Below are positions 1 to 64,000 of a stretch of DNA of 64,000 nucleotides, one piece after another. The position numbers and the translations under genes were made by a program. The notes under the pieces were generated by a model. It saw only the letters and a list, made by a program, of their open reading frames with translations, did not search any database and had not been told where the DNA came from. The number at the start of each line of letters is the position of its first letter. Within the stretch, counting starts at the first letter, position 1. Source of the DNA: Escherichia coli (GTDB lineage Bacteria > Pseudomonadota > Gammaproteobacteria > Enterobacterales > Enterobacteriaceae); the NCBI RefSeq assembly GCF_048403405.1, contig NZ_CP183129.1, one strand, 5' to 3'.

Positions 1-366
1 TATGCCCTGCGTGATTCCGGATATCGTCTGTGCACGTCCGATGGACAGGCGAACCACCTTTATCGTTTGCCGTTACCCGCTGTTCATTATCAGATGGGAT
101 CGATCCGCCTGAATGTGGCGTTACAGATCCTTGTCGGTCCGGCCTGGCAGTTGTGGGTGGATGATGTGCAACGGGAAGTGTGTTACCGACTTCGTCCGGA
201 ATACACGCCATCTGCGCCGGATGCAGGAATGAGCGGCGCTTCATCCGTCTCTGTGGTCACCCCACTTTCTGCGGGCAGTACGCCATTACCGGTGCCACCG
301 GTGCTTAACACTTCCACTGGTCATACCGATGTGAATAAGGTTCATCGCGGAGGGTGGCTGAAATGA
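1..366 (+). CDS. ICE protein, C-terminal fragment (5' end outside window)
   Basis: Reading frame is open from position 1 through the stop at 366; the 67..366 ORF in the track is its in-frame tail. Confidence 0.4.
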   Translation, partial: YALRDSGYRLCTSDGQANHLYRLPLPAVHYQMGSIRLNVALQILVGPAWQLWVDDVQREVCYRLRPEYTPSAPDAGMSGASSVSVVTPLSAGSTPLPVPPVLNTSTGHTDVNKVHRGGWLK

Positions 367-1103
367 CTCATTCTGAAGAATTGTCCGTAACCCCATTACA
401 TAAAAAAATTTACCGGGGGGTGATTGTGACGGGCGTGGTCGCCTGTGCTCTGGTGGCCGGTATCCCGCTGTTTATCCACAGTAATGTTATCAGTTCACAC
501 TCAGAGGCTCTGTCACAACTCGGACAACGATTACAGGCGATTGAGATGAAGATGGCTGACTCTGTCACGGATGACCGGATGAATGCGCAACTGGACGTGC
601 TCCGTCAGGGGCTGACGACGCTAAAACAGGATGTGGCATCACAGCGCGACACCCTCAGAACGGTGACAGCACAGCTGGCGGTGGCCGGCAAACCGGATGA
701 ACAGATCGCCGTACTGTCTGACGGGCTGGAAAAACGGCTGGCACAACTGGAAACCCGCCAGGCACAGTGGGCACTGGCGTTACATCAGTTGCAGGAACAG
801 CGTCAGCCGGAACAAAAAACGGTCAATCCCCCGGTTGTCAGGGCAAAACCCGCCACGCCGGAAACTTCCCGTCTCGGGGCTTCTGTCCGTCCATCCCGGA
901 CCGTGCCGTTTCAGTTAACCGCGATTGAACAGCGGGGCGGTCGTCTTCTTGCCGCACTGGCTCCTGCGGATATTCGTCAGCTGGGGCAGGTACAGTTACT
1001 GCCGGTAGGCGGACGTTATCAGGGCTGGGAAATGACCGACATTCAGACTGATCGTGTGACATTACGTTATCAGGGGCGCACAGTGACGTTGCGCCTGCCA
1101 TAA
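354..1103 (+). CDS. hypothetical ICE membrane protein
   Basis: 249-aa ORF with N-terminal hydrophobic segment, coiled-coil-like middle; co-oriented with the transfer block. Confidence 0.5.
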   Translation: MAEMTHSEELSVTPLHKKIYRGVIVTGVVACALVAGIPLFIHSNVISSHSEALSQLGQRLQAIEMKMADSVTDDRMNAQLDVLRQGLTTLKQDVASQRDTLRTVTAQLAVAGKPDEQIAVLSDGLEKRLAQLETRQAQWALALHQLQEQRQPEQKTVNPPVVRAKPATPETSRLGASVRPSRTVPFQLTAIEQRGGRLLAALAPADIRQLGQVQLLPVGGRYQGWEMTDIQTDRVTLRYQGRTVTLRLP

Positions 1104-1116
1104 AAGGAATGCCGTG

Positions 1117-1851
1117 ATGAAAAACATAAGATGCGTGGTTTTACTGGGTGGGTGTCTGATGTCCGCACCGCTGACAGCTGCACAGTCTGTTTCCGGGGCA
1201 ACCCGACCGGTTCAGATTGAGGCGGGGAAATCGGCTGAGAGTCAGACACAGTCATTGCAGTATGAGGCGCAGGAATGGGGACTGAGTGCGGAGGAGTATG
1301 CCCGTTTTGAGGCGCTGATGAAAGGGCGGCGCGGTATTCAGTCTCCCGGACTGGATCCCCTGACGACATTGGGTATTGAGGCCCGGTCAGACGAAGAGCG
1401 CCGCCGGCTGGCTGAAAAGTGGGTACAGCAGGAATTTGCCAGGGCAGAAAAAGAGCTGGCGTTTCAGCGGGAAGTAGATGCTGCCTGGAAGCGGCTCTAT
1501 GGTCAGGTATTACCGGTCAGTCTGGGAACATTCGGCAGGATGGAACAGGGAACAGCGCAGCGCCGGCAGGCACTGTTTGTGCAGGCGGAAAATTGTAGCG
1601 CGTGTGATGCCCGTCTGGCTACTCTGCTGGCCGGCAAACAGCCGTTTGATATTTATGTGCTGGGGACAAAGGGGGATGATAACCGCCTGAGGGCTTGGGC
1701 CAGACAAAAAAATATCCCGGCAGAGCGCGTCAGAAAGCGGGAAATTACGTTAAATCATGATGGCGGTCTCTCGCTTCAGTACGGACTGACCACCACACCG
1801 GTGGTGATGCAACAGTTACCGGATGGGCGGTGGCGTCCGCTCACACCTTAA
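1117..1851 (+). CDS. secreted thioredoxin-fold-like ICE protein (CxxC motif)
   Basis: Signal peptide-like N-terminus, CSAC motif; RBS aaaaggaa upstream of ATG 1117. Confidence 0.5.
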   Translation: MKNIRCVVLLGGCLMSAPLTAAQSVSGATRPVQIEAGKSAESQTQSLQYEAQEWGLSAEEYARFEALMKGRRGIQSPGLDPLTTLGIEARSDEERRRLAEKWVQQEFARAEKELAFQREVDAAWKRLYGQVLPVSLGTFGRMEQGTAQRRQALFVQAENCSACDARLATLLAGKQPFDIYVLGTKGDDNRLRAWARQKNIPAERVRKREITLNHDGGLSLQYGLTTTPVVMQQLPDGRWRPLTP

Positions 1852-1863
1852 TCCGGAGGCGTG

Positions 1864-2502
1864 ATGCGTAAAAATTCCCTGCTCACTCTTGTCCTGCTGC
1901 TGTTTTCCGTGCCGTTACCGGCTCGGGAGGTGCCGCCGGGCTACCGTGAGGTGGCCCGGCAGGAGAATGTACCAGCAGAAGCCCTGTATTCCCTGGCACT
2001 GACGGAGTCATCCTGGACATTACCGGCACATCACCCGCAGGCCGGTGAAATCCATCCCTGGCCGTGGACGCTGAATGTGGCTGGTAAAGGATACCGTTAT
2101 CCGACACGGCAGGCCGCCTGGCAGGCTTTACAGTCGTTTTTACAGACGACATCCCCCAGACGTATTGATGTGGGGATTGCACAGGTGAACTGGGGCTGGA
2201 ACGGGCATCACTTCCGTTCCGCCTGGGAGGCCTTTGATCCTTATACCAATTTGCATGTGGCCGCCCGCATCCTGCGCCGCTGTTATGAGGCGTCACCGGG
2301 TAGTTGGATCCGTGCCGCCGGCTGTTATCACCATCCGGCGGGCGGTCAGCCCGCAGTACGCTATAAAAATAGTGTCCGGCGTCAGCTGGCGACACTGACG
2401 GGCGGTACACAACCCGTTCCCGCTCATTTACCGGCAGTCAGTACAGATCGGGCTGTATCGTTTGTGTGGATAGAACCGGAGAACAAAACCGATGCGAAAT
2501 AA
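1864..2502 (+). CDS. putative lytic transglycosylase-like ICE protein
   Basis: Signal peptide, LALTESSW-type segment reminiscent of transglycosylase catalytic region; position typical for ICE transfer modules. Confidence 0.45.
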   Translation: MRKNSLLTLVLLLFSVPLPAREVPPGYREVARQENVPAEALYSLALTESSWTLPAHHPQAGEIHPWPWTLNVAGKGYRYPTRQAAWQALQSFLQTTSPRRIDVGIAQVNWGWNGHHFRSAWEAFDPYTNLHVAARILRRCYEASPGSWIRAAGCYHHPAGGQPAVRYKNSVRRQLATLTGGTQPVPAHLPAVSTDRAVSFVWIEPENKTDAK

Positions 2503-3046
2503 TCCTGAAGAAAAGACAACGCGAGCCTTTTATCCCCTGCCCGTCTTGGGGATGCTGCTGTTTTGCGCAGCCGGCGGCAGTCAGGCGGCATTAACGGTGG
2601 TGGCGGATTATGGCGGGCAACCGGCAGCACCTTTTTATGACGCGATAAATAATGCCCCGAATGAATGGACAGCAAAGCCGGCGTCCCGCCCTCTGCCGTC
2701 CGTGATGGCCCCGTCAATGGTGTTGCCGGTTGAGACACCGGAAATGACGCCGGGGGAGGTGGATGACCGCGTCCTGCATTTACCGGGGATTGGGGCACTG
2801 TATCTGGTGGGGGATGATCCGTTATCCCGGGCATGGCTCACACAGCACGCAGCCCAGCTGAATGCAATGAATGCGGCCGGGATGGTGGTGAATGTGAAAT
2901 CGGAAACCGGGTTACAGGCGCTTCAGGCGCTGGCTCAGGGAGGACTGCTCTCCCCAGCTTCTGGCACCGATTTAGCTCACCGTCTTCAGTTATCACATTA
3001 CCCAGTTCTGATCACGGAAACCGGGTTGACCCAGCAGGTGAAGTAA
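2492..3046 (+). CDS. conserved ICE protein (PFL_4695-like family, tentative)
   Basis: 184-aa secreted protein overlapping the previous gene stop; family assignment from memory only. Confidence 0.4.
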   Translation: MRNNPEEKTTRAFYPLPVLGMLLFCAAGGSQAALTVVADYGGQPAAPFYDAINNAPNEWTAKPASRPLPSVMAPSMVLPVETPEMTPGEVDDRVLHLPGIGALYLVGDDPLSRAWLTQHAAQLNAMNAAGMVVNVKSETGLQALQALAQGGLLSPASGTDLAHRLQLSHYPVLITETGLTQQVK

Positions 3047-3239
3047 TGTTACCGCCGATATGGCCTTCAGATGGGGTTGACTCCCCGGCATTCTGGTTGG
3101 CCGTGCTGATGTGGTGCGTGTTCTTTGTTGTGATGAGACTCCTGGGGAAAAAAAACCGTCCTGCCCGCCGTCATCGTCACTGTCACGGGAAAGAATCGCG
3201 TGTACCGGAAAAAGAAAATCCGTCAGATCCTCCCTGGGG

Positions 3240-3383
3240 TTGAGTGCAGTGAGCACATTGTTTTCCGGACGTGTCGGTGAATTTTCAAACAGTGTTTCCA
3301 GTGGAAACGCTGGATGATTTTTGAACACTGTTTCCACTGGAAACACCGGTGAATTTTTAAACACTGTTTTCCGGGGTAACACC
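3240..3383. promoter_or_regulatory. Array of about four 36-bp tandem units containing GTTTCC-N3-GGAAAC palindromes, upstream of traD; candidate operator array or oriT
   Basis: gtttccagtggaaac at 3294-3308 and gtttccactggaaac at 3330-3344, flanked by degenerate copies (ttttccggacgtg, ttttccggggtaac); related copy at 29781-29854. Confidence 0.55.
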
Positions 3384-3401
3384 AAAAAAGAGTTTGAGAG
3401 A

Positions 3402-5549
3402 ATGAGTGATCGTTATGTGATAGAGGCCTGGCTGCGACCGGCGGTGGAATTGAACAGTGCTCTGGTGTCCGGCGGGGCGGCGTTTGTGTGTGCGGTAGCG
3501 CCCTGGGCAGTGGCATTGTCTCCGTCCGTGAGTTATGTCACCGCCGGTGCGTTTGCCGGTTTTTCCGCATTGCGGGCACATCAGGGATTCCGGGTATTAC
3601 GTTACCGCCGGAATCTCCGGCGTCTGCCCCGCTATCAGGTGACGTCGGCACAGGTGCCGGTCAGCCGGCAGCGTCTGTTTCTGGGAAAAGGGTTTCAGTG
3701 GCAGCAAAAACACACGCAACGCCTGCTGGAAACCCAGCGTCCGGAAGTGGAGCGGTATGTTCAGCCGCCGGCACATTACCGGCTGGCCCGGCAGTTTGAA
3801 CTCCGTTTTGAATCCCGTTTTCCGGCGGTTTGCCGGCTTTTGCAAAAAGACAGTTGGCTGAATCCGGTCCGCCCGCTGACGCCGGTGGGGGGGAATCCGG
3901 TGTTACACGGTGTGGAGCCGGATGAGGTGAATGTGACCATGGATTTGCGTGAACGGGTTGGTCATATGCTGGTACTGGGGACCACCCGTGTCGGCAAAAC
4001 CCGTCTGGCGGAAGTGCTGATCACTCAGGATATCCGCCGGGGGAATATCACGATTGTTTTTGATCCGAAAGGGGATGCGGATTTATTGCGCCGGATGTGG
4101 GCGGAAGCGCATCGTGCGGGGCGCAGTGAGGAGTTTTATGTTTTTCACTTGGGCTGGCCTGATATCAGTGCCCGTTATAACGCCATCGGGCGTTTTGGCC
4201 GAGTATCGGAAGTCGCGGGGCGGGTTGCCGGCCAGTTATCCGGGGAAGGGAACAGCGCGGCGTTCCGGGAGTTTGCCTGGCGGTTTGTTAATATCATTGC
4301 CCGGGCACTGGTTGCTCTGGGGGAGCGTCCGGATTATGCCAAAATTTTACGTTATGTCACCAATATCGGGGAACTCTATCAGACATATTCGATGCAGGTG
4401 ATTAAAGCACAACTACCTGATTTGTTTGCCCAAATCGAGAATGCGCAGAACGCGCTGACGGTCGAGGATGTGCCCCGTCATCTGCAAAGTGATCCGAAAG
4501 CTGTGGCTATCTGGGCAACGGAGCTGGCGTTAAGTAGTGAGAAAGGGAAAAAAATCTATGATCCGATTTTGGACGGGCTGCGCAGTGCGATCCGTTATGA
4601 CCGGACCTATTTTGATAAAATAGTGGCTTCTCTGCTGCCGTTACTGGAAAAACTGACTACCGGAAAAACTGCCGCCCTGTTGTCGCCGGATTACACCAAT
4701 ATGCAGGATCCCCGTCCGATTTTTGACTGGCAGCAGGTGATTCGGAAAAAAGGGATTGTATATGTCGGGCTGGATGCGTTATCGGATGCGGAAGTGGCGG
4801 CAGCGGTGGGGAATTCCATGTTTGCGGATTTGGTCTCGGTAGCCGGGCATATTTATAAATTCGGGACTCAGGATGGACTGCCGGAGGATGAGCACGCCGG
4901 AAAATTACCGATCAGCCTGCATTGCGATGAATTTAATGAACTGATGGGGGATGAATTTATTCCGTTACTGAACAAGAGCGGCGGCGCGGGGATTGAAGTG
5001 ACGGCCTACACACAGACCTGGTCTGATATTGAAGCCCGGCTGGGGAATGCGGCGAAATCGGCGCAGGTCACCGGTAACTTTAATACGCTGGTGATGTTGC
5101 GTGTCCGTGAACTGATGACCGCGAAATTACTGACGGAACAGTTACCGGAAGTGGATATTTACACCAAAACCCTGGTATCCGGGATCACCGATATTTCCAA
5201 TCCGAGGCAGGGGAGTGATTTTACCTCCAATACCCAGGACAGGGTCAGTATGGTGGCTAAACCGCTGCTGTTACCGGCAGATATTATTCAGTTACCGAAA
5301 GGACAGGCGTTTGCGCTGCTGGAAGGCGGGAAGTTATGGAAAATCAGGATGCCCCTGCCGGCGGCAGAGGCTGATGCCCTGATGCCACCGGATTTACAAA
5401 AAATCGCACAGTATATGGAGAAAAATTACCGTACCGGCGAAACTTGGTGGACTGCGTCATCATTTTCGGATGCGCGGTATGACAGCGGCGGTATGAATGT
5501 GGCTGAGATGGCACCGGATACCGAAGGGGGCAACGATGGCAACTGCTGA
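3402..5549 (+). CDS. traD: conjugative coupling protein TraD-like (VirD4 family ATPase)
   Basis: Walker A GTTRVGKT, N-terminal TM segments, about 715 aa; start placed at MSDRYV after the repeat array with a gagag RBS. Confidence 0.85.
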   Translation: MSDRYVIEAWLRPAVELNSALVSGGAAFVCAVAPWAVALSPSVSYVTAGAFAGFSALRAHQGFRVLRYRRNLRRLPRYQVTSAQVPVSRQRLFLGKGFQWQQKHTQRLLETQRPEVERYVQPPAHYRLARQFELRFESRFPAVCRLLQKDSWLNPVRPLTPVGGNPVLHGVEPDEVNVTMDLRERVGHMLVLGTTRVGKTRLAEVLITQDIRRGNITIVFDPKGDADLLRRMWAEAHRAGRSEEFYVFHLGWPDISARYNAIGRFGRVSEVAGRVAGQLSGEGNSAAFREFAWRFVNIIARALVALGERPDYAKILRYVTNIGELYQTYSMQVIKAQLPDLFAQIENAQNALTVEDVPRHLQSDPKAVAIWATELALSSEKGKKIYDPILDGLRSAIRYDRTYFDKIVASLLPLLEKLTTGKTAALLSPDYTNMQDPRPIFDWQQVIRKKGIVYVGLDALSDAEVAAAVGNSMFADLVSVAGHIYKFGTQDGLPEDEHAGKLPISLHCDEFNELMGDEFIPLLNKSGGAGIEVTAYTQTWSDIEARLGNAAKSAQVTGNFNTLVMLRVRELMTAKLLTEQLPEVDIYTKTLVSGITDISNPRQGSDFTSNTQDRVSMVAKPLLLPADIIQLPKGQAFALLEGGKLWKIRMPLPAAEADALMPPDLQKIAQYMEKNYRTGETWWTASSFSDARYDSGGMNVAEMAPDTEGGNDGNC

Positions 5550-6285
5550 GGTACGTCAGGAAACCCCGCGTCACCCGGCAAAAGACCCCGGTTTGCCGGC
5601 TAAATTGTTGTGGCACTGGCCGTGGGCCATCATCGGGGTATTACTGGCCTCCTGGGTATGCAGTCTGTTGATTGAGTGGGTCGGGATTGCGTTTTTCTGG
5701 GCGGACGAAGGGGCGGAGCACAGCCGGCAGGTGATGTTAACCGAGAGCGGGTATCTGTCAGAAGGGTTTACCCGTAGTCTGCTGATGTCCAGTCCGGCGC
5801 AGTGGCTGGCTCATACCGTTGAACAGGCATACCGGTGGCTGTTTGTGGAGTCCGGGCTGATGGAGAGCTGGCAGAACGTGTATCCTGTCAGCGGGAATGC
5901 AGTTGCCCGTGAACTGGATGACTGGCGGATTTGGTTTGTGTCCGAGCTGAGAGACTATCTGCTGGCGACGGTTTATGTGACGCTGACCTTTTTTATCCGG
6001 GTGACTATTCTGGTGCTGTCGATGCCCCTGTTTGTTATGGTGCTGTTGGTGGGCATGGTGGAAGGCTTTAACCGGCGTGATTTGCGGCGTTATGGTGCCG
6101 GGTATGAATCCAGTTTTGTGTATCACCACGCCAAGCGTTTTGTTAAGCCGGCCTTTTTTGTTCCGTGCATGATTTATCTGTCCTGGCCGTCTGCCATTTA
6201 CCCTAATCTGGTGTTGTTACCGGCGGCTCTGTTGTTCGGGCTTGCGGTGGCAGTGGCTACCGCGTCATTTAAAAAATATTTATAG
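5536..6285 (+). CDS. ICE integral membrane protein (PFL_4697-like)
   Basis: Multi-TM 250-aa ORF overlapping traD stop; start at MATAEV. Confidence 0.55.
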   Translation: MATAEVRQETPRHPAKDPGLPAKLLWHWPWAIIGVLLASWVCSLLIEWVGIAFFWADEGAEHSRQVMLTESGYLSEGFTRSLLMSSPAQWLAHTVEQAYRWLFVESGLMESWQNVYPVSGNAVARELDDWRIWFVSELRDYLLATVYVTLTFFIRVTILVLSMPLFVMVLLVGMVEGFNRRDLRRYGAGYESSFVYHHAKRFVKPAFFVPCMIYLSWPSAIYPNLVLLPAALLFGLAVAVATASFKKYL

Positions 6286-6293
6286 GCGCTGGG

Positions 6294-6328
6294 CAGAGAC
6301 ACACAACACTTGTTTTTGTGTGTCTCTG
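6294..6328. terminator. bidirectional hairpin between convergent genes
   Basis: 12-bp perfect stem cagagacacaca / tgtgtgtctctg with T-rich loop. Confidence 0.5.
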
Positions 6329-6372
6329 TCAGCAGACAAGCGGCTAGGCCGCGCGTCAGTGGTGTGATGGGG

Positions 6373-6981
6373 TTATCCTGCGCTGATTGATGGATTGATG
6401 AGTGTGAGCAGTAAATAAAGTGGCGGGTTGTCTGTCGTGATGAGTTGCCAGCCACATTGTGTCAGCAGTTCAGCTAGTGCGGCGATATCACCTCCGATTT
6501 TTACAGGTAGGTGTGCGGTCTGATGACCGTCAGTATCAAAAGCCTGCTCCAGTGCATTTTTGGATAAACAGATGGTGTTGCTGAGCGTATCCGGGCTCAC
6601 CGCATGTCGTCTGTGCCACGATTTATCACTCAATAACTGATAGGCAAAGCCTGCCTCCTTGGCCGATTCAAGCGCATAAGTGAGCCGGAACAGATCGCTC
6701 TGCTCGTGTAATGCGCCTGTACAGGAGCGGTACAGATAATCCAGTTTTTGTGGCAGTTTGGCCCGGCTCCCCAGTGTACGTCCCTGTTGAAGCAGCCAGT
6801 CAATATCCGGCGTAACGTCACGGTCAAAACGGCGTTGCTTTTTGGCGGTTGCCAGCCAGCGTATTAAAAACAGGTTTTTCTGCATGTCGGACTGCACCAG
6901 CCCCTCCCTGCGGGCCAGATGCAGGGCAACCAGTGCACACCAGGCAAAATGCCCAGTTTTTCGGGTGATGGTCTGACTCAT
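6373..6981 (-). CDS. hypothetical protein, divergent from the pore-gene operon (possible regulator)
   Basis: 202-aa ORF on the opposite strand inside the transfer region, with AT-rich divergent promoter region 6982-7127. Confidence 0.5.
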   Translation of the reverse strand: MSQTITRKTGHFAWCALVALHLARREGLVQSDMQKNLFLIRWLATAKKQRRFDRDVTPDIDWLLQQGRTLGSRAKLPQKLDYLYRSCTGALHEQSDLFRLTYALESAKEAGFAYQLLSDKSWHRRHAVSPDTLSNTICLSKNALEQAFDTDGHQTAHLPVKIGGDIAALAELLTQCGWQLITTDNPPLYLLLTLINPSISAG

Positions 6982-7127
6982 AGGCTCACTTTTATTTATT
7001 CATTTCAGCTATTTTCGCAAAAAGCAAGCAATATAAAATTAAAAAATTTGGAAAACTAATTGTTTGCTGTTTTTTCTATCCGCCTTTTTTACCCTGACTC
7101 CACGTTAACCGTCTTTAAGGAGTCGTT

Positions 7128-7454
7128 ATGCGATTATTTTCTCCGCTTATTTCCCTGTTTGCGTTGGTTGTCAGTGCATTTGGGGTATTGCCTGCTCAGG
7201 CCGCTGAAAAAGATGAACTGGCGCTGACGTTAAAGCAGCTCGATCACATCCAGGCCAGCCTGGAGCGCGCCCGTATTCAGGCAAATCAGGACAATCACGC
7301 CCGTTTTTATTTTGATTATTCCCGCGCCTCCAGAGAGGTGGAGATTATCCGGCAGGGGATTGTCCGCTATCTGGAGCCTTCCCGGGCCCAGCCCACGGTG
7401 CCGGTTAATGTGGCGGAGCCGCTGCGCGGGGATTACCGCCGGGAGCAGCGATGA
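7128..7454 (+). CDS. ICE protein, RAQPRD-like family
   Basis: Signal peptide; SRAQP motif near C-terminus; good RBS aaggag. Confidence 0.55.
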   Translation: MRLFSPLISLFALVVSAFGVLPAQAAEKDELALTLKQLDHIQASLERARIQANQDNHARFYFDYSRASREVEIIRQGIVRYLEPSRAQPTVPVNVAEPLRGDYRREQR

Positions 7455-7690
7455 ATCCGTCACAGCAGGCGGCATTTGAGGCTGCTGCCGGCTCGGGGAT
7501 GTCTCCGGCTGTTCTGAATCTGTTGTGTATCGGGGCATTACTGGCGGTGCTGTTTTTATGGGCAGCCTGGGGACTGGTCGATGTTTACCGGGGCTGGGCA
7601 AATGAAAATGTTCGTACTGCAAGGGTGGGGCAGTTTGCTGTCCGGGCAGTGATATTACTGGTGGTCTGCATCTGGATGTTTGCCAGTTGA
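7451..7690 (+). CDS. small ICE membrane protein (PFL_4701-like)
   Basis: 79 aa, two hydrophobic helices, start overlaps upstream stop. Confidence 0.5.
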   Translation: MNPSQQAAFEAAAGSGMSPAVLNLLCIGALLAVLFLWAAWGLVDVYRGWANENVRTARVGQFAVRAVILLVVCIWMFAS

Positions 7691-7731
7691 GTGTGCTGTT
7701 TAATTTATTTTACAGAATGAAAGGTCATTTT

Positions 7732-8100
7732 ATGGATATGAAATCATTTTGGGGACGTGGTGTCCGTCGTATTGGTGCGTCAGTGGTGACGTTATTCACT
7801 TTATTCAGTCTGATGCCGGCGTATGCCGCACTGCCTTCGGTGGAACCCCCTTCTTCCGGTGGCGGCGGCGGACTGATGGACACCATTAAAGGCTATCTTA
7901 ATGACGGCATTGTGATTGGCGGGCTGGTTGTGGCTGCGACGGCTTTTATCGTGGTGGCCATTGCCGCGGTCACCACGTTCAATGAAGTGCGCGACCAAAA
8001 GGCTGGCTGGGGTAAATTCGGTACAATTATTGTAGTCGGTGTCGTCCTGATTGTGGCGGTCGTCTGGCTGGCCGGAAAATCCGCCACTATTATTTTTTAA
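7732..8100 (+). CDS. ICE membrane protein, pilin-like (TIGR03745-like)
   Basis: Signal peptide, glycine-rich stretch, two C-terminal hydrophobic helices. Confidence 0.55.
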   Translation: MDMKSFWGRGVRRIGASVVTLFTLFSLMPAYAALPSVEPPSSGGGGGLMDTIKGYLNDGIVIGGLVVAATAFIVVAIAAVTTFNEVRDQKAGWGKFGTIIVVGVVLIVAVVWLAGKSATIIF

Positions 8101-8112
8101 GCGGAGGCAACG

Positions 8113-8529
8113 ATGCAGACCATCGATTTTATGCCGGATCGCTTAAATGCAGAGCCCACCGTCTTTCGCGGATTTACCACCCATGAAATGTTTGCCGCCG
8201 CCGGTGTCGGTTGTGTGGGCGGGAGCGTTATCAGTATCCCGCTGTTACCGCTGGCCGGGTGGGTGATCCTGCCGACCGGCGCGTTGATAATGCCGCTGTT
8301 GGTGGTGTTTTTTGGCGGCACTTTTCTGACCCGTATCAAACGCGGAAAACCGGAAAATTATCTCTACCGCCGATTGTCCTGGAAACTGCAAACCGGGTTT
8401 GCCCGCACATTGCCGCTGACCGGACGGCTGACTGAAAAATCCCTCATCACCGTATCTCAGGGCTGGTTTTTACGCCGGACGCAGGCGCTGTCACTGTGCC
8501 GGTATATCGCCGGAGGCCGCCATGAGTAA
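8113..8529 (+). CDS. ICE membrane protein (PFL_4703-like)
   Basis: 138 aa with two TM segments, in operon. Confidence 0.5.
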   Translation: MQTIDFMPDRLNAEPTVFRGFTTHEMFAAAGVGCVGGSVISIPLLPLAGWVILPTGALIMPLLVVFFGGTFLTRIKRGKPENYLYRRLSWKLQTGFARTLPLTGRLTEKSLITVSQGWFLRRTQALSLCRYIAGGRHE

Positions 8530-9166
8530 ATTTCGTCATGCCCTGCAAAACCGGGACCAGCACATTCTGACACTGCGGATGATCTGCGGGGTGCTGGTGC
8601 TCTGCCTGTTTGTGGCCTTTGCCGGCTGGATGCGGGCGCCGGCTAAACTGACGATCCATAATCCGCCGGATTTGCGCTCCGGCAGTACCCGGGCATGGTG
8701 GGAAGTGCCGCTGCCGACGGTGTACGCTTTCAGCTTTTATATTTTTCAGCAACTGAATGCCTGGCCGAAAGACGGCGAGGTGGATTATCCGCGAAAGATT
8801 GCACAGCTCAGTGCCTATCTGACGCCGTCCTGCCGGGCGTATTTTGAGAAAGAGGCCGCTTACCGTACTACGCTCGGGGAGCTGAAAGGGCGTTCCCGGG
8901 TGGTGTATGAGATCCCGGGACGCGGGTTCAGTGAGGATAAAGTCCGGGTGATTGACCGGGATAACTGGATCGTGCGCCTGGATTTGGTAGCGGATGAATA
9001 TTTTAGCGCGGAGCCGGTCAAGCGAGCGACGGTACGTTATCCGGTGAAAGTGGTGCGCTGGGAGGGCGATCCGGAAAGTAATCCGTTTGGTCTGGCCCTG
9101 GACTGCTATGACGGGCTGCCTCAGCGTCTGGAAGCGGCGGAGCAGAATAAGGAGGTCAGTCAATGA
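8522..9166 (+). CDS. ICE protein (PFL_4704-like)
   Basis: 214 aa, N-terminal TM, translationally coupled. Confidence 0.5.
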   Translation: MSKFRHALQNRDQHILTLRMICGVLVLCLFVAFAGWMRAPAKLTIHNPPDLRSGSTRAWWEVPLPTVYAFSFYIFQQLNAWPKDGEVDYPRKIAQLSAYLTPSCRAYFEKEAAYRTTLGELKGRSRVVYEIPGRGFSEDKVRVIDRDNWIVRLDLVADEYFSAEPVKRATVRYPVKVVRWEGDPESNPFGLALDCYDGLPQRLEAAEQNKEVSQ

Positions 9167-10059
9167 GCATAAAACGTCATCTGACGGCCTGTGCTCTGGG
9201 GATTTCGGCGGTGTTTTCTGTGGCCGCTCTGCCGCTGCCGGTGCAGGCGGTAGAGCTGGTCCGCTGGGAGCGTATTCCGTTACCGGTTTCTCTGCATGTG
9301 GGGGAAGAGCGCATTGTGTTTGTGGAAAAAAATGTGCGTGTCGGTTTTCCACCGTCTCTGAATGAGAAACTGCGGATCCAGAGTACCGGAGGGGCGGTGT
9401 ACCTGCGGGCGGAAAGCGCCTTCCCGCAGACCCGCCTTCAGTTACAGGATGTGGAAAGCGGGGAAATCCTGTTGCTGGATGTGACGGCCACTGCCGGTAA
9501 AGGGAAGCTGGAGCCGGTGCGGGTGGTGTACAGCGGTGAAGTCAGTACGCAGCGTGACAGTCAGAGCGTCAGACGCAGCGGGCAGGCTGCGGGGGCAGCA
9601 GCCGATGCCGTACCGGAAAGCGTGGACCGCAAAGCGAAAACCCGTTATCCGGCGCCGTTACCGGTCTTACTGACCCGTTATGCCGCCCAGAGTCTGTATG
9701 CACCGTTAAGAACAGTGGAGCCGGTGTCTGGCGTACAACCTTTGCCACTGACCTTACCAAAAACACTGACAGCACTCTACCCGTCTGAACCACTGATCGC
9801 GCGGCCGCTGGCCGGCTGGCAGGCGGCGGAGTACCGGGTGGTGGCGGTGAAACTGACCAATCAGTCCGCTCAGAAAGTCGTGCTGGATCCCCGTCAGTTG
9901 CAGGGGCAGTTTGTCAGCGCCACGTTCCAGCATCAGTGGCTGGACGCGAAGGGCACACCGGAGGATACCACCACAGTGTATCTGGTGATGAAAGGCAAAC
10001 CGGATAAGGCGTTTCCTGCGGAGCCGCCTGTCCGGAGGACGGGAGGGAAAGCCCGATGA
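9163..10059 (+). CDS. ICE periplasmic protein (PFL_4705-like)
   Basis: 298 aa with signal peptide, coupled to neighbours. Confidence 0.5.
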   Translation: MSIKRHLTACALGISAVFSVAALPLPVQAVELVRWERIPLPVSLHVGEERIVFVEKNVRVGFPPSLNEKLRIQSTGGAVYLRAESAFPQTRLQLQDVESGEILLLDVTATAGKGKLEPVRVVYSGEVSTQRDSQSVRRSGQAAGAAADAVPESVDRKAKTRYPAPLPVLLTRYAAQSLYAPLRTVEPVSGVQPLPLTLPKTLTALYPSEPLIARPLAGWQAAEYRVVAVKLTNQSAQKVVLDPRQLQGQFVSATFQHQWLDAKGTPEDTTTVYLVMKGKPDKAFPAEPPVRRTGGKAR

Positions 10060-11552
10060 AAGTGAAATCCAATACGCTGGTCAAAATTCTGGTGCCGTCC
10101 GCACTGGCGTTGGCGGTGCTGATTGGTATCAAAAGCTGCCAGCCCGACACGCCGGTCACCGGCAGCGGACAGGACAACCTGTCTCAGTCAATCAATGACC
10201 TTGACCCAGGGGAGCTGAAGTCACTCGGGATTGAGGGGGATACCCCGGCCGATACACTGAGGACGCTGATTGGCACTATGAAAACGGTACGTGACCGTCA
10301 GGCGGAATTGATCGCCCAGAATGAGAAATTGCTGGAAGAGAATGCGCAGCTGCGTAACCGGCAGCAGAATGTGTCGGGGCAGATCCAGTCTGCGGTGGCT
10401 TCCGTCCGTCAGGAAGCGGAGAGTCAGCAGCGTGCCCTGCAACAGGAGCAGCAGACACTGATGCGGCGTCTGGATAGCCTGGGGGAAACGCTGACAGCAT
10501 CAGGTGGTCAGCCGGCTCAGGGCAGCGGACAAGGCGATATTCCGCTGGGACTGGGGCTGGATACCGGGGGCAGCGGACTGACGGTGAAAGACGGGTTGCT
10601 GTGGGCTGAGCCGCAGGATGCACAACCGGCTGAACCGGGGCGGATGGTGAACGGACAACCGGCTAAACCGGCGTTTCCGACCTCTTTTCTGGAGGATAAC
10701 GCCATTACCCGTCAGAAAGCGGAACTGGACCGGGTGGCCAAAAATCAGCGCACGCTCTCCGGTACAGTGGACGGTGAGGCCCATACCGAACCGGCGTACA
10801 CGATACCGGAGAATGCCACCCTGGTGGGCAGCCAGGCGATGACGGCGTTGCTGGGGCGGGTGCCCATTGACGGTAAAGTGACCGATCCGTATCCGTTCAA
10901 GGTGGTGGTGGGAAAAGACAACCTCACGGCGAACGGCATTGAGTTACCGGATGTGGAAGGGGCGGTGATCAGCGGCTCGGCCACCGGTGACTGGACATTG
11001 TCCTGTGTGCGCGGGGATATCACCTCGATCACCTTTGTTTTTACGGACGGCACGATCCGCACGGTGCCGAAGCCGGCTGACCGGACGGACGGCGGCAGTC
11101 AGGCCAACAGCGGACAGAATGCCCGTAATAACGGCGGGTCGCTCGGCTGGATTTCAGATGAGAGCGGGATCCCGTGTATCAGCGGTGAACGTAAAACCAA
11201 TGCCGGCACCTATCTGCCGACCCTGTTTGCCCTGACGGCAGCGGCCTCGGCCGGGGATGCGATGTCGCAGAGTCAGTATACCGCGCAGAACAACGGGTAC
11301 GGTATCACCTCCTCGCTCTCTGGGGATGCGGGGAAAGCGGCGCTGGGCAGTGCCATCGGCGGCGGGTTTAAGGATGTGGCGGACTGGGTGAAATCCCGCT
11401 ACGGGCAGACCTTTGATGCGGTGTATGTGCCGCCGGGGCAGAAAGTCGCGGTGCATATCAGCCGTCAGATCCCGGTGGATTATGAATCGCAGGGACGCCG
11501 GGTGAATTACGGTTTTTCACTGACAGAGGGTGAGGAAGGAGGTCTGGAGTGA
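10056..11552 (+). CDS. ICE pore protein with coiled coil (PFL_4709-like; VirB10-like role possible)
   Basis: 498 aa, N-terminal TM, Q-rich coiled coil, Gly-rich C-terminal domain. Confidence 0.5.
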   Translation: MKVKSNTLVKILVPSALALAVLIGIKSCQPDTPVTGSGQDNLSQSINDLDPGELKSLGIEGDTPADTLRTLIGTMKTVRDRQAELIAQNEKLLEENAQLRNRQQNVSGQIQSAVASVRQEAESQQRALQQEQQTLMRRLDSLGETLTASGGQPAQGSGQGDIPLGLGLDTGGSGLTVKDGLLWAEPQDAQPAEPGRMVNGQPAKPAFPTSFLEDNAITRQKAELDRVAKNQRTLSGTVDGEAHTEPAYTIPENATLVGSQAMTALLGRVPIDGKVTDPYPFKVVVGKDNLTANGIELPDVEGAVISGSATGDWTLSCVRGDITSITFVFTDGTIRTVPKPADRTDGGSQANSGQNARNNGGSLGWISDESGIPCISGERKTNAGTYLPTLFALTAAASAGDAMSQSQYTAQNNGYGITSSLSGDAGKAALGSAIGGGFKDVADWVKSRYGQTFDAVYVPPGQKVAVHISRQIPVDYESQGRRVNYGFSLTEGEEGGLE

Positions 11553-12034
11553 CGTATTTTGCGAAGCCGGGGGTGCTGGCTGTGACGCCGGTGACGTTTC
11601 CGCTGGTGTTTGTGTTCAGTGCCGGACAGGCCGGTTGTACTGGAAGTCATTTTTGCCTGACGGTGGCCGGTCATCAGGTGTTTGATGAGGAGCAACAGCA
11701 GCTGATTGCCGGCATGTCACCGGCGACGATACAGCTGGCGTGGCAGAGTACCGCCGGTGAGACGCCCGGGGCGGTTCTGTCTGTGGGCCGTCACCGGGTG
11801 GGGCTGAGTGACAACGACATTACCGTTTACCGGTTTGCCCCGCGGGATGAGGCGTGGCCGCAGGACAGTGACTGGGATCGCCTGCTGTACACCGTTTTTA
11901 AAGGGGAGGCGCCGGATAAAGCCGGCTGGCAATGTGTGCCTTTTTCACTATCTGAACTGAGCTGTCACGGTGAGTTTGCCCGGCTGACCTGCCGGGGGGC
12001 GATCCTGAAGGGCGCGGGAGGCGTCATATCATGA
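11549..12034 (+). CDS. hypothetical ICE protein
   Basis: 161-aa ORF with GTG start preceded by ggagg, coupled in operon. Confidence 0.4.
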   Translation: MTYFAKPGVLAVTPVTFPLVFVFSAGQAGCTGSHFCLTVAGHQVFDEEQQQLIAGMSPATIQLAWQSTAGETPGAVLSVGRHRVGLSDNDITVYRFAPRDEAWPQDSDWDRLLYTVFKGEAPDKAGWQCVPFSLSELSCHGEFARLTCRGAILKGAGGVIS

Positions 12035-12468
12035 GAATGATGAAATGTGTGATGAAAAGCAGAGTGCTGTGCGCACTGGTGTTGTTGCTGGCCGGCTGTG
12101 CCACCTCCAAAGAGGAGCTGCTGCCGGCGGGAAACAGCGACATGATGGCCATCTGGTCCGGCAGACAGGCTGATCCGAACGGTGCGGCGGACAGCCGGAC
12201 GGTGACGGAGACCGCCCGCAGCGCCCTGCGACGCGCCCTGACGAATGATGAAGCCGCGCGCCTTCAGCAGGCGGACACCGCGTATACCCGGACACAAAGC
12301 AGTGAGATCCATCAGCAGTTTCCGCGTCTGCCGAACCCGGACATGGTGATGTATGTGTTCCCGCATCTCTCGGCCGGCAATCTGCCGGTGCCGGGATACA
12401 GTACGGTGTTTCCGTTTTACCATCAAGTGCAGTATGCCCTGCCGGGTGAGCGTGTGGAGGGCTTGTGA
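12031..12468 (+). CDS. ICE lipoprotein
   Basis: Lipobox LLAGC after signal peptide. Confidence 0.6.
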   Translation: MRMMKCVMKSRVLCALVLLLAGCATSKEELLPAGNSDMMAIWSGRQADPNGAADSRTVTETARSALRRALTNDEAARLQQADTAYTRTQSSEIHQQFPRLPNPDMVMYVFPHLSAGNLPVPGYSTVFPFYHQVQYALPGERVEGL

Positions 12469-15335
12469 TGGGATTTTCATTATTCCGCTCACGCCGGAAA
12501 GCGCAGGCGGTTTCTGCTGAAAAAACGGATGAAAACAAGGCTGACAAAACCGTACACCGCAGTACACCGGCAGAGAATGCCGGTTTAGGCCGTCAGCCGC
12601 TTTCCCGGCCGGGAAAAATGACCCGGGCGGATGAGCAGAAGATTTACCATGCGAATCCGTCCTTTATTGATTACCTGCCCTGGGTGGAATTTCTGGATGA
12701 GGAGCAATGCCTGCTGCTTGATGACGGGGTGTCGGTCGGGGCGGTGTATGCCGTTGAGCCGGCGCCGACGGAAGGGCGCTCTGCCGGCCGTCTGCTCGAA
12801 ATCCGGGATGCGGTGGAGGATGCGCTTCAGGACAGTCTGGATGAGCATGATGATAACCCGTGGGTGGTGCAGTTTTTTTGTCAGGATGAGGACGACGTGA
12901 GCGTCACACTGGCCACATTGCGGGACTATATCCTGCCGGCGGCCCGGGGCACCGCGTTTACCGAAGCCTGGCTGACCGAAATGGCGCGTCATTTACGGGG
13001 GATTGCCCGTCCGGAAGGGCTGTTTAAGGACACGGAGGTGACCGGACAACCCTGGCGCGGACAGCAGCGCCGGACCCGGATGGTGGTTTACCGCCGGCTG
13101 GGGAACAGCTATACCGATCCGATGCCGCCGGTGGCGATGCTCAATCAGATGTGTGACCGGCTGGTCAGCAGTCTGGGCAGTGCCGGCGTGCAGTGTGTCC
13201 GCCAGGACGGGAGGCAGGTGCATCAGTGGCTGCTGCGTCATTTCAATCCGGCCCCTGACTGGGTGGACCGGGAGACGCTGTACCGGGAAGGGGCGTACTG
13301 GCCGGCGGCGGAGGAAGCCCCGGGCACCCTGCCGGTGCTGAAGGATTTTGCGGAAACGCTGTGGTTTACCCCGCCCCGGTCGGATGTGGAAAACGGCGTG
13401 TGGTGGTTTGATAACCTGGCGCACGGTGTGGTGAATATCGAAAAACTGCGTAAAGCCCCGGGGCCGGGGCACCTGACCGGGGAGCAGAAGCGCGGTGACA
13501 AAAATATCAATGCGCTGATGGACCTGTTTCCGGAAGGGACGATGCTGTCGATGACCATCGTCACACAGCCTCAGGATACGCTGGAGCAGGAATTTACCCG
13601 GCTGGGGAAAAACTCGGTGGGGGAAAACACCGACTCGCAACGTACCCGCCGGGACGTGGAAACCGCCAGAGGTTTACTGGGGCACCGCCATAAGCTTTAC
13701 CGGGCCTCCCTGTCATTGCTGCTGCGTGCCGGCTCGGTGGAGGAACTGAACAAAAAGCGCGTGGATCTGACGGCCACGCTGCTGAATGCCGGTCTGGAGC
13801 CGGTGAAGCCGGAATATGATGTGGCGCCGCTGAACGGGTATCTGCGTGCCCTGCCGATGTGTTTTGACCCGCAGACGGATAAAAAACACTGGTATACCCG
13901 GCTGACCTGGGTACAGCACCTGGCCGGATTACTGCCGGTGACCGGGCGCACCAGCGGCACCGGGCATCCCGGCTGGAGTTTCTTTAACCGGGGCGGCGGG
14001 GTGCTGACCTTTGATCCGCAGAATAAACAGGATCGTACCCAGAATGCGCATCTGCTGTTATTCGGTCCCACCGGGGCCGGTAAATCCGCCACCTTATGCG
14101 CACAGTTATCGCAGCTGATGGCGGTCCGCCGTCCGCGTCTGTTTATTGCGGAGGCCGGTAACTCCTTTGGTTTACTGGCGGACTATTACGCCAGTCTGGG
14201 GCTGAGTGTCAATAAGGTCAGTGTCAAGCCCGGCAGCGGGGTGCGTCTGCCGCTGTTTGCGGATGCGCATCAGCTGCTGATGATGGATGAACAGCGTCTG
14301 GCACTGAATGCGGATGAACTGCCAGAGACGGACAGTGAATCTGAGGATGATGACGGGCAGCGTGACATTCTGGGGGAAATGGAAATCTCCGCCCGCATGA
14401 TGATCACCGGCGGGGATGTGCGGGAAGAAGCGGAGCTGAAGCGGGCTGACCGGGCGATGATCCGCCGGGCGCTGATGGCGGGGGCCCGGGCGTCTTATGC
14501 CGCCGACCGGCAGATGCTGCCGGCGGATTTGCAGGAGGCGCTGTATGCCCTCTCCCGGGGGGAAGGTGAAGAGGAAGGGCGGGCATTAAATCCGCAGCGC
14601 CGGGCGAAAGCGGCCGAAATGGCGGAATCCCTGGGGATGTTTACCGAACCGGGCAGTTTTGAGCATGAGCTGTTTAATCTGCCGGGGGAGCTGTGGCCGG
14701 AGGCGGATGTGACCCTGATTGATTTGGGGCACCTGGCGCGGGAAGGGTATGAGGCCCAGATGGCGCTGACGATGGTGAGTCTTATCAACTCCATCAACAA
14801 TATTGCCGAGCGGGATCAGTACCGGGCCCGGGACATTAATTTTGTGGTGGATGAGGCGCATATCGTGACGGTCAACCCGCTGTTATCCCCCTATGTGACC
14901 AAAGTGGTGAAAATGTGGCGGAAACTGGGGGCCTGGCTGTGGCTGGCGACCCAGAACCTCGATGACTATCCGGACTGTGCCGAGAAAATGCTCAATATGG
15001 CGGAGTGGTGGGTGTGTCTGACGATGCCGCAGAAAGAGGTGGAGGCAATCGCCCGCTTTAAGACGCTCAGTGAGGAGCAGAAACAGGTGCTGCTGTCCGC
15101 AGCCAAACTCTCCGGCTGTTACACGGAAGGGGTGGTGCTGGCGCGGAAAGTGGAGGCGCTGTTCCGGGTGGTACAGCCGAGCTTATATCTGGCGCTGGGG
15201 ATGACGGAAAAAGAGGAGAAGCAGCAACGGCGGGTGCTGATGGAGCAATACGGATGCAGTGAGCTGGAAGCGGCGTTCAGGGTGGCAGATGAACTTGACC
15301 GGAAACGGGGGTTACCGCCCCGGGTGCCGGGATGA
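12465..15335 (+). CDS. traC: conjugative transfer ATPase TraC/VirB4-like
   Basis: 956 aa, Walker A GPTGAGKS, Walker B-like DEAH region, size and position typical. Confidence 0.85.
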   Translation: MMGFSLFRSRRKAQAVSAEKTDENKADKTVHRSTPAENAGLGRQPLSRPGKMTRADEQKIYHANPSFIDYLPWVEFLDEEQCLLLDDGVSVGAVYAVEPAPTEGRSAGRLLEIRDAVEDALQDSLDEHDDNPWVVQFFCQDEDDVSVTLATLRDYILPAARGTAFTEAWLTEMARHLRGIARPEGLFKDTEVTGQPWRGQQRRTRMVVYRRLGNSYTDPMPPVAMLNQMCDRLVSSLGSAGVQCVRQDGRQVHQWLLRHFNPAPDWVDRETLYREGAYWPAAEEAPGTLPVLKDFAETLWFTPPRSDVENGVWWFDNLAHGVVNIEKLRKAPGPGHLTGEQKRGDKNINALMDLFPEGTMLSMTIVTQPQDTLEQEFTRLGKNSVGENTDSQRTRRDVETARGLLGHRHKLYRASLSLLLRAGSVEELNKKRVDLTATLLNAGLEPVKPEYDVAPLNGYLRALPMCFDPQTDKKHWYTRLTWVQHLAGLLPVTGRTSGTGHPGWSFFNRGGGVLTFDPQNKQDRTQNAHLLLFGPTGAGKSATLCAQLSQLMAVRRPRLFIAEAGNSFGLLADYYASLGLSVNKVSVKPGSGVRLPLFADAHQLLMMDEQRLALNADELPETDSESEDDDGQRDILGEMEISARMMITGGDVREEAELKRADRAMIRRALMAGARASYAADRQMLPADLQEALYALSRGEGEEEGRALNPQRRAKAAEMAESLGMFTEPGSFEHELFNLPGELWPEADVTLIDLGHLAREGYEAQMALTMVSLINSINNIAERDQYRARDINFVVDEAHIVTVNPLLSPYVTKVVKMWRKLGAWLWLATQNLDDYPDCAEKMLNMAEWWVCLTMPQKEVEAIARFKTLSEEQKQVLLSAAKLSGCYTEGVVLARKVEALFRVVQPSLYLALGMTEKEEKQQRRVLMEQYGCSELEAAFRVADELDRKRGLPPRVPG

Positions 15336-15429
15336 TGAAACGGGTGGAGCAGGGAGTGGGTAAACCGTGTTGCAGCACGGCTTACCCGGCCGCTTCATTG
15401 GGTATGTTAAAAAGAGGAAACATGACGTC

Positions 15430-17655
15430 ATGAAAACGACGGGAGTTAAAGTAACGCTTTTGTCGCTGGTTGTCAGTTATTCCTGCGCTTTACAGGCCAA
15501 AAACGTGTCACTGGGGGACACGGCCGTGGCCACGGGGCAGCACAGTACGGCTGTCGGTGAGGGCAGTATGGCGCTGGGGAACAATATGACGGCGGAACAG
15601 GCGCAGGCGGCGATGAAAGCCCAGAATGCCCTGTTGCAGAACAGGGCGCAGGCGCATGAGCAGTACATGCAGACGCAGGCCCTGTTTGACAGTAAATCGC
15701 TGGCGAACAGCAATATTCTGGAGCGTCAGGAAGCGATGAAACCGTTGTTGCAGCAACAGGAGACCCTGGCGGGTCAGCGTACCGCGCAACAGCAGCAGGT
15801 GACACAGGCACAGCAGGTCGCTGACCGGATGGCACAGATTTATGAACGCAATCTGGGGGCGGTTTCACAGATTGTGGATGAGAATTTTGTGGCGTTGTGG
15901 CAGCAGGGGCAGGCTGACCGTCTGGCTCAGGAAGTGAAAAAACGGGTTGAGCAGGATACGTCGGTCAGTAATGACACGCAGTTTTATGTCAGTTATGTTA
16001 ATGCCTATATTGAAGCGAAAACCAGAAGTGCTCTGGTTAATGAAACCATCAAAGAGAAAACCGGTTCTCAGATTACGACCAACTATCAGGGTGTGGCCCT
16101 GTCCCCGGTACTGAGTGCCGGCCACAGTGATAAAGCGATGCTGTGGTCGGATGCGGTCACGGACAGCGAGCAGAAGAAACAATTATCCCGTTTACACCTG
16201 AATACCGCGGCCCTGAAGGGCGTTGCCGGTTATCAGGAAGAGCTGGCCAAAATCGCCCTGATCACCTCTGCGGACGGGAAAAAGAATCTGTATCAGGCTT
16301 ATCAGAAAAATGCCCGGCAGCAAATTGAGCAGGGGCTCACCGGGGTGACAGAGGCCGGGAAGCAGATCCTGTCAGAGCTGTATCTGGATAACATCGATGA
16401 AGGCACCTTTAATCAGATGGTCAGCGGTATTTTCACCCGCTATGAGAATCAGCTGAACTACCTGATCCAGCTGGATAAGGTCAACAGTTTATCGCCGGAC
16501 AGCCCGGATTATGCCAAAGAGTTACAGCAACTGCTGGTACTGGAAAGCCGTCCCCGGGATAACACCGTCGGGCTGAATACCAACCCGGAGGCGCTGAAAC
16601 AAAAAGTGGATCAGTACCTTCAGGACAATGCGCTCAGTCACACACAGGCCATGTCGTCACAGGCCACACAGCTGAAACAGCAGTTATCGGCGGAAAAAGC
16701 CGTCACCGATCAGGCACTGAAGCAGGCAGAAACGCAACTCTCCCGGCTGGAAAAGGATCTCTCCGCGCTGGATACAAAGTTGTCTGATTTGCGTCCGACG
16801 CAATCCGAGCTGGAAAACATCCGGGATCTGGAGAAGGTGAAAGCCGAACTGGCGCAGAAACAGGCGGAATATCAGGCGGCGGATAAAGCCCTGAATGAGG
16901 CGCAGAGTACGCTGAGTCAGGGTAAACAGGCTGTTGCGGTCGGGGATAAGAGTCTGGCGCTGGGCGAAAAATCCGTGGCACTGAGTGTGGATGCCCGGGC
17001 GCTGGCGAAAAACAGTGTGGCACTGGGGGACGGCAGCCTGGCTGACCGGGATAACAGCGTGTCCGTCGGCCGTGAAGGTCAGGAACGTTTTCTGACGCAT
17101 GTGGCGGCCGGCATTGCAAAAACGGATGCGGTCAACAAAGGGCAACTGGATGAGGAGCGGGATGCGCGTATTGCCGGCGATAAGCAGACGCTGAAACAGG
17201 CCATGGACTACACCGATGTGAGCATTCAGTACAGTGAGGCGAAGATAAACAAGCGGATTACGGAAGAGCAGCAGGCCCGTATTGAGGGGGAGGAACAGAC
17301 CCTGGCGGCCGCAAACCGCTATACCGATGAGACGTTCGGGCAGGTGACCCACACGGTGCTGGACAATGCCCGGCAGTATACCGACCAGCGTTTCAGTCAG
17401 CTGGACAATAAAATCAGTCAGGTGGAGAAACGGGCCAATGCGGGGATTGCCGGGGTGACCGCAATATCTTCCATTCCGTATGTGAACAGTGAGCGTTTTT
17501 CGTTCGGGATGGCGATGGGGCATTACCGTGATGCACAGGCGATAGCCACCGGGGTGCAGTATAAGCCGACGGCCAATACCAATGTGCGCCTGAATGCGTC
17601 ATGGAATAACGGCGGCGATACCAGTATCGGCGCCGGGTTTGCGGTGGGCTGGTAA
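15430..17655 (+). CDS. trimeric autotransporter adhesin-like protein (YadA-type C-terminal anchor)
   Basis: Signal peptide; head-like repeats (SLALGEKSVALS...SVALGDGSLA), neck-like RFLTHVAAG motif, long Q/A-rich coiled-coil stalk, C-terminal beta-barrel anchor ending FSFGMAMGHY...GAGFAVGW. Confidence 0.65.
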   Translation: MKTTGVKVTLLSLVVSYSCALQAKNVSLGDTAVATGQHSTAVGEGSMALGNNMTAEQAQAAMKAQNALLQNRAQAHEQYMQTQALFDSKSLANSNILERQEAMKPLLQQQETLAGQRTAQQQQVTQAQQVADRMAQIYERNLGAVSQIVDENFVALWQQGQADRLAQEVKKRVEQDTSVSNDTQFYVSYVNAYIEAKTRSALVNETIKEKTGSQITTNYQGVALSPVLSAGHSDKAMLWSDAVTDSEQKKQLSRLHLNTAALKGVAGYQEELAKIALITSADGKKNLYQAYQKNARQQIEQGLTGVTEAGKQILSELYLDNIDEGTFNQMVSGIFTRYENQLNYLIQLDKVNSLSPDSPDYAKELQQLLVLESRPRDNTVGLNTNPEALKQKVDQYLQDNALSHTQAMSSQATQLKQQLSAEKAVTDQALKQAETQLSRLEKDLSALDTKLSDLRPTQSELENIRDLEKVKAELAQKQAEYQAADKALNEAQSTLSQGKQAVAVGDKSLALGEKSVALSVDARALAKNSVALGDGSLADRDNSVSVGREGQERFLTHVAAGIAKTDAVNKGQLDEERDARIAGDKQTLKQAMDYTDVSIQYSEAKINKRITEEQQARIEGEEQTLAAANRYTDETFGQVTHTVLDNARQYTDQRFSQLDNKISQVEKRANAGIAGVTAISSIPYVNSERFSFGMAMGHYRDAQAIATGVQYKPTANTNVRLNASWNNGGDTSIGAGFAVGW

Positions 17656-17733
17656 CCGGTGAAAACCCGCCGGTCACCGGCGGGTTTTGATGCGCTTTTC
17701 TTCTCTCACCGTTCGTTTGTGAGGACTGACCGA

Positions 17734-18174
17734 ATGAAAAAACGATTTTTATCTCTTTCCGGATTGCTGATGCTGTCGCTGTCATGCCTGCCGTTGACCG
17801 CCGGGGCGGCAGTGGTGCTGTATACCACGCAGGATGACGCTCTGCCGCAGACGGACATCCCGTTTGAGGTGGTGTATCTGGATGCGCCTGAACGCCTGCT
17901 GGATGAGGCCCTGCTTCAGCCGGGGACGGAACTGAGTGAAGCGGATGCCCTGCACATCACCGCCCTGTTACAAAGTCCGGCCTGGCAGGCCAGAGAAACG
18001 GCATTACGGCAGGCTTATCAGGGCGTGGTTCAGGCCTGGCAGCTGGGGGTGTCATCTCTGCCGGCGGTCGTCGTTGATGCGCAGTGGGTGGTTTACGGCA
18101 CCACCGATATTGCACAGGCGGTGACGCAGATACAGCAGTACCGGGAACAACAGGAAGGAGGAGGTCAACCATGA
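17734..18174 (+). CDS. ICE periplasmic protein (PFL_4711-like)
   Basis: Signal peptide, about 146 aa, in operon. Confidence 0.45.
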   Translation: MKKRFLSLSGLLMLSLSCLPLTAGAAVVLYTTQDDALPQTDIPFEVVYLDAPERLLDEALLQPGTELSEADALHITALLQSPAWQARETALRQAYQGVVQAWQLGVSSLPAVVVDAQWVVYGTTDIAQAVTQIQQYREQQEGGGQP

Positions 18175-19145
18175 CCCGACAATCACATCGCCGGCGTCTG
18201 GCGGGGGCTTTGTTACTCGGTTGTTCACTGGTGCCGGTGGCGGAAGCCAGTCTGAGTACCGCCACTCTGGTCGCTTCTGCGGCCTCACCGTCGTGTATCA
18301 GCTGGCGTATCAGCGGGATTTGCTACTGGCTGAAGTGTGGCTGGGGCGGCTGCCGTATCCGGACATCTGTCCGGGTGTCACATTTTATTCCGCAGGCGGT
18401 GGTCTCGGCCTACCATGCCCCGGGTGAAAACCCGTGGCGGGAAATGTCACTGGTCAGCGGGGCGGCCGGCGGGATTGAAAATGCCGTGACCGGCGTGCTG
18501 AGCGGGGTATCTGCCGGGGGCGGAAACAGTGAACAGAAGTTTGAGGCAAAACGTAAAACCGCCCTGCACTTTTTTTATGCGGATGCTATCGGTCATCCGG
18601 CAACCACCCTTATCGGCGGCAGTATTCCGGGGTATTCCTGTGACAGCGCAGCCACACCGCTGTTTCCTTATTACCTGAGCACGCTCGACAGTGTGCCGTG
18701 GCGGCTCGGTGTGCCGGAAATGGCGTATCCGGAAGCGATAATTCCCGGGAAACGGGAAATCGGGGGGCAGAGCCGGGGCAACATGTGGGGAAATCTCTAT
18801 CCGCGCAGCGGTTTTGTCAACCAGCAGGACGGGGATAAAGCGGCGGCTGTGGTGGCGCAGCGCGTGGCAGATATTATGACCCGCACCGGGCAGGCGCATA
18901 CCTATGTGCCCCTGAAAGGCAACCGCCGGGATGGCTATTGGCCGCCGGACGCGGTGACGGAGAATACCGGGACAAAAAACCATAAATGGCAGCGCCTGTC
19001 GCCGGGGCTGAAAAACAGCTGTGCGGTGTTTCCGGATGAGGGCGGAGCACAGGCACAGGACGGTAATTATGCCTGGGCATTGTGGCAGCCGTACAGCTGC
19101 TGCAAGCGCATGGGGCAAAAATTTCTGTACAGCACAACGTTTTAA
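18171..19145 (+). CDS. TraU-like ICE protein
   Basis: Cys-rich segment CISWRISGICYWLKCGWGGC typical of TraU-like proteins; RBS ggaggagg. Confidence 0.55.
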   Translation: MTRQSHRRRLAGALLLGCSLVPVAEASLSTATLVASAASPSCISWRISGICYWLKCGWGGCRIRTSVRVSHFIPQAVVSAYHAPGENPWREMSLVSGAAGGIENAVTGVLSGVSAGGGNSEQKFEAKRKTALHFFYADAIGHPATTLIGGSIPGYSCDSAATPLFPYYLSTLDSVPWRLGVPEMAYPEAIIPGKREIGGQSRGNMWGNLYPRSGFVNQQDGDKAAAVVAQRVADIMTRTGQAHTYVPLKGNRRDGYWPPDAVTENTGTKNHKWQRLSPGLKNSCAVFPDEGGAQAQDGNYAWALWQPYSCCKRMGQKFLYSTTF

Positions 19146-19159
19146 GCAGGGATTTTAAG

Positions 19160-20602
19160 ATGATGAAAGCAAAACGACACACGTTTTTTCCGCCGGCGCT
19201 GACACTGATGGTGTTATGCAGTGTACCGGCATTTTCTGTCCGGGCCGGGCTGGATTTTTCTGCCGGTGCGAATGATATCGGCTACGGCGCAAATGTTTCC
19301 GGCGCGGTCTCCGACAAACTGTACTACAACCTGGGCGGCGGCACGGTGTTATCCCAGCCGCCGGGGCGCAGTAATCTGCAACGTCTGGGGATGAGCATGG
19401 GCTGGAACAGTGATCTGATGTGCGGCAATTTTGATATCAAAACCACGGTGGGCAACCAGCTGAACGGGGTGACGGCCGGCTTTAAGAATCTGATGAGTGA
19501 GGTGATCCAGAATGCCACCGGGGCGGTGGCCAGTCTGCCGGCGATGGCTATCCAGCGGGCGAATCCCGGCCTGTATGAAATGCTGACCAACGGGGTGTTG
19601 CAGGCTAATGTGGCGTTTGATAAGGCGCAGCTGAACTGTCAGAACATGGCTAAACGGATGATGGACTTTTCAGAAAATAATCAGTGGACGCAGGCGGCGA
19701 TCCTCGAAGAAGCAAAGAATATCATCAATAACAGTGACGGGGATGCGGTAAAAACTGACCAGCAAATTCAGCAAAGCAGTGGCGATAAAGGGGTTGTATG
19801 GATAGGCGGGAAACAGCGCGGTGGGGTTGGTCAGCCTGCGATTCAGCCGGCGCAGGATTTTGCACAGGCCGGCTTTAATATCATGAACGGTCTGCCGGCA
19901 ACCAGTACGGCCCCGGTGCCGGCCGGCCAGTGTAACGGAGCCGCTTGCAGGCGCTTTGCCAACAGTGAGGAAGCCGCTCAGGTGGTCACACAGGTGCTGG
20001 GCAGCAAATCGGTCCGCACCTGCACCAATCCGGCGGATTGTCAGAGCGGCGGTGAGGCGGAGCAACCGGGCAGTTCCCAGCCAGGAACCGGGCTGGCACC
20101 GGTGCTGGAGACCACCACCCGGGAAAATTTGGAACAGCTGCATAAACTGGTGAACAGCCGGGGCGCGGTCGGGGCGGCAGAGTTGGCGAAACTGAAAACC
20201 GGCAGCCTGACGGTCTCCCGGGGGGTGATTGAAGCGCTGCGCCGGGATCCGGATAAAACGGCATTAACACAGCGTCTGGCCGGTGAGCTGGCGATGGCGG
20301 ACACGATGGAGCTGGCGCTGACGATGCGCCGGATGCTGATCACCGGCCAGGGGGAGCCGAATGCCGGTAATTTTCCGAAAGCCCAGGAGATCGGTAACCA
20401 GTCGGTTGACCAGCTGGATCGCGAAATCGGGATGCTGCAAACGGAAATGGAAGTGCGTAAATCCATTGCCAATAACGCGATGCTGACGGTGATTGAGCGT
20501 GATCAGCAACGGACACAGGCGAACCCTGCCACCCAGACCCCAGATAATACGGATGTGCGTGTACAGGGACTGGAGCAAAACAGTGACACCGGAGGACGTT
20601 AA
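19160..20602 (+). CDS. ICE periplasmic protein (PFL_4712-like, tentative)
   Basis: 480 aa with signal peptide, coupled to neighbours. Confidence 0.45.
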   Translation: MMKAKRHTFFPPALTLMVLCSVPAFSVRAGLDFSAGANDIGYGANVSGAVSDKLYYNLGGGTVLSQPPGRSNLQRLGMSMGWNSDLMCGNFDIKTTVGNQLNGVTAGFKNLMSEVIQNATGAVASLPAMAIQRANPGLYEMLTNGVLQANVAFDKAQLNCQNMAKRMMDFSENNQWTQAAILEEAKNIINNSDGDAVKTDQQIQQSSGDKGVVWIGGKQRGGVGQPAIQPAQDFAQAGFNIMNGLPATSTAPVPAGQCNGAACRRFANSEEAAQVVTQVLGSKSVRTCTNPADCQSGGEAEQPGSSQPGTGLAPVLETTTRENLEQLHKLVNSRGAVGAAELAKLKTGSLTVSRGVIEALRRDPDKTALTQRLAGELAMADTMELALTMRRMLITGQGEPNAGNFPKAQEIGNQSVDQLDREIGMLQTEMEVRKSIANNAMLTVIERDQQRTQANPATQTPDNTDVRVQGLEQNSDTGGR

Positions 20603-20941
20603 ATGACGAAAGGAAAAACCGGGCGCCGGTTATGGCCGGTGCTGAAAGTAACCGGGCTGACCCTGCTCAGTATGGTGGTGTTGCTGGCGGTGGCTCAGCT
20701 GGGGCTGAGTTATTACGGTGAGGCGGACAGTCTGCGCCGGGCGTTTTACCGTGCCCGCTGGTTCTGGCTGGTCTGGCGGTGTGTGTTGTACGGAGCCGTG
20801 GCGGTTGGATTATGGAAACTGTATCACCACCCGAAAGTCAGTGAGACGGCCCGGCGCAGTCTGAAGCGCAGCGGGCTGGCGATGGCCGCCTTTGTGGCGG
20901 TGAGTGAATGGTCAGTCTGGGCGGGAGGTGACGGCTTATGA
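20603..20941 (+). CDS. small ICE membrane protein
   Basis: 112 aa, three hydrophobic helices, translationally coupled. Confidence 0.45.
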   Translation: MTKGKTGRRLWPVLKVTGLTLLSMVVLLAVAQLGLSYYGEADSLRRAFYRARWFWLVWRCVLYGAVAVGLWKLYHHPKVSETARRSLKRSGLAMAAFVAVSEWSVWAGGDGL

Positions 20942-22419
20942 TGACAAACAGTTATCTCGAGTATTTTCTCACGCTGCTGGCCTGGGTGGTGAATAACGGA
21001 TTGTGGTCGGTACTGACCAGCACCGGGCTGTTTGCGCTGCCGCTGGTCTTTAAAGTGCTGGGGATCTGGCTGAAAGTGCGGGAAGAGGGGGAGGATGAGG
21101 GTAACAAAGGTTCACTGGCAATTGTGCGTATCGAGAACGCGCTTTACGGCGCCTTTGTGGTGATCCTGTTTTGTTGTGTGCCGTTGATGGAGGTGAGTGT
21201 CAGTACCCTGCAATTTGATACCAGCCGGACCAAAACCTGCGGCACCTGGACCCCGGTGAAGCCGGCGGAATCCGGTTACAGCGGCGTGGTGTCGTCACTG
21301 GATAATCAGACAGCCAAAATCCCGCTGTGGTGGATGCTGGTACATAAGCTGTCGAAAGGGGTGACTCAGGCGGCGGTGGCCAGCATTCCGTGCCGGCCGG
21401 ATTTGCGTCAGGTGCGTTTTGAGGTGCAGCACAGCAACATTAAAAATCCGGCGCTGGCTGCCGCACTTCAGGATTTTACGGATGACTGTTACTCACGTGC
21501 CCTGTATGACTGGAAAGCGAAAGATCAGGGAAAAACACAGGATGAAAAAACGTTACAGGATATCACCTGGATAGGCTCGGCCACCTTTATGAAAGGGGAA
21601 TATCATCAGATCCAGTCACGGACACCGCGGGCGGGCTTTCCCTGGGATGCCGACCGGGATGACGGGTATGCGAATGTCAACGGCAACGGTTACCCGACCT
21701 GTTATCAGTGGTGGAATGATGCGAATGCAGGGTTACTGAAACTTGTCAAAGAGCAGACCGATGAAGGGATGTGGCTGCGTGCCCGGGCGGCGATGAAGCT
21801 GATTAATAAAAACTCGAAAGAGTTTGAGGAGGCCATCGTCCGCCGGCTGGTGAGTCCGGCGAATCTGGATGTCTCCGGCGGCCGGGTATACCGGGGATAC
21901 GGGGGTAATGCGGATATGACGGTGATGAATGAGCTGGCCAGAATGGGAGGGGTAGCCGGGACTTCGCTGGCGTCACTGGGGGCATTCCCTGCCTTTGATA
22001 CGATGCGACAGTCCTTACCGATGGTGCAGGGGCTGATGTTAATGGCGGTGTATATCATGATCCCGATGGTGCTGATGTTTTCGGCGTATGAATTTAAGAC
22101 GGCGATAACGGTGACGTTTGTGATATTTGCGCTGAACTTTCTGACATTCTGGTGGGAGCTGGCACGCTGGATAGACAGCTGGATGATGGAGGCACTGTAT
22201 AATTCCGATACGCACAGTCAGTGGAATATGAACGGGCTTCAGAACACGTCTGATGATGTCATTATGAACCTGGTAATGGGAACGATGTTTTTGGTGTTGC
22301 CGGCGTTGTGGTTGACAGCATTTGGTTGGGCTGGAGCTAAAGTTGGGTCCGAGCTAGGTAATATGACATCTAACGCGACTTCACCTGCGCATAGTGCGGG
22401 GGGAAAGGAGGACAGTTAG
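20938..22419 (+). CDS. TraG-like conjugal transfer membrane protein (TraG N-terminal domain type)
   Basis: 493 aa polytopic membrane protein, last gene of the GC-rich pore block. Confidence 0.5.
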   Translation: MMTNSYLEYFLTLLAWVVNNGLWSVLTSTGLFALPLVFKVLGIWLKVREEGEDEGNKGSLAIVRIENALYGAFVVILFCCVPLMEVSVSTLQFDTSRTKTCGTWTPVKPAESGYSGVVSSLDNQTAKIPLWWMLVHKLSKGVTQAAVASIPCRPDLRQVRFEVQHSNIKNPALAAALQDFTDDCYSRALYDWKAKDQGKTQDEKTLQDITWIGSATFMKGEYHQIQSRTPRAGFPWDADRDDGYANVNGNGYPTCYQWWNDANAGLLKLVKEQTDEGMWLRARAAMKLINKNSKEFEEAIVRRLVSPANLDVSGGRVYRGYGGNADMTVMNELARMGGVAGTSLASLGAFPAFDTMRQSLPMVQGLMLMAVYIMIPMVLMFSAYEFKTAITVTFVIFALNFLTFWWELARWIDSWMMEALYNSDTHSQWNMNGLQNTSDDVIMNLVMGTMFLVLPALWLTAFGWAGAKVGSELGNMTSNATSPAHSAGGKEDS

Positions 22420-22493
22420 CAGAACAAGCTATTTCTAAAAAAGTTAACTAATAATATTTTGAAGCCAGCTGCAAAATTTAGTTTTGTGGCTGG

Positions 22494-22901
22494 CTAATCT
22501 TCGTCAATATTTATTCCGTTCATATAATATCCAAAACCTTGGTTGCCATTTCTAAAGTCGTCACTATTGCCAACGAGATTGGATTGCCATTCATTATTGT
22601 TATCAGTGGATTGAATGTTATTTCCTGAAGAAATATCAATGTGTTCTATTACAGAAAATAAAATCACCAACGCTCCAAAGGTAAATAGGATGTACAAACT
22701 GAAATAAGCCAGTAACGCGATGACTGCGAGAGTTATAGATACCAGTGGAATATGCCCCAGCCAACCCGGCATATTTTTGCTTTTGGCGCTTGCCACACAG
22801 TTCTTATCGAAAGCCTTCAATTTTTTGATTAGCCATTTTGCTTTATAAGCTGCTTTTATGCCCCAGCGTTCTCCTCTGGAAGCGGCTGTTTTATCACTCA
22901 T
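22494..22901 (-). CDS. hypothetical small membrane protein (AT-rich cargo)
   Basis: 135 aa, central long hydrophobic segment, Asn/Asp-rich tail, very low GC. Confidence 0.4.
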   Translation of the reverse strand: MSDKTAASRGERWGIKAAYKAKWLIKKLKAFDKNCVASAKSKNMPGWLGHIPLVSITLAVIALLAYFSLYILFTFGALVILFSVIEHIDISSGNNIQSTDNNNEWQSNLVGNSDDFRNGNQGFGYYMNGINIDED

Positions 22902-23243
22902 TTCCCCCTCCGGTAATCAGTGAGTCTGATTTATCTCATGCTTGTCGTCTATCGTTAATACAATTTTAGGTCGATTTTTAATCATTGTCTACATCTTGTG
23001 AGTTATGCACATATCCACGGTCACCAAGCCAGTGCAACCCGATGCCAACAAGCAATCGGGTAAACGGGAGCGTACAGGGCATCGGCCCTGATGGTGGCGG
23101 TGGGTATGTGTATAACTTTTTTGTTGCCTTCATATAAAAATCTTATTCTTTCATCTGGATGGATTTATTGAATTTGATTTTTTATGTCAGTTTAAGTAAG
23201 TTTTTAATATGTATCCGAGTCCTTGTATATAGGAGATGATAAT

Positions 23244-23543
23244 ATGAATTTTATTTTTTGGTTTGTGGTCTTAATAGGGGCGGGATATTTGTGGAGGAGG
23301 AGGGGTTGGTTCAGTAAAATAAGGAAGCAATACTCAAGGAGAAAAACAACATTAAATGGTAACAAAGGATGTTTATATAATAAAAAAAATGACAATGATG
23401 CTTTGGAAGGTAATGGGGATTGTAATAATTTTTATTCTGAGAATAAAGAAAGTTTCTTTTGGTTAATGATTGAGAGAGGTATTAAATTTTACAGAAAAGA
23501 ATATTTGACTACGATTACTGAAAAAAATATCATGATAAGTTAG
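23244..23543 (+). CDS. hypothetical small membrane protein (AT-rich cargo)
   Basis: N-terminal TM followed by basic stretch; RBS aggag 8 nt upstream of ATG 23244. Confidence 0.4.
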   Translation: MNFIFWFVVLIGAGYLWRRRGWFSKIRKQYSRRKTTLNGNKGCLYNKKNDNDALEGNGDCNNFYSENKESFFWLMIERGIKFYRKEYLTTITEKNIMIS

Positions 23544-23782
23544 TGAGCTGGTTTGGTGAGAAATGTTATATACATTGTCAGGTTAGTTTAGGGAGTTTAT
23601 TTATATTCCCAAAACAAAAAAATTTTACTGATGAAGAACAAAAACGTTTTTTTTCTGTTTGTAATAGAATGTCCTTGGATTTTATTTTAACATTTAAAAC
23701 TAATATGCCCTTCTTACGTGTTTCTGTTGACTCTATGAAAAATAAACCGCCTGTTTGGGATGTTTATGATAAATCCAAATAA
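23543..23782 (+). CDS. hypothetical small protein, overlapping previous stop
   Basis: 79-aa ORF, ATGA overlap with upstream gene suggests coupling. Confidence 0.3.
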   Translation: MSWFGEKCYIHCQVSLGSLFIFPKQKNFTDEEQKRFFSVCNRMSLDFILTFKTNMPFLRVSVDSMKNKPPVWDVYDKSK

Positions 23783-23957
23783 AAACATATCTGATTGTTG
23801 AGTTTTCGTGATTAAAGATGGCATTGATTATTAATACGATGAAGAACCAACAAGGGGATATTTAATAAAGAGAAAAAGGAGGATGTAAAATATTCTCCTT
23901 TTTCTTTATCGGGTATTGACGAAAAAAGAAAGTTTGATTAAATTTACCACGTTACAC

Positions 23958-24176
23958 CGTTGCTTAATGCAACATTGCCAATGCTTCGGTTGTCTGAGAG
24001 AAGCGCCTACGGGTGACAACAATGCCAATCCGGCAATCTGAGAGGAACGCCTACGGGTGATTGCCACTGCCAATCCTCGGGTCATCTGAGACGAGGGCCT
24101 ACGGGCGATGACAGAACTCCGTTCGTCCTTGAAATCGACGGAGGGTGATAACAGAATAGCGTTATCATCAGGATTA
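23958..24176 (+). repeat. Structured direct repeat copy 1 (three tandem hairpin units plus two further hairpins)
   Basis: Near-identical to 26392-26612; three about 45-nt units with stems gttgtc/gacaac, ggcaatc/gattgcc, gtcatc/gatgac around a conserved loop tgaga..gcctacggg. Confidence 0.8.
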
Positions 24177-24389
24177 ACTGCACTTCAGTGACCATGTCAC
24201 AGCTATCCGGTCACTCGGATATCCACAAAAAAGCAGAGTATGCGATAACGTGTATCTGCCTCTTCTGATGTGTTCTGACGAATACGTCCTGCTTTCTGCA
24301 ACCTTTGTATGCCCGGTATGACGCGTTTCCATTGCGCAGCTTTGGAAAGCGGCATCTTCGGAGCAATACATTGAGCAGCAGAATGATGG

Positions 24390-24436
24390 GCGTGCGTCAC
24401 TTTCGTCAAGTGAAACGAAGACAAAGTGACGCACGC
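24390..24436. promoter_or_regulatory. Long imperfect palindrome upstream of the recombinase-like gene
   Basis: gcgtgcgtcactttcgtc ... gacaaagtgacgcacgc, about 17-bp arms, no flanking T-run. Confidence 0.4.
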
Positions 24437-24824
24437 AAGTGCATACGCTCAGAACGCTTCAATACTGGTCTTACAGCAAAACTGACAATCTGACAGACAT
24501 GTAATGCATTGCTCAGAACGGCTGAAAGTCTTTCAACGCTCAACGTTTATATGATGATAAAAACGTATAACATTATGAAAAAAGGAGAAAAAACGACACG
24601 ATACCAAGGCGACGTCAGGAAACTGACGGACGGAGGTGCCCTGATAACGGGGGCCGGTCTGATGACCGCAAACAGTTCAGAGAACTGATTTGATACCTCT
24701 CAACAACTCAACCTTTTATCGCCCCGGTGCTCAGGTATCTGTCAGGTCGCAGGATGCGCAATATAAAACCGTCGCGCCGGGAAAAGGTAACCAGTTGAGA
24801 GCGAAAGAGGCGGAGAATCAGAGA

Positions 24825-25733
24825 ATGTCCAGAAGAGCAAAAGCCCTGTCCCGTGAAATGCATATCCTTGCACGTCAGGCCGGAGGGAGCTTTAAAACCA
24901 TTGCAGACCGGGTCAAAATTGCAGAACGGGTTGCGGCAGAGCTGGCCGGGTTGAATATTCAGATACGATCTGTTGAGCAACTGAAATCCCGCCATATTGA
25001 AATGTATATCCATGCCCGCAGAGAACAGAATATCAGTTTACGCAGCTGTCAAAACGAAATGTCGGCTATCCGGGCGATATTTCGTGTTGCCGGACGTCAT
25101 AAACTGGCTGACCCTAAACATGAGCGCCTCAGTAATGAGGCGCTGGGGCTTTCAGGTGCCAGCAGGGCTGGCACCCGTACCGCGATATCGGACGAGCGCT
25201 TTCACGAAGCGCTCGCTCGGATTGAGCCTTATGATCAGGGGGTGGCATTAACTATGCAGTTATCCCGTAGTCTGGGATTGAGAAATGAAGAAGCCGTGCA
25301 GTCAGTAAAATCATTACGGACCTGGCAACAGGCGCTTAAAAACGGTAAAGATCGCGTTCATGTGGTTTTTGGGACAAAAGGAGGCAGACCCCGTGAAGCA
25401 TTAGTGCCGGATAAAGCCCGTGTATTAACATTAATTAATAAAGCCATTGAATATGCGGATAAACATAACGGTTATTTAATTAATCGTCCGTCATTACATT
25501 CTGCCAAAGATCGTTATATTAATGTGATGCGACGGATAGGCGGATTTATTCACGAAGAATCAAATCATGGTTTACGGTATGCCTATGCTCAGGATGTTGA
25601 AAAATATTATCTCAGTCAGGGATTCAGTCAAAAGGAAGCCTATGCATTAACCTCCATGGATTTAGGGCATGGTGACGGTCGTGGCGATTATATTAAACGG
25701 GTTTATAGTCAGAAAGGAGATATTGAGGAATAA
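24825..25733 (+). CDS. tyrosine recombinase-like protein (integrase-fold)
   Basis: Motifs in canonical order: LGLRNEE (Arg), HGLRYAYA (HxxR), LGHGDGRGDYIKRVY (candidate Tyr nucleophile); start taken at ATG 24825 after aagaggcggaga, though the ORF could extend to 24690. Confidence 0.5.
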   Translation: MSRRAKALSREMHILARQAGGSFKTIADRVKIAERVAAELAGLNIQIRSVEQLKSRHIEMYIHARREQNISLRSCQNEMSAIRAIFRVAGRHKLADPKHERLSNEALGLSGASRAGTRTAISDERFHEALARIEPYDQGVALTMQLSRSLGLRNEEAVQSVKSLRTWQQALKNGKDRVHVVFGTKGGRPREALVPDKARVLTLINKAIEYADKHNGYLINRPSLHSAKDRYINVMRRIGGFIHEESNHGLRYAYAQDVEKYYLSQGFSQKEAYALTSMDLGHGDGRGDYIKRVYSQKGDIEE

Positions 25734-25740
25734 GATAAAA

Positions 25741-26352
25741 ATGAAAGTCTGTTTAATTATTTTGTTTATTAATTTTGCTTTTTGTTTTCCGTTAATGGCG
25801 AAGACGTTATTTTTAGGTGATTCATTAACGGCTGTTTATGAAATGTCAGCAAAATATGTTTTGGATGAAAAAATAAAAACAGAATATGTTTCCGGTTCGG
25901 GGTTAATAAATAAAAGTAAAAAAGATTGGATCGCTTTCGTGAATAATTTCGATTTGCGGGAGTTTGATAATGTGATTATTAGTCTCGGAACAAATGATTT
26001 TGTTCAATATGGTTCGGATGAATGGCTGAAATATTACAGTCTGGTATTTCAATTCATTGCTGAAATTCAAAGTGAAAATCCGTTAGCGACAATTGTCTGG
26101 ATATCTCCACCACATTTAAAAAATCCGGAACATGAACGTTATTTAATACATACCCGGCATATAATTAAACACAGTGCGATGTTATTAAATATTCATTATC
26201 TGGATATTAATCAGCCTCATATATTAGGAACGCAATGGCAATCTGTTATTCATAATGAAACTGTACGAACTGATGATGGAATACATATTACCCGTAAAGG
26301 GGGAGTACGGGTGATCAGAGAAGTGGTAAAAATCCTGAATGGGCAGGATTGA
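25741..26352 (+). CDS. secreted SGNH/GDSL-family hydrolase (esterase/acylhydrolase)
   Basis: Signal peptide then GDSL block (LFLGDSLTA), GTND block, C-terminal DDGIH; very low GC; RBS gagga. Confidence 0.6.
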   Translation: MKVCLIILFINFAFCFPLMAKTLFLGDSLTAVYEMSAKYVLDEKIKTEYVSGSGLINKSKKDWIAFVNNFDLREFDNVIISLGTNDFVQYGSDEWLKYYSLVFQFIAEIQSENPLATIVWISPPHLKNPEHERYLIHTRHIIKHSAMLLNIHYLDINQPHILGTQWQSVIHNETVRTDDGIHITRKGGVRVIREVVKILNGQD

Positions 26353-26391
26353 CAAAGATAAAAAAACGGCTAAAAATGAATCTGCTTATCT

Positions 26392-26612
26392 CGTTGCGTA
26401 ATGCAACTTGCCAATGCTTCGGTTGTCTGAGAGAAGCGCCTACGGGTGACAACAATGCCAATGTTCCGGCAATCTGAGAGGAACGCCTACGGGTGATTGC
26501 CACTGCCAATCCTCGGGTCATCTGAGACGGGAGCCTACGGGCGATGACAGAACTCCGTTCGTCCTTGAAATCGACGGAGGGTGATAACAGAATAGCGTTA
26601 TCATCAGGATTA
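26392..26612 (+). repeat. Structured direct repeat copy 2
   Basis: Same orientation as 23958-24176; differs by 3 substitutions and two small indels. Confidence 0.8.
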
Positions 26613-26640
26613 TTTTTACGCAACGCTTCATATAACCTGC

Positions 26641-26700
26641 CCGCTGACGGGGAAATCACCCGTCATCAGGGAATTTCTCCGTTTTTTCAGGAGAAATTCA
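26641..26700 (+). promoter_or_regulatory. Two-hairpin leader sequestering the RBS of the downstream gene
   Basis: gacggg-loop-cccgtc followed by tttctcc-TTTTTT-ggagaaa ending 4 nt before ATG 26701; same architecture at 28081-28147. Confidence 0.5.
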
Positions 26701-27063
26701 ATGAAGGTATCTACATTTCCGGAATCGTCTTTTTTTGACGATCTGCACTCTCTCACGCAACTGCATCACCTCTCAGGTGAGCTCGACATGGTTCTTGCTT
26801 TTGTCCGTCTGGATATTGGCGAGCACCCGGACGAAGATAATTTTCCGCCAAACTTCTGGATAATCAGTGCCGTTGCAGAGCAACTGGGCGCGTTATCTGT
26901 GGAGGCTGATTTTACCCGTCCACATCTTGAGAAAATGGTCCGCGCTGTCTGGAAAGCGGCTGAGCAAACGCCTTATGCGTCTGACTTTCGCCGTATCTAC
27001 AACGATGCGATCAAAAATGCACAGTTTGAAGATCCGGTTGAAGCGCTGATGTTTGGTGCTTAA
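26701..27063 (+). CDS. hypothetical acidic protein (ICE cargo)
   Basis: 120-aa ORF directly after the structured leader. Confidence 0.45.
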   Translation: MKVSTFPESSFFDDLHSLTQLHHLSGELDMVLAFVRLDIGEHPDEDNFPPNFWIISAVAEQLGALSVEADFTRPHLEKMVRAVWKAAEQTPYASDFRRIYNDAIKNAQFEDPVEALMFGA

Positions 27064-27144
27064 CGGCGGACATTCACTGATTTTATGACCCATACGGGAA
27101 AACATCCCGTGAGGGCTGTATTCCCTTATCTGAGGATAGCCCTT

Positions 27145-27462
27145 ATGACTCTTTTTACATTGAATTATGGTGTTGCCCACGTAATGTCTGGTATTGCCAG
27201 TTATTTATTTCCGCATTCCCGTGTTTCTCAGCAACTGAAGGCCGTTGCTAATGATGCCCGGATGCTGAAAATCACCGCAGAAGAACTGGAGGTGATACGT
27301 TTGGACGAAAAACGGATGTATCAGAGCGGAGATTACAGAGAACTGCCGTTTATTGAGCTTGATTTGTATACAACGGCATTTCGTTTTGGCGCCCTGATTT
27401 ACTATGGACTCGCAAACCGGTGCCCCCGCATTTTTGCTTCACCGGCTGACAGTCATCGCTGA
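27145..27462 (+). CDS. hypothetical protein (ICE cargo)
   Basis: ORF with gagga RBS; preceded by an acggga-loop-tcccgt hairpin. Confidence 0.35.
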   Translation: MTLFTLNYGVAHVMSGIASYLFPHSRVSQQLKAVANDARMLKITAEELEVIRLDEKRMYQSGDYRELPFIELDLYTTAFRFGALIYYGLANRCPRIFASPADSHR

Positions 27463-27628
27463 GCGGCTCGATCCGGAAATCTGGAATGAAGCCTGGCGCT
27501 GGGGTTACCGCTGCTGCCTGCAACACGAAAATGAAAAGCATGTAACCGACTGATTTAACGGACTCACAGGTGTCAGTCAGCTACCCTGAAATGGGGCTGC
27601 TTCCATTTACTGATCAGGTTTGATAACC

Positions 27629-28051
27629 ATGATTTATGGCATTACCCGCGGACTGTTCTTTGTGGCCGATCACGTCTGTCGCTATTCCCGGAGTTGGGAA
27701 TGGCTGATGTGGCTGGTTGAGGAAGCCCGGACACTGCGAAATGTTGAGGCTGATTTGAAACTGGCTGAAAGGTATGCCGGTGAGCAAAACCGCCCTCATT
27801 CCATTTCGCTGATGAAGTGTACGCTTTATGATGCCGGATTTGCTTACGGCAGATTATTACTGTGGCGTGCGGATGGTCTGATGAGACCCTGGCCGGCATG
27901 TCTGCTTCGCCGTTTACCGGATATCGGTCAGCGGATTGATGCAGTGATCTGGCAGAAAGGCTGTGAAGCCGGCTTGGATGAGACCGTCAGTGAATGGATG
28001 GCAATGGAGATGGCTGATGAATACCTTGTCGGTATCGAACTGAGCGACTGA
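27629..28051 (+). CDS. hypothetical protein (ICE cargo)
   Basis: 141-aa ORF, Trp-rich. Confidence 0.4.
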   Translation: MIYGITRGLFFVADHVCRYSRSWEWLMWLVEEARTLRNVEADLKLAERYAGEQNRPHSISLMKCTLYDAGFAYGRLLLWRADGLMRPWPACLLRRLPDIGQRIDAVIWQKGCEAGLDETVSEWMAMEMADEYLVGIELSD

Positions 28052-28080
28052 TTTGCCGGCATTCATTCTTTTTTTACTTA

Positions 28081-28147
28081 CCTACCCGACGGGGAAACTC
28101 CCCGTCAGGTGGACGTTTCTCCGTCTTTTTTTACCGGAGAAACACAC
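28081..28147 (+). promoter_or_regulatory. Two-hairpin leader sequestering the RBS (second copy)
   Basis: gacgggg-aaact-ccccgtc and tttctccg-tcttttttta-cggagaaa immediately before ATG 28148. Confidence 0.5.
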
Positions 28148-28504
28148 ATGTCTGTTTTACTGCCAGAAAACAAACCGTTTTCATTTCTGAGTCTGATCAT
28201 GCAACGGCTGTACCGTTTTTATGACCGTATACCGTTTGTTTCGTCAGGGATACCCGGTGAATTACCGTGGATAAGTAACCGAACCGGCCGGCGCGCTTAC
28301 CGTGCGACGGTGGTGAAAGTGAATCCCCGGCAGTTCAGGATCCGCATTACTGTACGTCTGGGCGCGCATTCGAAAGAATACCGCTTTCATTCGTTGATAA
28401 CCTCGCTGGACAGCAGGACATTTTGTTCCATAAAAGCGGCCTCCCGTGCCGGATTTGCACTGACATACCAGCTGGCACAGGTGCGTTATGCCTGGTGTCG
28501 CTGA
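28148..28504 (+). CDS. hypothetical protein (ICE cargo)
   Basis: 118-aa ORF following the structured leader. Confidence 0.4.
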   Translation: MSVLLPENKPFSFLSLIMQRLYRFYDRIPFVSSGIPGELPWISNRTGRRAYRATVVKVNPRQFRIRITVRLGAHSKEYRFHSLITSLDSRTFCSIKAASRAGFALTYQLAQVRYAWCR

Positions 28505-28550
28505 TTTGTTGTACTGATAGCACCATTGACTTTTTGTTATGACCCCGCCC

Positions 28551-28592
28551 GGCGGATTGATTTCCGTCAGGAGATGAATCCGCCATTTTTTT
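28551..28592 (+). terminator. Rho-independent terminator
   Basis: Stem ggcggatt / aatccgcc followed by attttttt. Confidence 0.6.
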
Positions 28593-28614
28593 AATCAGAA
28601 TGAGGATTTATCAC

Positions 28615-29127
28615 ATGGGATATACACATTATTTTACACAAAAACAAAGCGTTGACCCCCTGATGTGGCAGAACTTCCGTGAACATCTGGACAAGCTCTA
28701 TCACCACTATCTGGCCAATCCCATATCCGCAGAGCAGATTTGCGGCGGATACCCAGATAAACCTATTGTGTTGTGTGATGGCCTGGAGGAAAAACGGCTG
28801 AATGATGGCTCATTATTCACCGACGACGGTGAGGCGCTTTGTTTTAACGGTAATGCGGCTGATGACATGAATCATGAGACGTTTATTGTTCAGCGCGAAA
28901 TCCCCGTAGAGGACTACTGGGATTTCTGCAAGACAGCATACAAACCCTATGACGTGTTTGTAGTCGCGGCATTACTGTTGTTGTACAACCTGTGCCCGGG
29001 ATATTTTTCGGTCTCTTCTGACGGGGATATCCGGGACTGGCAGCCGGTGCTGGACTATGTCAGTCAGGTATTTCCTTATCTTATCCTGACGTTACCGGAA
29101 GGGATAGGTTTACCGGAGGCAGGATAA
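28615..29127 (+). CDS. hypothetical protein (ICE cargo)
   Basis: ORF with gagga RBS 8 nt upstream of ATG 28615 (alternative ATG at 28600). Confidence 0.4.
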   Translation: MGYTHYFTQKQSVDPLMWQNFREHLDKLYHHYLANPISAEQICGGYPDKPIVLCDGLEEKRLNDGSLFTDDGEALCFNGNAADDMNHETFIVQREIPVEDYWDFCKTAYKPYDVFVVAALLLLYNLCPGYFSVSSDGDIRDWQPVLDYVSQVFPYLILTLPEGIGLPEAG

Positions 29128-29774
29128 TGGCCAGAGCCTGTACGATACGGGAACTGATAGCGGATTTATCCCGCTGCAATCCGGAGGCATTCGTCTTGTG
29201 TGAGATGTGGTTCCCCGATGATGTTACCTATGTTGATGAAACGGCTTGTCCGGCAGAGACACGGGCAACATTAACGCATGTTGCACATCATTTTGATGCG
29301 GAGCTGGGGATCAACTGGGACACGCTGGCGTGTGCGTTATCGTGTGTCAGAGATGCTGAGCAGAAGGGACTCGATATTTACTTTTATGCCAGTGAAAAGC
29401 GTGGTACAGACAAAAGCCGGATACCCGCCTCACGTTACGCAGAAGCGGACAGCGACGGCGATATTGAAGTCGGGTATTTCCGTAAGGTTAATGCGCTGTT
29501 TAAGTGGGTGCATGACCATATCGGGGCTTTTGAGAACTGTGAAAAGGTGCTGGTGACAGAGGCCCATCTGCGGGCTTTACAGCAGGACTTGCAGGCACTG
29601 ACACCGGAAAACTGTCAGACACGGTTCCCGACCACTGAGGGCTTTTTCTTTGGTTCAACGGCTTATGATGAGGCGTACTGGGCTGATGTGGAAGGCGTCA
29701 GACGCTGGCTGTCAGAGATAACGGAGACGTTTGACTTTGACGCAGAGTCACTGTTTTTTGTGGCCTGGTGGTAA
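29127..29774 (+). CDS. hypothetical acidic protein (ICE cargo)
   Basis: 215-aa ORF coupled to upstream gene. Confidence 0.4.
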   Translation: MARACTIRELIADLSRCNPEAFVLCEMWFPDDVTYVDETACPAETRATLTHVAHHFDAELGINWDTLACALSCVRDAEQKGLDIYFYASEKRGTDKSRIPASRYAEADSDGDIEVGYFRKVNALFKWVHDHIGAFENCEKVLVTEAHLRALQQDLQALTPENCQTRFPTTEGFFFGSTAYDEAYWADVEGVRRWLSEITETFDFDAESLFFVAWW

Positions 29775-29780
29775 TCAGGT

Positions 29781-29854
29781 AAGGTGTTTCCCCGGGAAGC
29801 ACTGAACACATTTTAATCAGTGTTTCCACTGGAAACGCCGGTTGAAAATTAACC
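29781..29854. promoter_or_regulatory. GTTTCC-N3-GGAAAC palindrome pair upstream of ardC, related to the traD-upstream array
   Basis: gtgtttccccgggaagcac then gtgtttccactggaaacgcc followed by ggttgaaaattaacc (inverse of ggtgaattttcaaac at 3276). Confidence 0.5.
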
Positions 29855-29926
29855 ATATTGTTTTTTCACCTGATGGTGTATCTCACCGTCAGGACGGGAT
29901 ACACCTTTTTTATTGAGGGTATTCCG

Positions 29927-30901
29927 ATGAAAAAATCTGACCGTAAACGCCGTCCGGCAGCGGATAAGCCGGTTCGCGATATTTATCAGGAAGTGACTGA
30001 CCGTATTGTGGCCGCGCTGGAAAAAGGCACCCGTCCGTGGAAACGACCATGGCGGCCGTCGGAAGGGACAGGCACCGGTTTTCCGGTGAACGCCCTGACC
30101 GGTCATTCCTACCAGGGGATAAATGTGCTGCTGTTATGGTTGTCGGCGGCGGAGCAGGGCTTTGGTTACGATATCTGGCTGACTTACCGTCAGGCACAGC
30201 AACTGGGTGGCCATGTCCGTAAAGGCGAAATGGCGACGAATACTGTGATATTCAAACCGGTGAAGGTGCCGGCAAAAGACCGTCACGGTGAGCTGCTGCG
30301 GGATGAACACGGTGAGGTGGTGATGACGGAGGTGCCGATGATAAAGGCGAATCCGTTATTTAACATAGCCCAGTGTGATGACCTGCCGGCGCATTTTTAC
30401 GAAAACCGGCGACTACCCGGAGAGGAGACAGCAGGGATAACCCTGCCGGCCACGCACCGGGTGCTGGATATCCTGAATGCCAGCGGCGTGAAGGTGACCA
30501 GTGCGGCGCAGAACCGGGCGTATTACAGTCCGTCACAGGACCGGATTGTGATGCCGCTGTCGTCACAGTTTGACCGGAATGCCGATTACCAGGCCACCTT
30601 ACTGCATGAGTTGGTGCACAGTACCGGTCATCCGTCCAGGCTGGCCCGTGAAGGCATCACCTCATCGTCCCTGAAGTTTGGTGACCCGCTGTACAGTTTT
30701 GAGGAGCTGGTTGCGGAAATGGGCAGCGCTTTTCTTTGTGCGCAGTTAAGCGTCGAGGGAGAAGTGAACCATGAAAGCTATCTTGACAGCTGGCTGCGGG
30801 TACTGAAATCGGACAAAAAAGCGTTGTTCCGGGCCGCCGGGCAGGCCCGCCAGGCCTGTGAGTTTTTACTGAATGTGGCCGCATCCCGACAGGCCGCGTA
30901 G
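29927..30901 (+). CDS. ardC: ArdC-like antirestriction protein (ssDNA-binding N-domain plus zincin-like metalloprotease domain)
   Basis: HExxH motif in LLHELVHSTGH, size about 325 aa, basic N-terminus; RBS gaggg. Confidence 0.7.
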   Translation: MKKSDRKRRPAADKPVRDIYQEVTDRIVAALEKGTRPWKRPWRPSEGTGTGFPVNALTGHSYQGINVLLLWLSAAEQGFGYDIWLTYRQAQQLGGHVRKGEMATNTVIFKPVKVPAKDRHGELLRDEHGEVVMTEVPMIKANPLFNIAQCDDLPAHFYENRRLPGEETAGITLPATHRVLDILNASGVKVTSAAQNRAYYSPSQDRIVMPLSSQFDRNADYQATLLHELVHSTGHPSRLAREGITSSSLKFGDPLYSFEELVAEMGSAFLCAQLSVEGEVNHESYLDSWLRVLKSDKKALFRAAGQARQACEFLLNVAASRQAA

Positions 30902-30910
30902 GAGACTGCG

Positions 30911-31210
30911 ATGAACAAAATGACCATTATCCGCTTTCAGTTACTGGTACATCAGTTACTGCAAGTGCATTACGGCATTACGCTGAGTGATACCGGATTG
31001 TCCGATGATGCTGAGGTGTCCCGGATGATTGAACTCGGGATATCGCCGGTATCGGTGGTCAACCGTCTGGTGGATAAGTACCACCTGGATAAACTGAATG
31101 CATCCTGTTATCTGCCGGCATCCCCGTATGTCAGTGACAGCGATGCCTTACTTGCACAGGCTCAGCTGAGCGGTGCCATTAACCCGGATGTCATGCCGGA
31201 TAATCCTTAA
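30911..31210 (+). CDS. hypothetical protein
   Basis: 99-aa ORF coupled downstream of ardC. Confidence 0.4.
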   Translation: MNKMTIIRFQLLVHQLLQVHYGITLSDTGLSDDAEVSRMIELGISPVSVVNRLVDKYHLDKLNASCYLPASPYVSDSDALLAQAQLSGAINPDVMPDNP

Positions 31211-31230
31211 CGATTAACGACTGACATCTT

Positions 31231-31286
31231 TCCCGTGAGGGCTTGTTCCTCACGGGATAAGCCCTCTTTTTTATTCTGAAAAGAGG
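31231..31286 (+). promoter_or_regulatory. Tandem hairpins (terminator/attenuator-like) with second hairpin covering the RBS of the 31295 gene
   Basis: tcccgtgagg / cctcacggga 10-bp stem, then cctctttt / aaaagagg stem ending 8 nt before ATG. Confidence 0.45.
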
Positions 31287-31294
31287 ACATCATC

Positions 31295-32296
31295 ATGCCA
31301 AACTGGTGCTCGAACCGACTTGACATCACCTTACACAACGCGGCGGATATGCCGGCTCTTAAACACTGGATATATGCGGATGATGGGATACCCGCCTGGC
31401 AGACGGCGATAGCACAAAGTCTGCATTTGTTGCTGGCCGGCTGCGCGGGGATACTGAAACCGGTCAGACCGCTGTCTTTTCCGCCGTTACCGGAACTGAC
31501 TTCATACGGTGCAACCGGGCCTGTTTCCCCGGGAAACACGGCTTTCACGCACTGGGTTGACCTGCTGATGACTGCACCGGATTTGACACCGTCATGTTGT
31601 CAGCAAATCCATCAGTGGTATCAGATGTGGTTATCTGAAGGCGGGGCGTACCATTCCTGGGACTCGCTGACGGCGACGCAGAAAGCGAGACTGTCCCCGT
31701 TGTTATCGGGAAGCAGTTTTGACTGGCTTAACCGGTTTACCGGAGAGGATGAGAGCCGGGTGGCGACAGCCTGGGAGGATATTCAGTACCTTCGCAGTAC
31801 CGGAGAAGCCATACCGATGGATATGCGGACTCTGTTACCGACCAGCCTTGCGGCTGAATTACACGGTTTTAACGGCTGTTTATGGAAAACACCGGAGGTC
31901 ATCTGGCGGCAGGCGCGCTGGCAGGCGTTTGCCCCCGGTAACAGTACATATCACCTTTATCAGTGCCGTTATGGTGTGAAATGGCCGAACGGCAGTGGTT
32001 TTCACTGTATTGATGGCGGGTATGCGACGGAGTTATCCGCAGAGTTTGATACTCCGTGGGGGCCGCCGTCAGCAGCGGTTTTGTGTGCTCTGTCTGCGCG
32101 TTTCCGCTGTCAGGTCCGTCATGTCTATGCCGAAGAAGGCTGTGGTTTCTGCGGATACAGCGAGTATGACCATGGCCGGTTAACCGACCATGAATCTGAT
32201 GAGATTGAGTTCAGTGATGAAGAGAATGAGGACGGTTTCCAGGATGTGACGGGACCGGACTATATTCTTGATTCATTGCCACATTACGGAGGGTGA
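31295..32296 (+). CDS. hypothetical protein (N-terminus MPNWCSN; possibly DUF1281-like, unverified)
   Basis: 333-aa ORF, Trp-rich N-domain, acidic C-terminus. Confidence 0.45.
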   Translation: MPNWCSNRLDITLHNAADMPALKHWIYADDGIPAWQTAIAQSLHLLLAGCAGILKPVRPLSFPPLPELTSYGATGPVSPGNTAFTHWVDLLMTAPDLTPSCCQQIHQWYQMWLSEGGAYHSWDSLTATQKARLSPLLSGSSFDWLNRFTGEDESRVATAWEDIQYLRSTGEAIPMDMRTLLPTSLAAELHGFNGCLWKTPEVIWRQARWQAFAPGNSTYHLYQCRYGVKWPNGSGFHCIDGGYATELSAEFDTPWGPPSAAVLCALSARFRCQVRHVYAEEGCGFCGYSEYDHGRLTDHESDEIEFSDEENEDGFQDVTGPDYILDSLPHYGG

Positions 32297-32379
32297 GGTT
32301 TCCGTACTGATTTAACTGACTGAAAACCCGGTAGTGATACCGGGTTTTTTTATTTTTTTCGGAAAACTAATTTCGGCTT

Positions 32380-32766
32380 TTGTTTTATTCCCGCATTGTT
32401 ATCGTGATGCCGTCATTGAATGAGATGGGGGAGAGTGTGATGAGATGTGAATTTGGGCAGGGTGTGAGGGAGTGGGCTCAGGATTTTTGGAATGAAATTC
32501 TGTTTCCTTTTTTTGTCACAGCCGGACTTTTGTTGCCACTGATTCTGGTTGTGGGCGTTTTCCTGGTCTGGGATGAACAGCGCCAGGCTGAGTGGGGGCG
32601 TTATTACCTGACGGAATGTCAGTTGGTGGAAAGAAACAGAAATGCGGGCTTCTGGTCAGGTCGGGAAAATATTCTGCAATGCGGAATGACCCGGGAGCAT
32701 GTGAATGCGGACGCGTATGAAAAGGCCATCCGTGCCTGGCAGCAGAAACAGACAGAGACAGAATAA
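32380..32766 (+). CDS. hypothetical membrane protein
   Basis: 128-aa ORF with one hydrophobic helix. Confidence 0.35.
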   Translation: MFYSRIVIVMPSLNEMGESVMRCEFGQGVREWAQDFWNEILFPFFVTAGLLLPLILVVGVFLVWDEQRQAEWGRYYLTECQLVERNRNAGFWSGRENILQCGMTREHVNADAYEKAIRAWQQKQTETE

Positions 32767-32941
32767 TAAAACATTATTCATGTAATCTTCTGTTTTGTTG
32801 CCGGAATTATTTTTGTGGATGAGTTAACGTAATGAAAATAAGGTGCATTTATTATTTATTCTTATCCTGATATTAAAATAATTTATGTTTTATTTAATGT
32901 TGCGTTGTTGTTTTTACCGAATTAAAGAGGCAGTAACACCG

Positions 32942-34534
32942 ATGTTACCGTGGTTTCGTAAATCGCTTTCCCGGAAAGCGGAAGAGAAAACATTGCGTGT
33001 TTCCCCGGGAAACACGCAGGAAAGGCCATTATTTATCCGTGACAGTGACGGCTTTTATTTACCGCAGGCAGCTGACGTATTGCTGACCACACCGCAGCGG
33101 CAAAACTGGTTACAGCAAATCAGCCGGGTGGTAGCGTTACCGGATAACCAGTACCGGGCACTTTGCCTGTCTCCTTTGCAGACGCTGGCAGAACGACTTC
33201 AGTGTGTGCCGGCATCAAAAACCGGGAAATATGCCGGCGAAGGGGGATTGCTGGATTTAACGCTGAATACGACAGCCTGGTGTATGCGGATGTCCCAGAA
33301 AGAGATGCTGCCCCGCGGGCTTCCGTCGGAAGAGCAGAGCCGTCAGTTCAGCGCCTGGAATGTGTGTGTTTTTTATACCGGACTGTTTTACTGGTTACCG
33401 TTAACGGCACAGTTTGAGGGACAACTGAACAGCCTGTCGGCGTGGCAGCCGGGGATGAGTGCGCCCACCGTACCGTATCGTTTTCGCTTTCATGAGCCGG
33501 TGCCGGATATGACGCATTTTCGCCGGACGACGGGGGCCATGATGGCTTTCCGGCTATTACCGGAGAAGGTAATCCACTGGTTGTCGGGTACACCAAAGGC
33601 GCTTCAGGCGTTGTCTGACGTGGTGACCGAGCCGGTAAACGGTGATAATGATTTACAGCGTGTGCTGAATGAGGCTCTGGCTGCGTTCCCCGCCGGTGCA
33701 TTGCCGGCATTTTCTTCCGTTGTTTCTATGTCAGCGCCTGATGCTTCGTCTTCAGTGCTATCAGGGCAGCCGGAGAATGATATCGCGTCATTGGCGCCTG
33801 CTGAATTGGCGCAAAAGCCACAACCTGAAACTCCGTCTGTAACATCTGTATTGCCTCCGGAGTCTGTTACTTCAGAAAAAACAGAGAACGGAATTCACTG
33901 CGATATACCGCTAATGGTAGTTGCAGAAGCAGAAGGTGCGGTTGTCCATGGGGCACTTGATTCTGCTGATGAAAAAACTGTCTCAGATATGTCTCCTCCG
34001 TTATCTGAGGATATGAAATATGCACTTGAATTATCAGGTTTAATGCCGGAAATCTTATCTGATACTCAGACGGGCAATCGTGATGAGAAGGATGAACAGC
34101 GCGAAAACTGTCTGAGTATAAAAAATGAAGGAGAGGCTTTCTGGGCGTGGTTTAAGTCCGGATTATTGGGCGGAAAACTGGCAATAAATACGCCGGATGC
34201 GAAGGTTCACTGTGTCATGGAGTATTTGTTTTGCCAGAGTCCGGCTGTTTTTTATCAGTACATACAGGAGGCGGGTAAAAATCCGGATGATATCGGCCAT
34301 ATTATTTCTTCTTTTGAATCCCTTAAATTGCACCGGATTATTCGTCATGATACCCGACAAACAGGGCATTTCAGGGCTCGAATTTATGGTGAAAAACTGA
34401 ATCCGCTGAGTGATAACAAAACATTAATTACGTTATCCCATAAAAAAATCAATGGTTACATGATTAAAGGACGTCAGATTTTTGGCATGAATATGCCGGA
34501 GGAATCATTGTTTATTCGTATTGTCGGAAGTTAA
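32942..34534 (+). CDS. large ICE protein next to the integrase; putative relaxase-like (positional inference only)
   Basis: 530-aa ORF with aagagg RBS and AT-rich promoter region; no recognisable relaxase motif found by eye. Confidence 0.3.
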   Translation: MLPWFRKSLSRKAEEKTLRVSPGNTQERPLFIRDSDGFYLPQAADVLLTTPQRQNWLQQISRVVALPDNQYRALCLSPLQTLAERLQCVPASKTGKYAGEGGLLDLTLNTTAWCMRMSQKEMLPRGLPSEEQSRQFSAWNVCVFYTGLFYWLPLTAQFEGQLNSLSAWQPGMSAPTVPYRFRFHEPVPDMTHFRRTTGAMMAFRLLPEKVIHWLSGTPKALQALSDVVTEPVNGDNDLQRVLNEALAAFPAGALPAFSSVVSMSAPDASSSVLSGQPENDIASLAPAELAQKPQPETPSVTSVLPPESVTSEKTENGIHCDIPLMVVAEAEGAVVHGALDSADEKTVSDMSPPLSEDMKYALELSGLMPEILSDTQTGNRDEKDEQRENCLSIKNEGEAFWAWFKSGLLGGKLAINTPDAKVHCVMEYLFCQSPAVFYQYIQEAGKNPDDIGHIISSFESLKLHRIIRHDTRQTGHFRARIYGEKLNPLSDNKTLITLSHKKINGYMIKGRQIFGMNMPEESLFIRIVGS

Positions 34535-34549
34535 AAGCAGGAGGTGTTT

Positions 34550-35620
34550 ATGAAAGATAATCACAGTTCTGATGAACATCAGCAGAAAGTGGATGTATGG
34601 GAGCAAATGCTGAGTAATTACTTTTACAATAAAGTATTACGGCCGGATACGGAGAAAACATACCGTAAGATGGTACGTCTTTTTCTGCGTTATTGCGGAG
34701 TTTGTGAAAATGCGTTACCGCTACCGGATGAAGTGACACATGAGCATGTGCTGAGATGGCGAAGAAATGAGCTGAATATTCAGAAAGTCCGGGAACGGAC
34801 ATGGAACACAAAAACCAGGCATATGCAGTCTCTGTATAATTATTGGATCAAAAAAGGGATTGTTTCACTTAAAGAAAACCCGTTCTCAGAAACACAAATT
34901 GAACCGGGTGAAAAACAGAAAAAAGTCTATACACAATCACAACTGAGAACGATTTATCGTATTCTGGAACAATTTCAGCAACAGGAAAATATGCTGCCAC
35001 CTGATCAGGCTCACTTTCAGGCATGTGCGGTTTATCCCACTCGATTCTGGTTTGCTGTGCTGGAAACGCTGAGGCTGACGGCTATTCGTTTTAACCAGCT
35101 GATTAACCTGCATATTGGCGATCTGGATTTTGAGGAGTGTACGATCACATTGCGCAGTGAAAGCAGTAAAAATCACCGGGAATATCAGATTGCTTTTGTT
35201 CAGCCACTACGTTGTTTACTGGCGCCCTTGGTTGAGGAAATGCGTTGTCACGGGGCGGATAAAAACGATATTTTGTTTGATGTTCATCGTCTTTATCATA
35301 AACGACTATCCCGCTCTGAAACTCCACTCAGTCAGACGATACGTTCTTTTTTCCGTCGTTTATCAAAGGAATGTGGATTTCATGTCAGTCCCCATCGTTT
35401 CAGACATACACTGGCGACGACATTAATGAAACATCCTGAACGTAATATGCAATTGACGAAACAGATGTTAGGACACCGTAGTCTCTCTTCAACTATGGAA
35501 TATATTGCTCTGGATGCATACAGTACAGTCAGGATCTTGGAGAATGAGTTAGGTGAGTTTTTAACAATGGGATTAGGTGGTGAACTTACAAGGCTAGCAT
35601 CAAAAAGACAGAGGATGTGA
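34550..35620 (+). CDS. int: tyrosine site-specific integrase (ICE integrase)
   Basis: C-terminal catalytic region HRFRHTLAT ... LGHRSLSSTMEYI; RBS gcaggagg; adjacent to tRNA-Phe. Confidence 0.85.
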   Translation: MKDNHSSDEHQQKVDVWEQMLSNYFYNKVLRPDTEKTYRKMVRLFLRYCGVCENALPLPDEVTHEHVLRWRRNELNIQKVRERTWNTKTRHMQSLYNYWIKKGIVSLKENPFSETQIEPGEKQKKVYTQSQLRTIYRILEQFQQQENMLPPDQAHFQACAVYPTRFWFAVLETLRLTAIRFNQLINLHIGDLDFEECTITLRSESSKNHREYQIAFVQPLRCLLAPLVEEMRCHGADKNDILFDVHRLYHKRLSRSETPLSQTIRSFFRRLSKECGFHVSPHRFRHTLATTLMKHPERNMQLTKQMLGHRSLSSTMEYIALDAYSTVRILENELGEFLTMGLGGELTRLASKRQRM

Positions 35621-35637
35621 TATAAATAAAAAATATT

Positions 35638-35671
35638 TACACAAAGTTGACTATTTTATCAACTTTGTGTA
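35638..35671. promoter_or_regulatory. Perfect 13-bp inverted repeat downstream of int (terminator or integrase/att-associated site)
   Basis: tacacaaagttga ctatttta tcaactttgtgta; a second hairpin aagggtgtt/aacaccctt lies at 35690-35714. Confidence 0.4.
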
Positions 35672-35853
35672 TAAGCTGGATTTGATTGAGAAGGGTGTTC
35701 TAGGAAAACACCCTTACTTGATAAATCATTGTCAACCACGTGAGAAGTCATGAACGTGATTACAACTGAAATTCAAGTTTTAACCGAGCGTTGGAGATCT
35801 CACTTCCAGCGACCGTGCTAGGGAAACGGTTACACCATTTCCGAAAGGAAAGA

Positions 35854-35929
35854 TGGTGCCCGGACTCGGAATCGAACCAAGGACACGGGGATTTTCAATC
35901 CCCTGCTCTACCGACTGAGCTATCCGGGC
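35854..35929 (-). tRNA. pheV: tRNA-Phe (GAA anticodon)
   Basis: Reverse complement reads GCCCGGATAGCTCAGTCGGTAGAGCAGGGGATTGAAAATCCCCGTGTCCTTGGTTCGATTCCGAGTCCGGGCACCA, the canonical E. coli tRNA-Phe, 76 nt with CCA. Confidence 0.95.
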
Positions 35930-36034
35930 AACGGGGCGCATTAAACCTGATTCGCCTCGTCTCGTCAATCAAATTTCTTCAATTTAGTGCAGACTGCACA
36001 ATCTATCATCACTTTGCCGCTATTGCACGCATTG

Positions 36035-36742
36035 TCAGGCAAACCAGGCGGTCCAGGCGGCGGAAAGCGGCATTGCCAGAAGGAGTGCTGGAAGCATGTT
36101 GACCACCGGGAACATTTTAATGCCACAGATGCGTAATCCGGTTGCCAGCAGCAATAAACCGCCTACGGCGCTGAAGTCTGCCATCATCGACGGTGTGGTC
36201 AGCGGTAATATCAGCGCGGCAGCCCACGCCAGCGTTAACTGGATGATCAGTAATGGAATGCTAATCACCGACACCGCAATACCCAGCGAGCAGGCGAAGA
36301 TCATCGCCGTAAAGAAATCAAGAAATGACTTGGCGATTAAAATACTTGGATCGCCGGTCATCCCTTCGTTCATCGCCCCGAAGATTCCGGTGCCGCTGGC
36401 GCAAAACAGGACAATAATCGCGACAAAATTCTGAATAAAAGATTCATGCGCTGGCTTCTTACGCGAGTGGTGAAACAGATTATGCGCTTTGGCGACCACT
36501 GTATTGACGCCTTTTTCCAGCAGACAAATTTCGCCGATTAATGCTCCGAGTAAGGTTGCTAAAACCATCGCCGGAAGGTTGGCGCATTTCACCACCAGTA
36601 AAATACCAATCCCCAGCGATGCCAGACCAAAAATTGATGTCATGGAGACGCGGATACGTTCCGGTAAGCGTTGGCTAAGGAGTGCGCCGAAAACGCCACC
36701 CAGTAAGACTGCACTTGCGTTGATAAAAGGGCCGATGACCAC
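36035..36742 (-). CDS. yqgA: DUF554 family inner membrane protein YqgA
   Basis: 235-aa polytopic membrane protein in the conserved pheV-yqgA-speC arrangement. Confidence 0.8.
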
Positions 36743-37140
36743 AAGAGTTCCTGTTAGCTGTATTGTTTGATTTTCTTATTATGAACTTTTGGCGCCATCG
36801 ATGGCTTGTTTGTTCGCAAAGTCCTGGCTTGCACGCTTTAGCGAAAGGTGCCATGATTGCGCGAATTTTCTCCTCTCTGTACGGAGTTTGCCCGATGCAC
36901 GCCACCTCCTTACATTCTCTCGCTTATCGCCGTTTCGCGCGAAACTCTTCTCTTTTTATGCTACTGCTCATGCGGTGAAGTTAACGTACGCTCACTGCAG
37001 GACAACAGTAAAATCAGAGCGTTTCTGCTTTTACTGATGTCTGGTGGTCGGAGCTGGTGACCAGTTTGACCCATATCTCATGGGGCAGGGTTTTCCACCT
37101 TGTCCGGTATTCTTACTTCCCCTAAACGGGTTTTGCGCTT

Positions 37141-39276
37141 ATGAAATCAATGAATATTGCCGCCAGTAGTGAACTGGTATCCCGACTTTCTACTCATCGC
37201 CGCGTGGTGGCGTTGGGAGATACTGATTTTACGGACGTCGCGGCAGTCGTCATTACCGTTGCGGATAGTCGCAGTGGCATTCTTGCGTTGCTTAAGCGCA
37301 CCGGTTTTCATCTACCGGTGTTTTTGTATTCCGAACATGCTGTTGAATTACCTGCGGGCGTTACGGCGGTAATCAACGGCAACGAGCAGCAGTGGCTGGA
37401 GCTGGAATCCGCAGCCTGTCAGTATGAAGAGAATTTGCTGCCACCGTTTTATGACACGCTGACGCAGTACGTTGAGATGGGTAATAGCACCTTTGCTTGC
37501 CCTGGACATCAACATGGTGCGTTCTTTAAAAAGCATCCTGCCGGACGCCATTTTTACGATTTCTTTGGCGAGAACATCTTTCGCGCCGATATGTGTAACG
37601 CTGACGTAAAATTGGGCGATCTGCTTATTCATGAAGGATCGGCGAAAGATGCGCAGAAATTTGCAGCCAAAGTCTTTCATGCCGATAAAACCTATTTTGT
37701 GCTGAACGGCACATCGGCAGCGAATAAAGTGGTGACGAATGCGCTGTTAACGCGTGGCGATCTGGTGCTCTTCGACCGTAACAACCATAAGTCGAATCAT
37801 CACGGCGCGTTGATTCAGGCGGGGGCGACGCCGGTTTATCTGGAAGCTTCACGTAACCCGTTTGGTTTCATTGGCGGTATTGATGCGCACTGTTTTAATG
37901 AAGAGTATCTGCGCCAGCAAATTCGCGACGTTGCGCCAGAAAAAGCCGACCTGCCGCGCCCGTTTCGCCTGGCGATTATTCAGCTGGGAACCTATGACGG
38001 CACTGTCTATAACGCCCGTCAGGTGATCGATACCGTTGGGCATCTGTGTGATTACATTCTGTTTGATTCCGCGTGGGTCGGTTACGAACAGTTTAACCCG
38101 ATGATGGCGGATATCTCGCCGCTGCTGTTAGAACTTAACGAAAACGATCCGGGGATCTTTGTGACCCAGTCGGTGCACAAACAGCAGGCGGGATTCTCAC
38201 AGACGTCGCAGATCCATAAAAAAGATAACCATATCCGTGGACAGGCGCGTTTTTGCCCGCATAAGCGGTTGAATAATGCCTTTATGCTCCATGCTTCTAC
38301 CAGCCCGTTCTATCCGCTGTTCGCCGCCCTGGACGTTAACGCCAAAATTCATGAAGGGGAGAGTGGGCGTCGGCTGTGGGCTGAGTGCGTTGAGTTGGGT
38401 ATTGAGTCGCGCAAGGCTATTCTTGCGCGCTGTAAGCTGTTCCGCCCGTTTATCCCGCCCGTTGTTGATGGCAAATTGTGGCAGGATTATCCGACGTCAG
38501 TGTTAGCCAGCGACCGCCGTTTTTTCAGTTTTGAGCCGGGGGCGAAGTGGCACGGCTTTGAAGGATATGCCGCGGATCAGTATTTTGTTGATCCGTGCAA
38601 GCTGTTACTCACCACGCCGGGTATCGATGCCGAAACCGGCGAATATAGCGATTTTGGCGTTCCAGCGACGATTCTGGCGCACTATCTGCGTGAGAACGGC
38701 ATTGTGCCGGAGAAGTGCGATCTCAATTCCATTCTGTTCTTATTAACGCCGGCGGAAAGCCACGAGAAGCTGGCGCAACTGGTGGCGATGCTGGCGCAGT
38801 TTGAACAGCATATTGAGGATGACTCGCCGCTGGCTGAGGTGTTGCCGAGCGTTTATAACAAATATCCGGTGCGCTATCGCGACTACACCCTGCGCCAGTT
38901 GTGTCAGGAGATGCACGATCTGTATGTCAGTTTCGACGTCAAAGACCTACAAAAAGCGATGTTCCGCCAGCAGAGTTTCCCGTCAGTGGTGATGAACCCC
39001 CAGGACGCGCATAGCGCTTATATTCGCGGTGAAGTGGAGTTGGTGCGGATTCGTGATGCCGAAGGGCGAATTGCGGCAGAAGGGGCGTTGCCTTATCCAC
39101 CAGGCGTGCTTTGCGTGGTGCCCGGGGAAGTCTGGGGTGGGGCGGTTCAACGTTATTTCCTTGCGCTGGAAGAAGGGGTGAATTTGTTGCCGGGATTTTC
39201 GCCGGAGCTGCAAGGTGTCTATAGCGAAACCGATGCAGATGGCATGAAACGATTGTACGGTTATGTGTTGAAGTAA
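37141..39276 (+). CDS. speC: ornithine decarboxylase, constitutive
   Basis: 711 aa; sequence recognised as SpeC (PLP-dependent fold III decarboxylase). Confidence 0.9.
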   Translation: MKSMNIAASSELVSRLSTHRRVVALGDTDFTDVAAVVITVADSRSGILALLKRTGFHLPVFLYSEHAVELPAGVTAVINGNEQQWLELESAACQYEENLLPPFYDTLTQYVEMGNSTFACPGHQHGAFFKKHPAGRHFYDFFGENIFRADMCNADVKLGDLLIHEGSAKDAQKFAAKVFHADKTYFVLNGTSAANKVVTNALLTRGDLVLFDRNNHKSNHHGALIQAGATPVYLEASRNPFGFIGGIDAHCFNEEYLRQQIRDVAPEKADLPRPFRLAIIQLGTYDGTVYNARQVIDTVGHLCDYILFDSAWVGYEQFNPMMADISPLLLELNENDPGIFVTQSVHKQQAGFSQTSQIHKKDNHIRGQARFCPHKRLNNAFMLHASTSPFYPLFAALDVNAKIHEGESGRRLWAECVELGIESRKAILARCKLFRPFIPPVVDGKLWQDYPTSVLASDRRFFSFEPGAKWHGFEGYAADQYFVDPCKLLLTTPGIDAETGEYSDFGVPATILAHYLRENGIVPEKCDLNSILFLLTPAESHEKLAQLVAMLAQFEQHIEDDSPLAEVLPSVYNKYPVRYRDYTLRQLCQEMHDLYVSFDVKDLQKAMFRQQSFPSVVMNPQDAHSAYIRGEVELVRIRDAEGRIAAEGALPYPPGVLCVVPGEVWGGAVQRYFLALEEGVNLLPGFSPELQGVYSETDADGMKRLYGYVLK

Positions 39277-39277
39277 G

Positions 39278-39311
39278 AAAAAAAGGGTCACCTTCTGGCG
39301 ACCCGTTTTTC
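39278..39311. terminator. bidirectional terminator between speC and nupG
   Basis: A-run, GC hairpin gggtcacc..ggcgaccc, T-run. Confidence 0.55.
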
Positions 39312-39320
39312 TTTGCGTAA

Positions 39321-40577
39321 TTAGTGGCTCACCGTCTGTGTGCCTGTCGGGACACGAACGTGTTTATATTTGAACATCGCCATGAACGCGAAGGCCAGAA
39401 CCACGGAGTAACCAGCGAAAATCAACCATACGGTCTGCCAGTCGGTAATGCCGTTTTGGGTGTACATCTCAACAACTTTACCGCTCACGATGCCGCCAAG
39501 GATACAGCCGAAGCCGTTAGTCATCATCAGGAACATCCCCTGCGCACTGGCGCGAATTGCCGGGCTAACTTCTTTTTCGACAAACACCGAACCAGAGATG
39601 TTGAAGAAGTCGAATGCGCAACCGTAAACGATCATCGACAGTACCAGCAGCACGGTACCGAACGGAGTCGGGTCGCCGTAAGCAAACAGCGCAAAACGCA
39701 GGATCCACGCCACAATACTGATCATCATTACGTTCTTAATACCGTAGCGGCTTAAGAAGAACGGGATAGTCAGAATGAACAGGGTTTCAGAGATCTGCGA
39801 AATCGACATGATGATTGACGCATGCTGCACAATAAAGCTGCTGGCAAACATCGGATCTTTGTCGAAGCTGTGCAGGAAGGTGTTACCGAACATGTTGGTA
39901 ATCTGCAGTTCCGCGCCCAGCAGCATTGAGAAGATGAAGAAGATTGCCATACGCTTGTTTTTAAACAGCGCGAATGCATCGAGGCCCAGCAGGGTTGTCC
40001 AGCTTTGATTCGCTTGCTGTTTAGCAACCGGAATGTGCGGCAGAGTCAGGGTAAACAGAACCAGAATGGCGGAAAGTGCTGCGCCAATATACAGCTGCAT
40101 GTGGCTTAATTCGAAGCCAGACAGGCTCACCACCCACATTGCCATGATAAAGCCGATGGTGCCCCAGATACGGATTGGCGGGAAGTCAGTAACGATATCC
40201 ATCCCGGCATTTTGCAGGCGATAGTAAGAGATGGTGTTGATTAACCCAAGCGTTGGCATATAAGCAAACGAGTTAATCAATATCACAAGGAACATCGCCT
40301 CCGGCGTCGTGACCTGTGCCGCCATGAACAGCGTGATAGCGCCAATGGTGTGGCAAATGGCATATACCCATTTCGCACTTAACCATTTGTCGGCCACAAT
40401 CCCCAGCAGCGCAGGCATAAAGACCGCGGCGATACCCAGTGAACTATAAACTGCGCCGATAGAAGCACCGTCAAACTTCAGGGTAACAAACATATAGGAG
40501 CCGAGGGTCGTCAGCCAACTTCCCCACAGACAGAACTGCAGAAAAGAGAGGATTTTCAGCTGCAGCTTAAGATTCAT
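39321..40577 (-). CDS. nupG: nucleoside:H+ symporter NupG
   Basis: 418-aa MFS transporter beginning MNLKLQLKILSFLQF; upstream in-frame extension in ORF track judged non-native. Confidence 0.85.
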   Translation of the reverse strand: MNLKLQLKILSFLQFCLWGSWLTTLGSYMFVTLKFDGASIGAVYSSLGIAAVFMPALLGIVADKWLSAKWVYAICHTIGAITLFMAAQVTTPEAMFLVILINSFAYMPTLGLINTISYYRLQNAGMDIVTDFPPIRIWGTIGFIMAMWVVSLSGFELSHMQLYIGAALSAILVLFTLTLPHIPVAKQQANQSWTTLLGLDAFALFKNKRMAIFFIFSMLLGAELQITNMFGNTFLHSFDKDPMFASSFIVQHASIIMSISQISETLFILTIPFFLSRYGIKNVMMISIVAWILRFALFAYGDPTPFGTVLLVLSMIVYGCAFDFFNISGSVFVEKEVSPAIRASAQGMFLMMTNGFGCILGGIVSGKVVEMYTQNGITDWQTVWLIFAGYSVVLAFAFMAMFKYKHVRVPTGTQTVSH

Positions 40578-40778
40578 GTTAATTTCCTCACATCGTGATG
40601 CGGATGAGTGTTTGAAAAAGCACATTTGACCGTGCGAGATGATGCGATTCTATCAACTTCCCGGACTGGTTTTTTGTTACCTGTGGCAAATAATTGCAAA
40701 CATTCCCAATTTGCAAAACGAAATTGTGATGTGGATAACATTTTTACCCCTGAGCATCGTCAGGGGCGGTTAGTGGAA

Positions 40779-41885
<1,107 letters not shown>

Positions 41886-41922
41886 TTATGCAAGTTGCCG
41901 GAGGCGTGCTCCGGCACTGTTT

Positions 41923-42201
<279 letters not shown>

Positions 42202-42225
42202 TCATCCTCTTTATCGACTCACGCG

Positions 42226-43278
42226 CTAAACCGGCGCGCCAGTGCGTAACTGCTGTAACAAACGCTCCACGGGAGCCGCCAGGCCAACTGACGGCGGTTG
42301 CGCTAAGTTATACCAGAGCGCATTGCCTTCATCCATGCAGCCGGTGAATGACGACACGGGAAGCCACATAGGCACAATATCTAAGTGGAAATGGCTGAAG
42401 GTATGCCGAAACGCGGTCAGCTGCGTCAGGTTATCGGCAGAAATCTGTCGTTGCGCCAGCCACTGCCGCAAACTTTCTTCATCGGCAAACTGCGGGAAAC
42501 AGTATAAACCGCCCCACAATCCGCTCGGCGGACGCTGCGCCAGCAATACTTCATCTTCGTGCTGTAACAGCAAAAAGTAGCCGGTGCGCTCTGGCAGCGT
42601 CTGTTTCGGTTTTTTGCCCGGATAAAGCGACCAGCTATTGTTGGCGGCGGCAATACATCCGTTTTGTAGCGGACAGAGCGAACATTTCGGCTTAGAGCGC
42701 GTACAAATCATCGCGCCCAAATCCATCATCGCCTGATTAAACCGTTCCACGCCAACCGCGGGCGTCACCTGCTCGCTCAAACTCCATAGTTTATTCTCGA
42801 CCTCTTTTTTCCCAGGCCAGCCGCTTACAGCATAGCAGCGCGCCAGCACCCGTTTGACGTTACCGTCGAGAATCGGAAAGTGCTTACCCAGAGAAAGCGA
42901 GAGAATCGCGCCTGCGGTGGAACGCCCGACGCCCGGTAACGCCGCGACTTCTTCAAAGGTTTCCGGGAATTTACCACTGTGTAAGGTGGCCACTTGCTGT
43001 GCCGCTTTATGCAGATTGCGCGCGCGGGCGTAATAGCCAAGCCCGGTCCACAAGTGGAGAACTTCGTCGAGCGGCGCATTGGCGAGATCGGTCACCGTCG
43101 GGAAGCGCGCCATAAAGCGTTCAAAATAGGGGATAACGGTCGCAACCTGAGTTTGTTGCAACATCACTTCTGAGAGCCATACTTTGTAGGGCGTCTTGTC
43201 AATTTGCCAGGGCAGAGTTTTTCGCCCGTATTTATCGTACCAGTCCAGAACCTGGGCTGAAAATTGCGACGCTTGCAT
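42226..43278 (-). CDS. mutY: adenine DNA glycosylase MutY
   Basis: HhH-GPD fold, 4Fe-4S Cys cluster (CxxxxxxCxxC), start at [14 protein letters not shown]. Confidence 0.85.
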
Positions 43279-43438
43279 GGTCACCGAATTCACTGTTGTT
43301 GGGGGCAAGATTGCAGCACAGCGACGGCAGGGTGTAAACCGGAACTTTCCGCAGCCACGGCCTTATCATGCTTGCATCCGGCAACTAACTTTGGATAATG
43401 CCCGTTTTCAGAACACTTTCACAAGCGACTAAATCTTT

Positions 43439-44158
43439 ATGAAAAACGACGTCATCTCACCGGAATTTGATGAAAACGGCCGCCCACTGCGCCGTATCCG
43501 TAGTTTTGTGCGCCGCCAGGGGCGACTGGCCAAAGGCCAGGAACATGCGCTGGAAAACTACTGGCCGGTGATGGGCGTTGAGTTCAGCGAAGATATGCTG
43601 GATTTCCCTGCGCTTTTTGGCCGTGAAGCGCCGGTGACGCTTGAGATTGGTTTCGGCATGGGGGCGTCGCTGGTGGCAATGGCTAAAGATCGCCCCGAGC
43701 AGGACTTCCTCGGCATTGAAGTGCATTCACCGGGCGTTGGTGCGTGCCTGGCTTCTGCGCATGAAGAGGGCTTAAGCAACCTGCGCGTGATGTGTCACGA
43801 TGCGGTTGAAGTGCTGCATAAAATGATTCCTGACAATTCATTGCGCATGGTGCAGCTCTTTTTCCCTGACCCGTGGCACAAAGCGCGCCATAATAAACGC
43901 CGTATCGTTCAGGTGCCGTTTGCCGAACTGGTAAAAAGCAAACTGCAACTGGGGGGCGTATTCCATATGGCGACCGACTGGGAACCTTATGCGGAACATA
44001 TGCTTGAAGTGATGTCTTCTATTGACGGGTATAAAAACCTGTCAGAGAGCAATGATTACGTACCGCGTCCGGCATCACGTCCGGTGACGAAATTTGAACA
44101 ACGTGGTCATCGTCTTGGTCACGGAGTATGGGACTTAATGTTCGAGAGGGTGAAATAA
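43439..44158 (+). CDS. trmB: tRNA (guanine46-N7)-methyltransferase
   Basis: 239-aa ORF recognised as TrmB/YggH. Confidence 0.85.
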
Positions 44159-44484
44159 TGGCAAAGAACCGTAGCCGTCGTCTGCGTAAAAAAATGCACA
44201 TCGACGAATTCCAGGAATTAGGATTTTCGGTGGCATGGCGATTCCCGGAAGGTACATCGGAAGAACAGATTGATAAAACCGTTGATGACTTTATTAACGA
44301 GGTTATCGAACCGAACAAACTGGCCTTTGACGGCAGCGGTTATCTGGCCTGGGAAGGTCTGATCTGCATGCAGGAAATCGGCAAATGCACCGAAGAACAT
44401 CAGGCGATTGTGCGTAAGTGGCTGGAAGAGCGCAAACTGGGCGAGGTACGCACCAGCGAACTTTTCGACGTTTGGTGGGACTAA
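44158..44484 (+). CDS. yggL: DUF469 protein YggL
   Basis: 108 aa starting [12 protein letters not shown], overlapping trmB stop. Confidence 0.8.
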   Translation: MAKNRSRRLRKKMHIDEFQELGFSVAWRFPEGTSEEQIDKTVDDFINEVIEPNKLAFDGSGYLAWEGLICMQEIGKCTEEHQAIVRKWLEERKLGEVRTSELFDVWWD

Positions 44485-44516
44485 GAAAGCATACGGGCGA
44501 TGACAAATGCAAAACT

Positions 44517-44596
<80 letters not shown>

Positions 44597-44667
44597 TGGA
44601 TGACATGTACTTTGTTATCAATCTGGGGCCAGCAAATGCTGGCCTGATTTGTTCTTGAGGGAAGACT

Positions 44668-45387
44668 ATGATGCGCAAAATGCTGCTGGCGGCAGCACTT
44701 TCAGTGACGGCAATGACCGCTCACGCCGACTACCAGTGCAGCGTCACGCCGCGTGACGATGTGATTGTCAGCCCGCAAACCGTGCAGGTGAAGGGCGAAA
44801 ACGGCAATCTGGTGATCACGCCAGACGGCAACGTGATGTATAACGGTAAGCAATATTCCCTGAACGCCGCCCAGCGCGAGCAGGCGAAGGATTATCAGGC
44901 TGAACTGCGTAGCACCCTGCCGTGGATTGATGAAGGCGCGAAAAGCCGCGTCGAGAAAGCCCGTATTGCGCTGGATAAAATTATCGTTCAGGAGATGGGC
45001 GAAAGCAGCAAAATGCGCAGCCGTCTGACCAAACTTGATGCGCAGCTGAAAGAGCAGATGAACCGCATTATCGAAACGCGCAGCGATGGCCTGACGTTTC
45101 ACTATAAAGCCATTGATCAGGTTCGCGCCGAAGGCCAGCAATTAGTGAATCAGGCAATGGGCGGAATTTTACAGGACAGCATTAATGAAATGGGCGCGAA
45201 AGCGGTGCTGAAAAGCGGTGGTAACCCATTACAGAATGTGCTGGGAAGCCTGGGCGGTCTGCAATCCTCAATCCAAACCGAATGGAAAAAGCAGGAAAAA
45301 GATTTCCAGCAGTTTGGCAAAGATGTTTGTAGCCGCGTTGTGACTCTGGAAGATAGTCGCAAAGCCCTGGTCGGGAATTTAAAATAA
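44668..45387 (+). CDS. yggN: DUF2884 periplasmic protein YggN
   Basis: 239 aa with signal peptide, conserved position. Confidence 0.75.
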   Translation: MMRKMLLAAALSVTAMTAHADYQCSVTPRDDVIVSPQTVQVKGENGNLVITPDGNVMYNGKQYSLNAAQREQAKDYQAELRSTLPWIDEGAKSRVEKARIALDKIIVQEMGESSKMRSRLTKLDAQLKEQMNRIIETRSDGLTFHYKAIDQVRAEGQQLVNQAMGGILQDSINEMGAKAVLKSGGNPLQNVLGSLGGLQSSIQTEWKKQEKDFQQFGKDVCSRVVTLEDSRKALVGNLK

Positions 45388-45562
45388 TCCTCTATTTTAA
45401 GACGGCATAATACTTTTTTATGCCGTTTAATTCTTCGTTTTGTTACCTGCCTCTAACTTTGTAGATCTCCAAAATATATTCACGTTGTAAATTGTTTAAC
45501 GTCAAATTTCCCATACAAAGCTAAGGGATAATGCGTAGCGTTCACGTAACTGGAGGAATGAA

Positions 45563-46609
45563 ATGGAGTTTTTCAAAAAGACGGCACTTGCCGCACTGGT
45601 TATGGGTTTTAGTGGTGCAGCATTGGCATTACCCAATATCACCATTTTAGCAACCGGCGGGACCATTGCCGGTGGTGGTGACTCCGCAACCAAATCTAAC
45701 TACACAGCGGGTAAAGTTGGCGTAGAAAATCTGGTTAATGCGGTGCCGCAACTGAAGGACATTGCGAACGTTAAAGGCGAGCAGGTAGTGAATATCGGCT
45801 CCCAGGACATGAACGATAATGTCTGGCTGACACTGGCGAAAAAAATTAACACCGACTGCGATAAAACCGACGGCTTCGTCATTACCCACGGTACCGACAC
45901 GATGGAAGAAACCGCTTACTTCCTCGACCTGACGGTGAAATGCGACAAACCGGTGGTGATGGTCGGCGCAATGCGCCCGTCCACGTCCATGAGCGCAGAC
46001 GGTCCATTCAACCTGTATAACGCGGTAGTGACCGCAGCTGATAAAGCCTCTGCTAATCGTAGCGTGCTGGTGGTGATGAACGACACCGTACTGGACGGTC
46101 GCGATGTCACCAAAACCAACACCACCGACGTAGCGACCTTCAAGTCTGTTAACTACGGTCCTCTGGGTTACATTCACAACGGTAAGATTGACTACCAACG
46201 TACCCCGGCACGTAAGCATACCAGCGACACGCCGTTCGATGTCTCTAAGCTGAATGAACTGCCGAAAGTCGGCATTGTTTATAACTACGCTAACGCATCC
46301 GATCTTCCGGCTAAAGCACTGGTAGATGCGGGCTATGATGGCATTGTTAGCGCTGGTGTGGGTAACGGCAACCTGTATAAAACCGTATTTGACACTCTGG
46401 CGACCGCCGCGAAAAACGGCACTGCAGTCGTGCGTTCTTCCCGCGTACCGACGGGCGCTACCACTCAGGATGCTGAAGTGGATGATGCGAAATACGGCTT
46501 CGTCGCCTCTGGCACGCTGAACCCGCAAAAAGCGCGCGTTCTGCTGCAGCTTGCTCTGACGCAAACCAAAGATCCGCAGCAGATCCAGCAGATCTTCAAT
46601 CAGTACTAA
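45563..46609 (+). CDS. ansB: periplasmic L-asparaginase 2
   Basis: 348 aa, signal peptide, TGGTIAG threonine motif. Confidence 0.9.
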   Translation: MEFFKKTALAALVMGFSGAALALPNITILATGGTIAGGGDSATKSNYTAGKVGVENLVNAVPQLKDIANVKGEQVVNIGSQDMNDNVWLTLAKKINTDCDKTDGFVITHGTDTMEETAYFLDLTVKCDKPVVMVGAMRPSTSMSADGPFNLYNAVVTAADKASANRSVLVVMNDTVLDGRDVTKTNTTDVATFKSVNYGPLGYIHNGKIDYQRTPARKHTSDTPFDVSKLNELPKVGIVYNYANASDLPAKALVDAGYDGIVSAGVGNGNLYKTVFDTLATAAKNGTAVVRSSRVPTGATTQDAEVDDAKYGFVASGTLNPQKARVLLQLALTQTKDPQQIQQIFNQY

Positions 46610-46613
46610 TCAC

Positions 46614-46643
46614 CTCGCCCCGGTATCGTGCCGGGGCTTTTCA
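46614..46643 (+). terminator. Rho-independent terminator after ansB
   Basis: gccccgg tatcgtg ccggggc followed by ttttc. Confidence 0.6.
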
Positions 46644-46724
46644 CTTCAGACTTACGTCCATTGCCAATTTTCATTATCCTGATGATAATCACCGGGATAA
46701 ATTATTCCTCGTGAGGGTTTTCGG

Positions 46725-47732
46725 GTGAAAAAGCAATGGATTGTTGGCACGGCGCTGCTTATGTTGATGACTGGTAATGTCTGGGCAGATGGCGAACCGC
46801 CAACTGAAAATATTTTAAAAGATCAATTCAAAAAGCAGTATCACGGCATTCTCAAGCTTGATGCCATCACCTTAAAAAATCTTGATGCTAAGGGTAATCA
46901 GGCCACCTGGTCAGCGGAAGGCGATGTCTCTTCCAGTGACGATCTCTATACCTGGGTCGGTCAGTTGGCAGATTACGAACTGCTCGAACAGACCTGGACG
47001 AAAGATAAACCGGTAAAATTCTCGGCGATGTTAACCAGTAAAGGAACGCCCGCGTCTGGCTGGTCGGTGAACTTTTACTCTTTTCAGGCGGCAGCCAGCG
47101 ATCGTGGGCGGGTGGTCGACGATATCAAAACGAATAATAAATATCTGATCGTGAATAGCGAAGATTTCAATTATCGCTTTAGTCAGCTTGAGTCTGCGTT
47201 GAATAACCAGAAGAACTCGATTCCTGCGCTGGAAAAGGAAGTGAAAGCGCTTGATAAGCAAATGGTGGCGGCGCAGAAAGCAGCGGATGCATATTGGGGA
47301 AAAGATGCAAACGGTAAGCAAATGACCCGCGAAGACGCCTTTAAAAAAATTCACCAACAGCGTGATGAGTTTAATAAACAGAACGATAGCGAGGCTTTCG
47401 CGGTTAAATATGACAAAGAGGTTTATCAACCGGCGATTGTGGCATGTCATAAACAGAGTGCAGAGTGTTATGAAGTGCCAATTCAGCAGAAGCGAGATTT
47501 CGATATCAACGAACAACGGCGACAGACTTTTCTGCAATCACAAAAACTTAGCCGTAAATTGCAGGATGACTGGATAACGCTCGAAAAAGGGCAATATCCG
47601 TTAACGATGAAAGTTTCAGAAATAAACAGTAAAAAAGTCGCGATTTTGATGAAAATTGATGATATCAACCAGGCTAATGAACGCTGGAAAAAAGATACCG
47701 AACAATTGCGGCGCAATGGAGTGATTAAGTAA
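46725..47732 (+). CDS. yggM: DUF1202 family protein YggM
   Basis: 335 aa secreted protein, conserved neighbour of ansB. Confidence 0.75.
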   Translation: MKKQWIVGTALLMLMTGNVWADGEPPTENILKDQFKKQYHGILKLDAITLKNLDAKGNQATWSAEGDVSSSDDLYTWVGQLADYELLEQTWTKDKPVKFSAMLTSKGTPASGWSVNFYSFQAAASDRGRVVDDIKTNNKYLIVNSEDFNYRFSQLESALNNQKNSIPALEKEVKALDKQMVAAQKAADAYWGKDANGKQMTREDAFKKIHQQRDEFNKQNDSEAFAVKYDKEVYQPAIVACHKQSAECYEVPIQQKRDFDINEQRRQTFLQSQKLSRKLQDDWITLEKGQYPLTMKVSEINSKKVAILMKIDDINQANERWKKDTEQLRRNGVIK

Positions 47733-47747
47733 CTCATGTTAAGTACC

Positions 47748-47790
47748 TTTGCCGGATAATATAAAAAGTTATCCGGCAAATTATTTTTTA
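47748..47790. terminator. bidirectional terminator between yggM and TRAP permease gene
   Basis: tttgccggataa / ttatccggcaaa stem followed by ttatttttta. Confidence 0.55.
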
Positions 47791-49089
47791 CATTAGCCCT
47801 AGTAGCTGTGGAATGAACAAGGATATTTGCGGGATGTAAGTGATCATCATCAACGCGATTAACAATGCGGCATAAAATGGCAGCAATGGTTTGATCAAAT
47901 GTTGAATCTTCACACCTGAAATAGAACAACCAACAAATAGCGCACTACCCACCGGCGGTGTTAACAGCCCAATACAAAGGTTGGCCACCATCATAATACC
48001 GAAATGTACCGGATCCATTCCCAGCTCTTGTGCAATCGGCAAGAAGATTGGTGTGAAGATTAGTACAGCCGGTGTCATGTCCATAAAGATGCCGACAATT
48101 AATAAGACGATATTAATCAGCAGCAATATGATCAGTGGGTTATCAGAAATCCCCATCAACGCGTCGCTGATCATATAAGGAATATCAGCATTGGTCATTG
48201 ACCAGGACATGCCCACGGAAAAACCGATCAACAGTAATACAATCGAAGTGGTAACAACCGATTCCAGAATCAGTTTGGGTAAATCGCGCCATTTTACTTC
48301 CCGGTAAATCAGCACCGAGAGAATAAATGTGTAGACAACGGCAATCGCAGACGCTTCAGTTGCGGTAAAAATGCCGCCCAGAATGCCGCCCATTACAATG
48401 AACACCAGAAGCAAACTTGGTAAGGCATCCAGAAACGCTTTACAGGCCTGAGCAAAGGTTGCTCTTTCTGAAAGTGGGTAGCCACGGCGTTTAGCAATAA
48501 TGCCGCAGACTATCATTACCGCAAGACCCATTAAGATCCCTGGCAAATATCCCGCCATAAATAGCGATGCTACAGAAACGCCGCCAGCTGTCAGGGAAAA
48601 CACAATTAACACGTTTGAGGGCGGTATCAGTAATCCAGTAATACAGGATGAGACGTTTACAGCGGTAGAAAATGCCGGATCATAACCTTGTTTGGTCTGA
48701 ATGGGATTCAGTGTGCCACCAACGGCAGCAGCTGCCGCAACGGCTGAACCAGAAATGGAACCAAACATCATATTCGCCAGGACGTTCACATGACCAAGTG
48801 AACCAGGAACGCGGCCAACCATTACCTGGGCGAGGTTAATCAAACGTATCGCAATACCGCCGCTGTTCATCAGCGTTCCGGCAAAGATGAAAAAGGGGAT
48901 TGCCAATAGGGCAAAGTTATCCAGTCCATTAGCCAGTCGCTGCGAAACAGTGATTGCCGCGATATCCCAGGGAAACATCAACAGCATTGAAGCTACAGTG
49001 GCAATACCGATTGAGAACGAAATGGGCACACCAATAAAGACCAGCACAAAAAAACAGCCAAATAGTGTAAGCGCAATATAACTATCCAT
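47788..49089 (-). CDS. TRAP transporter large permease subunit (DctM family)
   Basis: 433-aa polytopic membrane protein, overlaps small permease gene by 1 nt. Confidence 0.8.
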   Translation of the reverse strand: MDSYIALTLFGCFFVLVFIGVPISFSIGIATVASMLLMFPWDIAAITVSQRLANGLDNFALLAIPFFIFAGTLMNSGGIAIRLINLAQVMVGRVPGSLGHVNVLANMMFGSISGSAVAAAAAVGGTLNPIQTKQGYDPAFSTAVNVSSCITGLLIPPSNVLIVFSLTAGGVSVASLFMAGYLPGILMGLAVMIVCGIIAKRRGYPLSERATFAQACKAFLDALPSLLLVFIVMGGILGGIFTATEASAIAVVYTFILSVLIYREVKWRDLPKLILESVVTTSIVLLLIGFSVGMSWSMTNADIPYMISDALMGISDNPLIILLLINIVLLIVGIFMDMTPAVLIFTPIFLPIAQELGMDPVHFGIMMVANLCIGLLTPPVGSALFVGCSISGVKIQHLIKPLLPFYAALLIALMMITYIPQISLFIPQLLGLM

Positions 49090-49601
49090 TAACTGGCCTC
49101 CTGCGCAGGTTGTTTCAGTTGTTGAATGCTTTGATTAATAAAACACAAGGCATAAAACATCATCACCACTCCACTTAATGGCAGAATGATATATACGTAT
49201 CCCATCGGTATTTGCATCGCGGCAGATACTTGTGATGTTGCCAGCGTTTTATCAATTAATTTCAGGCCACCAGTCACAATGACCGAACCGGCAAAACCTA
49301 AAATGAGAATGTTAATGACTATACTAAGAAGTAATTGCTTGCGCTTATTCAGGGCGAGAGCAAATAAATCGATAGAGAGATGTCTCTGCGCGCCGACGGT
49401 ATATGCAGCACCTAATAATCCTACCCAGATCATCAAAAAGCGTGCCAGCTCATCGGTTAATGTACTTGGCTGGTTAAGTACGTAGCGGCTAAATACTTGC
49501 CAGACTACGCATACAACCAGAGCAAGCATTACGGCGACAGAAAACGCGGCAATGACGCGGTCTACCGCAAGTTTCAGGCGGTTAAATATCATTGTAAGCA
49601 T
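49089..49601 (-). CDS. TRAP transporter small permease subunit (DctQ family)
   Basis: 170 aa, four TM helices, between DctP and DctM genes. Confidence 0.75.
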   Translation of the reverse strand: MLTMIFNRLKLAVDRVIAAFSVAVMLALVVCVVWQVFSRYVLNQPSTLTDELARFLMIWVGLLGAAYTVGAQRHLSIDLFALALNKRKQLLLSIVINILILGFAGSVIVTGGLKLIDKTLATSQVSAAMQIPMGYVYIILPLSGVVMMFYALCFINQSIQQLKQPAQEAS

Positions 49602-49636
49602 CCTGGAAAATCAGGGCCAGAGACTGGCCCGAAATA

Positions 49637-61765: not shown

Positions 61766-62201
61766 GATGCCCTCCAATATGGTTATTTTTTATTGTGAAT
61801 TAAGATAGGTGAGTACGACGTAAAAAGATGTGAAGCAAATCACATCAGTGTAATCGCTTACACTAACATTTATCTTAATTATGATTTAAGTGCATGAAAA
61901 TAATTGAGTTATATCATCATAGATTAAACGCTGTTATCTGCAATTAAGACTTTACTGAAAAGAAATGTAACAACTGTGAAAGCTGAATAATAATATGAAA
62001 ATATTACAAATATTTGGCTGGTGTGGTTGGTGTAATCGGTTTCAGTAGTGATGATAATTTGCGGTAAAACGTGTTGAGGAAGAATGATGTTATTGTGCGG
62101 GCGGTTTTTTTGCCGGATGCGGCGTGAATGTCTATCCACCGCGGTGAGGTAAAAGAAAAAGGCCAGCGCGAGGCTGGCCTTTGAAAGCAGGTGAAGAAAG
62201 A

Positions 62202-63356
62202 TTACTTCAGACCGGCAGCATCGCGCAGCAGCTGCGCTTTGTCGGTTTTTTCCCACGGGAAATGTTCGCGACCAAAGTGACCGTATGCTGCGGTTTCTTT
62301 GTAGATCGGGTGCAGCAGATCCAGCATCTGAATCAGACCGTATGGACGCAGGTCAAAGAACTCACGTACCAGCAGAGTCAGTTGTTCAGAAGGCACTTTC
62401 TCGGTACCGAAAGTTTCCACCATGATGGAAGTCGGTTCAGCCACGCCAATTGCGTAGGAAACCTGAATTTCACAACGATCGGCCAGGCCAGCAGCAACGA
62501 TGTTTTTCGCGACATAACGTGCTGCGTACGCTGCGGAACGGTCCACTTTTGATGGATCTTTACCAGAGAATGCACCACCACCGTGACGTGCCATGCCGCC
62601 GTAGGTATCAACGATAATTTTACGACCAGTCAGACCGCAGTCACCCATCGGGCCACCGATAACAAAACGACCGGTCGGGTTGATGAAGAATTTGGTGGCA
62701 GAAGTCAGCCATTCAGCGGGCAGAATCGGCTTGATGATCTCTTCCATTACCGCTTCTTGCAGCGATTTCTGGTCGATTTCTTCAGAGTGCTGAGTGGAAA
62801 GCACGACAGCATCGATACCAACGATTTTGCCGTCGTCATACTGGAAAGTCACCTGGCTTTTCGCGTCCGGGCGCAGCCACGGCAGAGTGCCGTTTTTACG
62901 CACTTCAGCCTGACGCTGTACCAGACGGTGTGCATAGGTGATAGGCGCTGGCATCAGCACGTCGGTTTCATTGGTTGCGTAGCCAAACATCAGACCCTGG
63001 TCACCCGCGCCCTGTTCCAGCGGATCGGCACGGTCAACGCCCTGGTTGATGTCAGGAGACTGTTTGCCGATAGCGCTCAGAACCGCACAGGAATTAGCGT
63101 CAAAGCCCATGTCGGAATGCACATAGCCAATTTCGCGAACGGTGTTACGGGTGATCTCTTCGATGTCTACCCAGGCGCTGGTGGTGATTTCGCCGCCAAC
63201 TAAAACCATGCCGGTTTTTACGTAGGTTTCGCAAGCAACGCGTGCTTTCGGATCCTGTTCGAGGATCGCGTCTAAAACGGCATCAGAGATTTGGTCAGCA
63301 ATTTTGTCAGGATGCCCTTCAGAGACGGACTCGGACGTAAAAAAGTGTTTTGCCAT
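62202..63356 (-). CDS. metK: S-adenosylmethionine synthetase
   Basis: 384 aa starting MAKH(F/L)[13 protein letters not shown]; GGGAFSGKD motif. Confidence 0.95.
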
Positions 63357-63659
63357 ATTTAATATCACCTAAAGAGAATTTGGTTAGCTCAAACTGTTGT
63401 GTGGATTTTCTGTGGTAGCGGATCCTACCACGACTCTGCAGGTTAAAAACACTGGCAGTCTGAGTGTTAATCGGTATGGATGGATTAACATCTGGATGGC
63501 TATTTTAGGTCAATTCTTCACCCGATTTCCACTTTTTTTTGAATCGTGTCTCATTCTGTTAAAAACGTGGCTGGAAATTTTTCCTGACAATGCTGGCATT
63601 CTGCGTATTTATCTTTTGCAATTTTCTGCCATTGTGGGGTATAAAACGCGGCGCGCGGC

Positions 63660-63875
63660 TTAAATAAAAAGCACACGACGTTTCTTTCGTGTTGCCACTT
63701 CCAGCCGGGTTGAAATCAGAGTTTTGGCTTGTGGGTTCGTCTTAACAGGCGGCCGTGGAGGTGATACGAAATAATGAACCGTTGTCTGCTGCTTAACCTG
63801 TCTCACCGTTCTGGTGAAGATTCGTTCCCCGCACTCTGCATCTCTGCTTTGCATACCTGCCGATGTTATACCCAT
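63660..63875 (-). CDS. small hypothetical ORF upstream of metK (possibly yqgC-like)
   Basis: 71-aa ORF in the metK upstream region; weak support. Confidence 0.2.
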
Positions 63876-64000
63876 CTCGGCGCTTCTCAGGATTCAAGAG
63901 CTGGTTACAGTTACTGAGGACTGAACAAGGGCGCTCTTGTAAAAACAAGAGTTTTCTCGTGGTTTCGCCGAACTGTCACACTTACGTTCGGTTATGTGCT

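Follow-up and report, generated by a model that had tools for sequence, protein, structure and literature searches.

The recombinase gene WP_004252296.1 carries a sharp internal step in GC content that is at most an old scar of DNA exchange between related elements. We rank exchange as the most likely source of the step, giving a probability of roughly 55% to an old homologous exchange between related elements whose trace would lie over a weak intrinsic composition profile; the main rival is drift without recombination. The gene itself is, judged by its sequence and modeled structure, an intact and ordinary member of its tyrosine-recombinase family, and the gene, the element that holds it, and the flanking RNA motifs are all already cataloged. 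Coordinates of the features (table below) refer to the window, that is, the whole 64,000-nt stretch of Escherichia coli DNA that was analyzed.

Table. Positions of the recombinase gene parts and surrounding features in the 64-kb window.
Feature	Positions	Strand	Support or composition
Sigma-70-like promoter match before STAXI-1	23,916-23,944	+	TTGACG-17-TAAATT, 9/12; consensus match only
STAXI copy 1 (RF01728), left end of module	23,958-24,115	+	cmscan 112.1 bits, gathering 40.5
Direct repeat of ~200 nt, left copy (STAXI + 3' flank)	23,975-24,176	+	99-100% identical to right copy
Invariant inverted repeat GCGTCACTT-N21-AAGTGACGC, between STAXI-1 and EFASI	24,394-24,432	n/a	
EFASI (RF02957), 80 nt upstream of start codon	24,593-24,744	+	cmscan 78.1 bits, gathering 51.2
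GC-richer 5' two-thirds of integrase gene, aa 1-199 (core-binding domain, linker, first half of catalytic domain)	24,825-25,422	+	GC 0.513, GC3 0.46; PF12834 + first part of PF12835
AT-richer 3' third of integrase gene, aa 200-302 + stop	25,423-25,733	+	GC 0.363, GC3 0.26
Last 112 nt of integrase gene, putative end of recent exchange tract	25,622-25,733	+	MaxChi permutation p = 0.003
SGNH/GDSL (DUF459) hydrolase gene, signal-peptide-like N-terminus	25,741-26,352	+	Pfam DUF459 2.6e-17
Sigma-70-like promoter match before STAXI-2, right slot edge	26,349-26,377	+	TTGACA-17-AAAAAT, 10/12
STAXI copy 2, right end of module	26,392-26,551	+	cmscan 123.3 bits
Direct repeat of ~200 nt, right copy	26,408-26,612	+	
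tRNA-Phe	35,857-35,929		

By its gene content, the window carries an ICEPm1-type integrative conjugative element (ICE) at tRNA-Phe in the E. coli chromosome. A 4.5-kb query (window 23,000-27,500) had 100% identity to several complete genomes of E. coli, in every case on the chromosome, and found a match in 27 of 5,426 complete genomes, 13 of which cover at least 80% of it. Since a megablast search of plasmids returned no match, the element is taken to be chromosomal. As annotated in RefSeq, the identical E. coli locus holds the TIGR037xx ICE genes, taaP, a TraG_N protein, DUF3742, ArdC, CbtA, a TraI-domain protein, and a site-specific integrase adjoining tRNA-Phe. Insertion at this tRNA has been described as a hallmark of ICEPm1 (PMC11278526). 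The ICEPm1 elements of Proteus mirabilis, Providencia, and Morganella, which are PAPI-1/ICEclc-like ICEs at tRNA-Phe, share the gene set and a near-identical integrase with the present locus but differ from it in host, which here is E. coli; the recombinase protein is 100% identical to that of Providencia stuartii (NCTC11800) and 99% identical to that of P. mirabilis (ATCC 29906). The integrase for self-transfer of this element is the one at the tRNA end; the element thus has two recombinases, and the present gene encodes the internal one.

This gene (24,825-25,733, plus strand; 302 aa; RefSeq label "integrase domain-containing protein") matches the Pfam families PF12834 (Phage_int_SAM_2; 1.6e-35, 121.9 bits, cut-off 22) and PF12835 (Integrase_1; 5.6e-51, 172.8 bits, cut-off 23) over approximately the full length of each profile and in that N-to-C order, the standard two-domain architecture of the family. 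Among the best 120 of 1,637 database homologues (E <= 1e-10), all 120 have both domains, lengths range from 265 to 343 aa, and query coverage is 94-100% in nearly all; the usual homologue length is 295-305 aa. Across 35 diverse homologues, residues R153 (in GLRNEE), K185, H248, R251, and H282 never vary, and Y289 and Y294 are near-invariant (at least 90% conserved); we take these to be the R-K-H-x-x-R-H/W-Y positions by motif resemblance to XerD. A PDB sequence search with the family profile gave matches at chance level alone, with no solved structure matched by sequence, and the fold was therefore checked by structure prediction. The AlphaFold2 model (pLDDT 88.5) has one contiguous two-domain tyrosine-recombinase fold, and Foldseek aligned it over approximately 300-330 columns to Tn1549 Int, lambda Int, Cre/Tre, and XerH in the PDB (TM 0.54-0.61, probability 1.00). 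Neither a frameshift, a shortened family alignment, nor a loss of recombinase-fold residues was seen in the gene. An upstream extension of the ORF that begins with TTG (24,690-24,824) is unlikely to be coding, as EFASI overlaps it; given this overlap and the usual length of the homologues, the ATG at 24,825 is the likely start. The literature searched reported no experimental function for the PF12834 + PF12835 integrase family.

Base composition changes abruptly within the gene. A maximum-likelihood change point falls at 25,423 (support interval 25,247-25,433), where GC content drops from 0.513 to 0.363 and GC1/2/3 from 0.61/0.46/0.46 to 0.51/0.33/0.26, and the share of Phe, Tyr, Met, Ile, Asn, and Lys rises from 0.20 to 0.33. 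The GC-richer 5' part and AT-rich 3' part described in the original prediction are therefore real, and the proposed switch at 25,350-25,400 was right within ~50 nt, as GC3 begins to fall there. The seam, at approximately aa 194-199, falls midway through the catalytic domain, after the K185 beta-hairpin and before the helix that follows; the domain border is at approximately aa 95-108. It splits the active site, with R153 and K185 encoded upstream and H248, R251, H282, and Y289/Y294 downstream, so that the HxxR and Tyr motifs do sit in the AT-rich part as had been claimed.

Of the 30 window ORFs that reach 250 aa or more, the recombinase gene ranks first in within-gene GC difference (0.144) and second in likelihood ratio. 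That base composition merely fluctuated by chance within the 909 nt of the gene could be argued from the unspectacular within-gene permutation p values of 0.007-0.02 (14 of 2,000 codon permutations reached the likelihood ratio of the step) with 30 window genes examined, and from the TraI-domain gene at 32,885-34,531, whose GC step is comparable. We nevertheless consider chance highly unlikely, since the same trough recurs in relatives at 75-77% nucleotide identity and the gene lies 4 sd away from the 66-80 homologues with which it was compared.

The AT-rich 3' part and the adjacent hydrolase gene are compositionally alike (GC 0.363 versus 0.330, GC3 0.26 versus 0.265; chi-square p = 0.35), as had been noticed from the letters, and joint segmentation of integrase and hydrolase places the single best break again at 25,423. 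On composition alone, this likeness would favor a chimera of unrelated pieces, in which a foreign, AT-rich catalytic domain that came in with the hydrolase was joined to either a GC-rich gene fragment or a pseudo-N-terminal extension. A great many full-length homologues have both domains, though, the predicted structure is a single contiguous fold, and active-site residues lie on both sides of a seam that is inside the catalytic domain, so this part of the original prediction fails. Hydrolase-less relatives and distant hydrolase homologues, described below, argue against it as well, and we judge such a chimera extremely unlikely. As the seam splits the catalytic domain, only an exchange between homologous genes could yield a working protein. 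Of the broader suggestion that the gene became chimeric by recombination, fusion of unrelated parts can be discarded, and homologous exchange retains weak support from tests with p of approximately 0.03 and a change of sister group.

The nearest outside comparison is a sister clade from Dickeya, Salmonella, and Citrobacter (64-69% amino acid identity), which occupies the same position in the ICE without the hydrolase. The 3' third of these sister genes is AT-rich too (GC 0.37-0.43) and orthologous to that of the query, and in the gene-end alignment integrase homology reaches the last codons and ends at the stop codon. The true cargo junction is therefore the integrase stop codon, 310 nt beyond the GC step, and we rejected arrival of the 3' third together with the hydrolase because hydrolase-less sisters share the AT-rich third and homology ends at the stop. 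This is a caution for similar cases, as a sharp GC step that continues into an AT-rich neighbor mimics a co-acquired block, and it was the relatives that placed the junction at the stop.

The hydrolase gene (GC 0.33) starts 7 nt after the integrase stop and is confined to the ICEPm1-type clade among the loci compared. Its family is narrow, with 35 database matches, mostly from Proteus, Providencia, Morganella, and E. coli. We rejected the possibility that the hydrolase was ancestral and then lost in the sisters, because tblastn finds no remnant in the other loci, and likewise a donor integrase beside distant hydrolase homologues, because these are found on conjugative plasmids (Trb/Tra) of Proteus and Providencia, away from any integrase. 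A consensus scan for an internal hydrolase promoter, which might have accounted for the AT-rich 3' end, found 8 sites versus 6.5 expected from shuffled sequence, and thus no excess. The hydrolase is lineage-specific AT-rich cargo inserted exactly after the integrase stop.

Family loci differ in what follows this stop codon. Upstream of the gene, STAXI keeps a conserved distance of approximately 650-830 nt from the start codon; on the other side, the interval between the stop codon and the downstream STAXI, which we call the cargo slot, varies from 34 to 1,625 nt. Short slots of 51-61 nt are hardly more than the promoter-like sequence before STAXI. Long slots contain unrelated, mostly AT-rich genes on either strand (SnoaL-like, ParE toxin, PIN, resolvase, arginase-family, and Abi_2), and a slot typically holds one gene or none. 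The internal GC difference of the recombinase gene is 0.036 in loci with cargo and 0.012 in those without (p = 0.0035), a statistic that ignores phylogeny. The position just after the recombinase gene is a hot spot for unrelated cargo and may be of specialist interest.

The step was also compared with the wider protein family, in 80 homologous loci from species-representative genomes, each gene being split at the aligned seam position. In these loci, the GC content of the 5' part minus that of the 3' part is +0.015 on average (sd 0.033), versus 0.144 in the query, and the largest value outside ICEPm1 is 0.072. In 66 distant homologues the GC contents of the two parts are correlated (r = 0.88), and the regression of 3' on 5' GC leaves residuals of z = -4.6 for the query and -3.5 for L086, one of the two most distant ICEPm1-type relatives (the other being L084). 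The family has a GC profile of its own, with a peak of +0.04 at aa 91-135 and a trough of -0.058 at aa 196-225, both of which the query exaggerates (z of approximately +/-2.8 each). The original prediction had named full-length homologues with the same compositional profile as the finding that would speak for a domain-intrinsic bias; such homologues are abundant, but the profile in them is merely faint. The large step is thus lineage-specific in size, and the family shares its shape only faintly, at low amplitude.

The step is old. The same GC trough and the same integrase-hydrolase pair occur in ICEPm1-type relatives at 97% (E. coli M19), 89% (E. coli AHB10), 77% (Morganella morganii), and 75% (a metagenome contig) nucleotide identity. 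No jump in identity occurs at the seam against these relatives, and MaxChi along the gene gives p = 0.45 against L084 and 0.37 against L086. Because relatives from 97 down to 75% identity have the step in common without a break at the seam, it cannot be recent, and any exchange that made the seam must be older than the ICEPm1-type clade as a whole. Outside this clade, synonymous sites are saturated (identity 0.45-0.58) and so cannot serve to date the two parts of the gene separately.

The main rival, to which we give a lower but still serious probability, is that no recombination took place and that an intrinsic amino acid and codon profile was amplified by lineage-specific substitution bias. 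Possible forms of such drift are AT-biased change of the 3' third in AT-rich Proteus and Providencia hosts, or a gain of GC in the 5' part. The low-amplitude family profile of the same shape fits this reading, as does the somewhat lower conservation of the 3' third across the family (amino acid identity 0.69 versus 0.74). Fixed differences between ICEPm1 proper and Morganella-type sisters point the same way, with ICEPm1 carrying A/T versus G/C at a ratio of 12:2 in the 3' part and of 23:22 in the 5' part (p = 0.03 for the contrast); these counts are unpolarized, as polarizing with an outgroup gave too few informative sites and is biased where outgroups are AT-rich. In GC3, the two parts likewise differ by 0.20 in ICEPm1 proper but by only approximately 0.08 in L084 and L086. 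Part of the sharpness of the step is accordingly lineage drift. Against drift as the whole explanation, third positions, which are mostly free of constraint, differ by the full 0.20, and change driven by the host should strike both parts alike. The regression residuals for the window and for L086 also speak against it, and phylogenetic signal and composition change at the same place.

That last coincidence speaks for exchange. In the 5' part, the query clade has an amino acid identity of 0.61 to the sister clade and 0.60 to the rest of the family, and in the 3' part these values are 0.72 and 0.52. A MaxChi scan of informative amino acid sites finds a break at aa 194 (p = 0.03). In a three-taxon test for which the compositional change point was chosen as the break in advance, site patterns upstream of the seam unite the query clade with L087 in 25 cases and with the sister clade (clade A) in 15, versus 7 and 15 downstream (Fisher p = 0.033). 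Neighbor-joining trees agree, the sister group of the query being L087 upstream (94% bootstrap) and the sister clade downstream (76%); the sample comprised five ICEPm1-type loci, four sister-clade loci, and a single L087-like locus, which carries the whole incongruence. We infer weak support for homologous recombination between related genes at the seam.

Two further observations count against exchange. In the trees of both parts, the query, L087, and the sister clade stay together as one clade (support 86% and 97%), so that neither part leaves its major clade. Moreover, no donor lineage is known among database proteins, and none of the full-length matches is close to the query in one part and distant in the other. 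The separate searches with each half that had been recommended were judged unnecessary, since a protein of this kind would rank among the top full-length matches.

Exchange within the recombinase gene does happen, to judge from a comparison with E. coli AHB10. Divergence from this variant is 2.6% upstream of 25,622 and 10.7% in the last 112 nt of the gene, and amounts to 11.3% across the hydrolase and 31% around STAXI-2. The jump probably marks where a recent exchange tract that runs through hydrolase and STAXI-2 stops, and its break lies ~200 nt downstream of the seam, not at the seam.

We therefore favor exchange over drift as the source of the excess, and see three layers in the composition of the gene. 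The first is the weak family profile, with GC raised in the linker, which is rich in Gly, Ala, and Arg, and lowered in a helix rich in Lys, Asn, and Ile (aa 196-225). The second is the AT-rich 3' third common to the wider clade, hydrolase-less sisters included, and the third the GC-richer 5' two-thirds peculiar to the ICEPm1-type lineage, where the 5' part has a GC content of 0.49-0.52 versus 0.42-0.47 in sister lineages. The excess over the family profile would then be the trace of an exchange between related elements of unlike base composition. With a crossover inside the conserved 3' part of the gene, the 3' third would come to have a common past with the AT-rich cargo slot that follows the gene. 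Insertion of the hydrolase came later, right after the stop, in a slot that other elements fill with unrelated genes.

Integrative conjugative elements are expected to be mosaic in composition. The present gene resembles mosaic genes formed by homologous recombination between related mobile elements in that its phylogenetic signal shifts where its composition steps, and in that a recent tract boundary is found in the same gene of a close variant. It differs from them in that no parental sequences were found and the statistics are modest; the event, if real, is ancient.

The gene belongs to a known kind of module. The STAXI/EFASI-associated "XerDC-type" integrases (PF12834 + PF12835) have the same architecture and gene order, with STAXI also after the gene, and we see no difference in kind between them and the present gene; peculiar to this locus are the hydrolase before STAXI-2 and the unusually large GC step. 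Both motifs take their names from this association with integrases, and the order described for Rfam is STAXI, EFASI a few hundred nucleotides downstream, and last the gene for the integrase (PMC2864571; Rfam text quoted in PMC12370729). The order here is the same (STAXI at 23,958, EFASI at 24,593, gene start at 24,825). All three RNA-motif elements (two STAXI and one EFASI) score above the curated thresholds. The order of STAXI, EFASI, and integrase is identical in 12 relatives, as is the position of EFASI. The promoter-like sequence before STAXI-2 occurs at the same offset in nearly all family loci.

A tyrosine recombinase beside a slot for unrelated single genes, with structured repeats as bounds, resembles an integron integrase with its cassette array, but the likeness ends there: the cargo lies in either orientation, the slot holds mostly zero or one gene, and the recombinase is of a different family. 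Comparison of slot boundaries revealed no repeated attC-like element at the cargo boundaries beside the STAXI promoter. We rejected an integron-like cassette platform because of the cargo on either strand and the lack of a repeated boundary element. A more daring view, which we hold to be improbable, is that the STAXI, inverted repeat, EFASI, recombinase, slot, and STAXI together form a cargo-exchange platform of the ICE. The recombinase would act on GCGTCACTT...AAGTGACGC or on STAXI, possibly in the form of folded single strands while the element is being transferred by conjugation, and the slot after the stop would capture or swap unrelated AT-rich genes, including the defense-type Abi, PIN, and ParE. 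If this were true, the GC step in the recombinase gene would be a recurrent footprint of cargo exchanges.

The inverted repeat upstream of the gene, GCGTCACTT-N(10-23)-AAGTGACGC, is strictly invariant and present in 84 of 89 family loci; it may be of specialist interest, and it occurs once in the 64-kb window. No Rfam model covers it, a permissive Rfam scan of 24,120-24,620 having returned no match. As the stem never varies, it has no covariation, which bears neither for nor against an RNA structure. The repeat is a candidate protein-binding site or hairpin, and a candidate for the target site of the recombinase. The ~200-nt direct repeats on either side of the integrase-hydrolase pair are 99-100% identical here, but similarity between the two copies is only ~94% in E. 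coli M19 and ~72-75% in E. coli AHB10 (L082) and in L084.

The integrase gene is preceded by an inverted repeat of the form GCGTCACTT-N(10-23)-AAGTGACGC, which occurs only once within the 64-kb window. It was found in 84 of the 89 family loci (those carrying integrase homologues; range L002-L090 of the fetched comparison loci), 277-524 nt 5' of the integrase start, and is kept although the integrase proteins of those loci share only 51-60% identity. The 9-bp stem showed zero variation across the family loci. No Rfam family covers the window position of this repeat, which we consider a candidate recombinase binding site or hairpin. Coordinates of this and the other features are compiled in the table.

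Features of the element and of comparison loci (window coordinates unless a locus is named)
Feature	Position	Description
Very AT-rich islet	23100-23900	GC 0.26-0.32; between DUF3742 gene and STAXI-1
Small ORFs in islet	23,223-23,543; 23,543-23,782	
Weaker promoter-like match	23916-23944	similar offset, 5' of STAXI-1
Direct repeats	23975-24176; 26408-26612	~200 nt each; STAXI plus flank; bracket integrase-hydrolase pair
Inverted repeat	24394-24432	9-bp arms; between STAXI-1 and EFASI
Variable slot	25734-26391; equivalent interval in L004-L090	integrase stop codon to downstream STAXI
Sigma-70-like promoter sequence	26349-26377	TTGACA-17-AAAAAT; ~10-15 nt 5' of STAXI-2
TraI-domain gene	32885-34531	GC falls from 0.532 to 0.411 within the gene near 33,860
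Terminal site-specific integrase gene	34,544-35,617	GC 0.417
traD, window	3,402-5,546	open 715-aa ORF
traD, E. coli CRE287	L001 404-2550 (~window 3400-5550)	annotated frameshifted
Distant hydrolase homologues	L091 4001-4585; L092 4001-4582	

The variable slot that follows the integrase stop codon ranges from 34 to 1,625 nt across elements and is occupied, depending on the element, by unrelated AT-rich genes on either strand, for example those encoding an SGNH hydrolase, a SnoaL-like protein, a ParE toxin, PIN_12, a resolvase, an arginase-family protein, or Abi_2. In cargo-free loci, the gap of 51-61 nt after the integrase gene is essentially the promoter-like sequence alone, and an equivalent of this sequence lies ahead of STAXI-2 at the same offset in nearly all family loci. 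The promoter-like elements before STAXI are consistent with its transcription as an RNA of its own. At the position of the AT-rich islet, which holds two small ORFs, relatives carry other genes (DUF2726, DUF2913, MazE/PIN), and the islet therefore represents a second variable slot.

The two STAXI-containing direct repeats share 99-100% identity with each other in the window element; in E. coli M19 the value is ~94%, and in E. coli AHB10 (L082) and a further comparison locus (L084) it is ~72-75%. The near-identity of the copies here suggests recent homogenization, and makes RecA-mediated loss of the 2.4-kb segment they bracket possible.

Distant homologues of the DUF459 SGNH hydrolase, with 38-40% identity, were identified on Proteus and Providencia conjugative plasmids, where TrbM adjoins one of the hydrolase genes and IncFII repA and TraX are found near the other. 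This hints at a link between the small hydrolase family and Morganellaceae conjugative elements.

Elsewhere in the element, the TraI-domain gene has a GC step comparable to that of the integrase gene, its likelihood ratio being reached by none of 300 codon shuffles, and the AT-rich terminal integrase gene lies directly downstream. The coupling-protein gene traD is an open reading frame in the window and annotated as frameshifted in the RefSeq record of the CRE287 element, which is otherwise identical to that of the window.

Follow-up and report, generated by a model that had tools for sequence, protein, structure and literature searches.

What do the paired hairpins do that stand in front of small genes next to the relaxase gene of an Escherichia coli ICE, and do they act as RNA or as transferred single-stranded DNA? 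In the 64,000-nucleotide stretch of E. coli DNA analysed here (contig NZ_CP183129.1, hereafter the window), a sequence-only reading had noticed that the genes starting at 26701 and 28148 share a leader of two hairpins, the second of which buries the Shine-Dalgarno (SD) sequence. It had proposed either translational control or expression specific to single-stranded DNA on entry into a recipient. In the present study, these leaders were examined by RNA folding, covariation analysis and covariance-model (CM) searches of related loci, and were compared with known regulatory elements.

Gene array and its surroundings

The window harbours an ICE of the ICEPm1/ICEclc family inserted at tRNA-Phe. This element is chromosomal, and a megablast search of the region against PLSDB plasmids gave no match. 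Within the window, six co-oriented genes adjacent to the relaxase gene (traI), starting at 26701, 27145, 28148, 28615, 29927 (ardC) and 31295, each carry a structured mRNA leader of about 65 nt. The probable head of this array is a sigma70-like promoter found by promoter scan (TTGACA-17-AAAAAT, 26349-26377, + strand), followed by a STAXI RNA at 26392-26551 (+ strand; Rfam, 123 bits) that lies 85 nt upstream of the first leader. The same order of promoter, STAXI and first leader was found in the related loci L004, L009 and L051; in L022 and L030, from Pseudomonas, it is the radC motif that stands in the position of STAXI. The array ends, 3' of the DUF1281 gene, with a canonical intrinsic terminator (32322..32359, + strand): a perfect stem of 11/12 bp closed by a 4-nt loop, and then a long run of T.

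An integrase-domain gene, accompanied by STAXI and EFASI, is located just upstream of the array (24825-25733). The 170-aa gene at 28615 overlaps the next gene (29127), and a cbtA-like gene begins 10 nt downstream of ardC. Gene content of the array varies among relatives. When ten array proteins were compared with NCBIfam and PHROGs, the matches were ArdC and families of unknown function only, and hence no functional clue came from these collections. The array genes point toward the AT-rich region upstream of traI; orientation toward the region upstream of the relaxase gene is classical for leading regions, and on this basis the array may plausibly belong to the leading region. ardC is an establishment or anti-restriction gene. 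The downstream genes had earlier been called cargo, a term that does not suit them, as they form a conserved relaxase-proximal array containing ardC.

Structure of the six leaders

Each leader is built of four segments, A-B-C-D, that can form three helices, mutually exclusive or compatible. P1 (A:B) is a GC-rich upstream hairpin. P2 (C:D) joins the anti-SD arm C to D, which comprises the SD sequence and spacer, and ends 0-8 nt before the AUG. The third helix, T (A':C), uses the 3' part of A together with the P1 loop (A'), a near copy of D (GGGGAAAC vs GGAGAAAC). T forms when the anti-SD arm of P2 pairs instead with the P1 5' arm and loop, and it is thus mutually exclusive with P1+P2; P1 and T share segment A, and T displaces P1 as MFE only once C emerges. 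Folded at full length, the leader is most stable as P1+P2 with the SD buried, its thermodynamic ground state. P2 is present in all six window leaders (stems of 9-12 pairs), and five of the six have a T stem (8-14 bp) with U5-7 right after it; as long as the SD arm has not been transcribed, T is the MFE of the nascent RNA in four of the six copies. The conserved octamer CCGTCAGG forms the apex of T (CC-GUCA-GG). The motif CCGTSAGG is enriched in the window (18 found vs 3.5 expected); its sites outside the leaders were rejected as a signal, since they lie in coding sequence and look like chance.

The z-scores given here compare RNA folding with dinucleotide shuffles, the leaders being more stable than chance predicts, and bit scores are those of CM R2, rebuilt from the 50 best matches after a first CM of 13 ardC leaders, all from other genera. 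The architecture described upstream of 26701 and 28148 was recovered with all its features. Leader 1 (26637..26703, + strand; by sequence, folding and CM) precedes a 120-aa gene at 26701. Its first hairpin pairs GACGGG (26646-26651) with CCCGTC (26659-26664), which gives a P1 core of 26646-26664. The second pairs TTTCTCC (26674-26680) across the loop GTTTTTTCA with GGAGAAA (26690-26696), 4 nt before the ATG, within a P2 of 26671-26680 with 26690-26699 (SD GGAGAAA). T covers 26646-26683, with U5 directly behind it (26684-26688). The full fold has -31.3 kcal/mol (z -4.7), and in the transcript cut before the SD arm the MFE is T at -18.0, P1 having -12.5 alone and -16.2 to -17.9 with outer pairs; the CM R2 score is 28.0 bits (E 7.6e-5).

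Leader 3 (28080..28150, + strand; z -6.2; 50.7 bits), in front of the 118-aa gene at 28148, has P1 at 28082-28112 (core 28088-28106, GACGGGGAAACTCCCCGTC) and P2 at 28115-28143, where GTTTCTCCG (28115-28123) pairs across an 11-nt T-rich loop with CGGAGAAAC (28135-28143) and GGAGAAA leaves a gap of 5 nt to the ATG. Its T (28088-28125) pairs GACGGGGAAAC with GUUUCUCCGUC, including one G.U, and runs into U7 at 28126-28132. The full fold has -35.5 kcal/mol, the truncated RNA prefers T (-25.2) to P1 (-22.6), and T is the MFE with RNA polymerase at relative positions 57-70. The hairpin pair reported before the DUF1281 gene at 31295 (31231-31286) was also present: leader 6 (31227..31297, + strand; z -4.4; 37.3 bits) has P1 at 31231-31257 and P2 at 31263-31286. 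Its T (31237-31266; 13 pairs, UCAC loop), with U6 at 31267-31272, was the top terminator-like site in a consensus scan of 23500-36000 and had -23.0 in the truncated RNA, vs -19.8 for P1.

At 27145, where a weaker first hairpin had been reported, that hairpin exists (P1, 27094-27110), but it is joined by a full second one (P2, 27111-27144). Leader 2 (27084..27147, + strand; z -3.1; 42.2 bits, E 6e-9) has no T pairing by folding and no U-tract, and therefore it is a degenerate or translation-only copy. Its position, at the ATG 27145, contradicts the PGAP start of the gene at 27184.

The copies noticed earlier were real but under-counted, two having been missed. Leader 4 (28548..28617, + strand; z -3.5), before the 170-aa gene at 28615, was identified by folding and was not recovered by CM R2 at E<=0.01. 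It has a weak P1 (28548-28571), P2 at 28573-28612 and a T (28551-28584) with a 14-bp stem and GUCA loop, followed by A and U7 (28585-28592). T has -24.4 vs -10.9 for P1, and since the full P1+P2 fold reaches only -26.0, the two states are nearly isoenergetic. Leader 5 (29864..29929, + strand; z -6.9; 34.1 bits), before ardC at 29927, has P1 at 29869-29893, P2 at 29895-29926 and T arms GGUGUAUC (29875-29882) and GAUACACC (29898-29905), with U6 at 29906-29911. Its fold with flanks has -41 kcal/mol, and in the truncated RNA P1 (-17.3 alone; -19.1 for the P1-containing MFE) beats T (-11.3). In the Xenorhabdus orthologue the change is compensatory, GGUGUACU pairing with AGUACACC. CM R2 re-found five of the six window leaders, with 28-51 bits.

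The earlier two-hairpin description thus holds for P1 and P2 but had overlooked T with its U-tract, and because of T and the U-tract the hairpin pair would become an alternative-structure switch or attenuator. As in intrinsic terminators and attenuators, a GC-rich stem-loop with an immediate U-tract competes with an upstream structure that shares one arm; as in SD-sequestering riboregulators, SD and spacer are paired in the most stable fold and the pairing is conserved by covariation. To open the SD, 8-13 kcal/mol are needed in four of the T-bearing leaders, vs 1.6 in the fifth (28615). An RNA thermometer (FourU/ROSE), in which a weak, mismatched SD hairpin would melt near 37-42 C, was rejected on P2 stem length (9-12 pairs) and these calculated opening energies. 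A riboswitch was also rejected, as there are two simple hairpins whose conserved unpaired positions are only the SD-like run and the pyrimidine-rich P2 loop.

Covariation of the helices

Pairing of P1+P2 was counted over 50 aligned instances in a CM alignment that is fitted to P1+P2, so the counts lean toward that structure: 86.5% of cells were paired vs 71.3% in shuffles, the covariation score was 0.443 vs 0.184 (reached by 0 of 500 shuffles; slid controls 0.05-0.10), and 164 cells had changed on both sides vs 53.7 in shuffles. Within P2, helices 3 and 4 were 77% and 93% paired, and all nine of nine pairs had changes on both sides. This covariation, together with the position of P2 at the AUG, supports the earlier proposal that burial of the SD implies translational control.

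T lies outside the model. It had 82.1% of cells paired vs 71.5% in shuffles and a covariation score of 0.371 vs 0.218 (0 of 500; slid controls 0.07-0.14). Independently, RNAalifold picked the T pairs from 30 leaders aligned simply by MAFFT; this alignment revealed T but mixes two P1/P2 registers and was left unused for P1/P2 counts. A further, alignment-free test used 55 non-redundant scanner matches, of which 8 were later judged false positives: the duplex of A' with its own C had a mean of -13.4 kcal/mol vs -7.9 for non-cognate C (permutation p < 5e-5). Columns 21/62 of T hold CG17 UG10 AU9 UA3, and columns 18/64 and 23/57 are variable too. Orthologues of 93% identity differ only in pair-preserving ways, and the observation that stems differ and stay paired applies among the window copies, these orthologues and genera alike.

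It may be argued that nothing switches here, and that T or P1 is the intrinsic terminator or 3'-end stabiliser of the upstream gene, P2 separately damps the next gene, and A':C is a by-product of SD-like and anti-SD-like runs. The position of every leader between two genes would suit such static hairpins, a terminator-like hairpin with a U-tract, such as T, is nothing unusual at the end of a gene, and the near-invariant GGG:CYC part of A':C is also imposed by the SD. However, the most variable T pairs lie in or at the edge of the P1 loop, where neither P1 nor the SD constrains them, and sequence-unlike classes within one element each keep A' and C matched (GGCGGAUU:AAUCCGCC, GGUGUAUC:GAUACACC, GAGGGCUU:AAGCCCUC). 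Moreover, Pseudomonas keeps the A':C complementarity without any U-tract, and leader 1 is preceded by STAXI and not by a gene. We consider static hairpins unlikely.

RNA or single-stranded DNA

G.U cells exceed A.C cells both in T (64 vs 19) and in P1+P2 (91 vs 47), which places the structure on the coding-sense strand and points to RNA. Sense A':C duplexes had a mean of -13.9 vs -11.9 for the complement (sense better in 34 cases, worse in 13), in a test biased by the choice of its leaders through sense-strand folding.

These results bear on the proposal that the hairpins act on the entering strand as a single-strand promoter (Frpo-like) or a priming signal, with expression only before synthesis of the complementary strand. 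The leading-region orientation of the array and the presence of ardC would agree with it, and with DNA parameters the window copies fold well on both strands (z -4.2 to -6.2). The template strand that a classical leading region transfers is complementary to the coding-sense strand. Yet, with G.U far above A.C, that complementary template strand would be mismatched in many instances, and the structure has a fixed position (0-8 nt) relative to the SD and AUG. With 6-14 bp, the stems are too short to restore a -35 and a -10 box at 17-bp spacing; the region scan showed no enrichment of promoter-like hexamers (17 found vs 17.9 expected, one overlapping a leader), and ordinary double-strand sigma70-like promoters lie upstream of the array heads. 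The Frpo-type promoter was rejected on stem length and hexamer count, and the single-strand part of the earlier proposal is not supported; we regard a DNA-level element of any such kind as very improbable.

Occurrence in relatives

When every start codon was scanned with a generic ViennaRNA procedure, GC-rich coding sequence produced too much noise. A scanner restricted to intergenic leaders passed 153 of 984 vs 7.6% in shuffles and served for candidate harvest only, followed by the CM. At E<=0.01, CM R2 gave 116 matches in 0.98 Mb, 111 on the ardC strand and 5 on the opposite strand, the latter all overlapping the same sites as ardC-strand matches. The loci of 46 of 46 gamma-proteobacterial relatives had matches, and none of 32 other ArdC loci (alpha-, beta-proteobacterial and others) did. 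The hairpins are thus conserved in homologous loci, in keeping with the earlier proposal. The rest of the 64-kb window, including its non-ICE part and T4SS part, gave no CM match. A scan of 22000-36500 with Rfam 15 at E<=1 matched STAXI, EFASI and a tRNA and none of the leaders; no leader match came either from 11 related loci scanned with Rfam at the gathering threshold or from three Pasteurellaceae loci scanned at E<=0.01, and a prior description of this leader was not found in the literature on ICE leaders. The best reading is that the family is previously uncatalogued and cis-regulatory.

The start codon downstream is ATG for all 50 aligned CM matches, and for 47 of them an ORF of at least 62 aa follows. 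Since the leaders precede at least 22 unrelated protein families, the leader is modular and tied to the start codon, not to one gene. Among Enterobacterales and Pasteurellaceae instances, T is the MFE of the truncated transcript in 23 of 34, and at least 5 U occur in the 8 nt after T in 24 of 34. In most Pseudomonas instances T has just 6 bp (GGGAAC:GUUCCC, about -7 kcal/mol), with a U-tract after it in 2 of 12. As T in Pseudomonas is weak and mostly without U-tract, termination is not a universal function of the leader.

Such a range of downstream genes could also be expected of cassette-boundary or recombination sites (attC-like or Xer-type), or of a repeated palindromic element, and the varying gene content of the arrays and the integrase-domain gene just upstream would fit with that. 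Against this, there are no conserved core or box sequences, as the copies differ and keep their pairing; the leader is fixed relative to the SD and AUG, half of it being the RBS; its strand asymmetry fits RNA; and it is absent from other parts of the ICE. We hold such sites to be highly improbable. An integron attC site in particular was rejected by inspection, since the arms (e.g. GTTTCTCC, GGAGAAAC) do not fit RYYYAAC...GTTRRRY boxes and the leader is anchored to the start codon.

Proposed mechanism

From the sequence comparisons, we think it reasonably probable that a cis-acting family of ~65-nt leaders, located at start codons in the relaxase-proximal arrays of ICEPm1/ICEclc/ICEHin1056-type ICEs, acts as a dual transcription/translation lock. 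The leader probably gates translation and, in AT-rich hosts, probably attenuates transcription. In the E. coli/Proteus element and most Enterobacterales/Pasteurellaceae relatives, U5-7 comes immediately after T, and T is the most stable nascent fold as long as RNA polymerase occupies the U-tract and D is still to emerge. T would then serve as an intrinsic terminator or attenuator, with P1 as its antiterminator. Transcripts that read through would lock C onto D, and their translation would be off. On the full-length mRNA, T would free the SD, and it may thus also be the anti-sequester (ON) conformation. The relative strength of P1 and T depends on the copy, T being dominant at 28615 and P1 at ardC, which may provide gene-specific set-points. 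By default, the lock would keep ardC and the neighbouring small genes silent, and candidates for flipping it are 30S capture, an RNA-binding factor, polymerase kinetics and a processive antiterminator.

Barriers from P1 to T were 13-22 kcal/mol on direct paths through nested structures, which cannot represent invasion of the P1 loop. Because P1 is transcribed first, is stable and is separated from T by this barrier, T might rarely form without a loop-toehold (pseudoknotted) route. It also counts against the lock model that both default outcomes would be OFF, that leader 2 has no T and that P1 out-competes T at ardC.

A doubly OFF default would call for an activator, and the leader may then be the operator of a trans-acting RNA-binding regulator (a CsrA/Rsm-like protein, a chaperone of the Hfq or ProQ/FinO type, or an sRNA), with P1 and P2 as recognition hairpins and T induced by the regulator. 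GGA motifs occur in A' and D of most leaders, and T with its U-tract resembles Hfq/ProQ-binding modules. Such an operator would be compatible with the dual lock, whose trigger it would specify. However, beyond the SD-like runs there are no unpaired nucleotides conserved across genera, the GGA of A' is inside the P1 stem, and no candidate regulator gene was identified. This reading appears rather improbable to us.

We give similarly little credence to the idea that the arrays are operons headed by STAXI (Enterobacterales) or the radC motif (Pseudomonas), which would act in cis like HK022 put or B. subtilis EAR and make RNA polymerase resistant to T in the downstream leaders. The head RNA would be made from the ordinary sigma70 promoter a few nucleotides upstream, and the leaders would be regulated checkpoints of a processive-antitermination circuit.

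Comparison with known systems

The leaders resemble classical terminator/antiterminator and SD-sequestering leaders in their overlapping exclusive helices and in the pairing of the SD in the ground state. Like classical attenuators, they have a transient nascent GC-rich stem with a U-tract, and an upstream hairpin that competes for its 5' arm. Unlike classical attenuators, they have no leader peptide, aptamer-like conserved core or known binding protein; their alternative helix is of the 1:3 type (A:C, B being looped out) and not 2:3; arm C is both the 3' arm of the terminator and the anti-SD; and the leader is repeated before many genes of an array instead of standing once at the operon head.

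In repZ/repY of IncI-alpha/IncB plasmids, the loop of an upstream hairpin forms a pseudoknot with the arm that sequesters the repZ RBS, which exposes the RBS; this needs a translated leader ORF that ends in the inhibitory hairpin, and an antisense RNA. The likeness is an upstream-hairpin loop complementary to the 5' arm of the RBS-burying hairpin, whereas in the ICE leaders part of the P1 stem is complementary too, and a U-tract comes next. By inspection, the window leaders have no leader ORF and no start codon with an SD inside them, and no consistent antisense promoter was found at them. The sole GTG (28109) shares the frame of the main ORF and lacks an SD, and the stop codons upstream are about 27-100 nt away from segment A'. 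Leader-peptide attenuation and repY-type coupling were rejected, as no short ORF covers the competing segments.

Upstream of the conjugation operons of the pLS20 family in Gram-positive hosts, cATTpLS20 is a zipper-type attenuator (PMC13401043). It also belongs to a conjugative element, looks factor-independent, has an upstream stem-loop complementary to a downstream intrinsic terminator and is conserved across relatives, but each operon carries it only once, as a 456-nt leader whose stem is long and imperfect, and it does not sequester the SD (PMC13401043). It has no homology to the ICE leaders in sequence or architecture. Frpo (PMC11541004) is a long and imperfect hairpin in which the transferred strand restores a -35 and a -10 box. 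It shares with the leaders a probable leading-region site by anti-restriction genes and hairpin-forming sequence upstream of genes. The ICE leaders, in contrast, are short, have no promoter hexamers, lie on the SD and carry sense-strand (RNA) pairing signatures. STAXI (RF01728) and radC (RF01754) are orphan motifs of tandem pseudoknotted hairpins of about 150 nt (PMC2864571). They share the neighbourhood of the leaders (ssb, topoisomerase, antirestriction and integrase genes of mobile elements) and their strand, but they have other structures, stand at array heads, and neither model is matched by the leaders.

Significance

ICEs of the ICEclc/ICEHin1056/PAPI-1/ICEPm1 family spread resistance, virulence and catabolic genes, and the regulation of their establishment or leading-region genes was essentially unknown before. 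If the circuit headed by STAXI or radC were true, ICE activation or entry into a new cell would set off a burst of expression, from ardC and from about 20 unknown families with a probable anti-defence role, and the two motifs would at last get a function. In any case, these orphan motifs are now placed in a concrete, testable operon context. The leader offers a compact natural case in which one RNA arm would be terminator half and anti-SD. As Frpo has served as a gene-finding marker for plasmids, so the leader CM provides a comparable, ready marker for early-expressed ICE genes, i.e. candidate anti-defence genes. If the dual lock is true, these ICEs would have a new layer of regulation, a conserved and modular RNA lock ahead of ardC and of more than 20 unrelated small genes.

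Results

The sequence-only reading had described paired hairpins that bury the ribosome-binding site of several genes, and all of them are present where it placed them. Each leader (an element of about 65 nt before the start codon, named here by gene start) has segments A-B-C-D, in which A pairs with B (P1), and C, the anti-Shine-Dalgarno arm, pairs with D, which holds the Shine-Dalgarno sequence (SD) and spacer (P2). RNA folding gave two adjacent hairpins at 26701, 28148 and 31295 (z -4.7, -6.2 and -4.4 against dinucleotide shuffles), and the 27145 leader reached -3.1. Two additional copies had been overlooked, at 28615 (z -3.5) and before ardC at 29927 (z -6.9). By the same measure, 27629, 32533 and traI have unstructured leaders (z -0.5, -1.6 and +0.4). 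For the gene that RefSeq/PGAP starts at 27184, a leader supported by the covariance model (CM; 42 bits) ends exactly at ATG 27145, which GAGGA precedes by 8 nt; the annotation probably begins 13 codons too late. In addition, unannotated DNA of two E. coli genomes (hits H54, NZ_CP071259.1 96463-96507, and H55, NZ_CM149569.1 95450-95494) aligns with the query at 91-93% identity, but only over its final 45 nt (31266-31310). This stretch is made up of the U-tract, the 3' arm of P2 and the opening codons of the DUF1281 gene; the matching DNA may represent a remnant or a further copy of the leader.

A third helix, T, is formed by A' (the 3' part of A and the P1 loop) with C. A' is complementary to C in all window copies but 27145, and T5-7 lies directly after C. 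The A':C pairs are GACGGGGAAAU:AUUUCUCCGU(U) followed by U5 at 26701, GACGGGGAAAC:GUUUCUCCGUC then U7 at 28148, GGCGGAUU:AAUCCGCC then AU7 at 28615, GGUGUAUC:GAUACACC then U6 at 29927, and GAGGGCUU:AAGCCCUC then U6 at 31295. Inner pairs lengthen A':C into ordinary hairpins, the clearest being those of 28615 (28551-28584; 14-bp stem, GUCA loop) and 31295 (31237-31266; 13 pairs, the best terminator-like site in the consensus scan). The octamer CCGTCAGG, common to several leader copies, is the apex of T.

When each transcript was cut directly before the SD arm and refolded, T was the most stable fold (MFE) in four window copies, with T vs P1 energies of -18.0 vs -12.5 kcal/mol at 26701, -25.2 vs -22.6 at 28148, -24.4 vs -10.9 at 28615 and -23.0 vs -19.8 at 31295; in the truncated ardC leader P1 beat T (-19.1 vs -11.3 kcal/mol). 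Stepwise folding of the growing chain led from P1 to T and then to P1+P2, and T was the MFE exactly when the polymerase would be passing over the U-tract and D arm. The cost of exposing the SD (full MFE minus T state) was about 1.6 kcal/mol at 28615 and 8-13 elsewhere. Barriers from P1 to T were high, 13-22 kcal/mol, for nested paths only, toehold invasion lying outside this method; for such invasion the P1 loop would have to be complementary to C, and this complementarity is conserved.

The comparison drew on ArdC-anchored loci of 80 genomes. In Xenorhabdus, Chimaeribacter, Lelliottia and Morganella the ardC leaders fold as P1+P2 with an A':C of their own, and the same holds for four genera of Pasteurellaceae, for many Pseudomonas and for two MAGs; examples are GGUGUACU:AGUACACC (Xenorhabdus), GGGAUUG:CAAUCCC (Chimaeribacter) and GGGAAC:GUUCCC (Pseudomonas). 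A first CM (R1), built from 13 ardC leaders and given P1+P2 only as structure, found dozens more same-strand matches before non-ardC genes. The model rebuilt from the 50 best R1 matches (R2) gave 116 matches at E<=0.01 in 0.98 Mb, 111 on the ardC strand and 5 on the opposite one, all 5 over the same sites. They occurred in 46 of 46 gamma-proteobacterial loci; the other 32 ArdC loci (alpha-, beta-proteobacterial and others) had no match. In the window, R2 matched 28080-28150, 27084-27147, 31227-31297, 29864-29929 and 26637-26703 and no site beyond these five leaders. Single ICEs carry up to 5-8 copies (loci L019, L020, L024, L051), the proteins 3' of leaders belong to at least 22 unrelated families, and ORFs of at least 62 aa follow 47 of the 50 aligned leaders. 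Among Enterobacterales/Pasteurellaceae relatives, T was transiently dominant in 23/34 and a U-tract was present in 24/34; only 2/12 Pseudomonas copies had terminator features, although A':C is kept in Pseudomonas.

In the 50-sequence CM alignment, P1+P2 had 86.5% paired cells (71.3% shuffled), 164 doubly changed cells (53.7 shuffled) and a covariation score of 0.443 (0.184 shuffled, 0/500 as high; slid controls 0.05-0.10). T, absent from the CM structure and scored on the same alignment, had 82.1% paired cells (71.5% shuffled), 43 doubly changed cells (15.4 shuffled) and a score of 0.371 (0.218 shuffled, 0/500 as high; slid controls 0.07-0.14). Given a plain MAFFT alignment of 30 leaders, RNAalifold picked out the T pairs without guidance and showed compensatory changes in them. 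Free of any alignment, the mean energy of A' with its own C was -13.4 kcal/mol vs -7.9 for non-cognate partners (0/20000 permutations as good), and the leaders of a 93%-identical ICE (E. coli M6) differ by pair-preserving substitutions only, e.g. U.G to U-A and G.U to G-C. We consider a static terminator followed by an RBS hairpin unlikely: P1-loop positions covary with C and A':C matching is class-specific inside one ICE, both of which contradict it.

Discussion

With DNA parameters both strands of the window copies fold well, so that single sequences are not decisive and comparative data decide. G.U cells exceeded A.C cells in T (64 vs 19) and in P1+P2 (91 vs 47), and the A':C duplex was stabler than its complement in 34/47 leaders, with the caveat that this set had been picked by sense-strand folding. 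The recurrent design is A' = GGGG, D = GGAG, C = CUCC and B = CCCC. C thus pairs perfectly with D and via G.U with A', whereas B pairs perfectly with A' and would mismatch D; this explains many wobbles, favours the cognate P1 and P2, and keeps T metastable. The distance from leader to AUG is fixed at 0-8 nt, and together with the strand signature this points to a structure residing in the mRNA. The earlier suggestion of single-strand-specific expression on entry into a recipient, here taken as the leader being a single-strand promoter, is not upheld and has very little probability: the stems lack the length for one, promoter hexamers show no enrichment (17 vs 17.9 expected), the strand signature is wrong, and conventional sigma70-like promoters lie upstream of the array heads. 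A cassette or recombination site, which could also recur before unrelated genes, is just as improbable, as the leader is anchored to the RBS and lacks conserved boxes. An operator for a trans-acting factor would be compatible with the attenuator reading, but is so far unsupported and seems rather improbable.

The host element is an ICE of the TIGR037xx (ICEclc/ICEHin1056/PAPI-1) type with a taaP adhesin, inserted in the E. coli chromosome at tRNA-Phe (~35857-35929) and extending over ~1-35930. In 13 complete E. coli genomes the region is found at 100% identity, and it has no match among PLSDB plasmids. We regard the ICE as an ICEPm1-type element because Proteus mirabilis ATCC 29906 and Providencia stuartii have an ArdC 100% identical to its own; the shared ArdC and the unchanged copies in 13 genomes indicate that it has spread recently between genera. 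The leader array lies between T4SS genes and the relaxase, and its genes are co-oriented. The first four are small and hypothetical (26701, 27145/27184, 27629, 28148); then come 28615 and 29127, which overlap, ardC (29927) with a cbtA-like gene (30911), and the DUF1281 gene (31295). These had been called cargo genes; they are instead conserved backbone. Genes 29127 and 30911 adjoin the preceding gene without a leader of their own, and the array is thus built of units of one leader and one or two genes. A canonical intrinsic terminator 3' of the DUF1281 gene closes it (32322-32359; strong stem AAAACCCGGTA/TACCGGGTTTT and a long T-run), followed by a small ORF (32533-32766), an AT-rich stretch (32800-32940), traI (32942) and the integrase. 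The AT-rich stretch is plausibly an oriT or promoter region.

Two STAXI copies and EFASI (Rfam structured RNA motifs, as is the radC motif) lie just upstream of the array. A sigma70-like -35/17/-10 site (e.g. TTGACA-17-AAAAAT) precedes every STAXI and Pseudomonas-ICE radC motif by ~12-14 nt: in the window at 26349-26551 and 23916-24115, and in the ArdC loci L004 (1773-1932, 4289-4443), L009 (792-978, 4184-4339), L051 (199-355, 3565-3716), L022 (4747-4880) and L030 (4674-4809). The first P1/T/P2 leader follows the array-proximal copy of each locus by ~5-90 nt. This order suggests that STAXI and radC, both orphan motifs, are 5' ends of transcripts entering the leader-gene arrays; from their position, put/EAR-like antitermination might be considered, speculatively. 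The first STAXI is followed by EFASI (24593-24744, 78 bits) and then by an integrase-domain gene (24825-25733), an order also seen in L004, L009 and L051. Furthermore, a 148-nt direct repeat (24029-24176 and 26465-26612, 99% identical) spans the 3' two-thirds of STAXI, a downstream hairpin (GGTGATAACAGAATAGCGTTATCATC) and a promoter-like site, TTGAAA-17-CAGAAT.

Other ardC leaders were also seen. In alpha-proteobacterial loci L048-L081 a different one stands ~80 nt before ardC (for example at L048 5920-6000). It is nearly invariant in many genera (...GTGCGGACCGGGTTTGCCGTGACGGGTTGAGGGCTGGAGGAGAGGCCTCCGGCGCCCGTCGCGGAGAACCGCG-ATG), and nested inverted repeats surround its SD; no Rfam family matched it at E<=1, and it may be another uncatalogued ardC leader. 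A third type, in L010-L018 (Citrobacter, Salmonella, Lonsdalea, Atlantibacter; ~5540-5610 and 5900-5990), has an outer GCCGGG...CCCGGC stem, then TTCTTTAT; here the P1/T/P2 motif stands instead on a 97-aa gene directly upstream of ardC (48-55 bits).

The leaders of the window, of 11 relatives and of the Pasteurellaceae loci match no model in Rfam 15, and we found no description of this leader in the literature on ICE leaders. Among conjugative elements, the zipper-type attenuator of pLS20 (PMC13401043) comes closest in function; its architecture and host differ. We rate the class as an attenuator or RBS-sequestering leader. It has three conserved helices, P1, P2 and T, mutually exclusive or compatible, and its ground state buries the SD; in the window ICE and most Enterobacterales/Pasteurellaceae relatives a U-tract follows T, which is transiently dominant in thermodynamic terms. 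T would act as an intrinsic terminator or attenuator in AT-rich hosts, with P1 as its antiterminator. Read-through RNA would settle into P1+P2 with translation off, the SD would be exposed when T forms on the full-length mRNA, and the tuning may differ among leader copies.

What the first reader, a model, noticed from the sequence alone, without database searches (positions are those of the whole stretch)
26701..30901. Block of small acidic hypothetical proteins ending in ArdC: candidate anti-defence island
Six co-oriented small ORFs (about 105-215 aa, several acidic and Trp-rich) precede the ArdC-like antirestriction gene, each with its own structured leader or terminator. The arrangement resembles anti-restriction/anti-defence gene clusters of conjugative elements, but none of the six has a recognisable motif, so they could be uncharacterised inhibitors of host defence.
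Basis: inference. Interest (0 to 1): 0.5.

Follow-up and report, generated by a model that had tools for sequence, protein, structure and literature searches.

The report
Co-regulated accessory gene array beside ArdC
Six real but uncharacterised small genes sit next to the anti-restriction gene ArdC in a transferable genomic island, and most of them share with ArdC a previously uncatalogued RNA leader that hides the ribosome-binding site, which suggests one jointly switched "establishment / anti-defence" gene set, although no anti-defence activity is shown.

Summary
Six co-oriented genes (26701-29774) precede a genuine ArdC gene (29927-30901) in an ICEPm1-type conjugative element at tRNA-Phe. 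All compared ORFs are under purifying selection. Four of six are acidic, two are Trp-rich and ORF4 is very basic.

None matches Pfam, NCBIfam or PADLOC. ORF5 and the C-terminal domain of ORF6 belong to large uncharacterised families found in phages, phage-plasmids and ICEs. Their confident models match no solved fold convincingly. ORF2 and ORF3 are paralogues.

The block fills a variable slot (TraG ... STAXI RNA - small genes - ArdC - TraI - integrase) conserved across this ICE family. In related elements the slot holds KlcA/ArdB.

New here: ORF1, ORF4, ORF5, ArdC and DUF1281 (ORF2 weakly) each carry one leader motif absent from Rfam. It has three covarying, mutually exclusive helices: hairpin 1, a ribosome-site-sequestering hairpin 2, and an alternative helix that is often terminator-like. 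A model of it finds 60 further copies in related ICEs, all sense-oriented. Of 70 copies examined, 69 end at a start codon, 37 of them ArdC.

The anti-defence reading is partly supported by context and shared regulation. It is not demonstrated, and the origin of transfer is unknown.

The parts
23958..24115 (+). First STAXI RNA motif copy (upstream context)
   Evidence: Rfam RF01728, 112 bits against a gathering score of 40.5.
24593..24744 (+). EFASI RNA motif (upstream context)
   Evidence: Rfam RF02957, 78 bits against a gathering score of 51.2.
24825..25733 (+). Tyrosine-recombinase-like 'integrase domain' gene. It is conserved at the head of the slot in related ICEs.
   Evidence: RefSeq annotation. 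Its homologue in the Morganella variant L168 carries Pfam Phage_int_SAM_2 + Integrase_1. Homologues at 46-58 % identity in L009, L012, L014, L032 and L056.
25741..26352 (+). SGNH/GDSL hydrolase gene (GC 0.33)
26392..26551 (+). Second STAXI RNA motif copy, heading the six-gene block. A promoter-like site lies just upstream at 26349-26377.
   Evidence: Rfam RF01728, 123 bits. Promoter-like TTGACA-17-AAAAAT site. The same STAXI-then-small-genes-then-ArdC order is seen in L009, L012 and L014.
26638..26703 (+). Leader motif copy of ORF1. It comprises hairpin 1, an SD-sequestering hairpin 2, and an alternative helix followed by a U tract.
   Evidence: Covariance model R1, 49 bits. Fold z-score -4.5. 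The nascent fold is terminator-like.
26701..27063 (+). ORF1: 120 aa, pI 4.6, narrow family
   Evidence: dN/dS 0.22. Only close relatives found.
27089..27147 (+). Weak leader motif copy of ORF2 (not in the training set)
   Evidence: R1, 20 bits, E 0.014.
27145..27462 (+). ORF2: 105 aa, pI 7.9. It is a paralogue of ORF3 and is absent from ICEPm2.
   Evidence: BLASTP E 6e-6. jackhmmer link through L002. Indel mapped.
27629..28051 (+). ORF3: 140 aa, pI 5.1, 5 % Trp
   Evidence: dN/dS 0.41. Homologues at 37-46 % identity and in L002.
28081..28150 (+). Leader motif copy of ORF4
   Evidence: R1, 54 bits. Fold z-score -6.2. Nascent terminator fold.
28148..28504 (+). ORF4: 118 aa, pI 11.3
   Evidence: dN/dS 0.21. 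Distant homologues in L002 and L056.
28544..28617 (+). Leader motif copy of ORF5
   Evidence: R1, 39 bits. Fold z-score -3.1. Cognate a:b duplex -17.3 kcal/mol.
28615..29127 (+). ORF5: 170 aa, pI 4.35. It belongs to a very large phage/ICE family with enzyme-like invariant residues.
29127..29774 (+). ORF6: 215 aa, pI 4.55. It is a fusion of an ~80-aa N-domain (29127-29366) and a ~135-aa C-domain (29367-29774, phrog_7971).
   Evidence: The two domains are separate genes in ICEPm2. The C-domain sits directly upstream of ArdC in Xenorhabdus, Morganella and Photorhabdus elements. AF2 C-domain pLDDT above 94.
29865..29929 (+). Leader motif copy of ArdC
   Evidence: R1, 63 bits. Fold z-score -9.3. 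Orthologous leaders with compensatory changes occur in 36 other ArdC loci.
29927..30901 (+). ArdC: ssDNA-binding N-domain plus zincin metallopeptidase
   Evidence: Pfam ArdcN 2.2e-37 and MPTase-PolyVal 3.2e-39. phrog_7245 'anti-restriction protein' 1.7e-84.
30911..31210 (+). CbtA_toxin-family gene (99 aa, acidic), downstream of the finding
   Evidence: Pfam PF06755, 1.5e-11. RefSeq annotation.
31228..31297 (+). Leader motif copy of the DUF1281 gene
   Evidence: R1, 45 bits. Its alternative helix is the strongest terminator-like site of the region.
31295..32296 (+). DUF1281 / Api92-like gene
   Evidence: Pfam DUF1281 1.2e-38 and DUF1281_C 3.9e-15.
32885..34534 (+). TraI-domain relaxase gene (context)
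   Evidence: RefSeq annotation. Conserved downstream of ArdC in MPF_G ICEs.
34550..35620 (+). ICE tyrosine integrase (context)
35854..35929 (-). tRNA-Phe, the integration site and ICE boundary
   Evidence: ARAGORN. Rfam.

Best explanation
The block is the variable accessory cassette array of an ICEPm1-type integrative conjugative element (GI-type/MPF_G transfer system, TraI-domain relaxase).

It occupies a slot conserved across this ICE family: TraG ... [STAXI - EFASI - recombinase-like gene - SGNH hydrolase] - STAXI - variable small genes - ArdC - CbtA-like - DUF1281 - TraI - integrase - tRNA-Phe.

The genes are real and under purifying selection, and their families are confined to mobile elements. 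ORF1, ORF4, ORF5, ArdC and DUF1281 (ORF2 weakly) each carry a copy of one leader RNA motif. ORF6 is presumably translated by coupling to ORF5.

The motif has four parts. Hairpin 1 (a:a') comes first. Hairpin 2 (b:b') has a 3' arm that contains the Shine-Dalgarno sequence and ends at the start codon. A third pairing is possible because the 5' arm and loop of hairpin 1 (a) repeat the SD-side sequence, so a can pair with b instead. In the AT-richer hosts a U tract follows b, so the a:b helix looks like an intrinsic terminator in the nascent transcript.

The genes are therefore predicted to be silent by default, through termination and/or ribosome-site occlusion. They would be released together by a common, still unknown signal.

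Shown here: the gene set, the synteny, the slot variability, the motif, its covariation, and its restriction to this module.

Inferred: the set is an establishment / anti-restriction regulon, expressed around transfer, whose unknown members act on recipient barriers or on the incoming DNA. For the individual proteins only weak leads exist. ORF5 is probably an enzyme. ORF4 probably binds nucleic acid. The ORF6 C-domain may partner ArdC, given their recurrent adjacency.
For: - **Identity of the element:** 100 % identical to E. coli and Proteus/Providencia ICE copies at tRNA-Phe, with TIGR037xx ICE genes. ICEPm1/ICEPm2 are described in PMC11278526.
- **Real genes:** dN/dS 0.11-0.41.
- **Slot conservation and variability:** the TraG-to-ArdC distance ranges from 0.9 to 8.5 kb with different content. 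ICEPm2 lacks ORF2 and has ORF6 split in two. The Morganella variant has two ORF5 paralogues and a standalone ORF6 C-domain.
- **Known anti-restriction genes in the slot:** ArdC here and Pfam Antirestrict in L014.
- **STAXI heads the block** here and in L009, L012 and L014. STAXI was defined by its proximity to Ssb, topoisomerase, antirestriction and integrase genes (PMC2864571). MPF_G ICEs are noted as rich in STAXI/radC RNA (PMC5587801).
- **Mobile-element distribution of ORF5 and the ORF6 C-domain:**
- **Neighbours of their homologues:** Antirestrict, RadC, DUF3085 and ParA; SSB, ArdC and TopB; DUF1281_C and DUF932.
- **Leader motif, two-hairpin structure:** on a sequence-only MAFFT alignment, 78 % of cells are paired against 65 % in shuffles (0/500) and 43-53 % in slid controls.
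- **Leader motif, alternative helix:** 77 % paired against 62 % in shuffles (0/500).
- **Cognate versus non-cognate a:b duplex:** -13.5 against -7.0 kcal/mol, with 0 of 100,000 permutations as good.
- **Covariance model R1 in the window:** hits only the six module leaders in 64 kb.
- **R1 in related loci:** 60 copies in 1.49 Mb, all on the sense strand.
- **What the copies precede:** of 70 copies examined (window plus loci), 69 end at a start codon. The downstream genes are ArdC x37, DUF1281 x6, ORF5 family x5, ORF4 family x4, ORF6 C-domain x2, ORF1 x2 and KlcA x1.
- **Nascent-transcript folds** are hairpin plus U tract for ORF1, ORF4, ORF5 and DUF1281.
Against: - No ORF has sequence or fold similarity to any characterised anti-defence protein.
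- There is no experimental or expression evidence.
- The oriT and the transferred strand are unknown, and MOB_H systems are known to make leading-region assignment unreliable. 'Expressed on entry' is therefore conjecture.
- The same slot in S. enterica arizonae carries a large, defence-like cluster rather than anti-defence genes, so the slot accepts other cargo.
- The motif copies in Pseudomonas lack the U tract, so the terminator reading is not general.
- For ArdC itself the nascent fold keeps hairpin 1.
- The helix regions used in the cognate test were annotated by hand from MFE folds.
Confidence: 0.5

Rival explanations
1. The six genes serve the ICE's own life cycle rather than acting against host defence. 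Candidate roles are control of transfer competence, processing or protection of the excised or transferred DNA, replication, exclusion, or regulation of the leader motif itself (for example the basic ORF4 as an RNA/DNA binder). The shared leader would then reflect coordinated expression in transfer-competent donors.
For: - The genes lie between the mating-pair genes and the relaxase/integrase, all co-oriented.
- ORF4 has pI 11.3.
- ORF5 has conserved, catalytic-looking residues.
- The ORF6 C-domain is repeatedly adjacent to ArdC, SSB and TopB, which are DNA-handling genes.
- ORF5 homologues in phages lie among replication genes (polymerase, primase, resolvase).
Against: - Core life-cycle genes should be conserved across the ICE family, but ORF1-ORF5 are missing from most related ICEs, which keep TraG, ArdC, TraI and Int.
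- Content differs even between ICEPm1, ICEPm2 and the Morganella variant.
- Known anti-restriction genes occupy the same slot.
Confidence: 0.27
2. The array is an integron-like cassette platform. In this reading the recombinase-like gene at its head inserts or shuffles promoterless gene cassettes, and the structured inter-gene elements are recombination sites folded in single-stranded DNA rather than RNA leaders.
For: - A tyrosine-recombinase-like gene precedes a variable number (0 to 6) of co-oriented small genes: L032 has none, L014 three or four, and the window six.
- The junction elements conserve structure more than sequence, with invariant C-G/C-G/G-C pairs in hairpin 1.
- Gene order is shuffled between variants.
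Against: - The element is positioned on the ribosome-binding site and ends at the start codon in 69 of 70 copies.
- It contains many G-U pairs on the sense strand. These would be C-A mismatches on the other strand.
- It occurs in Pseudomonas and Pasteurellaceae ICEs whose loci show no homologue of that recombinase.
- The ORF2 indel is explained by a tandem duplication or deletion of the ORF3 paralogue inside one leader, not by a site-specific junction.
Confidence: 0.07
3. The block is a set of addiction or toxin-antitoxin-type stabilisation modules. This is suggested by the neighbouring CbtA-family gene, with acidic proteins acting as antitoxins and the basic ORF4 as a toxin.
For: - A CbtA_toxin-family gene lies next to ArdC.
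- The block mixes acidic and basic small proteins.
- Tight translational repression is common for toxins.
Against: - No ORF matches any TA family in Pfam, NCBIfam or PADLOC.
- There is no conserved two-gene pairing, and ORF4 homologues occur with different neighbours.
- The CbtA-like protein is acidic and is truncated to about 65 aa in Xenorhabdus.
Confidence: 0.06
4. Some of the ORFs are not genes, and the region is mostly regulatory or degenerate DNA.
For: ORF1, ORF2 and ORF4 have very few relatives. ORF2 is missing from ICEPm2.
Against: - dN/dS is 0.21-0.22 for ORF1 and ORF4.
- Distant protein-level homologues of ORF4 and of ORF2/ORF3 are found in other elements.
- Ribosome-binding sites and leader motifs end at their start codons.
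Confidence: 0.03

Closest known systems
Anti-defence islands in the leading region of conjugative elements (Samuel et al., Nature 2024, PMC11541004)
   Same: - A co-oriented cluster of small, mostly uncharacterised genes sits around a known anti-restriction gene on a conjugative element.
- It is mixed with toxin-antitoxin-like and DUF genes.
- Its families are shared with phages.
   Different: - The oriT, and therefore leading-region status, is unknown for this element.
- No Frpo-type single-strand promoter was identified.
- Each gene instead carries an RNA leader that sequesters the ribosome-binding site, which is not described for those islands.
STAXI / radC / EFASI RNA motif neighbourhoods (Weinberg et al. 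2010, PMC2864571; Cury et al. 2017, PMC5587801)
   Same: STAXI (123 bits) heads the block, and EFASI plus a second STAXI flank the recombinase-like gene. This is the Ssb/topoisomerase/antirestriction/integrase neighbourhood that gave STAXI its name, and it is known to be typical of MPF_G ICEs.
   Different: - The function of STAXI is unknown.
- The per-gene leader motif found here is a different, smaller element with no Rfam match at E <= 10.
Establishment-gene operons of pLS20-family plasmids, controlled by conditional processive antitermination (PMC6294495, PMC8708921; titles and abstracts only)
   Same: An operon of establishment genes that includes ardC. Here, terminator-like structures precede several genes.
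   Different: - The comparison is by analogy only.
- No antitermination factor or RNA has been identified here.
- The host lineage is different (Gram-positive plasmids).
- Here the terminator arm also pairs with the ribosome-binding site.
Classical attenuators and translational attenuation leaders (trp and ermC type); from general knowledge
   Same: Mutually exclusive helices that include a terminator-like hairpin and a hairpin hiding the Shine-Dalgarno sequence.
   Different: - The topology is 1:2, 1:3 and 3:4, not 1:2, 2:3 and 3:4.
- No leader peptide is evident.
- The motif is repeated before many unrelated genes in one element.
Acidic DNA-mimic anti-restriction proteins (ArdA, Ocr, DMP12)
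   Different: - There is no Pfam ArdA/Ocr match.
- ORF5 has an enzyme-like conservation pattern.

Membership tests
ArdC anti-restriction family (the gene ending the block) | N-terminal ssDNA-binding ArdcN domain | tested here: met
   Pfam PF08401, E 2.2e-37, residues 18-145.
ArdC anti-restriction family (the gene ending the block) | C-terminal zincin metallopeptidase domain with an HExxH motif | tested here: met
   Pfam PF18818, E 3.2e-39. The sequence reads LLHELVHSTGH.
ArdC anti-restriction family (the gene ending the block) | Protects incoming DNA from type I restriction in the recipient | not testable with these tools
   Requires conjugation assays. Known for R388 ArdC (PMC7213743, abstract seen).
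STAXI RNA (RF01728) | Match to the covariance model above the gathering score, with tandem pseudoknot units | tested here: met
   123.3 and 112.1 bits against a gathering score of 40.5. Five 55-nt repeat units.
Leading-region anti-defence island (Samuel et al. 2024) | Lies within the first ~30 ORFs entering the recipient from oriT | not testable with these tools
   The oriT of ICEPm1-type elements was not found in the searched literature. MOB_H leading regions are hard to assign in silico.
Leading-region anti-defence island (Samuel et al. 2024) | Genes uniformly oriented so that the transferred strand is the template | tested here: inconclusive
   All genes from 24825 to 35620 are on the + strand, but the transferred strand is unknown.
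Leading-region anti-defence island (Samuel et al. 2024) | Cluster contains known anti-defence genes | tested here: met
   ArdC in the window. KlcA/ArdB (PF03230) in the same slot of L014.
Leading-region anti-defence island (Samuel et al. 2024) | Frpo/ssi-type single-strand promoters upstream of the genes | not tested
   No reference Frpo sequences were available. No long hairpin with -35/-10 boxes was noticed in the leaders.
DNA-mimic anti-restriction proteins (ArdA, Ocr, DMP12) | Sequence-family membership | tested here: not met
   No Pfam, NCBIfam or PHROG anti-restriction match for ORF1-ORF6.
DNA-mimic anti-restriction proteins (ArdA, Ocr, DMP12) | Fold similarity to a solved DNA mimic | tested here: inconclusive
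KlcA/ArdB (Pfam Antirestrict PF03230) | Match to PF03230 | tested here: not met
   No match in ORF1-ORF6. The family is present only in related elements.
Known defence systems (PADLOC) | Match to a defence-protein model | tested here: not met
   No PADLOC family at E <= 1 for any of 10 proteins.
Intrinsic terminator / attenuator | G+C-rich hairpin immediately followed by a U tract in the nascent RNA, with a competing alternative fold | tested here: met
   The nascent MFE is hairpin plus U tract for the ORF1, ORF4, ORF5 and DUF1281 leaders. The terminator scan agrees. It is not met for the window ArdC leader or for the Pseudomonas copies. Actual termination was not tested.
Integron-type cassette array | Recombinase gene plus cassettes bounded by structured recombination sites with a conserved crossover core | tested here: inconclusive
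   A recombinase-like gene and a variable cassette number are seen. However, the structured element is tied to the SD and start codon, carries G-U pairs, and occurs where no homologue of that recombinase was found.

The most novel reading that the evidence does not exclude
The leader motif is a new class of cis-regulatory RNA: a three-helix switch combining an anti-terminator hairpin, a terminator-like helix and a Shine-Dalgarno sequestor. It would gate a whole ArdC/KlcA-centred regulon in GI-type ICEs of Enterobacterales, Pasteurellaceae and Pseudomonas.

Membership in that regulon would mark ORF5, the ORF6 C-domain, DUF1281 and the other cassette genes as new anti-defence or establishment factors shared with phages.

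A more speculative extension is that the STAXI RNA at the head of the array supplies the signal, for example processive antitermination, that lets polymerase and ribosomes through all the leaders at once.
Probability: 0.25. Interest if true: 0.8.

Novelty: new variant of a known kind. Interest (0 to 1): 0.6.

Why it matters
ICEPm1-type and related GI-type ICEs spread virulence and resistance genes among Proteus, Providencia, Morganella, E. coli, Klebsiella, Salmonella and Pseudomonas.

If the shared leader defines a jointly switched establishment regulon, it gives a sequence-based handle for finding new anti-defence genes in ICEs: any gene that carries the leader becomes a candidate. That would cover elements where the leading-region criterion used for plasmids cannot be applied.

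It would also nominate two very large phage/ICE protein families for testing, the ORF5 family and the ORF6 C-domain family. Both have confident models without a known fold.

Finally, the leader would add a compact, repeatable riboregulator design to the known repertoire, and it might give the STAXI motif, which has had no function since 2010, a testable role.

Tried and rejected
1. A fused ORF1-ORF4 query in the word-indexed protein search returned one hit only. The index was saturated, so the search was wasted. The exhaustive representative search with a fused query worked.
3. Ribosome-site opening energies for all genes, using coordinates carried over from the RefSeq record, were invalid. 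The window and that record are collinear only in the module, and start codons elsewhere did not line up. This control was discarded.
4. A hand-written hairpin descriptor scan found three true leaders plus four hits inside GC-rich coding sequence. It was too unspecific and was replaced by the covariance model.
5. Complementarity between STAXI or EFASI and the leaders was not better than for shuffled sequences (z -0.6 to -2, one at -3.2). There is therefore no support for direct pairing.
6. No ops element for RfaH was found beyond chance, and no CsrA-like ORF was found in the window.
7. The literature searched gave no oriT position for ICEclc, PAPI-1 or ICEPm1-type elements.
9. The 'ACTGATTTAAC' three-frame-stop motif after genes is only modestly enriched (32 matches against 13 expected at up to 2 mismatches) and was not pursued.

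Full report
**1. What the window is**

The region belongs to an integrative conjugative element (ICE) inserted at tRNA-Phe (35854-35929). The stretch 26500-31000 is 100 % identical to chromosomal copies in several E. coli genomes. In those records RefSeq annotates TIGR037xx 'integrating conjugative element' genes, a conjugative ATPase, TraG-N, ArdC, a TraI-domain protein and a tyrosine integrase next to tRNA-Phe.

Identical ArdC loci occur in Proteus mirabilis and Providencia stuartii. All six small proteins are found on at least 1000 contigs of Proteus, Providencia, Morganella, Klebsiella, E. coli and Salmonella, always labelled 'hypothetical'. This matches the published ICEPm1 family. A 93 % identical variant in mouse E. 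coli M19 is the element called ICEPm2 in PMC11278526.

**2. The observation**

- Four are acidic (pI 4.35-5.1), ORF2 is neutral and ORF4 is very basic (pI 11.3).
- Only ORF3 (5.0 % Trp) and ORF6 (3.3 % Trp) are Trp-rich.
- Against ICEPm2, dN/dS is 0.22 (ORF1), 0.41 (ORF3), 0.21 (ORF4), 0.11 (ORF5), and 0.21 and 0.18 (the two halves of ORF6). ArdC gives a similar 0.21. These are therefore coding genes under purifying selection.
- ORF2 is a diverged paralogue of ORF3 (BLASTP E 6e-6, with a jackhmmer bridge through a Klebsiella michiganensis homologue). It is absent from ICEPm2, where the ORF3 homologue uses the leader that precedes ORF2 here.
- ORF6 is a fusion. Its ~80-aa N-domain and ~135-aa C-domain are separate genes in ICEPm2 and exist as standalone families.

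ArdC is genuine, with ArdcN plus MPTase-PolyVal domains and an HExxH motif.

**3. The proteins**

ORF1-ORF6 have no Pfam, NCBIfam or PADLOC match. They also have no sequence relative among solved structures.

An exhaustive search of 1.84 billion representative proteins with a fused query gave 3165 hits. Among the 150 best listed, most hit ORF5 or the ORF6 C-domain. ORF1, ORF2 and ORF4 have only close relatives. ORF3 has a few at 37-46 % identity.

**4. Where the families occur**

*ORF6 C-domain.* Homologues are on ~110-kb, SSU5-like phage-plasmids of Klebsiella and E. coli and on large phages. In Xenorhabdus, Morganella and Photorhabdus ICEs they sit directly upstream of ArdC. In Photorhabdus the order is SSB - DUF3577 - ORF6 C-domain - ArdC - TopB.

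Their commonest neighbour there is an Api92/DUF1281_C-type protein (12 of 80 loci). DUF932, GP88 and a resolvase-like gene also recur. In one plasmid-like metagenomic contig an ORF5 homologue lies next to a Pfam Antirestrict gene, inside a long array that includes RadC, DUF3085 and ParA. ORF5 and the ORF6 C-domain are also neighbours in three viral loci and one metagenomic contig.

Homologues are thus found on mobile elements, not in housekeeping contexts.

**5. The slot**

I fetched 80 ArdC loci from one genome per species and mapped the window's proteins onto them. The order TraG-N ... ArdC ... TraI - Int - tRNA is conserved in Proteus, Xenorhabdus, Chimaeribacter, Salmonella, Citrobacter, Pasteurellaceae and Pseudomonas. 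The TraG-to-ArdC interval varies from 0.9 to 8.5 kb, with different content in each lineage.

| Element | Content of the slot |
|---|---|
| Xenorhabdus | A 203-aa gene, one or two ORF6 C-domain copies, and others |
| Chimaeribacter (L014) | Three or four small genes, the last a KlcA/ArdB gene (Pfam Antirestrict, E 4.6e-23) |
| Pseudomonas | DUF3085 plus one small gene |
| S. enterica arizonae (L022) | A large, defence-like cluster |
| Morganella psychrotolerans (L032) | The recombinase-like gene directly abuts ArdC |
| Morganella variant (L168) | A 273-aa gene, two ORF5 paralogues and a standalone ORF6 C-domain |

The RNA motifs are part of the architecture. STAXI - EFASI - recombinase-like gene - (SGNH) - STAXI - small genes - ArdC is seen here and in L009, L012 and L014. 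Pseudomonas has the radC motif instead. STAXI was named for exactly this neighbourhood, and MPF_G ICEs were already noted as rich in STAXI and radC RNAs linked to anti-restriction.

**6. The leaders: the main new result**

*One shared design.* The leaders of ORF1, ORF4, ORF5, ArdC and DUF1281 differ in sequence but share one design.
- Hairpin 1 (a:a') comes first.
- Hairpin 2 (b:b') follows. Its 3' arm contains the Shine-Dalgarno sequence and ends 0-8 nt before the start codon.
- The 5' arm and loop of hairpin 1 carry a copy of the SD-side sequence, so a can pair with b instead.
- Examples of a/b pairs: ArdC GGUGUAUC/GAUACACC; ORF5 GGCGGAUU/AAUCCGCC; DUF1281 GAGGGCUU/AAGCCCUC; ORF4 CGGGGAAAC/GUUUCUCCG.

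*Conservation.* ArdC leaders in other elements keep the design with different sequences.

*Statistical support.*
- On a sequence-only MAFFT alignment of 18 leaders, the two hairpins are 78 % paired. Shuffles give 65 % (0/500 as high) and slid controls 43-53 %.
- The alternative helix is 77 % paired. Shuffles give 62 % (0/500) and slid controls 50-62 %.
- Cognate a:b duplexes average -13.5 kcal/mol against -7.0 for non-cognate pairs, with 0 of 100,000 permutations as good.

*Covariance-model search.*
- Run with filters off, model R1 hits only the module in the 64-kb window: the five training copies plus the untrained ORF2 leader (20 bits, E 0.014).
- In 1.49 Mb of related loci it finds 60 copies at E <= 0.01, all on the sense strand and most of them untrained. 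None is in alphaproteobacterial ArdC loci, the phage-plasmid locus or the phage locus.
- Of 70 copies examined (window plus loci), 69 end at a start codon. The downstream genes are ArdC x37, DUF1281-type x6, ORF5 family x5, ORF4 family x4, a Xenorhabdus 203-aa family x3, ORF1 x2, ORF6 C-domain x2, a 273-294-aa family x2, KlcA x1 and singletons.
- On the 65-sequence alignment, which is fitted to the model, 82 % of cells pair against 63 % in shuffles. There are 324 double-change cells and many G-U pairs on the sense strand.
- Rfam 15 has no match to this stretch at E <= 10.

**7. How the leaders may work**

In most enterobacterial and Pasteurellaceae copies a U tract follows b. For a transcript ending at that tract, the minimum-energy fold of the ORF1, ORF4, ORF5 and DUF1281 leaders (and of L014, L024, L032 and L056) is the long a:b hairpin plus U tract. 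That is an intrinsic-terminator shape. For full-length RNA the minimum-energy fold is hairpin 1 plus hairpin 2, which hides the ribosome-binding site.

Two readings remain.
- (i) A translational switch: OFF is hairpins 1 and 2; ON is a:b, which frees the SD. This fits the Pseudomonas copies, which lack the U tract.
- (ii) A double lock: the nascent a:b helix terminates transcription, and transcripts that escape because hairpin 1 formed are translationally silent. In this reading expression needs a termination-resistant polymerase, after which the persisting a:b helix leaves the SD free.

Three base pairs of hairpin 1 are (nearly) invariant: C-G in 63 of 65 sequences, C-G in 60 of 65, and G-C in 65 of 65. 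This hints at recognition by a factor. I found no such factor. STAXI/EFASI complementarity is at chance level, there is no ops site and no CsrA-like gene in the window. The idea that STAXI is the antitermination signal is speculation.

**8. Verdict on the interpretation**

The block is a mobile-element accessory array that shares a slot, an upstream RNA motif and a per-gene leader with established anti-restriction genes. This is good circumstantial support for an establishment or anti-defence role, and for the genes being switched together.

It is not proof.
- No protein resembles a known inhibitor.
- The DNA-mimic idea is at best weakly hinted for one domain.
- ORF5 looks enzymatic and ORF4 looks like a nucleic-acid binder.
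- The same slot can carry other cargo.
- Leading-region status cannot be assigned, because the oriT is unknown and MOB_H systems are acknowledged to be difficult in this respect.

Rival readings, with my rough weights, are ICE-internal functions (about 0.27), an integron-like cassette platform (0.07), addiction modules (0.06) and non-genes (0.03).

**9. Novelty**

Anti-restriction gene clusters on ICEs, and the STAXI association, are known. Three things appear new: (a) the delineation of this variable slot across the ICE family; (b) the two large phage/ICE protein families with confident models and no known fold; and (c) the multi-copy three-helix leader motif, which defines a putative regulon. 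I rate the finding as a new variant of a known kind, with interest 0.6.

Noticed in passing
window 23975-24176 and 26408-26612: The two STAXI copies, with their downstream ~150 nt, form near-identical direct repeats (148 nt at 99 % identity). They bracket the recombinase-like gene and the SGNH hydrolase (2436-nt spacing). The same double-STAXI arrangement is seen in Xenorhabdus and Chimaeribacter. It could mark a duplication or a separately mobile module.
   Followed up: partly
window 29784-29802, 31519-31540, 32995-33016: A perfect palindrome, GTGTTTCCCCGGGAAACAC, occurs three times. One copy is in the ORF6-ArdC spacer. The other two are inside the DUF1281 and TraI coding sequences, where both encode VSPGNT. 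ICEclc-type elements are reported to have two oriTs sharing a repeat motif (my recollection of Miyazaki & van der Meer 2011), so these are candidate relaxosome or regulator sites.
   Followed up: no
window 30911-31210: The CbtA_toxin-family gene right after ArdC is acidic (pI 4.8) and has no recognisable CbeA-type antitoxin partner. It is shortened to about 65 aa in Xenorhabdus ICEs. It may not be a toxin here.
   Followed up: partly
L022 1822-9239 (Salmonella enterica subsp. arizonae): The same TraG-to-ArdC slot holds a seven-gene cluster that looks like a defence system: a metallophosphoesterase-like protein, two P-loop NTPase-like proteins, large unknown proteins and an HNH-type endonuclease. 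It was not searched against PADLOC.
   Followed up: no
window, 13 sites including 28102, 28564, 29886: The octamer CCGTCAGG, which is the 3' arm of hairpin 1 in three leaders, occurs 13 times in the window against 1.6 expected. Several copies lie inside the transfer genes.
   Followed up: no
window 29858-29926: The ArdC leader is in frame with ArdC, without a stop codon, from a TTG at 29858. The same is true in Xenorhabdus L009. This is probably chance (23 codons), but an N-terminally extended ArdC or a leader-translation mechanism is not excluded.
   Followed up: no
window 22000-24000: A low-GC stretch (0.375, against 0.58 in the transfer genes) lies between TraG and the first STAXI. It contains two small hypothetical genes and a DUF3742 gene. 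In ICEPm2 this position carries the phenazine/CDI cargo.
   Followed up: no
window 27549-27559, 32306-32316 and similar sites after stop codons: Several genes of the module are followed by ACTGATTTAAC-like sequences that place stop codons in all three frames (32 matches against 13 expected at up to 2 mismatches). This may be a cassette-end or insulator feature.
   Followed up: partly
L087-L166 (viral contigs): In phage contigs the ORF5 family repeatedly neighbours small Api92/DUF1281_C-type proteins starting MPNYC(T/S)N, as well as DUF932 proteins. The same families flank it in the ICE. This suggests a gene neighbourhood shared between phages and ICEs.
   Followed up: partly
L004 136-5866 (metagenomic contig): An ORF5 homologue (40 % identity) lies directly upstream of a 1661-aa Type ISP restriction-modification enzyme.
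   Followed up: no

Follow-up and report, generated by a model that had tools for sequence, protein, structure and literature searches.

ICEclc encodes BisD, a ParB-like protein of 550 amino acids, which binds two bisS palindromes (GAGCTATCCCCnGGGGATAGCTC), described within the inrR (bisS-1) and ssb (bisS-2) genes, hydrolyses CTP with bisS DNA and spreads over about 50 kb in the direction of transcription (Antar et al. 2025, PMC12409273; Carraro et al. 2020, PMC7423338). BisD acts jointly with BisC, a DUF2857 protein, in the activation of some 11 transfer-competence promoters, among them the promoters of traI, int and T4SS genes (PMC12409273; PMC7423338). PAPI-1, which belongs to the same ICE family as ICEPm1, encodes TprA, an Arc/RHH protein whose 33-bp binding region is located upstream of pilL2; this region is likewise the site of an ICE-encoded activator of transfer genes (Dangla-Pelissier et al. 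2021, PMC8565334). The repeat arrays of pKLC102, PFGI-1 and ICEHin1056 are presented in the literature consulted as a putative or postulated oriV, an assignment made from the repeats by sequence inspection.

The window, i.e. the whole 64-kb stretch of DNA analysed here, is a segment of an Escherichia coli chromosome that carries the right 36 kb of an ICEPm1-type ICE. The ICE genes include MPF_G-type transfer genes (TIGR037xx), taaP, an nrp/PKS siderophore cluster and a MobH-class relaxase, a content that agrees with that of ICEPm1. The left 57 kb of the ICE, located outside the window, was taken from the genome of strain HM670. The BisD-like protein of the ICE is 100% identical to proteins of Proteus mirabilis and Providencia stuartii. 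A megablast search with positions 29000-31000 against plasmids gave no match, and the element is chromosomal in E. coli. The features of the window on which the analysis draws are as follows.

3275..3383, no strand assigned, traD-proximal array of three 36-bp units in inverted orientation (cores 3294-3308 and 3330-3344, degenerate core 3366-3380)
3402..5549, plus strand, traD, type IV coupling protein
29784..29802, no strand assigned, candidate bisS-like palindrome 1 before ardC (sequence match with one mismatch)
29820..29838, no strand assigned, candidate bisS-like palindrome 2 before ardC (sequence match, perfect core)
29839..29854, plus strand, A-rich remainder of the 36-bp repeat unit, CGGTTGAAAATTAACC (matches the spacers of the primary array and of ICEHin1056)
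29861..29935, plus strand, structured ardC leader predicted by RNA folding to pair the SD (GAGG) and the AUG
29927..30901, plus strand, ardC (Pfam ArdcN, 2.8e-38, and zincin metallopeptidase, 4.1e-40)
31521..31539, no strand assigned, intragenic palindrome in a DUF1281 gene, CTGTTTCCCCGGGAAACAC (core at 31523; kept in strain M19)
32997..33019, no strand assigned, perfect 23-bp palindrome of 11-1-11 form, GCGTGTTTCCC-C-GGGAAACACGC, in codons 19-26 of traI, a MobH-type relaxase gene (core at 32999)
35854..35929, minus strand, tRNA-Phe, right end and insertion site of the ICE (homology to the HM670 ICE stops at about 35977)

Palindrome 1 before ardC (GTGTTTCCCCGGGAAGCAC, 29784-29802) has its core at 29786-29800, with one mismatch to GTTTCC-N3-GGAAAC, and in 8-1-8 form reads TGTTTCCC-C-GGGAAGCA, again with one mismatch. 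Palindrome 2 (GTGTTTCCACTGGAAACGC, 29820-29838) has a perfect 15-bp core at 29822-29836, which begins 36 bp after that of palindrome 1 and has its centre 98 nt upstream of the ardC ATG (29927-29929). The preliminary description had quoted these palindromes as gtgtttccccgggaagcac and gtgtttccactggaaacgcc, about 75 nt upstream of the start codon of an ArdC-like gene. The two strings were recovered at 29784-29802 and 29820-29839, the stretch described stops 73 nt upstream of the ATG, and the gene is a true ardC, its product carrying both ArdC Pfam domains. A third quoted string (ggttgaaaattaacc, also written GGTTGAAAATTAACC; 29840-29854) is not an operator in its own right, being the remainder of the 36-bp unit that is copied along with the palindrome and never found alone. 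The repeat unit of ICEPm1 consists of a palindrome and an A-rich stretch (gcTCAAAACTTAACC in the primary array), which is retained in the ardC copy (ggTTGAAAATTAACC) and has a counterpart in ICEHin1056 (CAAAAATTAACC). No A-rich part was found without a palindrome, all occurrences adjoining one, and the possibility that the A-rich half represents an independent box, perhaps for BisC, was therefore rejected. In E. coli M19, a close relative which is about 90-94% identical over the compared segments, the ardC and the intragenic sites are kept; palindrome 1 carries a single mismatch in the opposite arm (GTTTCTCCGGGAAAC) and the core of palindrome 2 is identical.

The exact GTTTCC-N3-GGAAAC palindrome occurs five times in the 64-kb window against 0.00 expected from 100 dinucleotide-preserving shuffles, and 11 times against 3.1 expected when up to two mismatches are allowed. 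All exact copies are located within the ICE part (1 to about 35977), with none in the 28-kb chromosomal flank, and an abundance by chance is excluded. A de novo count of all palindromes also ranked this sequence as the top palindrome of the entire 92.8-kb ICE, with nine perfect copies and, when the degenerate ones are included, 11 sites in five clusters. All the copies have an 8-1-8 form, with TGTTTCCA-C-TGGAAACA as the motif, and the one at 32997-33019 is extended to 11-1-11. The primary cluster, which is the largest and is located outside the window, comprises three perfect 36-bp units directly after a STY4528-family gene, between this gene and a PFL_4669 (AcaB/InrR-family) gene, and a further single site 163 bp before the PFL_4669 gene.

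The array at traD stops 20 nt before the traD ATG, and its units are oriented opposite to those at ardC. Its copy number varies from 3 to 15.5 in exact 36-bp steps, the highest value (about 560 bp) being that of E. coli M19, and strain AHB10 has a perfect copy of the third unit, which is degenerate in the window. The two intragenic palindromes, in the DUF1281 gene and in traI, are both translated as V-S-P-G-N-T, and the protein segments that contain them are not conserved in homologues, which argues for their selection as DNA rather than as protein.

A common operator for traD and ardC had been suggested in the preliminary description. The same palindrome family is indeed present at both genes, and the two sets are, as predicted from the sequences, almost certainly recognised by one ICE-encoded protein; the idea of a classical operator overlapping a promoter is not supported, no sigma-70-like promoter being predicted at 29600-30000 (ardC) or 3040-3440 (traD). 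The lack of a consensus sigma-70 promoter at both arrays fits an activator-dependent expression, and we infer that ardC is co-regulated with traD. The predicted fold of the ardC leader (29855-29935; -34.8 kcal/mol, z = -6.4) had no match to an Rfam family, and its first hairpin persists, through compensatory changes, in the ardC leaders of the Citrobacter element and SGI-4, a comparison of only four sequences. Since the leader pairs the SD and the AUG, and since the hairpin is kept in relatives that lack the palindromes before ardC, an additional control of ardC after transcription initiation, independent of the palindromes, is suggested.

The module that contains the primary cluster is organised in ICEPm1 as parA-dnaB/shi-bisD-bisC-STY4528-[sites]-PFL_4669, which is the order found in ICEclc. 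The BisD homologue, encoded outside the window, has 549 amino acids, matches NCBIfam TIGR03764 ("ParB family", 7e-103) and is about 36% identical to BisD of ICEclc. Its motifs G92NTR95 and E134NEVR138 correspond to G92NTR95 and E136NELR140 of the 550-residue ICEclc protein, and the GxxR and ENxxR motifs of the CTP pocket are invariant in 25 BisD homologues. As phmmer against PDB and the Pfam ParBc model gave no match to BisD, the fold was examined with an AF2 model of residues 1-300 (pLDDT 87.6), for which Foldseek retrieved only clamps of the ParB family (Noc, KorB, ParB, Spo0J) with a probability of 1.0. The BisC homologue matches DUF2857 (1e-56), with its gene 525 bp downstream of bisD, and a weak match to HTH_36 was obtained for the STY4528 protein.

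When 100,044 species genomes were scanned with a BisD alignment, 80 loci were obtained, and the gene order DnaB-BisD-BisC-STY4528-PFL_4669-TopB was observed in every one of them. Nearly all the loci that hold the interval between STY4528 and PFL_4669 contain 8-1-8 palindromes there, often in 36-bp tandem units, and nearly each of about 60 related ICEs has an array of this kind with its own half-site. The element-specific palindrome is confined to the interval in 58 loci (within 10 kb on either side of bisD), with five exceptions just downstream. Across the family the half-site varies symmetrically in both arms, while the inner bases CA-N-TG are conserved. Representative arrays, all of them located between the STY4528-family and PFL_4669 genes, are given below.

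Citrobacter plasmid-form relative, two units of 36 bp, TGTTGCCA-G-TGGCAACA
Pantoea, three units of 36 bp, TGTTGCAG-C-CTGCAACA
Salmonella SGI-4, about 11 units of 36 bp, TG(T/C)TGGCA-C-TGCCA(A/G)CA
ICEHin1056, 4.6 units of 36 bp, TGTAAAG-GGG-CTTTACA followed by CAAAAATTAACC
pKLC102, 15 units of 57 bp, GGTGCCA-C-TGGCACC

SGI-4 (81.8 kb), ICEHin1056 (59.4 kb) and the Citrobacter element (72 kb) carry their palindrome in the single primary array only, and no such site was found at the Citrobacter ardC. Dispersal to traD, ardC, the DUF1281 gene and traI is therefore, as judged from these comparisons, a feature of the ICEPm1 lineage. By position and unit structure, pKLC102, PFGI-1 and ICEHin1056 carry the same element as ICEPm1 in their arrays; the published label is that of a replication origin, whereas the evidence presented here favours loading sites for BisD, the two functions not being mutually exclusive.

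The connection with bisS is provided by an ICEclc-type locus (L087) that is 98.5% identical to the element of P. xenovorans LB400. The exact published bisS (GAGCTATCCCCnGGGGATAGCTC) is present in this locus at 13630, within the STY4528-to-PFL_4669 interval and about 140 bp before the PFL_4669 homologue; it adjoins the published PinR box, and a second copy occurs 2 kb away, in agreement with the publication. In the ICEPm1 locus (L003) the array and the single site are located at 20266-20354 and 21165. Since the exact bisS occupies the same interval, the ICEPm1 palindromes are, by their genomic context, positional homologues of bisS. Beyond its architecture, the ICEPm1 motif shows no likeness to the ICEclc bisS consensus, which is expected if the specificity diverged along with the BisD helix, and membership of the bisS type would thus be based on homology of context and not of sequence. 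A palindrome in Pseudomonas loci, CTATACCA-C-TGGTATAG, bridges the ICEclc and ICEPm1 sequence types.

ICEclc and ICEPm1 have in common the gene module and its order, the position of the primary site, the occurrence of some intragenic sites and a comparable set of targets, namely T4SS/coupling genes, traI and int, those of ICEPm1 being predicted. The bisS of ICEclc is an 11-1-11 palindrome, as is the copy at 32997-33019 of the window. The sequences differ (TGTTTCCA-N-TGGAAACA in ICEPm1, GAGCTATCCCC-N-GGGGATAGCTC in ICEclc), and ICEPm1 has 36-bp tandem arrays with 11 sites in five clusters where ICEclc has two single sites; sites directly before traD and ardC, predicted to be bound, are also a feature of ICEPm1 unlike ICEclc. 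Since ICEclc carries only two single bisS and no arrays, the arrays of ICEPm1 may serve a further or different role, such as that of a centromere or in replication. The published promoter box of ICEclc was also considered; it is not a strong palindrome, some of its copies have GTTTCC-like cores, and no equivalent could be defined in ICEPm1.

Other ParB-type systems offer further points of comparison. The chromosomal parS (TGTTCCAC/GTGGAACA) resembles the ICEPm1 motif. KorB of the IncP plasmid RK2 is a CTP clamp of the ParB family and a global regulator with about a dozen dispersed palindromic sites, some of them close to promoters and others far away or intragenic; the sequence of its OB site, TTTAGCSGCTAAA, differs from the ICEPm1 motif. 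The KorB-OB system is thus similar to ICEPm1 in combining a clamp-regulator with dispersed palindromes, and KorB structures are among the best fold matches of BisD. The protein subfamilies differ, however, and KorB represses with KorA whereas BisD activates with BisC; the 36-bp tandem arrays of ICEPm1 are absent from RK2. The sopC locus of the F plasmid consists of 12 units of 43 bp, in variable copy number, each with an inverted repeat bound by SopB. The ICEPm1 arrays likewise consist of tandem units, each with one palindrome for a ParB-family protein (predicted in ICEPm1), but sopC forms one partition locus only and does not precede transfer or anti-restriction genes, as sites of ICEPm1 do. 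TprA of PAPI-1 was rejected as the binder because ICEPm1 lacks the yejK-Arc gene pair before parB; Arc and yejK genes are present beside parB in pKLC102 and absent in ICEPm1.

For an assessment of which protein reads the half-site, every alignment column of six syntenic proteins was ranked against the half-site bases. A first run was uninformative, being dominated by the split between the Pseudomonas/ICEclc and the enterobacterial clades, and the analysis was therefore repeated within the TG-type clade (42 representative loci). Of the ten strongest residue-base associations, which are confounded by phylogeny, seven fell within residues 183-214 of BisD, which in the model correspond to the second helix of the HTH, i.e. 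the recognition helix (183-196), and the following loop. All the loci with the sequence ...S-N-I-S-R-M, from three separate clades, have A at half-site position 6. Loci L032 and L034 differ in the helix by one residue (VHNSN and VHNSS) and in the half-site by A or C (TGCTGACA and TGCTGCCA, respectively). Two loci of one Serratia genome, L036 and L043, encode PFL_4669 proteins that are 99.5% identical, BisC proteins 97.8%, STY4528 proteins 95.9% and BisD proteins 88% identical, and their palindromes differ (TGTTGACA and TGCTGCCA, respectively). In comparison, L034 and L043, with BisD proteins that are 96% identical and have an identical helix, share the same palindrome. L006 and L014 have different palindromes with BisC proteins that are 100% identical. 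BisC and PFL_4669 (AcaB) were excluded as determinants of specificity on account of such near-identical proteins with different palindromes, and STY4528, which is 91-97% identical in the informative pairs, is disfavoured by the same sequence comparisons. The data point to BisD as the protein that sets the half-site specificity, a correlative relationship that shared ancestry confounds.

In the light of these results, it is reasonably probable that the palindromes before ardC are secondary copies of a bisS-type, parS-like site of the ICE for its ParB-family BisD homologue. For the element at ardC and traD, a loading site of the parS kind is the best reading, in preference to a classical operator, because the traD array ends 20 nt before the ATG, sigma-70 promoters are lacking, the orientation is mixed and the copy number is elastic; the two perfect copies inside genes argue in the same direction against a repressor operator. 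Control of ardC would accordingly be exerted through BisD sites, by analogy with ICEclc. The wider proposal, that the "oriV iterons" of the family are bisS arrays with a readable code between helix and half-site and that ICEPm1 has a KorB-like distributed network, stands at about even chances. The asparagine of ...S-N-I-S-R-M, paired with A at half-site position 6, may serve as an example of such a code.

Binding by BisD does not of itself imply a role in transcription, and the sites could instead serve, with ParA, in the handling of the excised circular ICE, as a centromere or as clamping sites. The arrays do resemble plasmid centromeres in their palindrome-bearing tandem units and variable copy number, the ICE encodes a ParA, and a clamping or partition-like role for BisD-bisS is discussed by Antar et al. 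(PMC12409273). This explanation is nevertheless rather unlikely, since BisD of ICEclc is needed for promoter activation and accumulates at the transfer-competence promoters, since the extra copies in ICEPm1 are not placed at random but immediately upstream of traD and ardC and at the 5' end of traI, and since partition needs one cluster only, as in SGI-4, ICEHin1056 and the Citrobacter element. That the arrays are oriV iterons bound by the STY4528-family "replication protein", with the copies at ardC and traD as its autoregulatory or handcuffing sites, appears improbable. It would agree with the location of the primary array directly after the STY4528-family gene, with the weak HTH_36 match of the protein and with the annotation of the homologous arrays of pKLC102, PFGI-1 and ICEHin1056 as putative or postulated oriV in the literature consulted; the assignment given there was, however, made by sequence inspection only. 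The homologous sites of ICEclc are experimentally bound by BisD and stimulate its CTPase, and the units, which contain perfect palindromes, repeat every 36 bp, whereas directional iterons measure about 22 bp (17-22). The strongest covariation, furthermore, is with the BisD helix and not with columns of STY4528, which is 96-97% identical in pairs with differing palindromes.

The location of the sites upstream of genes, including a site 163 bp before PFL_4669, which would permit autoregulation, could also be accommodated by a classical operator at the ardC and traD promoters for another ICE factor (the AcaB/InrR-like PFL_4669 protein, AlpA or an unannotated small protein) that represses or activates as a dimer, and AcaB is, as the Pfam name indicates, a known activator of IncC plasmids. 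Such an operator is very unlikely given that palindromes differ between loci whose PFL_4669 (99.5%, L036/L043) or BisC (100%, L006/L014) proteins are nearly or fully identical, that Pfam detected no DNA-binding domain in the ten small ORFs around ardC, including those upstream of it, and that ICEPm1, unlike pKLC102, has no TprA-type Arc/RHH gene beside parB; perfect intragenic copies and 15-copy arrays would also be atypical. Hairpins formed by the palindromes as nucleic acid (terminator, attenuator, REP-like or single-stranded DNA) in place of protein sites might be considered as well, since the traD units were flagged as terminator-like, with a hairpin followed by a T-run, and symmetric changes in the two arms would preserve a hairpin as much as a protein site. 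The conserved inner CA-N-TG, however, could not pair around a loop of 1 nt, the orientation differs between traD and ardC, and the primary arrays carry A-runs rather than T-runs on the coding strand. With a half-site that covaries with a protein helix and the experimental precedent of ICEclc for protein binding, hairpins are the most improbable of the explanations considered.

On the preferred reading of the palindromes as BisD loading sites, the site would have spread from an ancestral array upstream of the PFL_4669/inrR-type gene to traD, ardC, the DUF1281 gene and traI. As in ICEclc, BisD would bind the palindromes, close into a CTP-dependent clamp and slide onto the neighbouring DNA, and its joint action with BisC (DUF2857) would then turn on the transfer-competence operons. 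In the window, BisD-CTP is expected to load at 29784-29838 and to slide mainly downstream, over ardC-cbtA-DUF1281-traI-int, with the sites at 31523 and 32999 reinforcing the sliding. Transfer-competent donor cells would consequently produce ArdC along with TraD and the relaxase. A plausible reason for the dispersal is the cargo of about 45 kb, largely encoded on the opposite strand, that lies between the primary array and the transfer genes; in ICEclc, BisD spreading follows transcription. In spite of this cargo, which activation would bypass, the same clamp would reach the coupling, anti-restriction and relaxase proteins and, probably, the integrase. BisD binding, CTP-dependent sliding and activation of ardC in ICEPm1 are proposed here by analogy.

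The ICE family to which ICEPm1 belongs disseminates cargo for virulence and resistance in Proteus, Providencia, Morganella, E. coli, Salmonella (SGI-4, SPI-7), Pseudomonas (PAPI-1, pKLC102) and Haemophilus, and the control of its transfer has been characterised essentially in ICEclc and PAPI-1. Within the searchable literature, bisS is described only for ICEclc; its assignment to ICEPm1 and the re-reading of "oriV" as bisS are therefore new, and are predictions. If they are true, the ParB-CTP clamp of ICEclc would extend as a long-range activator to the enterobacterial branch of the family, and an "oriV" annotation of about 20 years' standing in the SPI-7/PAPI-1/pKLC102/ICEHin1056/ICEPm1 family would be corrected. 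The loci would also provide dozens of natural pairs of protein and site for the study of the evolution of ParB specificity. For ICEPm1 itself, it would mean that distant transfer and anti-restriction genes are kept under one switch despite a large cargo, with ArdC made in the donor as a part of transfer competence.

Genes for hypothetical proteins are annotated by RefSeq on the long 36-bp repeat arrays of E. coli M19 (locus L094, 593-1151) and of SGI-4 (L007, 16897-17331), and these are probably spurious ORFs that have arisen from the repeats. In three Pantoea/Enterobacter elements (L060, L061 and L074), a 3.5 x 36-bp array of the form TGTTGCCA-C-TGGCAACA was located within bisD itself, in the stretch that codes for the linker (~10924-11125), and no array was found in their usual interval between the STY4528-family and PFL_4669 genes. 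The palindromes inside the DUF1281 gene (31523-31537) and traI (32999-33013) are read in the same frame, both encoding V-S-P-G-N-T, and the protein stretches that contain it are not conserved in the DUF1281 and TraI homologs from other ICEs.

A second conserved repeat, AGTTCGG-N3-CCGAACT, occurs in units of ~33 bp within the STY4528-family genes across the ICE family, with representatives in the loci L006 (14763-14925) and L010 (5344-5420) as well as in L021, L032, L034, L036, L043 and L068. The 'bisS-3' candidate of ICEclc, which is not bound by the ParB-like clamp BisD, and the first half of the 'oriV' of PFGI-1 are both of this type.

The following features flank ardC in the window, the RNA motifs being Rfam families that all lie upstream of the ardC block:

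23958-24115 (+), STAXI RNA motif, first of two copies (123 bits)
24593-24744 (+), EFASI RNA motif, single copy (78 bits)
26392-26551 (+), STAXI RNA motif, second copy (112 bits)
30911-31210, CbtA-family toxin gene, immediately 3' of ardC

What looks like a 48-bp tandem repeat (26426-26545) belongs to a STAXI copy; a similar repeat was also observed towards the left end of the ICE, in front of STY4534 (L003, 25257-25376). No antitoxin gene is annotated next to the toxin gene. The same ICE carries a second ArdC, a frameshifted pseudogene, in its cargo region outside the window (L002, 7174-8095); this pseudogene has no bisS-like palindrome in its vicinity.

The ardC leader (29861-29935) is predicted to adopt a very stable fold (-34.8 kcal/mol, z = -6.4) in which both the Shine-Dalgarno sequence and the AUG are paired. 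Its first hairpin is retained in the ardC leaders of Citrobacter and SGI-4, with compensatory changes at six of the 16 pairs in a comparison of only four sequences, and no Rfam family matched the leader. Further upstream, a hairpin followed by a T-run (29732-29750) resembles a terminator and falls within the final codons of the preceding ORF, which suggests that ardC begins a transcription unit of its own.

Follow-up and report, generated by a model that had tools for sequence, protein, structure and literature searches.

When an integrase gene ends close to the 3' end of an intact tRNA gene, it may be asked which mobile element borders the tRNA, how that element came to be there and what the short stretch of DNA between the two genes does. 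This arrangement is found in the stretch of Escherichia coli DNA analysed here (64 kb, referred to below as the window), where an integrase gene (int) is followed, 233 bp further on (35621-35853), by the 3' end of a tRNA-Phe gene. [quoted passage not shown] The explanation that we favour, with somewhat better than even confidence taken as a whole, is that an ICEPm1 element ends at the tRNA-Phe gene pheV and that the palindromes work as hairpins on the strand of the tRNA transcript. The parts of this explanation do not carry the same weight, and they are graded separately below. ICEPm1 itself, its tRNA-Phe target and its presence in Escherichia have already been published.

The conjugative element and its integrase

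The int gene (34550-35620, plus strand, in agreement with the RefSeq coordinates) encodes a Xer-like tyrosine recombinase of 356 amino acids (PF00589, E=3e-20) and is transcribed towards the tRNA gene, the two genes being convergent. The catalytic motifs HxxR, H and Y are all present. The domains detected are a SAM-like N-terminal core-binding domain (residues 27-101) and the catalytic domain only, and the domain profile search found no N-terminal arm-binding domain. The protein is 100% identical over its 356 residues to the ICEPm1 integrase of Proteus mirabilis ATCC 29906 and Providencia stuartii, and the 233-bp arm between int and the tRNA is near-identical in the ICEPm1 elements of Proteus mirabilis and Providencia. 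A genome scan made with the integrase gave identical copies only.

Directly upstream of int lies traI (32885-34534, plus strand), coding for a MOBH relaxase of the PFGI-1 class (PF07514, PF07515) that scores 184 bits against TIGR03760, whose cut-off is 161 bits. TIGR03744 and TIGR03754, PFL_4706/TOL-type models for TraC and TraD, are also above their cut-offs, and further genes of the TIGR037xx family, belonging to a GI-type type IV secretion system (T4SS), are annotated in the element. The possibility that int closes a trio of tandem recombinase genes was discarded, the two upstream reading frames being those of a DUF1281 protein and of the TraI relaxase. The DNA to the left of the tRNA is thus an ICE with conjugation genes of the PFGI-1/SPI-7 type, a MOBH relaxase and a terminal integrase, as had been proposed.

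The window matches E. coli GN02323 (NZ_CP095514.1) at 100% identity, and according to the RefSeq annotation of that record the right-hand 35.9 kb of the ICEPm1 body occupies positions 1-35853 (plus strand). This portion contains the GI-type T4SS genes, taaP, genes for ArdC, CbtA and the DUF1281 protein, traI and int, and the ICE extends about 56.6 kb beyond position 1. The cargo annotated in the same record consists of the TaaP adhesin and an NRPS/PKS siderophore cluster. An AlpA-family protein is also encoded by the ICE, and a parA/dnaB/parB module is present in it.

Insertion at pheV

The tRNA-Phe gene (anticodon GAA; 35854-35929, minus strand) is intact according to ARAGORN and to the Rfam tRNA model (68.3 bits), and its sequence is the same as that of K-12 pheV. 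The locus is identified as pheV because it is flanked by yqgA (36035-36742, minus strand; PF04474 and annotation) and speC. Apart from the tRNA, no known RNA family passed the Rfam threshold, the remaining matches lying far under it.

The second copy of the tRNA 3' end, which the original prediction had reported missing from the window and had suggested seeking in the upstream genome, is indeed absent from these 64 kb and is found outside them. It is a perfect 51-bp repeat located 92,490 bp away (NZ_CP095514.1, 4143077-4143127), so the element, whose size had been left undefined, measures about 92.5 kb. With this copy present, the lack of any direct repeat, named in the original prediction as evidence against it, does not apply. 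The copy at the tRNA occupies 35854-35904 and corresponds to tRNA positions 26-76. When the outer flanks of both junctions were joined in silico, the rebuilt pre-insertion site was 100% identical over 851 bp to that of ATCC 25922 and other strains. Which of the two ends is called attL and which attR is a matter of the orientation chosen.

The repeat begins at the anticodon stem-loop and extends through the CCA, which places it in the anticodon-loop class of tRNA integration sites (bioRxiv 10.1101/2020.11.02.365908). Relatives of the element are known in circular forms with the order int-core-parA (pSGI4 and one Citrobacter plasmid); the same 51-bp segment constitutes the attP core of these circles, and the 233 bp between int and the tRNA are the element's own attP arm. 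In the case of SGI-4, the identity of attP with the tRNA stops within the 5' strand of the anticodon stem.

These data make it almost certain, as far as sequence comparison can tell, that the region is the integrase-proximal junction of an ICEPm1, an element of the SPI-7/pKLC102/PFGI-1 class, inserted in E. coli pheV. The same holds for the course of the insertion. The Xer-like recombinase acted on the 51-bp segment, present both in the circle and in the 3' part of pheV, and the crossover would have taken place at the anticodon-loop end of this segment. The copy carried by the ICE thus regenerates the intact tRNA, with a 5' part that is chromosomal and 51 nt at the 3' side that come from the element, and the original 3' end, together with the DNA that followed it, is pushed 92.5 kb away.

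The ICE adjoins a resident P4-type pheV pathogenicity island in a tandem arrangement, and this island carries haemolysin and P-fimbriae genes. The E. coli copy of the ICE contains several IS fragments and pseudogenes in its cargo region, which could suggest a degenerate, fixed remnant whose junction features are functionless relics. We regard this as extremely improbable: the two 51-bp repeats are identical to each other, int is unchanged from the Proteus gene and keeps its catalytic motifs, and the same element, at pheV here, is located at pheU in E. coli strain HM670. Besides, the IS-rich segment belongs to Proteus ICEPm1 as well, where it has been termed a 'degenerate region' (PMC11278526), and the near-identity of the element in Proteus, Providencia and metagenomes implies recent transfer. 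The copy described here is complete and probably mobile; indirect support for its excision and transfer comes from the intact pre-insertion site of other strains, from the use of pheV and pheU in different strains and from the circular forms of relatives.

Comparison with known elements

ICEPm1 was described in Proteus mirabilis HI4320 (Flannery et al. 2009, 2011, as cited in PMC11278526). It inserts in tRNA-Phe genes, is flanked by 52-bp repeats of which 51 bp lie within the tRNA, and occurs in Escherichia (PMC11278526). The element analysed here shares with it the integrase, the near-identical 233-bp arm, the tRNA-Phe target with its 51/52-bp repeat and the modules taaP, nrp-type siderophore cluster, GI-type T4SS and parA/dnaB/parB. 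The use of either pheV or pheU is a further shared feature. The differences are the E. coli host, the tandem arrangement with the P4-type island and the length of the repeat, reported as 52 bp whereas perfect identity covers 51 bp here.

ICEPm2 (P. mirabilis BL95 and mouse E. coli M6-M19) shows the same junction architecture, with an integrase region about 94% identical and an arm 97% identical in which both hairpin stems are unchanged and the loops of both hairpins differ. Its repeat is stated to be of 51 bp and its cargo is different (PMC11278526). A single base is changed in the tRNA 3' end that it carries, so the tRNA regenerated by ICEPm2 differs from that of the host.

More distant are SGI-4 of Salmonella Typhimurium and the SPI-7-family ICEs found at tRNA-Phe, which have the same order of uvrD-like gene, traI and int at the end of the element. 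They use the same tRNA-Phe core, with parA and an SPI-7-type dnaB across the attachment site, and have an integrase only about 43% identical; hairpin 2 and the conserved arm block described below are present in them, and hairpin 1 is absent. In pKLC102 and PAPI-1 of Pseudomonas aeruginosa and in ICEHin1056, a MOBH relaxase is again followed by a terminal Xer-like integrase, but the latter is only about 30-33% identical, the arm sequences cannot be aligned with the ICEPm1 arm and the target is a different tRNA, reported to be tRNA-Lys in the case of PAPI-1 (PMC2704930). ICEclc of Pseudomonas knackmussii belongs to the same broad ICE class and has the same type of T4SS. Its integrase, of a different family from that of ICEPm1, is driven by an outward promoter located at the far end of the element. 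As int in the E. coli element reads outward at the very end, such a promoter arrangement is inapplicable to it.

Hairpins and conserved blocks of the attP arm

The first palindrome, hairpin 1 (35638-35671), was predicted correctly as a perfect inverted repeat of 13 bp: its arms (35638-35650 and 35659-35671) are 100% complementary and enclose a loop of 8 nt. The second was rightly described as a perfect hairpin of 9 bp, with coordinates that have to be shifted by one. Hairpin 2 occupies 35691-35715, with 100% complementary arms at 35691-35699 and 35707-35715, a loop of 7 nt and a stem that can be extended over 35685-35722. The 110-nt stretch containing both repeats folds with z=-6.6 on the plus strand and -8.2 on the minus strand, and none of 200 shuffled sequences was as good. 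Differences between ICEPm1 and ICEPm2 in the hairpins are confined to the loops.

Hairpin 1 forms 14 pairs on the minus strand. Its stem is AT-rich (4 G-C pairs out of 13-14) and folds at -16 to -18 kcal/mol. A formal pair-count among relatives revealed compensatory change in 5 of its 13 pairs, with a covariation score of 0.263; shuffles gave 0.123, none of the 500 reaching the observed value, and slid controls did not exceed 0.138. On the other hand, the outer TACA and the inner GTTGA are conserved as sequence, beyond the pairing. Hairpin 2 has been found in all the relatives examined at the tRNA-Phe site, including those with integrases only 42% identical; its position and pairing are kept while the sequence of the stem is almost wholly different. 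Across relatives, its imperfect pairs are nine A·C and no G·T when read on the plus strand, which makes them G·U pairs on the strand of the tRNA alone. These pairs were counted by a script with hand-defined arms because the MAFFT alignment put hairpin 2 out of register; the formal pair-count tool was applied to hairpin 1 only. From these comparisons among relatives, it is concluded that the palindromes are conserved and not a product of chance.

Three other features lie between hairpin 2 and the core. Alignment inspection across relatives gave a conserved block TCAACCAYG (35732-35740). The strongest conservation in the arm is that of the block TTTTAACCGAGCGTTGGAGATCTCACTTCCAGCG (35778-35811), which is kept in relatives down to 42% integrase identity. 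Within it, CGTTGGAG / CTTCCAGCG form an imperfect inverted repeat (35789-35811). The block is a candidate accessory site for recombination. Used as a search pattern in metagenomes, it added six loci, one of which (L017) is a chance match. Finally, a third small hairpin, GGAAACGGT-TAC-ACCATTTCC (35822-35842, minus strand), was read from the sequence 11 nt past the tRNA 3' end. Its single imperfect pair, C·A on the plus strand, becomes G·U on the minus strand, and no U tract follows its stem. The ICEPm2, L013 and L018 types have this hairpin too, and L014 has a weaker version of it.

Function of the palindromes

The insertion deprives pheV of its terminator. In the empty K-12 locus a canonical terminator lies 12 nt after the CCA. 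In the strain analysed, the terminator that used to follow pheV is now found at the far junction. The stem-loop followed by a U tract that is typical of intrinsic terminators is present in hairpin 1, on the minus strand only: the 14 pairs are followed by the tail AATATTTTTT, detected in the terminator scan, which corresponds to an A-rich tract of the plus strand (35621-35637) that relatives carry at the same place. In ICEPm1 the terminator scan and the fold found no U tract after hairpin 2 on either strand; in the relatives of the SGI-4 type it is hairpin 2 that bears the minus-strand U tract. Across 15 loci of the family, terminator-like sites were found on the minus strand in 9 (shuffle controls, mean 1.7, maximum 5) and on the plus strand in 2 (mean 0.7, maximum 3), so that they are enriched on the tRNA strand only. 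Even pKLC102 has a minus-strand terminator-like site after int.

It can be proposed that the hairpins end or process pheV transcripts that have lost their normal terminator and that they protect int and traI, which converge on the tRNA gene, against read-through that starts at the tRNA promoter. The canonical terminator would be formed by hairpin 1 and its U tract in ICEPm1, and by hairpin 2 and its U tract in the SGI-4 type. The part of the original prediction that saw a terminator in the palindromes would then hold for the tRNA strand and not for the int strand. That the hairpins are replacement terminators or insulators for pheV is a proposal to which we give about even odds. Several observations go against it. 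Hairpin 1, besides being AT-rich, lies 183-216 nt from the tRNA end, whereas the native pheV terminator and that of the neighbouring pathogenicity island are found 10-12 nt after the CCA. Hairpin 2 ends without a U tract in ICEPm1, and both imperfect pairs of hairpin 1 in relatives (n=2) are G·T on the plus strand, the opposite direction to those of hairpin 2. Six of the 15 loci had no minus-strand match under the strict perfect-stem rule, and the conserved TACA and GTTGA are also compatible with a protein-binding site.

This last point leads to a different reading, in which the palindromes would be duplex binding sites for accessory recombination proteins (an AlpA/Xis-like factor, IHF or extra integrase dimers) that shape the attP/attR arm for integration and excision. 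The palindromes are placed in the attP arm at less than 220 bp from the core, relatives share the TACA and GTTGA(C) sequences of hairpin 1, more conserved blocks and a third inverted repeat follow towards the core, and the ICE has an AlpA-family protein of its own. Nevertheless, the integrase has no arm-binding domain, and the half-site of hairpin 1 has no other copy in the 92-kb element, the other attP arm included; a search of the window and of loci L002 and L003 allowing up to 3 mismatches returned its own partner arm and two 3-mismatch matches at chance level outside the ICE. The persistence of hairpin 2 in position and pairing despite the change of its stem fits a structure better, and a strand bias of 9 to 0 in G·U pairs is unexpected if duplex DNA is recognised. 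We therefore hold this reading to be rather unlikely. The arm-type integrase sites of the original prediction are likewise unlikely, the recombinase being a short Xer-like one, and a lambda-type arrangement was rejected since an arm-binding domain is lacking and the half-site of hairpin 1 is not repeated on the other attP arm.

Conjugative plasmids usually have inverted repeats next to a conserved sequence at their origin of transfer (oriT). The same layout is seen in the arm, and the hairpins lie just downstream of traI-int, on the circle between the relaxase operon and the parA-dnaB-parB side, so the hairpins and the adjoining conserved block could be the oriT nicked by the adjacent MOBH TraI. 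The literature searched gave no oriT location for ICEs of this family. If the parA-dnaB-parB side were leading, as in classical plasmids, the plus strand would be transferred, but the mismatches of hairpin 2 favour folding of the minus strand. Hairpin 1 is, moreover, missing in several relatives of the SGI-4 type with closely similar relaxase synteny, and an oriT at this place seems quite unlikely.

It has been considered too that hairpin 1 may be an operator over an outward promoter (TTGACT, 17 nt, TATAAG; 35647-35675) that would switch on parA and the replication and partition genes only after excision and circularisation. The TTGAC and the 17-nt spacing are kept in relatives, even where the palindrome has decayed, and the 78 bp between the core and parA hold no promoter-like site. 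In PAPI-1, a pKLC102-like island of P. aeruginosa, expression of soj/parA from the circular form has been reported (Qiu et al. 2006, as cited in PMC2704930). An outward promoter plays a comparable part in ICEclc. Circularisation of ICEclc serves to rewire transcription across the attachment site (PMC2704930). However, no relative has a T as the sixth base of the -10-like hexamer (TATAAG, TATAAA, TAAAAA, TAACTA, TAAGGA), and the relatives of the SGI-4 type keep TTGACT with nothing resembling a -10 hexamer. The site was not called by the promoter scan, and the leader would hold hairpin 2 and two more structured blocks. A promoter within hairpin 1 was rejected on the first and third of these grounds, and the switch as a whole is very unlikely.

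A broader proposal, that the hairpins and blocks form a combined control region, with an oriT or a circle-specific parA switch built into the attP arm, is also unlikely; if it were true, such a region would physically couple transfer or maintenance functions of the whole ICE family to the excised state.

Implications

The presence of a complete and probably mobile copy of ICEPm1 in an E. coli isolate from human bloodstream is useful for annotation and epidemiology. In this isolate the ICE, with its adhesin and siderophore cluster, is stacked beside an island with haemolysin and P-fimbriae at the same tRNA gene. A modest new point concerns the int-tRNA arm, whose hairpins have been kept by compensatory changes in the ICEs of the tRNA-Phe family and show a strand bias that points to the tRNA transcript. 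If the proposed role is confirmed, an element that displaces the terminator of a tRNA gene would supply a substitute for it and would protect its own convergent integrase gene.

Identity of the element and layout of the junction

The single tRNA gene detected by ARAGORN in the window, a minus-strand tRNA-Phe (GAA) at 35854-35929, scores 68.3 bits against Rfam. Its sequence equals that of K-12 pheV; the gene is intact, as the original prediction had claimed. The integrase gene int (34550-35620, plus strand; PF00589, E=3e-20), with the same coordinates in the RefSeq annotation of an identical genome record, encodes a tyrosine recombinase, a Xer-like protein of 356 amino acids composed of SAM-like and catalytic domains only. 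[quoted passage not shown] A human blood isolate, E. coli GN02323, has a chromosome that matches the window with 100% identity, and the locus is recognised as pheV by yqgA and speC, which lie to the right of the tRNA.

The predicted right junction of an ICE at tRNA-Phe is borne out by the conjugation genes, the relaxase, the terminal int and the pheV flanking genes, all of which were found. The conjugation genes belong to the TIGR037xx/PFL-family set, in which the ATPase TraC and the coupling protein TraD score above curated cut-offs, and a MOBH relaxase of the PFGI-1 class lies directly upstream of int. The cargo comprises an adhesin, taaP, as well as a large siderophore cluster of the NRPS/PKS kind, and an SPI-7-type parA, dnaB and parB module is located at the far end. 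The integrase is 100% identical to proteins from Proteus mirabilis ATCC 29906 and Providencia stuartii NCTC11800, in whose genomes the 233-bp arm is near-identical. All the sequence-level characters of ICEPm1 are thus present, and judged by them the element is ICEPm1. According to the literature, ICEPm1 targets tRNA-Phe, preferring pheV with pheU also possible, and makes 52-bp direct repeats; the repeat of ICEPm2 overlaps the tRNA over 51 bp, and Escherichia contains copies with over 99% identity to ICEPm1 (PMC11278526). ICEPm1, the target it uses, the repeats of 51/52 bp and the fact that it occurs in Escherichia are therefore already known. In a collection of 5,426 E. coli genomes the junction is carried by 23, one of which (HM670) has it at pheU.

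Some other features of ICEPm1 are recorded here. The trimeric autotransporter adhesin gene taaP (15486-17711) lies in the middle of the conjugation cluster, between a TraC-type ATPase gene and TIGR03757/03756-family genes. Within 22000-27000 (about 24882-25790), the GC content falls to as little as 0.33; this patch, which contains an annotated 'integrase domain-containing protein', an SGNH hydrolase and several hypothetical genes, looks like a separate insertion. Besides, an ArdC anti-restriction homologue (ArdcN and zincin peptidase domains) is directly followed by a CbtA-family toxin gene at 30911-31210 (both within 29858-31210), next to which no antitoxin is annotated.

The far junction and the empty site

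[quoted passage not shown] Leftward in the source genome, the ICE ends just past parA, and the direct repeat that the original prediction proposed to look for is there: at NZ_CP095514.1, 4143077-4143127, the final 51 nt of the tRNA recur as a perfect copy, 92,490 bp from the copy within pheV and about 56.6 kb to the left of window position 1. Outside this copy there is a canonical terminator, and then the P4-type integrase of a second island with hlyCABD and pap genes. Two islands stand in tandem at pheV, ICEPm1 first, then the displaced tRNA fragment and the island headed by the P4-type integrase, where many IS fragments are found (L003, the source-genome stretch with the far end, 21078-50000; NZ_CP095514.1, 4143077 onward). 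When the empty site was rebuilt in silico from the outer flank, one 51-bp copy and the 5' part of the tRNA with yqgA, the resulting 851 bp matched other E. coli, such as ATCC 25922, over the full length with 100% identity; therefore ICEPm1 entered, precisely, a pheV already holding a pathogenicity island. That the ICE is a degenerate remnant is contradicted by its identical repeats, its intact integrase, the use of both pheV and pheU and its near-identity across genera.

Relatives of the junction and the att core

Relatives were gathered from integrase homologues of 42-78% identity with their contigs, from a metagenome pattern scan and from plasmid-form relatives. The order traI, int, arm and convergent tRNA-Phe is kept in Xenorhabdus, Morganella, Salmonella, Klebsiella and E. 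coli, and pKLC102 and ICEHin1056 resemble ICEPm1 in having a relaxase followed by a terminal integrase. In circular records (pSGI4 and a Citrobacter plasmid) the arm is joined to parA via the core, the 51-bp att identity segment. On a 512-kb chromosomal contig of X. nematophila F1 (L015, 3559-3910), int is followed by the full 51-bp core and then by parA and dnaB, an arrangement that suggests head-to-tail tandem elements; in X. budapestensis (L011, 3559-3800) a truncated core from which 1 nt is deleted is not followed by a tRNA, and the junction has the look of a decayed remnant.

The identity block starts at the anticodon stem-loop and ends with the CCA (tRNA positions 26-76), a pattern known from integrases whose target is the anticodon-loop sublocation (bioRxiv 10.1101/2020.11.02.365908). 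An inferred crossover at the anticodon-loop end of the block is supported by two observations: the regenerated tRNA of ICEPm2 and of two more distant relatives has, close to its 3' end, a base that comes from the element, and in circular SGI-4 (Salmonella genomic island 4) the attP identity stops within the anticodon stem. The regenerated tRNA-Phe reads CCCGAACTCGG versus CCCGGACTCGG in the host (ICEPm2 locus L004, 4559-4634; also L013, L014, L019 and L020), a C67 to U change that turns the acceptor-stem pair G6-C67 into G·U, and thus host pheV is left slightly altered. The ICEPm1 tRNA copy in the window is wild type.

Related to the far end, an inverted repeat (TTCTCAC...GTGAGAA; L003, 21003-21030) overlaps the ribosome-binding site and start of parA, and SGI-4 has at the same position an 11-bp perfect repeat of different sequence (L027, 3762-3792). 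Since the position is conserved and the sequence variable, this suggests an operator or RNA hairpin controlling parA.

Two hairpins in the arm

Both palindromes noticed in the arm are perfect: hairpin 1 pairs 35638-35650 with 35659-35671 (13 bp, 8-nt loop) and hairpin 2 pairs 35691-35699 with 35707-35715 (9 bp, 7-nt loop), the latter one position away from where it was first placed. They are not due to chance, and the 110-nt piece containing them folds with z=-6.6 (plus strand) and -8.2 (minus strand) relative to shuffles. Differences between ICEPm2 and ICEPm1 in hairpin 1 are confined to the loop. Among ten sequences, 5 of its 13 pairs changed on both sides with pairing kept, and its covariation score was 0.263 versus 0.123 for shuffles (0/500 as high) and at most 0.138 with a slid partner; the outer TACA and inner GTTGA are conserved as sequence too. 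The SGI-4 group lacks hairpin 1. Hairpin 2 occurs at the same position in every examined relative sharing the tRNA-Phe site, with stem sequences that mostly differ. It has ten imperfect pairs, of which nine read A·C on the plus strand, equivalent to G·U wobbles on the minus strand, and none reads G·T; for nine apparently independent events at equal chances, the calculated two-sided probability of this 9-to-0 split is about 0.004. As wobble appears only on the minus strand, the bias points to a structure formed by that strand when single.

Possible functions of the arm

The original prediction offered arm-type integrase sites as one role for the hairpins. This is unlikely, given the domain content of Int and a motif that is not repeated: the hairpin-1 half-site has no further copy in the 92-kb element. 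Sites for accessory proteins are possible in the palindromes, and more so in a 31-nt block at 35778-35811, distinct from both, which is the best conserved part of the interval, holds a third imperfect inverted repeat (CGTTGGAG / CTTCCAGCG) and is recognisable in relatives at 42% integrase identity. Between hairpin 2 and this block, a 13-nt direct repeat (35731-35759; GTCAACCACGTGA / GTCATGAACGTGA; 77% identity, 16-nt spacing) may be a chance match.

The hairpins are also possible candidates for oriT: on the circle the arm is placed between the relaxase operon and the would-be leading region, and we found no published oriT position for the ICEPm1 family, but the strand bias of hairpin 2 opposes the strand expected to be transferred. 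[quoted passage not shown] On this sequence evidence, it seems rather improbable that the arm contains an oriT or a circle-specific switch.

The other suggested role, a terminator, gains support for hairpin 1 on the minus strand, which also carries the tRNA. In K-12, whose pheV is empty, a canonical terminator lies 12 nt beyond the CCA, and that of the resident island, 10 nt after the CCA, was shifted 92 kb away by the insertion of ICEPm1. A consensus scan of the ICEPm1 arm gave a terminator-like site on the minus strand only, consisting of hairpin 1 followed by AATATTTTTT; the corresponding plus-strand A-rich tract is present in relatives. When the int-to-core intervals of 15 family loci were scanned by the same rules, with 200 shuffles, minus-strand sites were found in 9 (shuffle mean 1.7, maximum 5) and plus-strand sites in 2 (mean 0.7, maximum 3). 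In the SGI-4 type and a Klebsiella relative the match is hairpin 2 with a UUUUCU tail, and pKLC102 has a minus-strand terminator-like site after int. The terminator reading has weak points: the stem of hairpin 1 is AT-rich and about 200 nt from the tRNA end, parts of it are conserved as sequence, its two imperfect pairs are G·T on the plus strand, and hairpin 2 of ICEPm1 has no U tract.

We found no description of such a family-wide, covariation-supported hairpin pair with strand bias, which constitutes a small addition and not a new kind of system. The most economical reading would be that ICEPm1 provides the interrupted tRNA gene with a terminator, or with processing hairpins, of the element's own, and that these would also shield the convergent int and traI from antisense transcription driven by the tRNA promoter.
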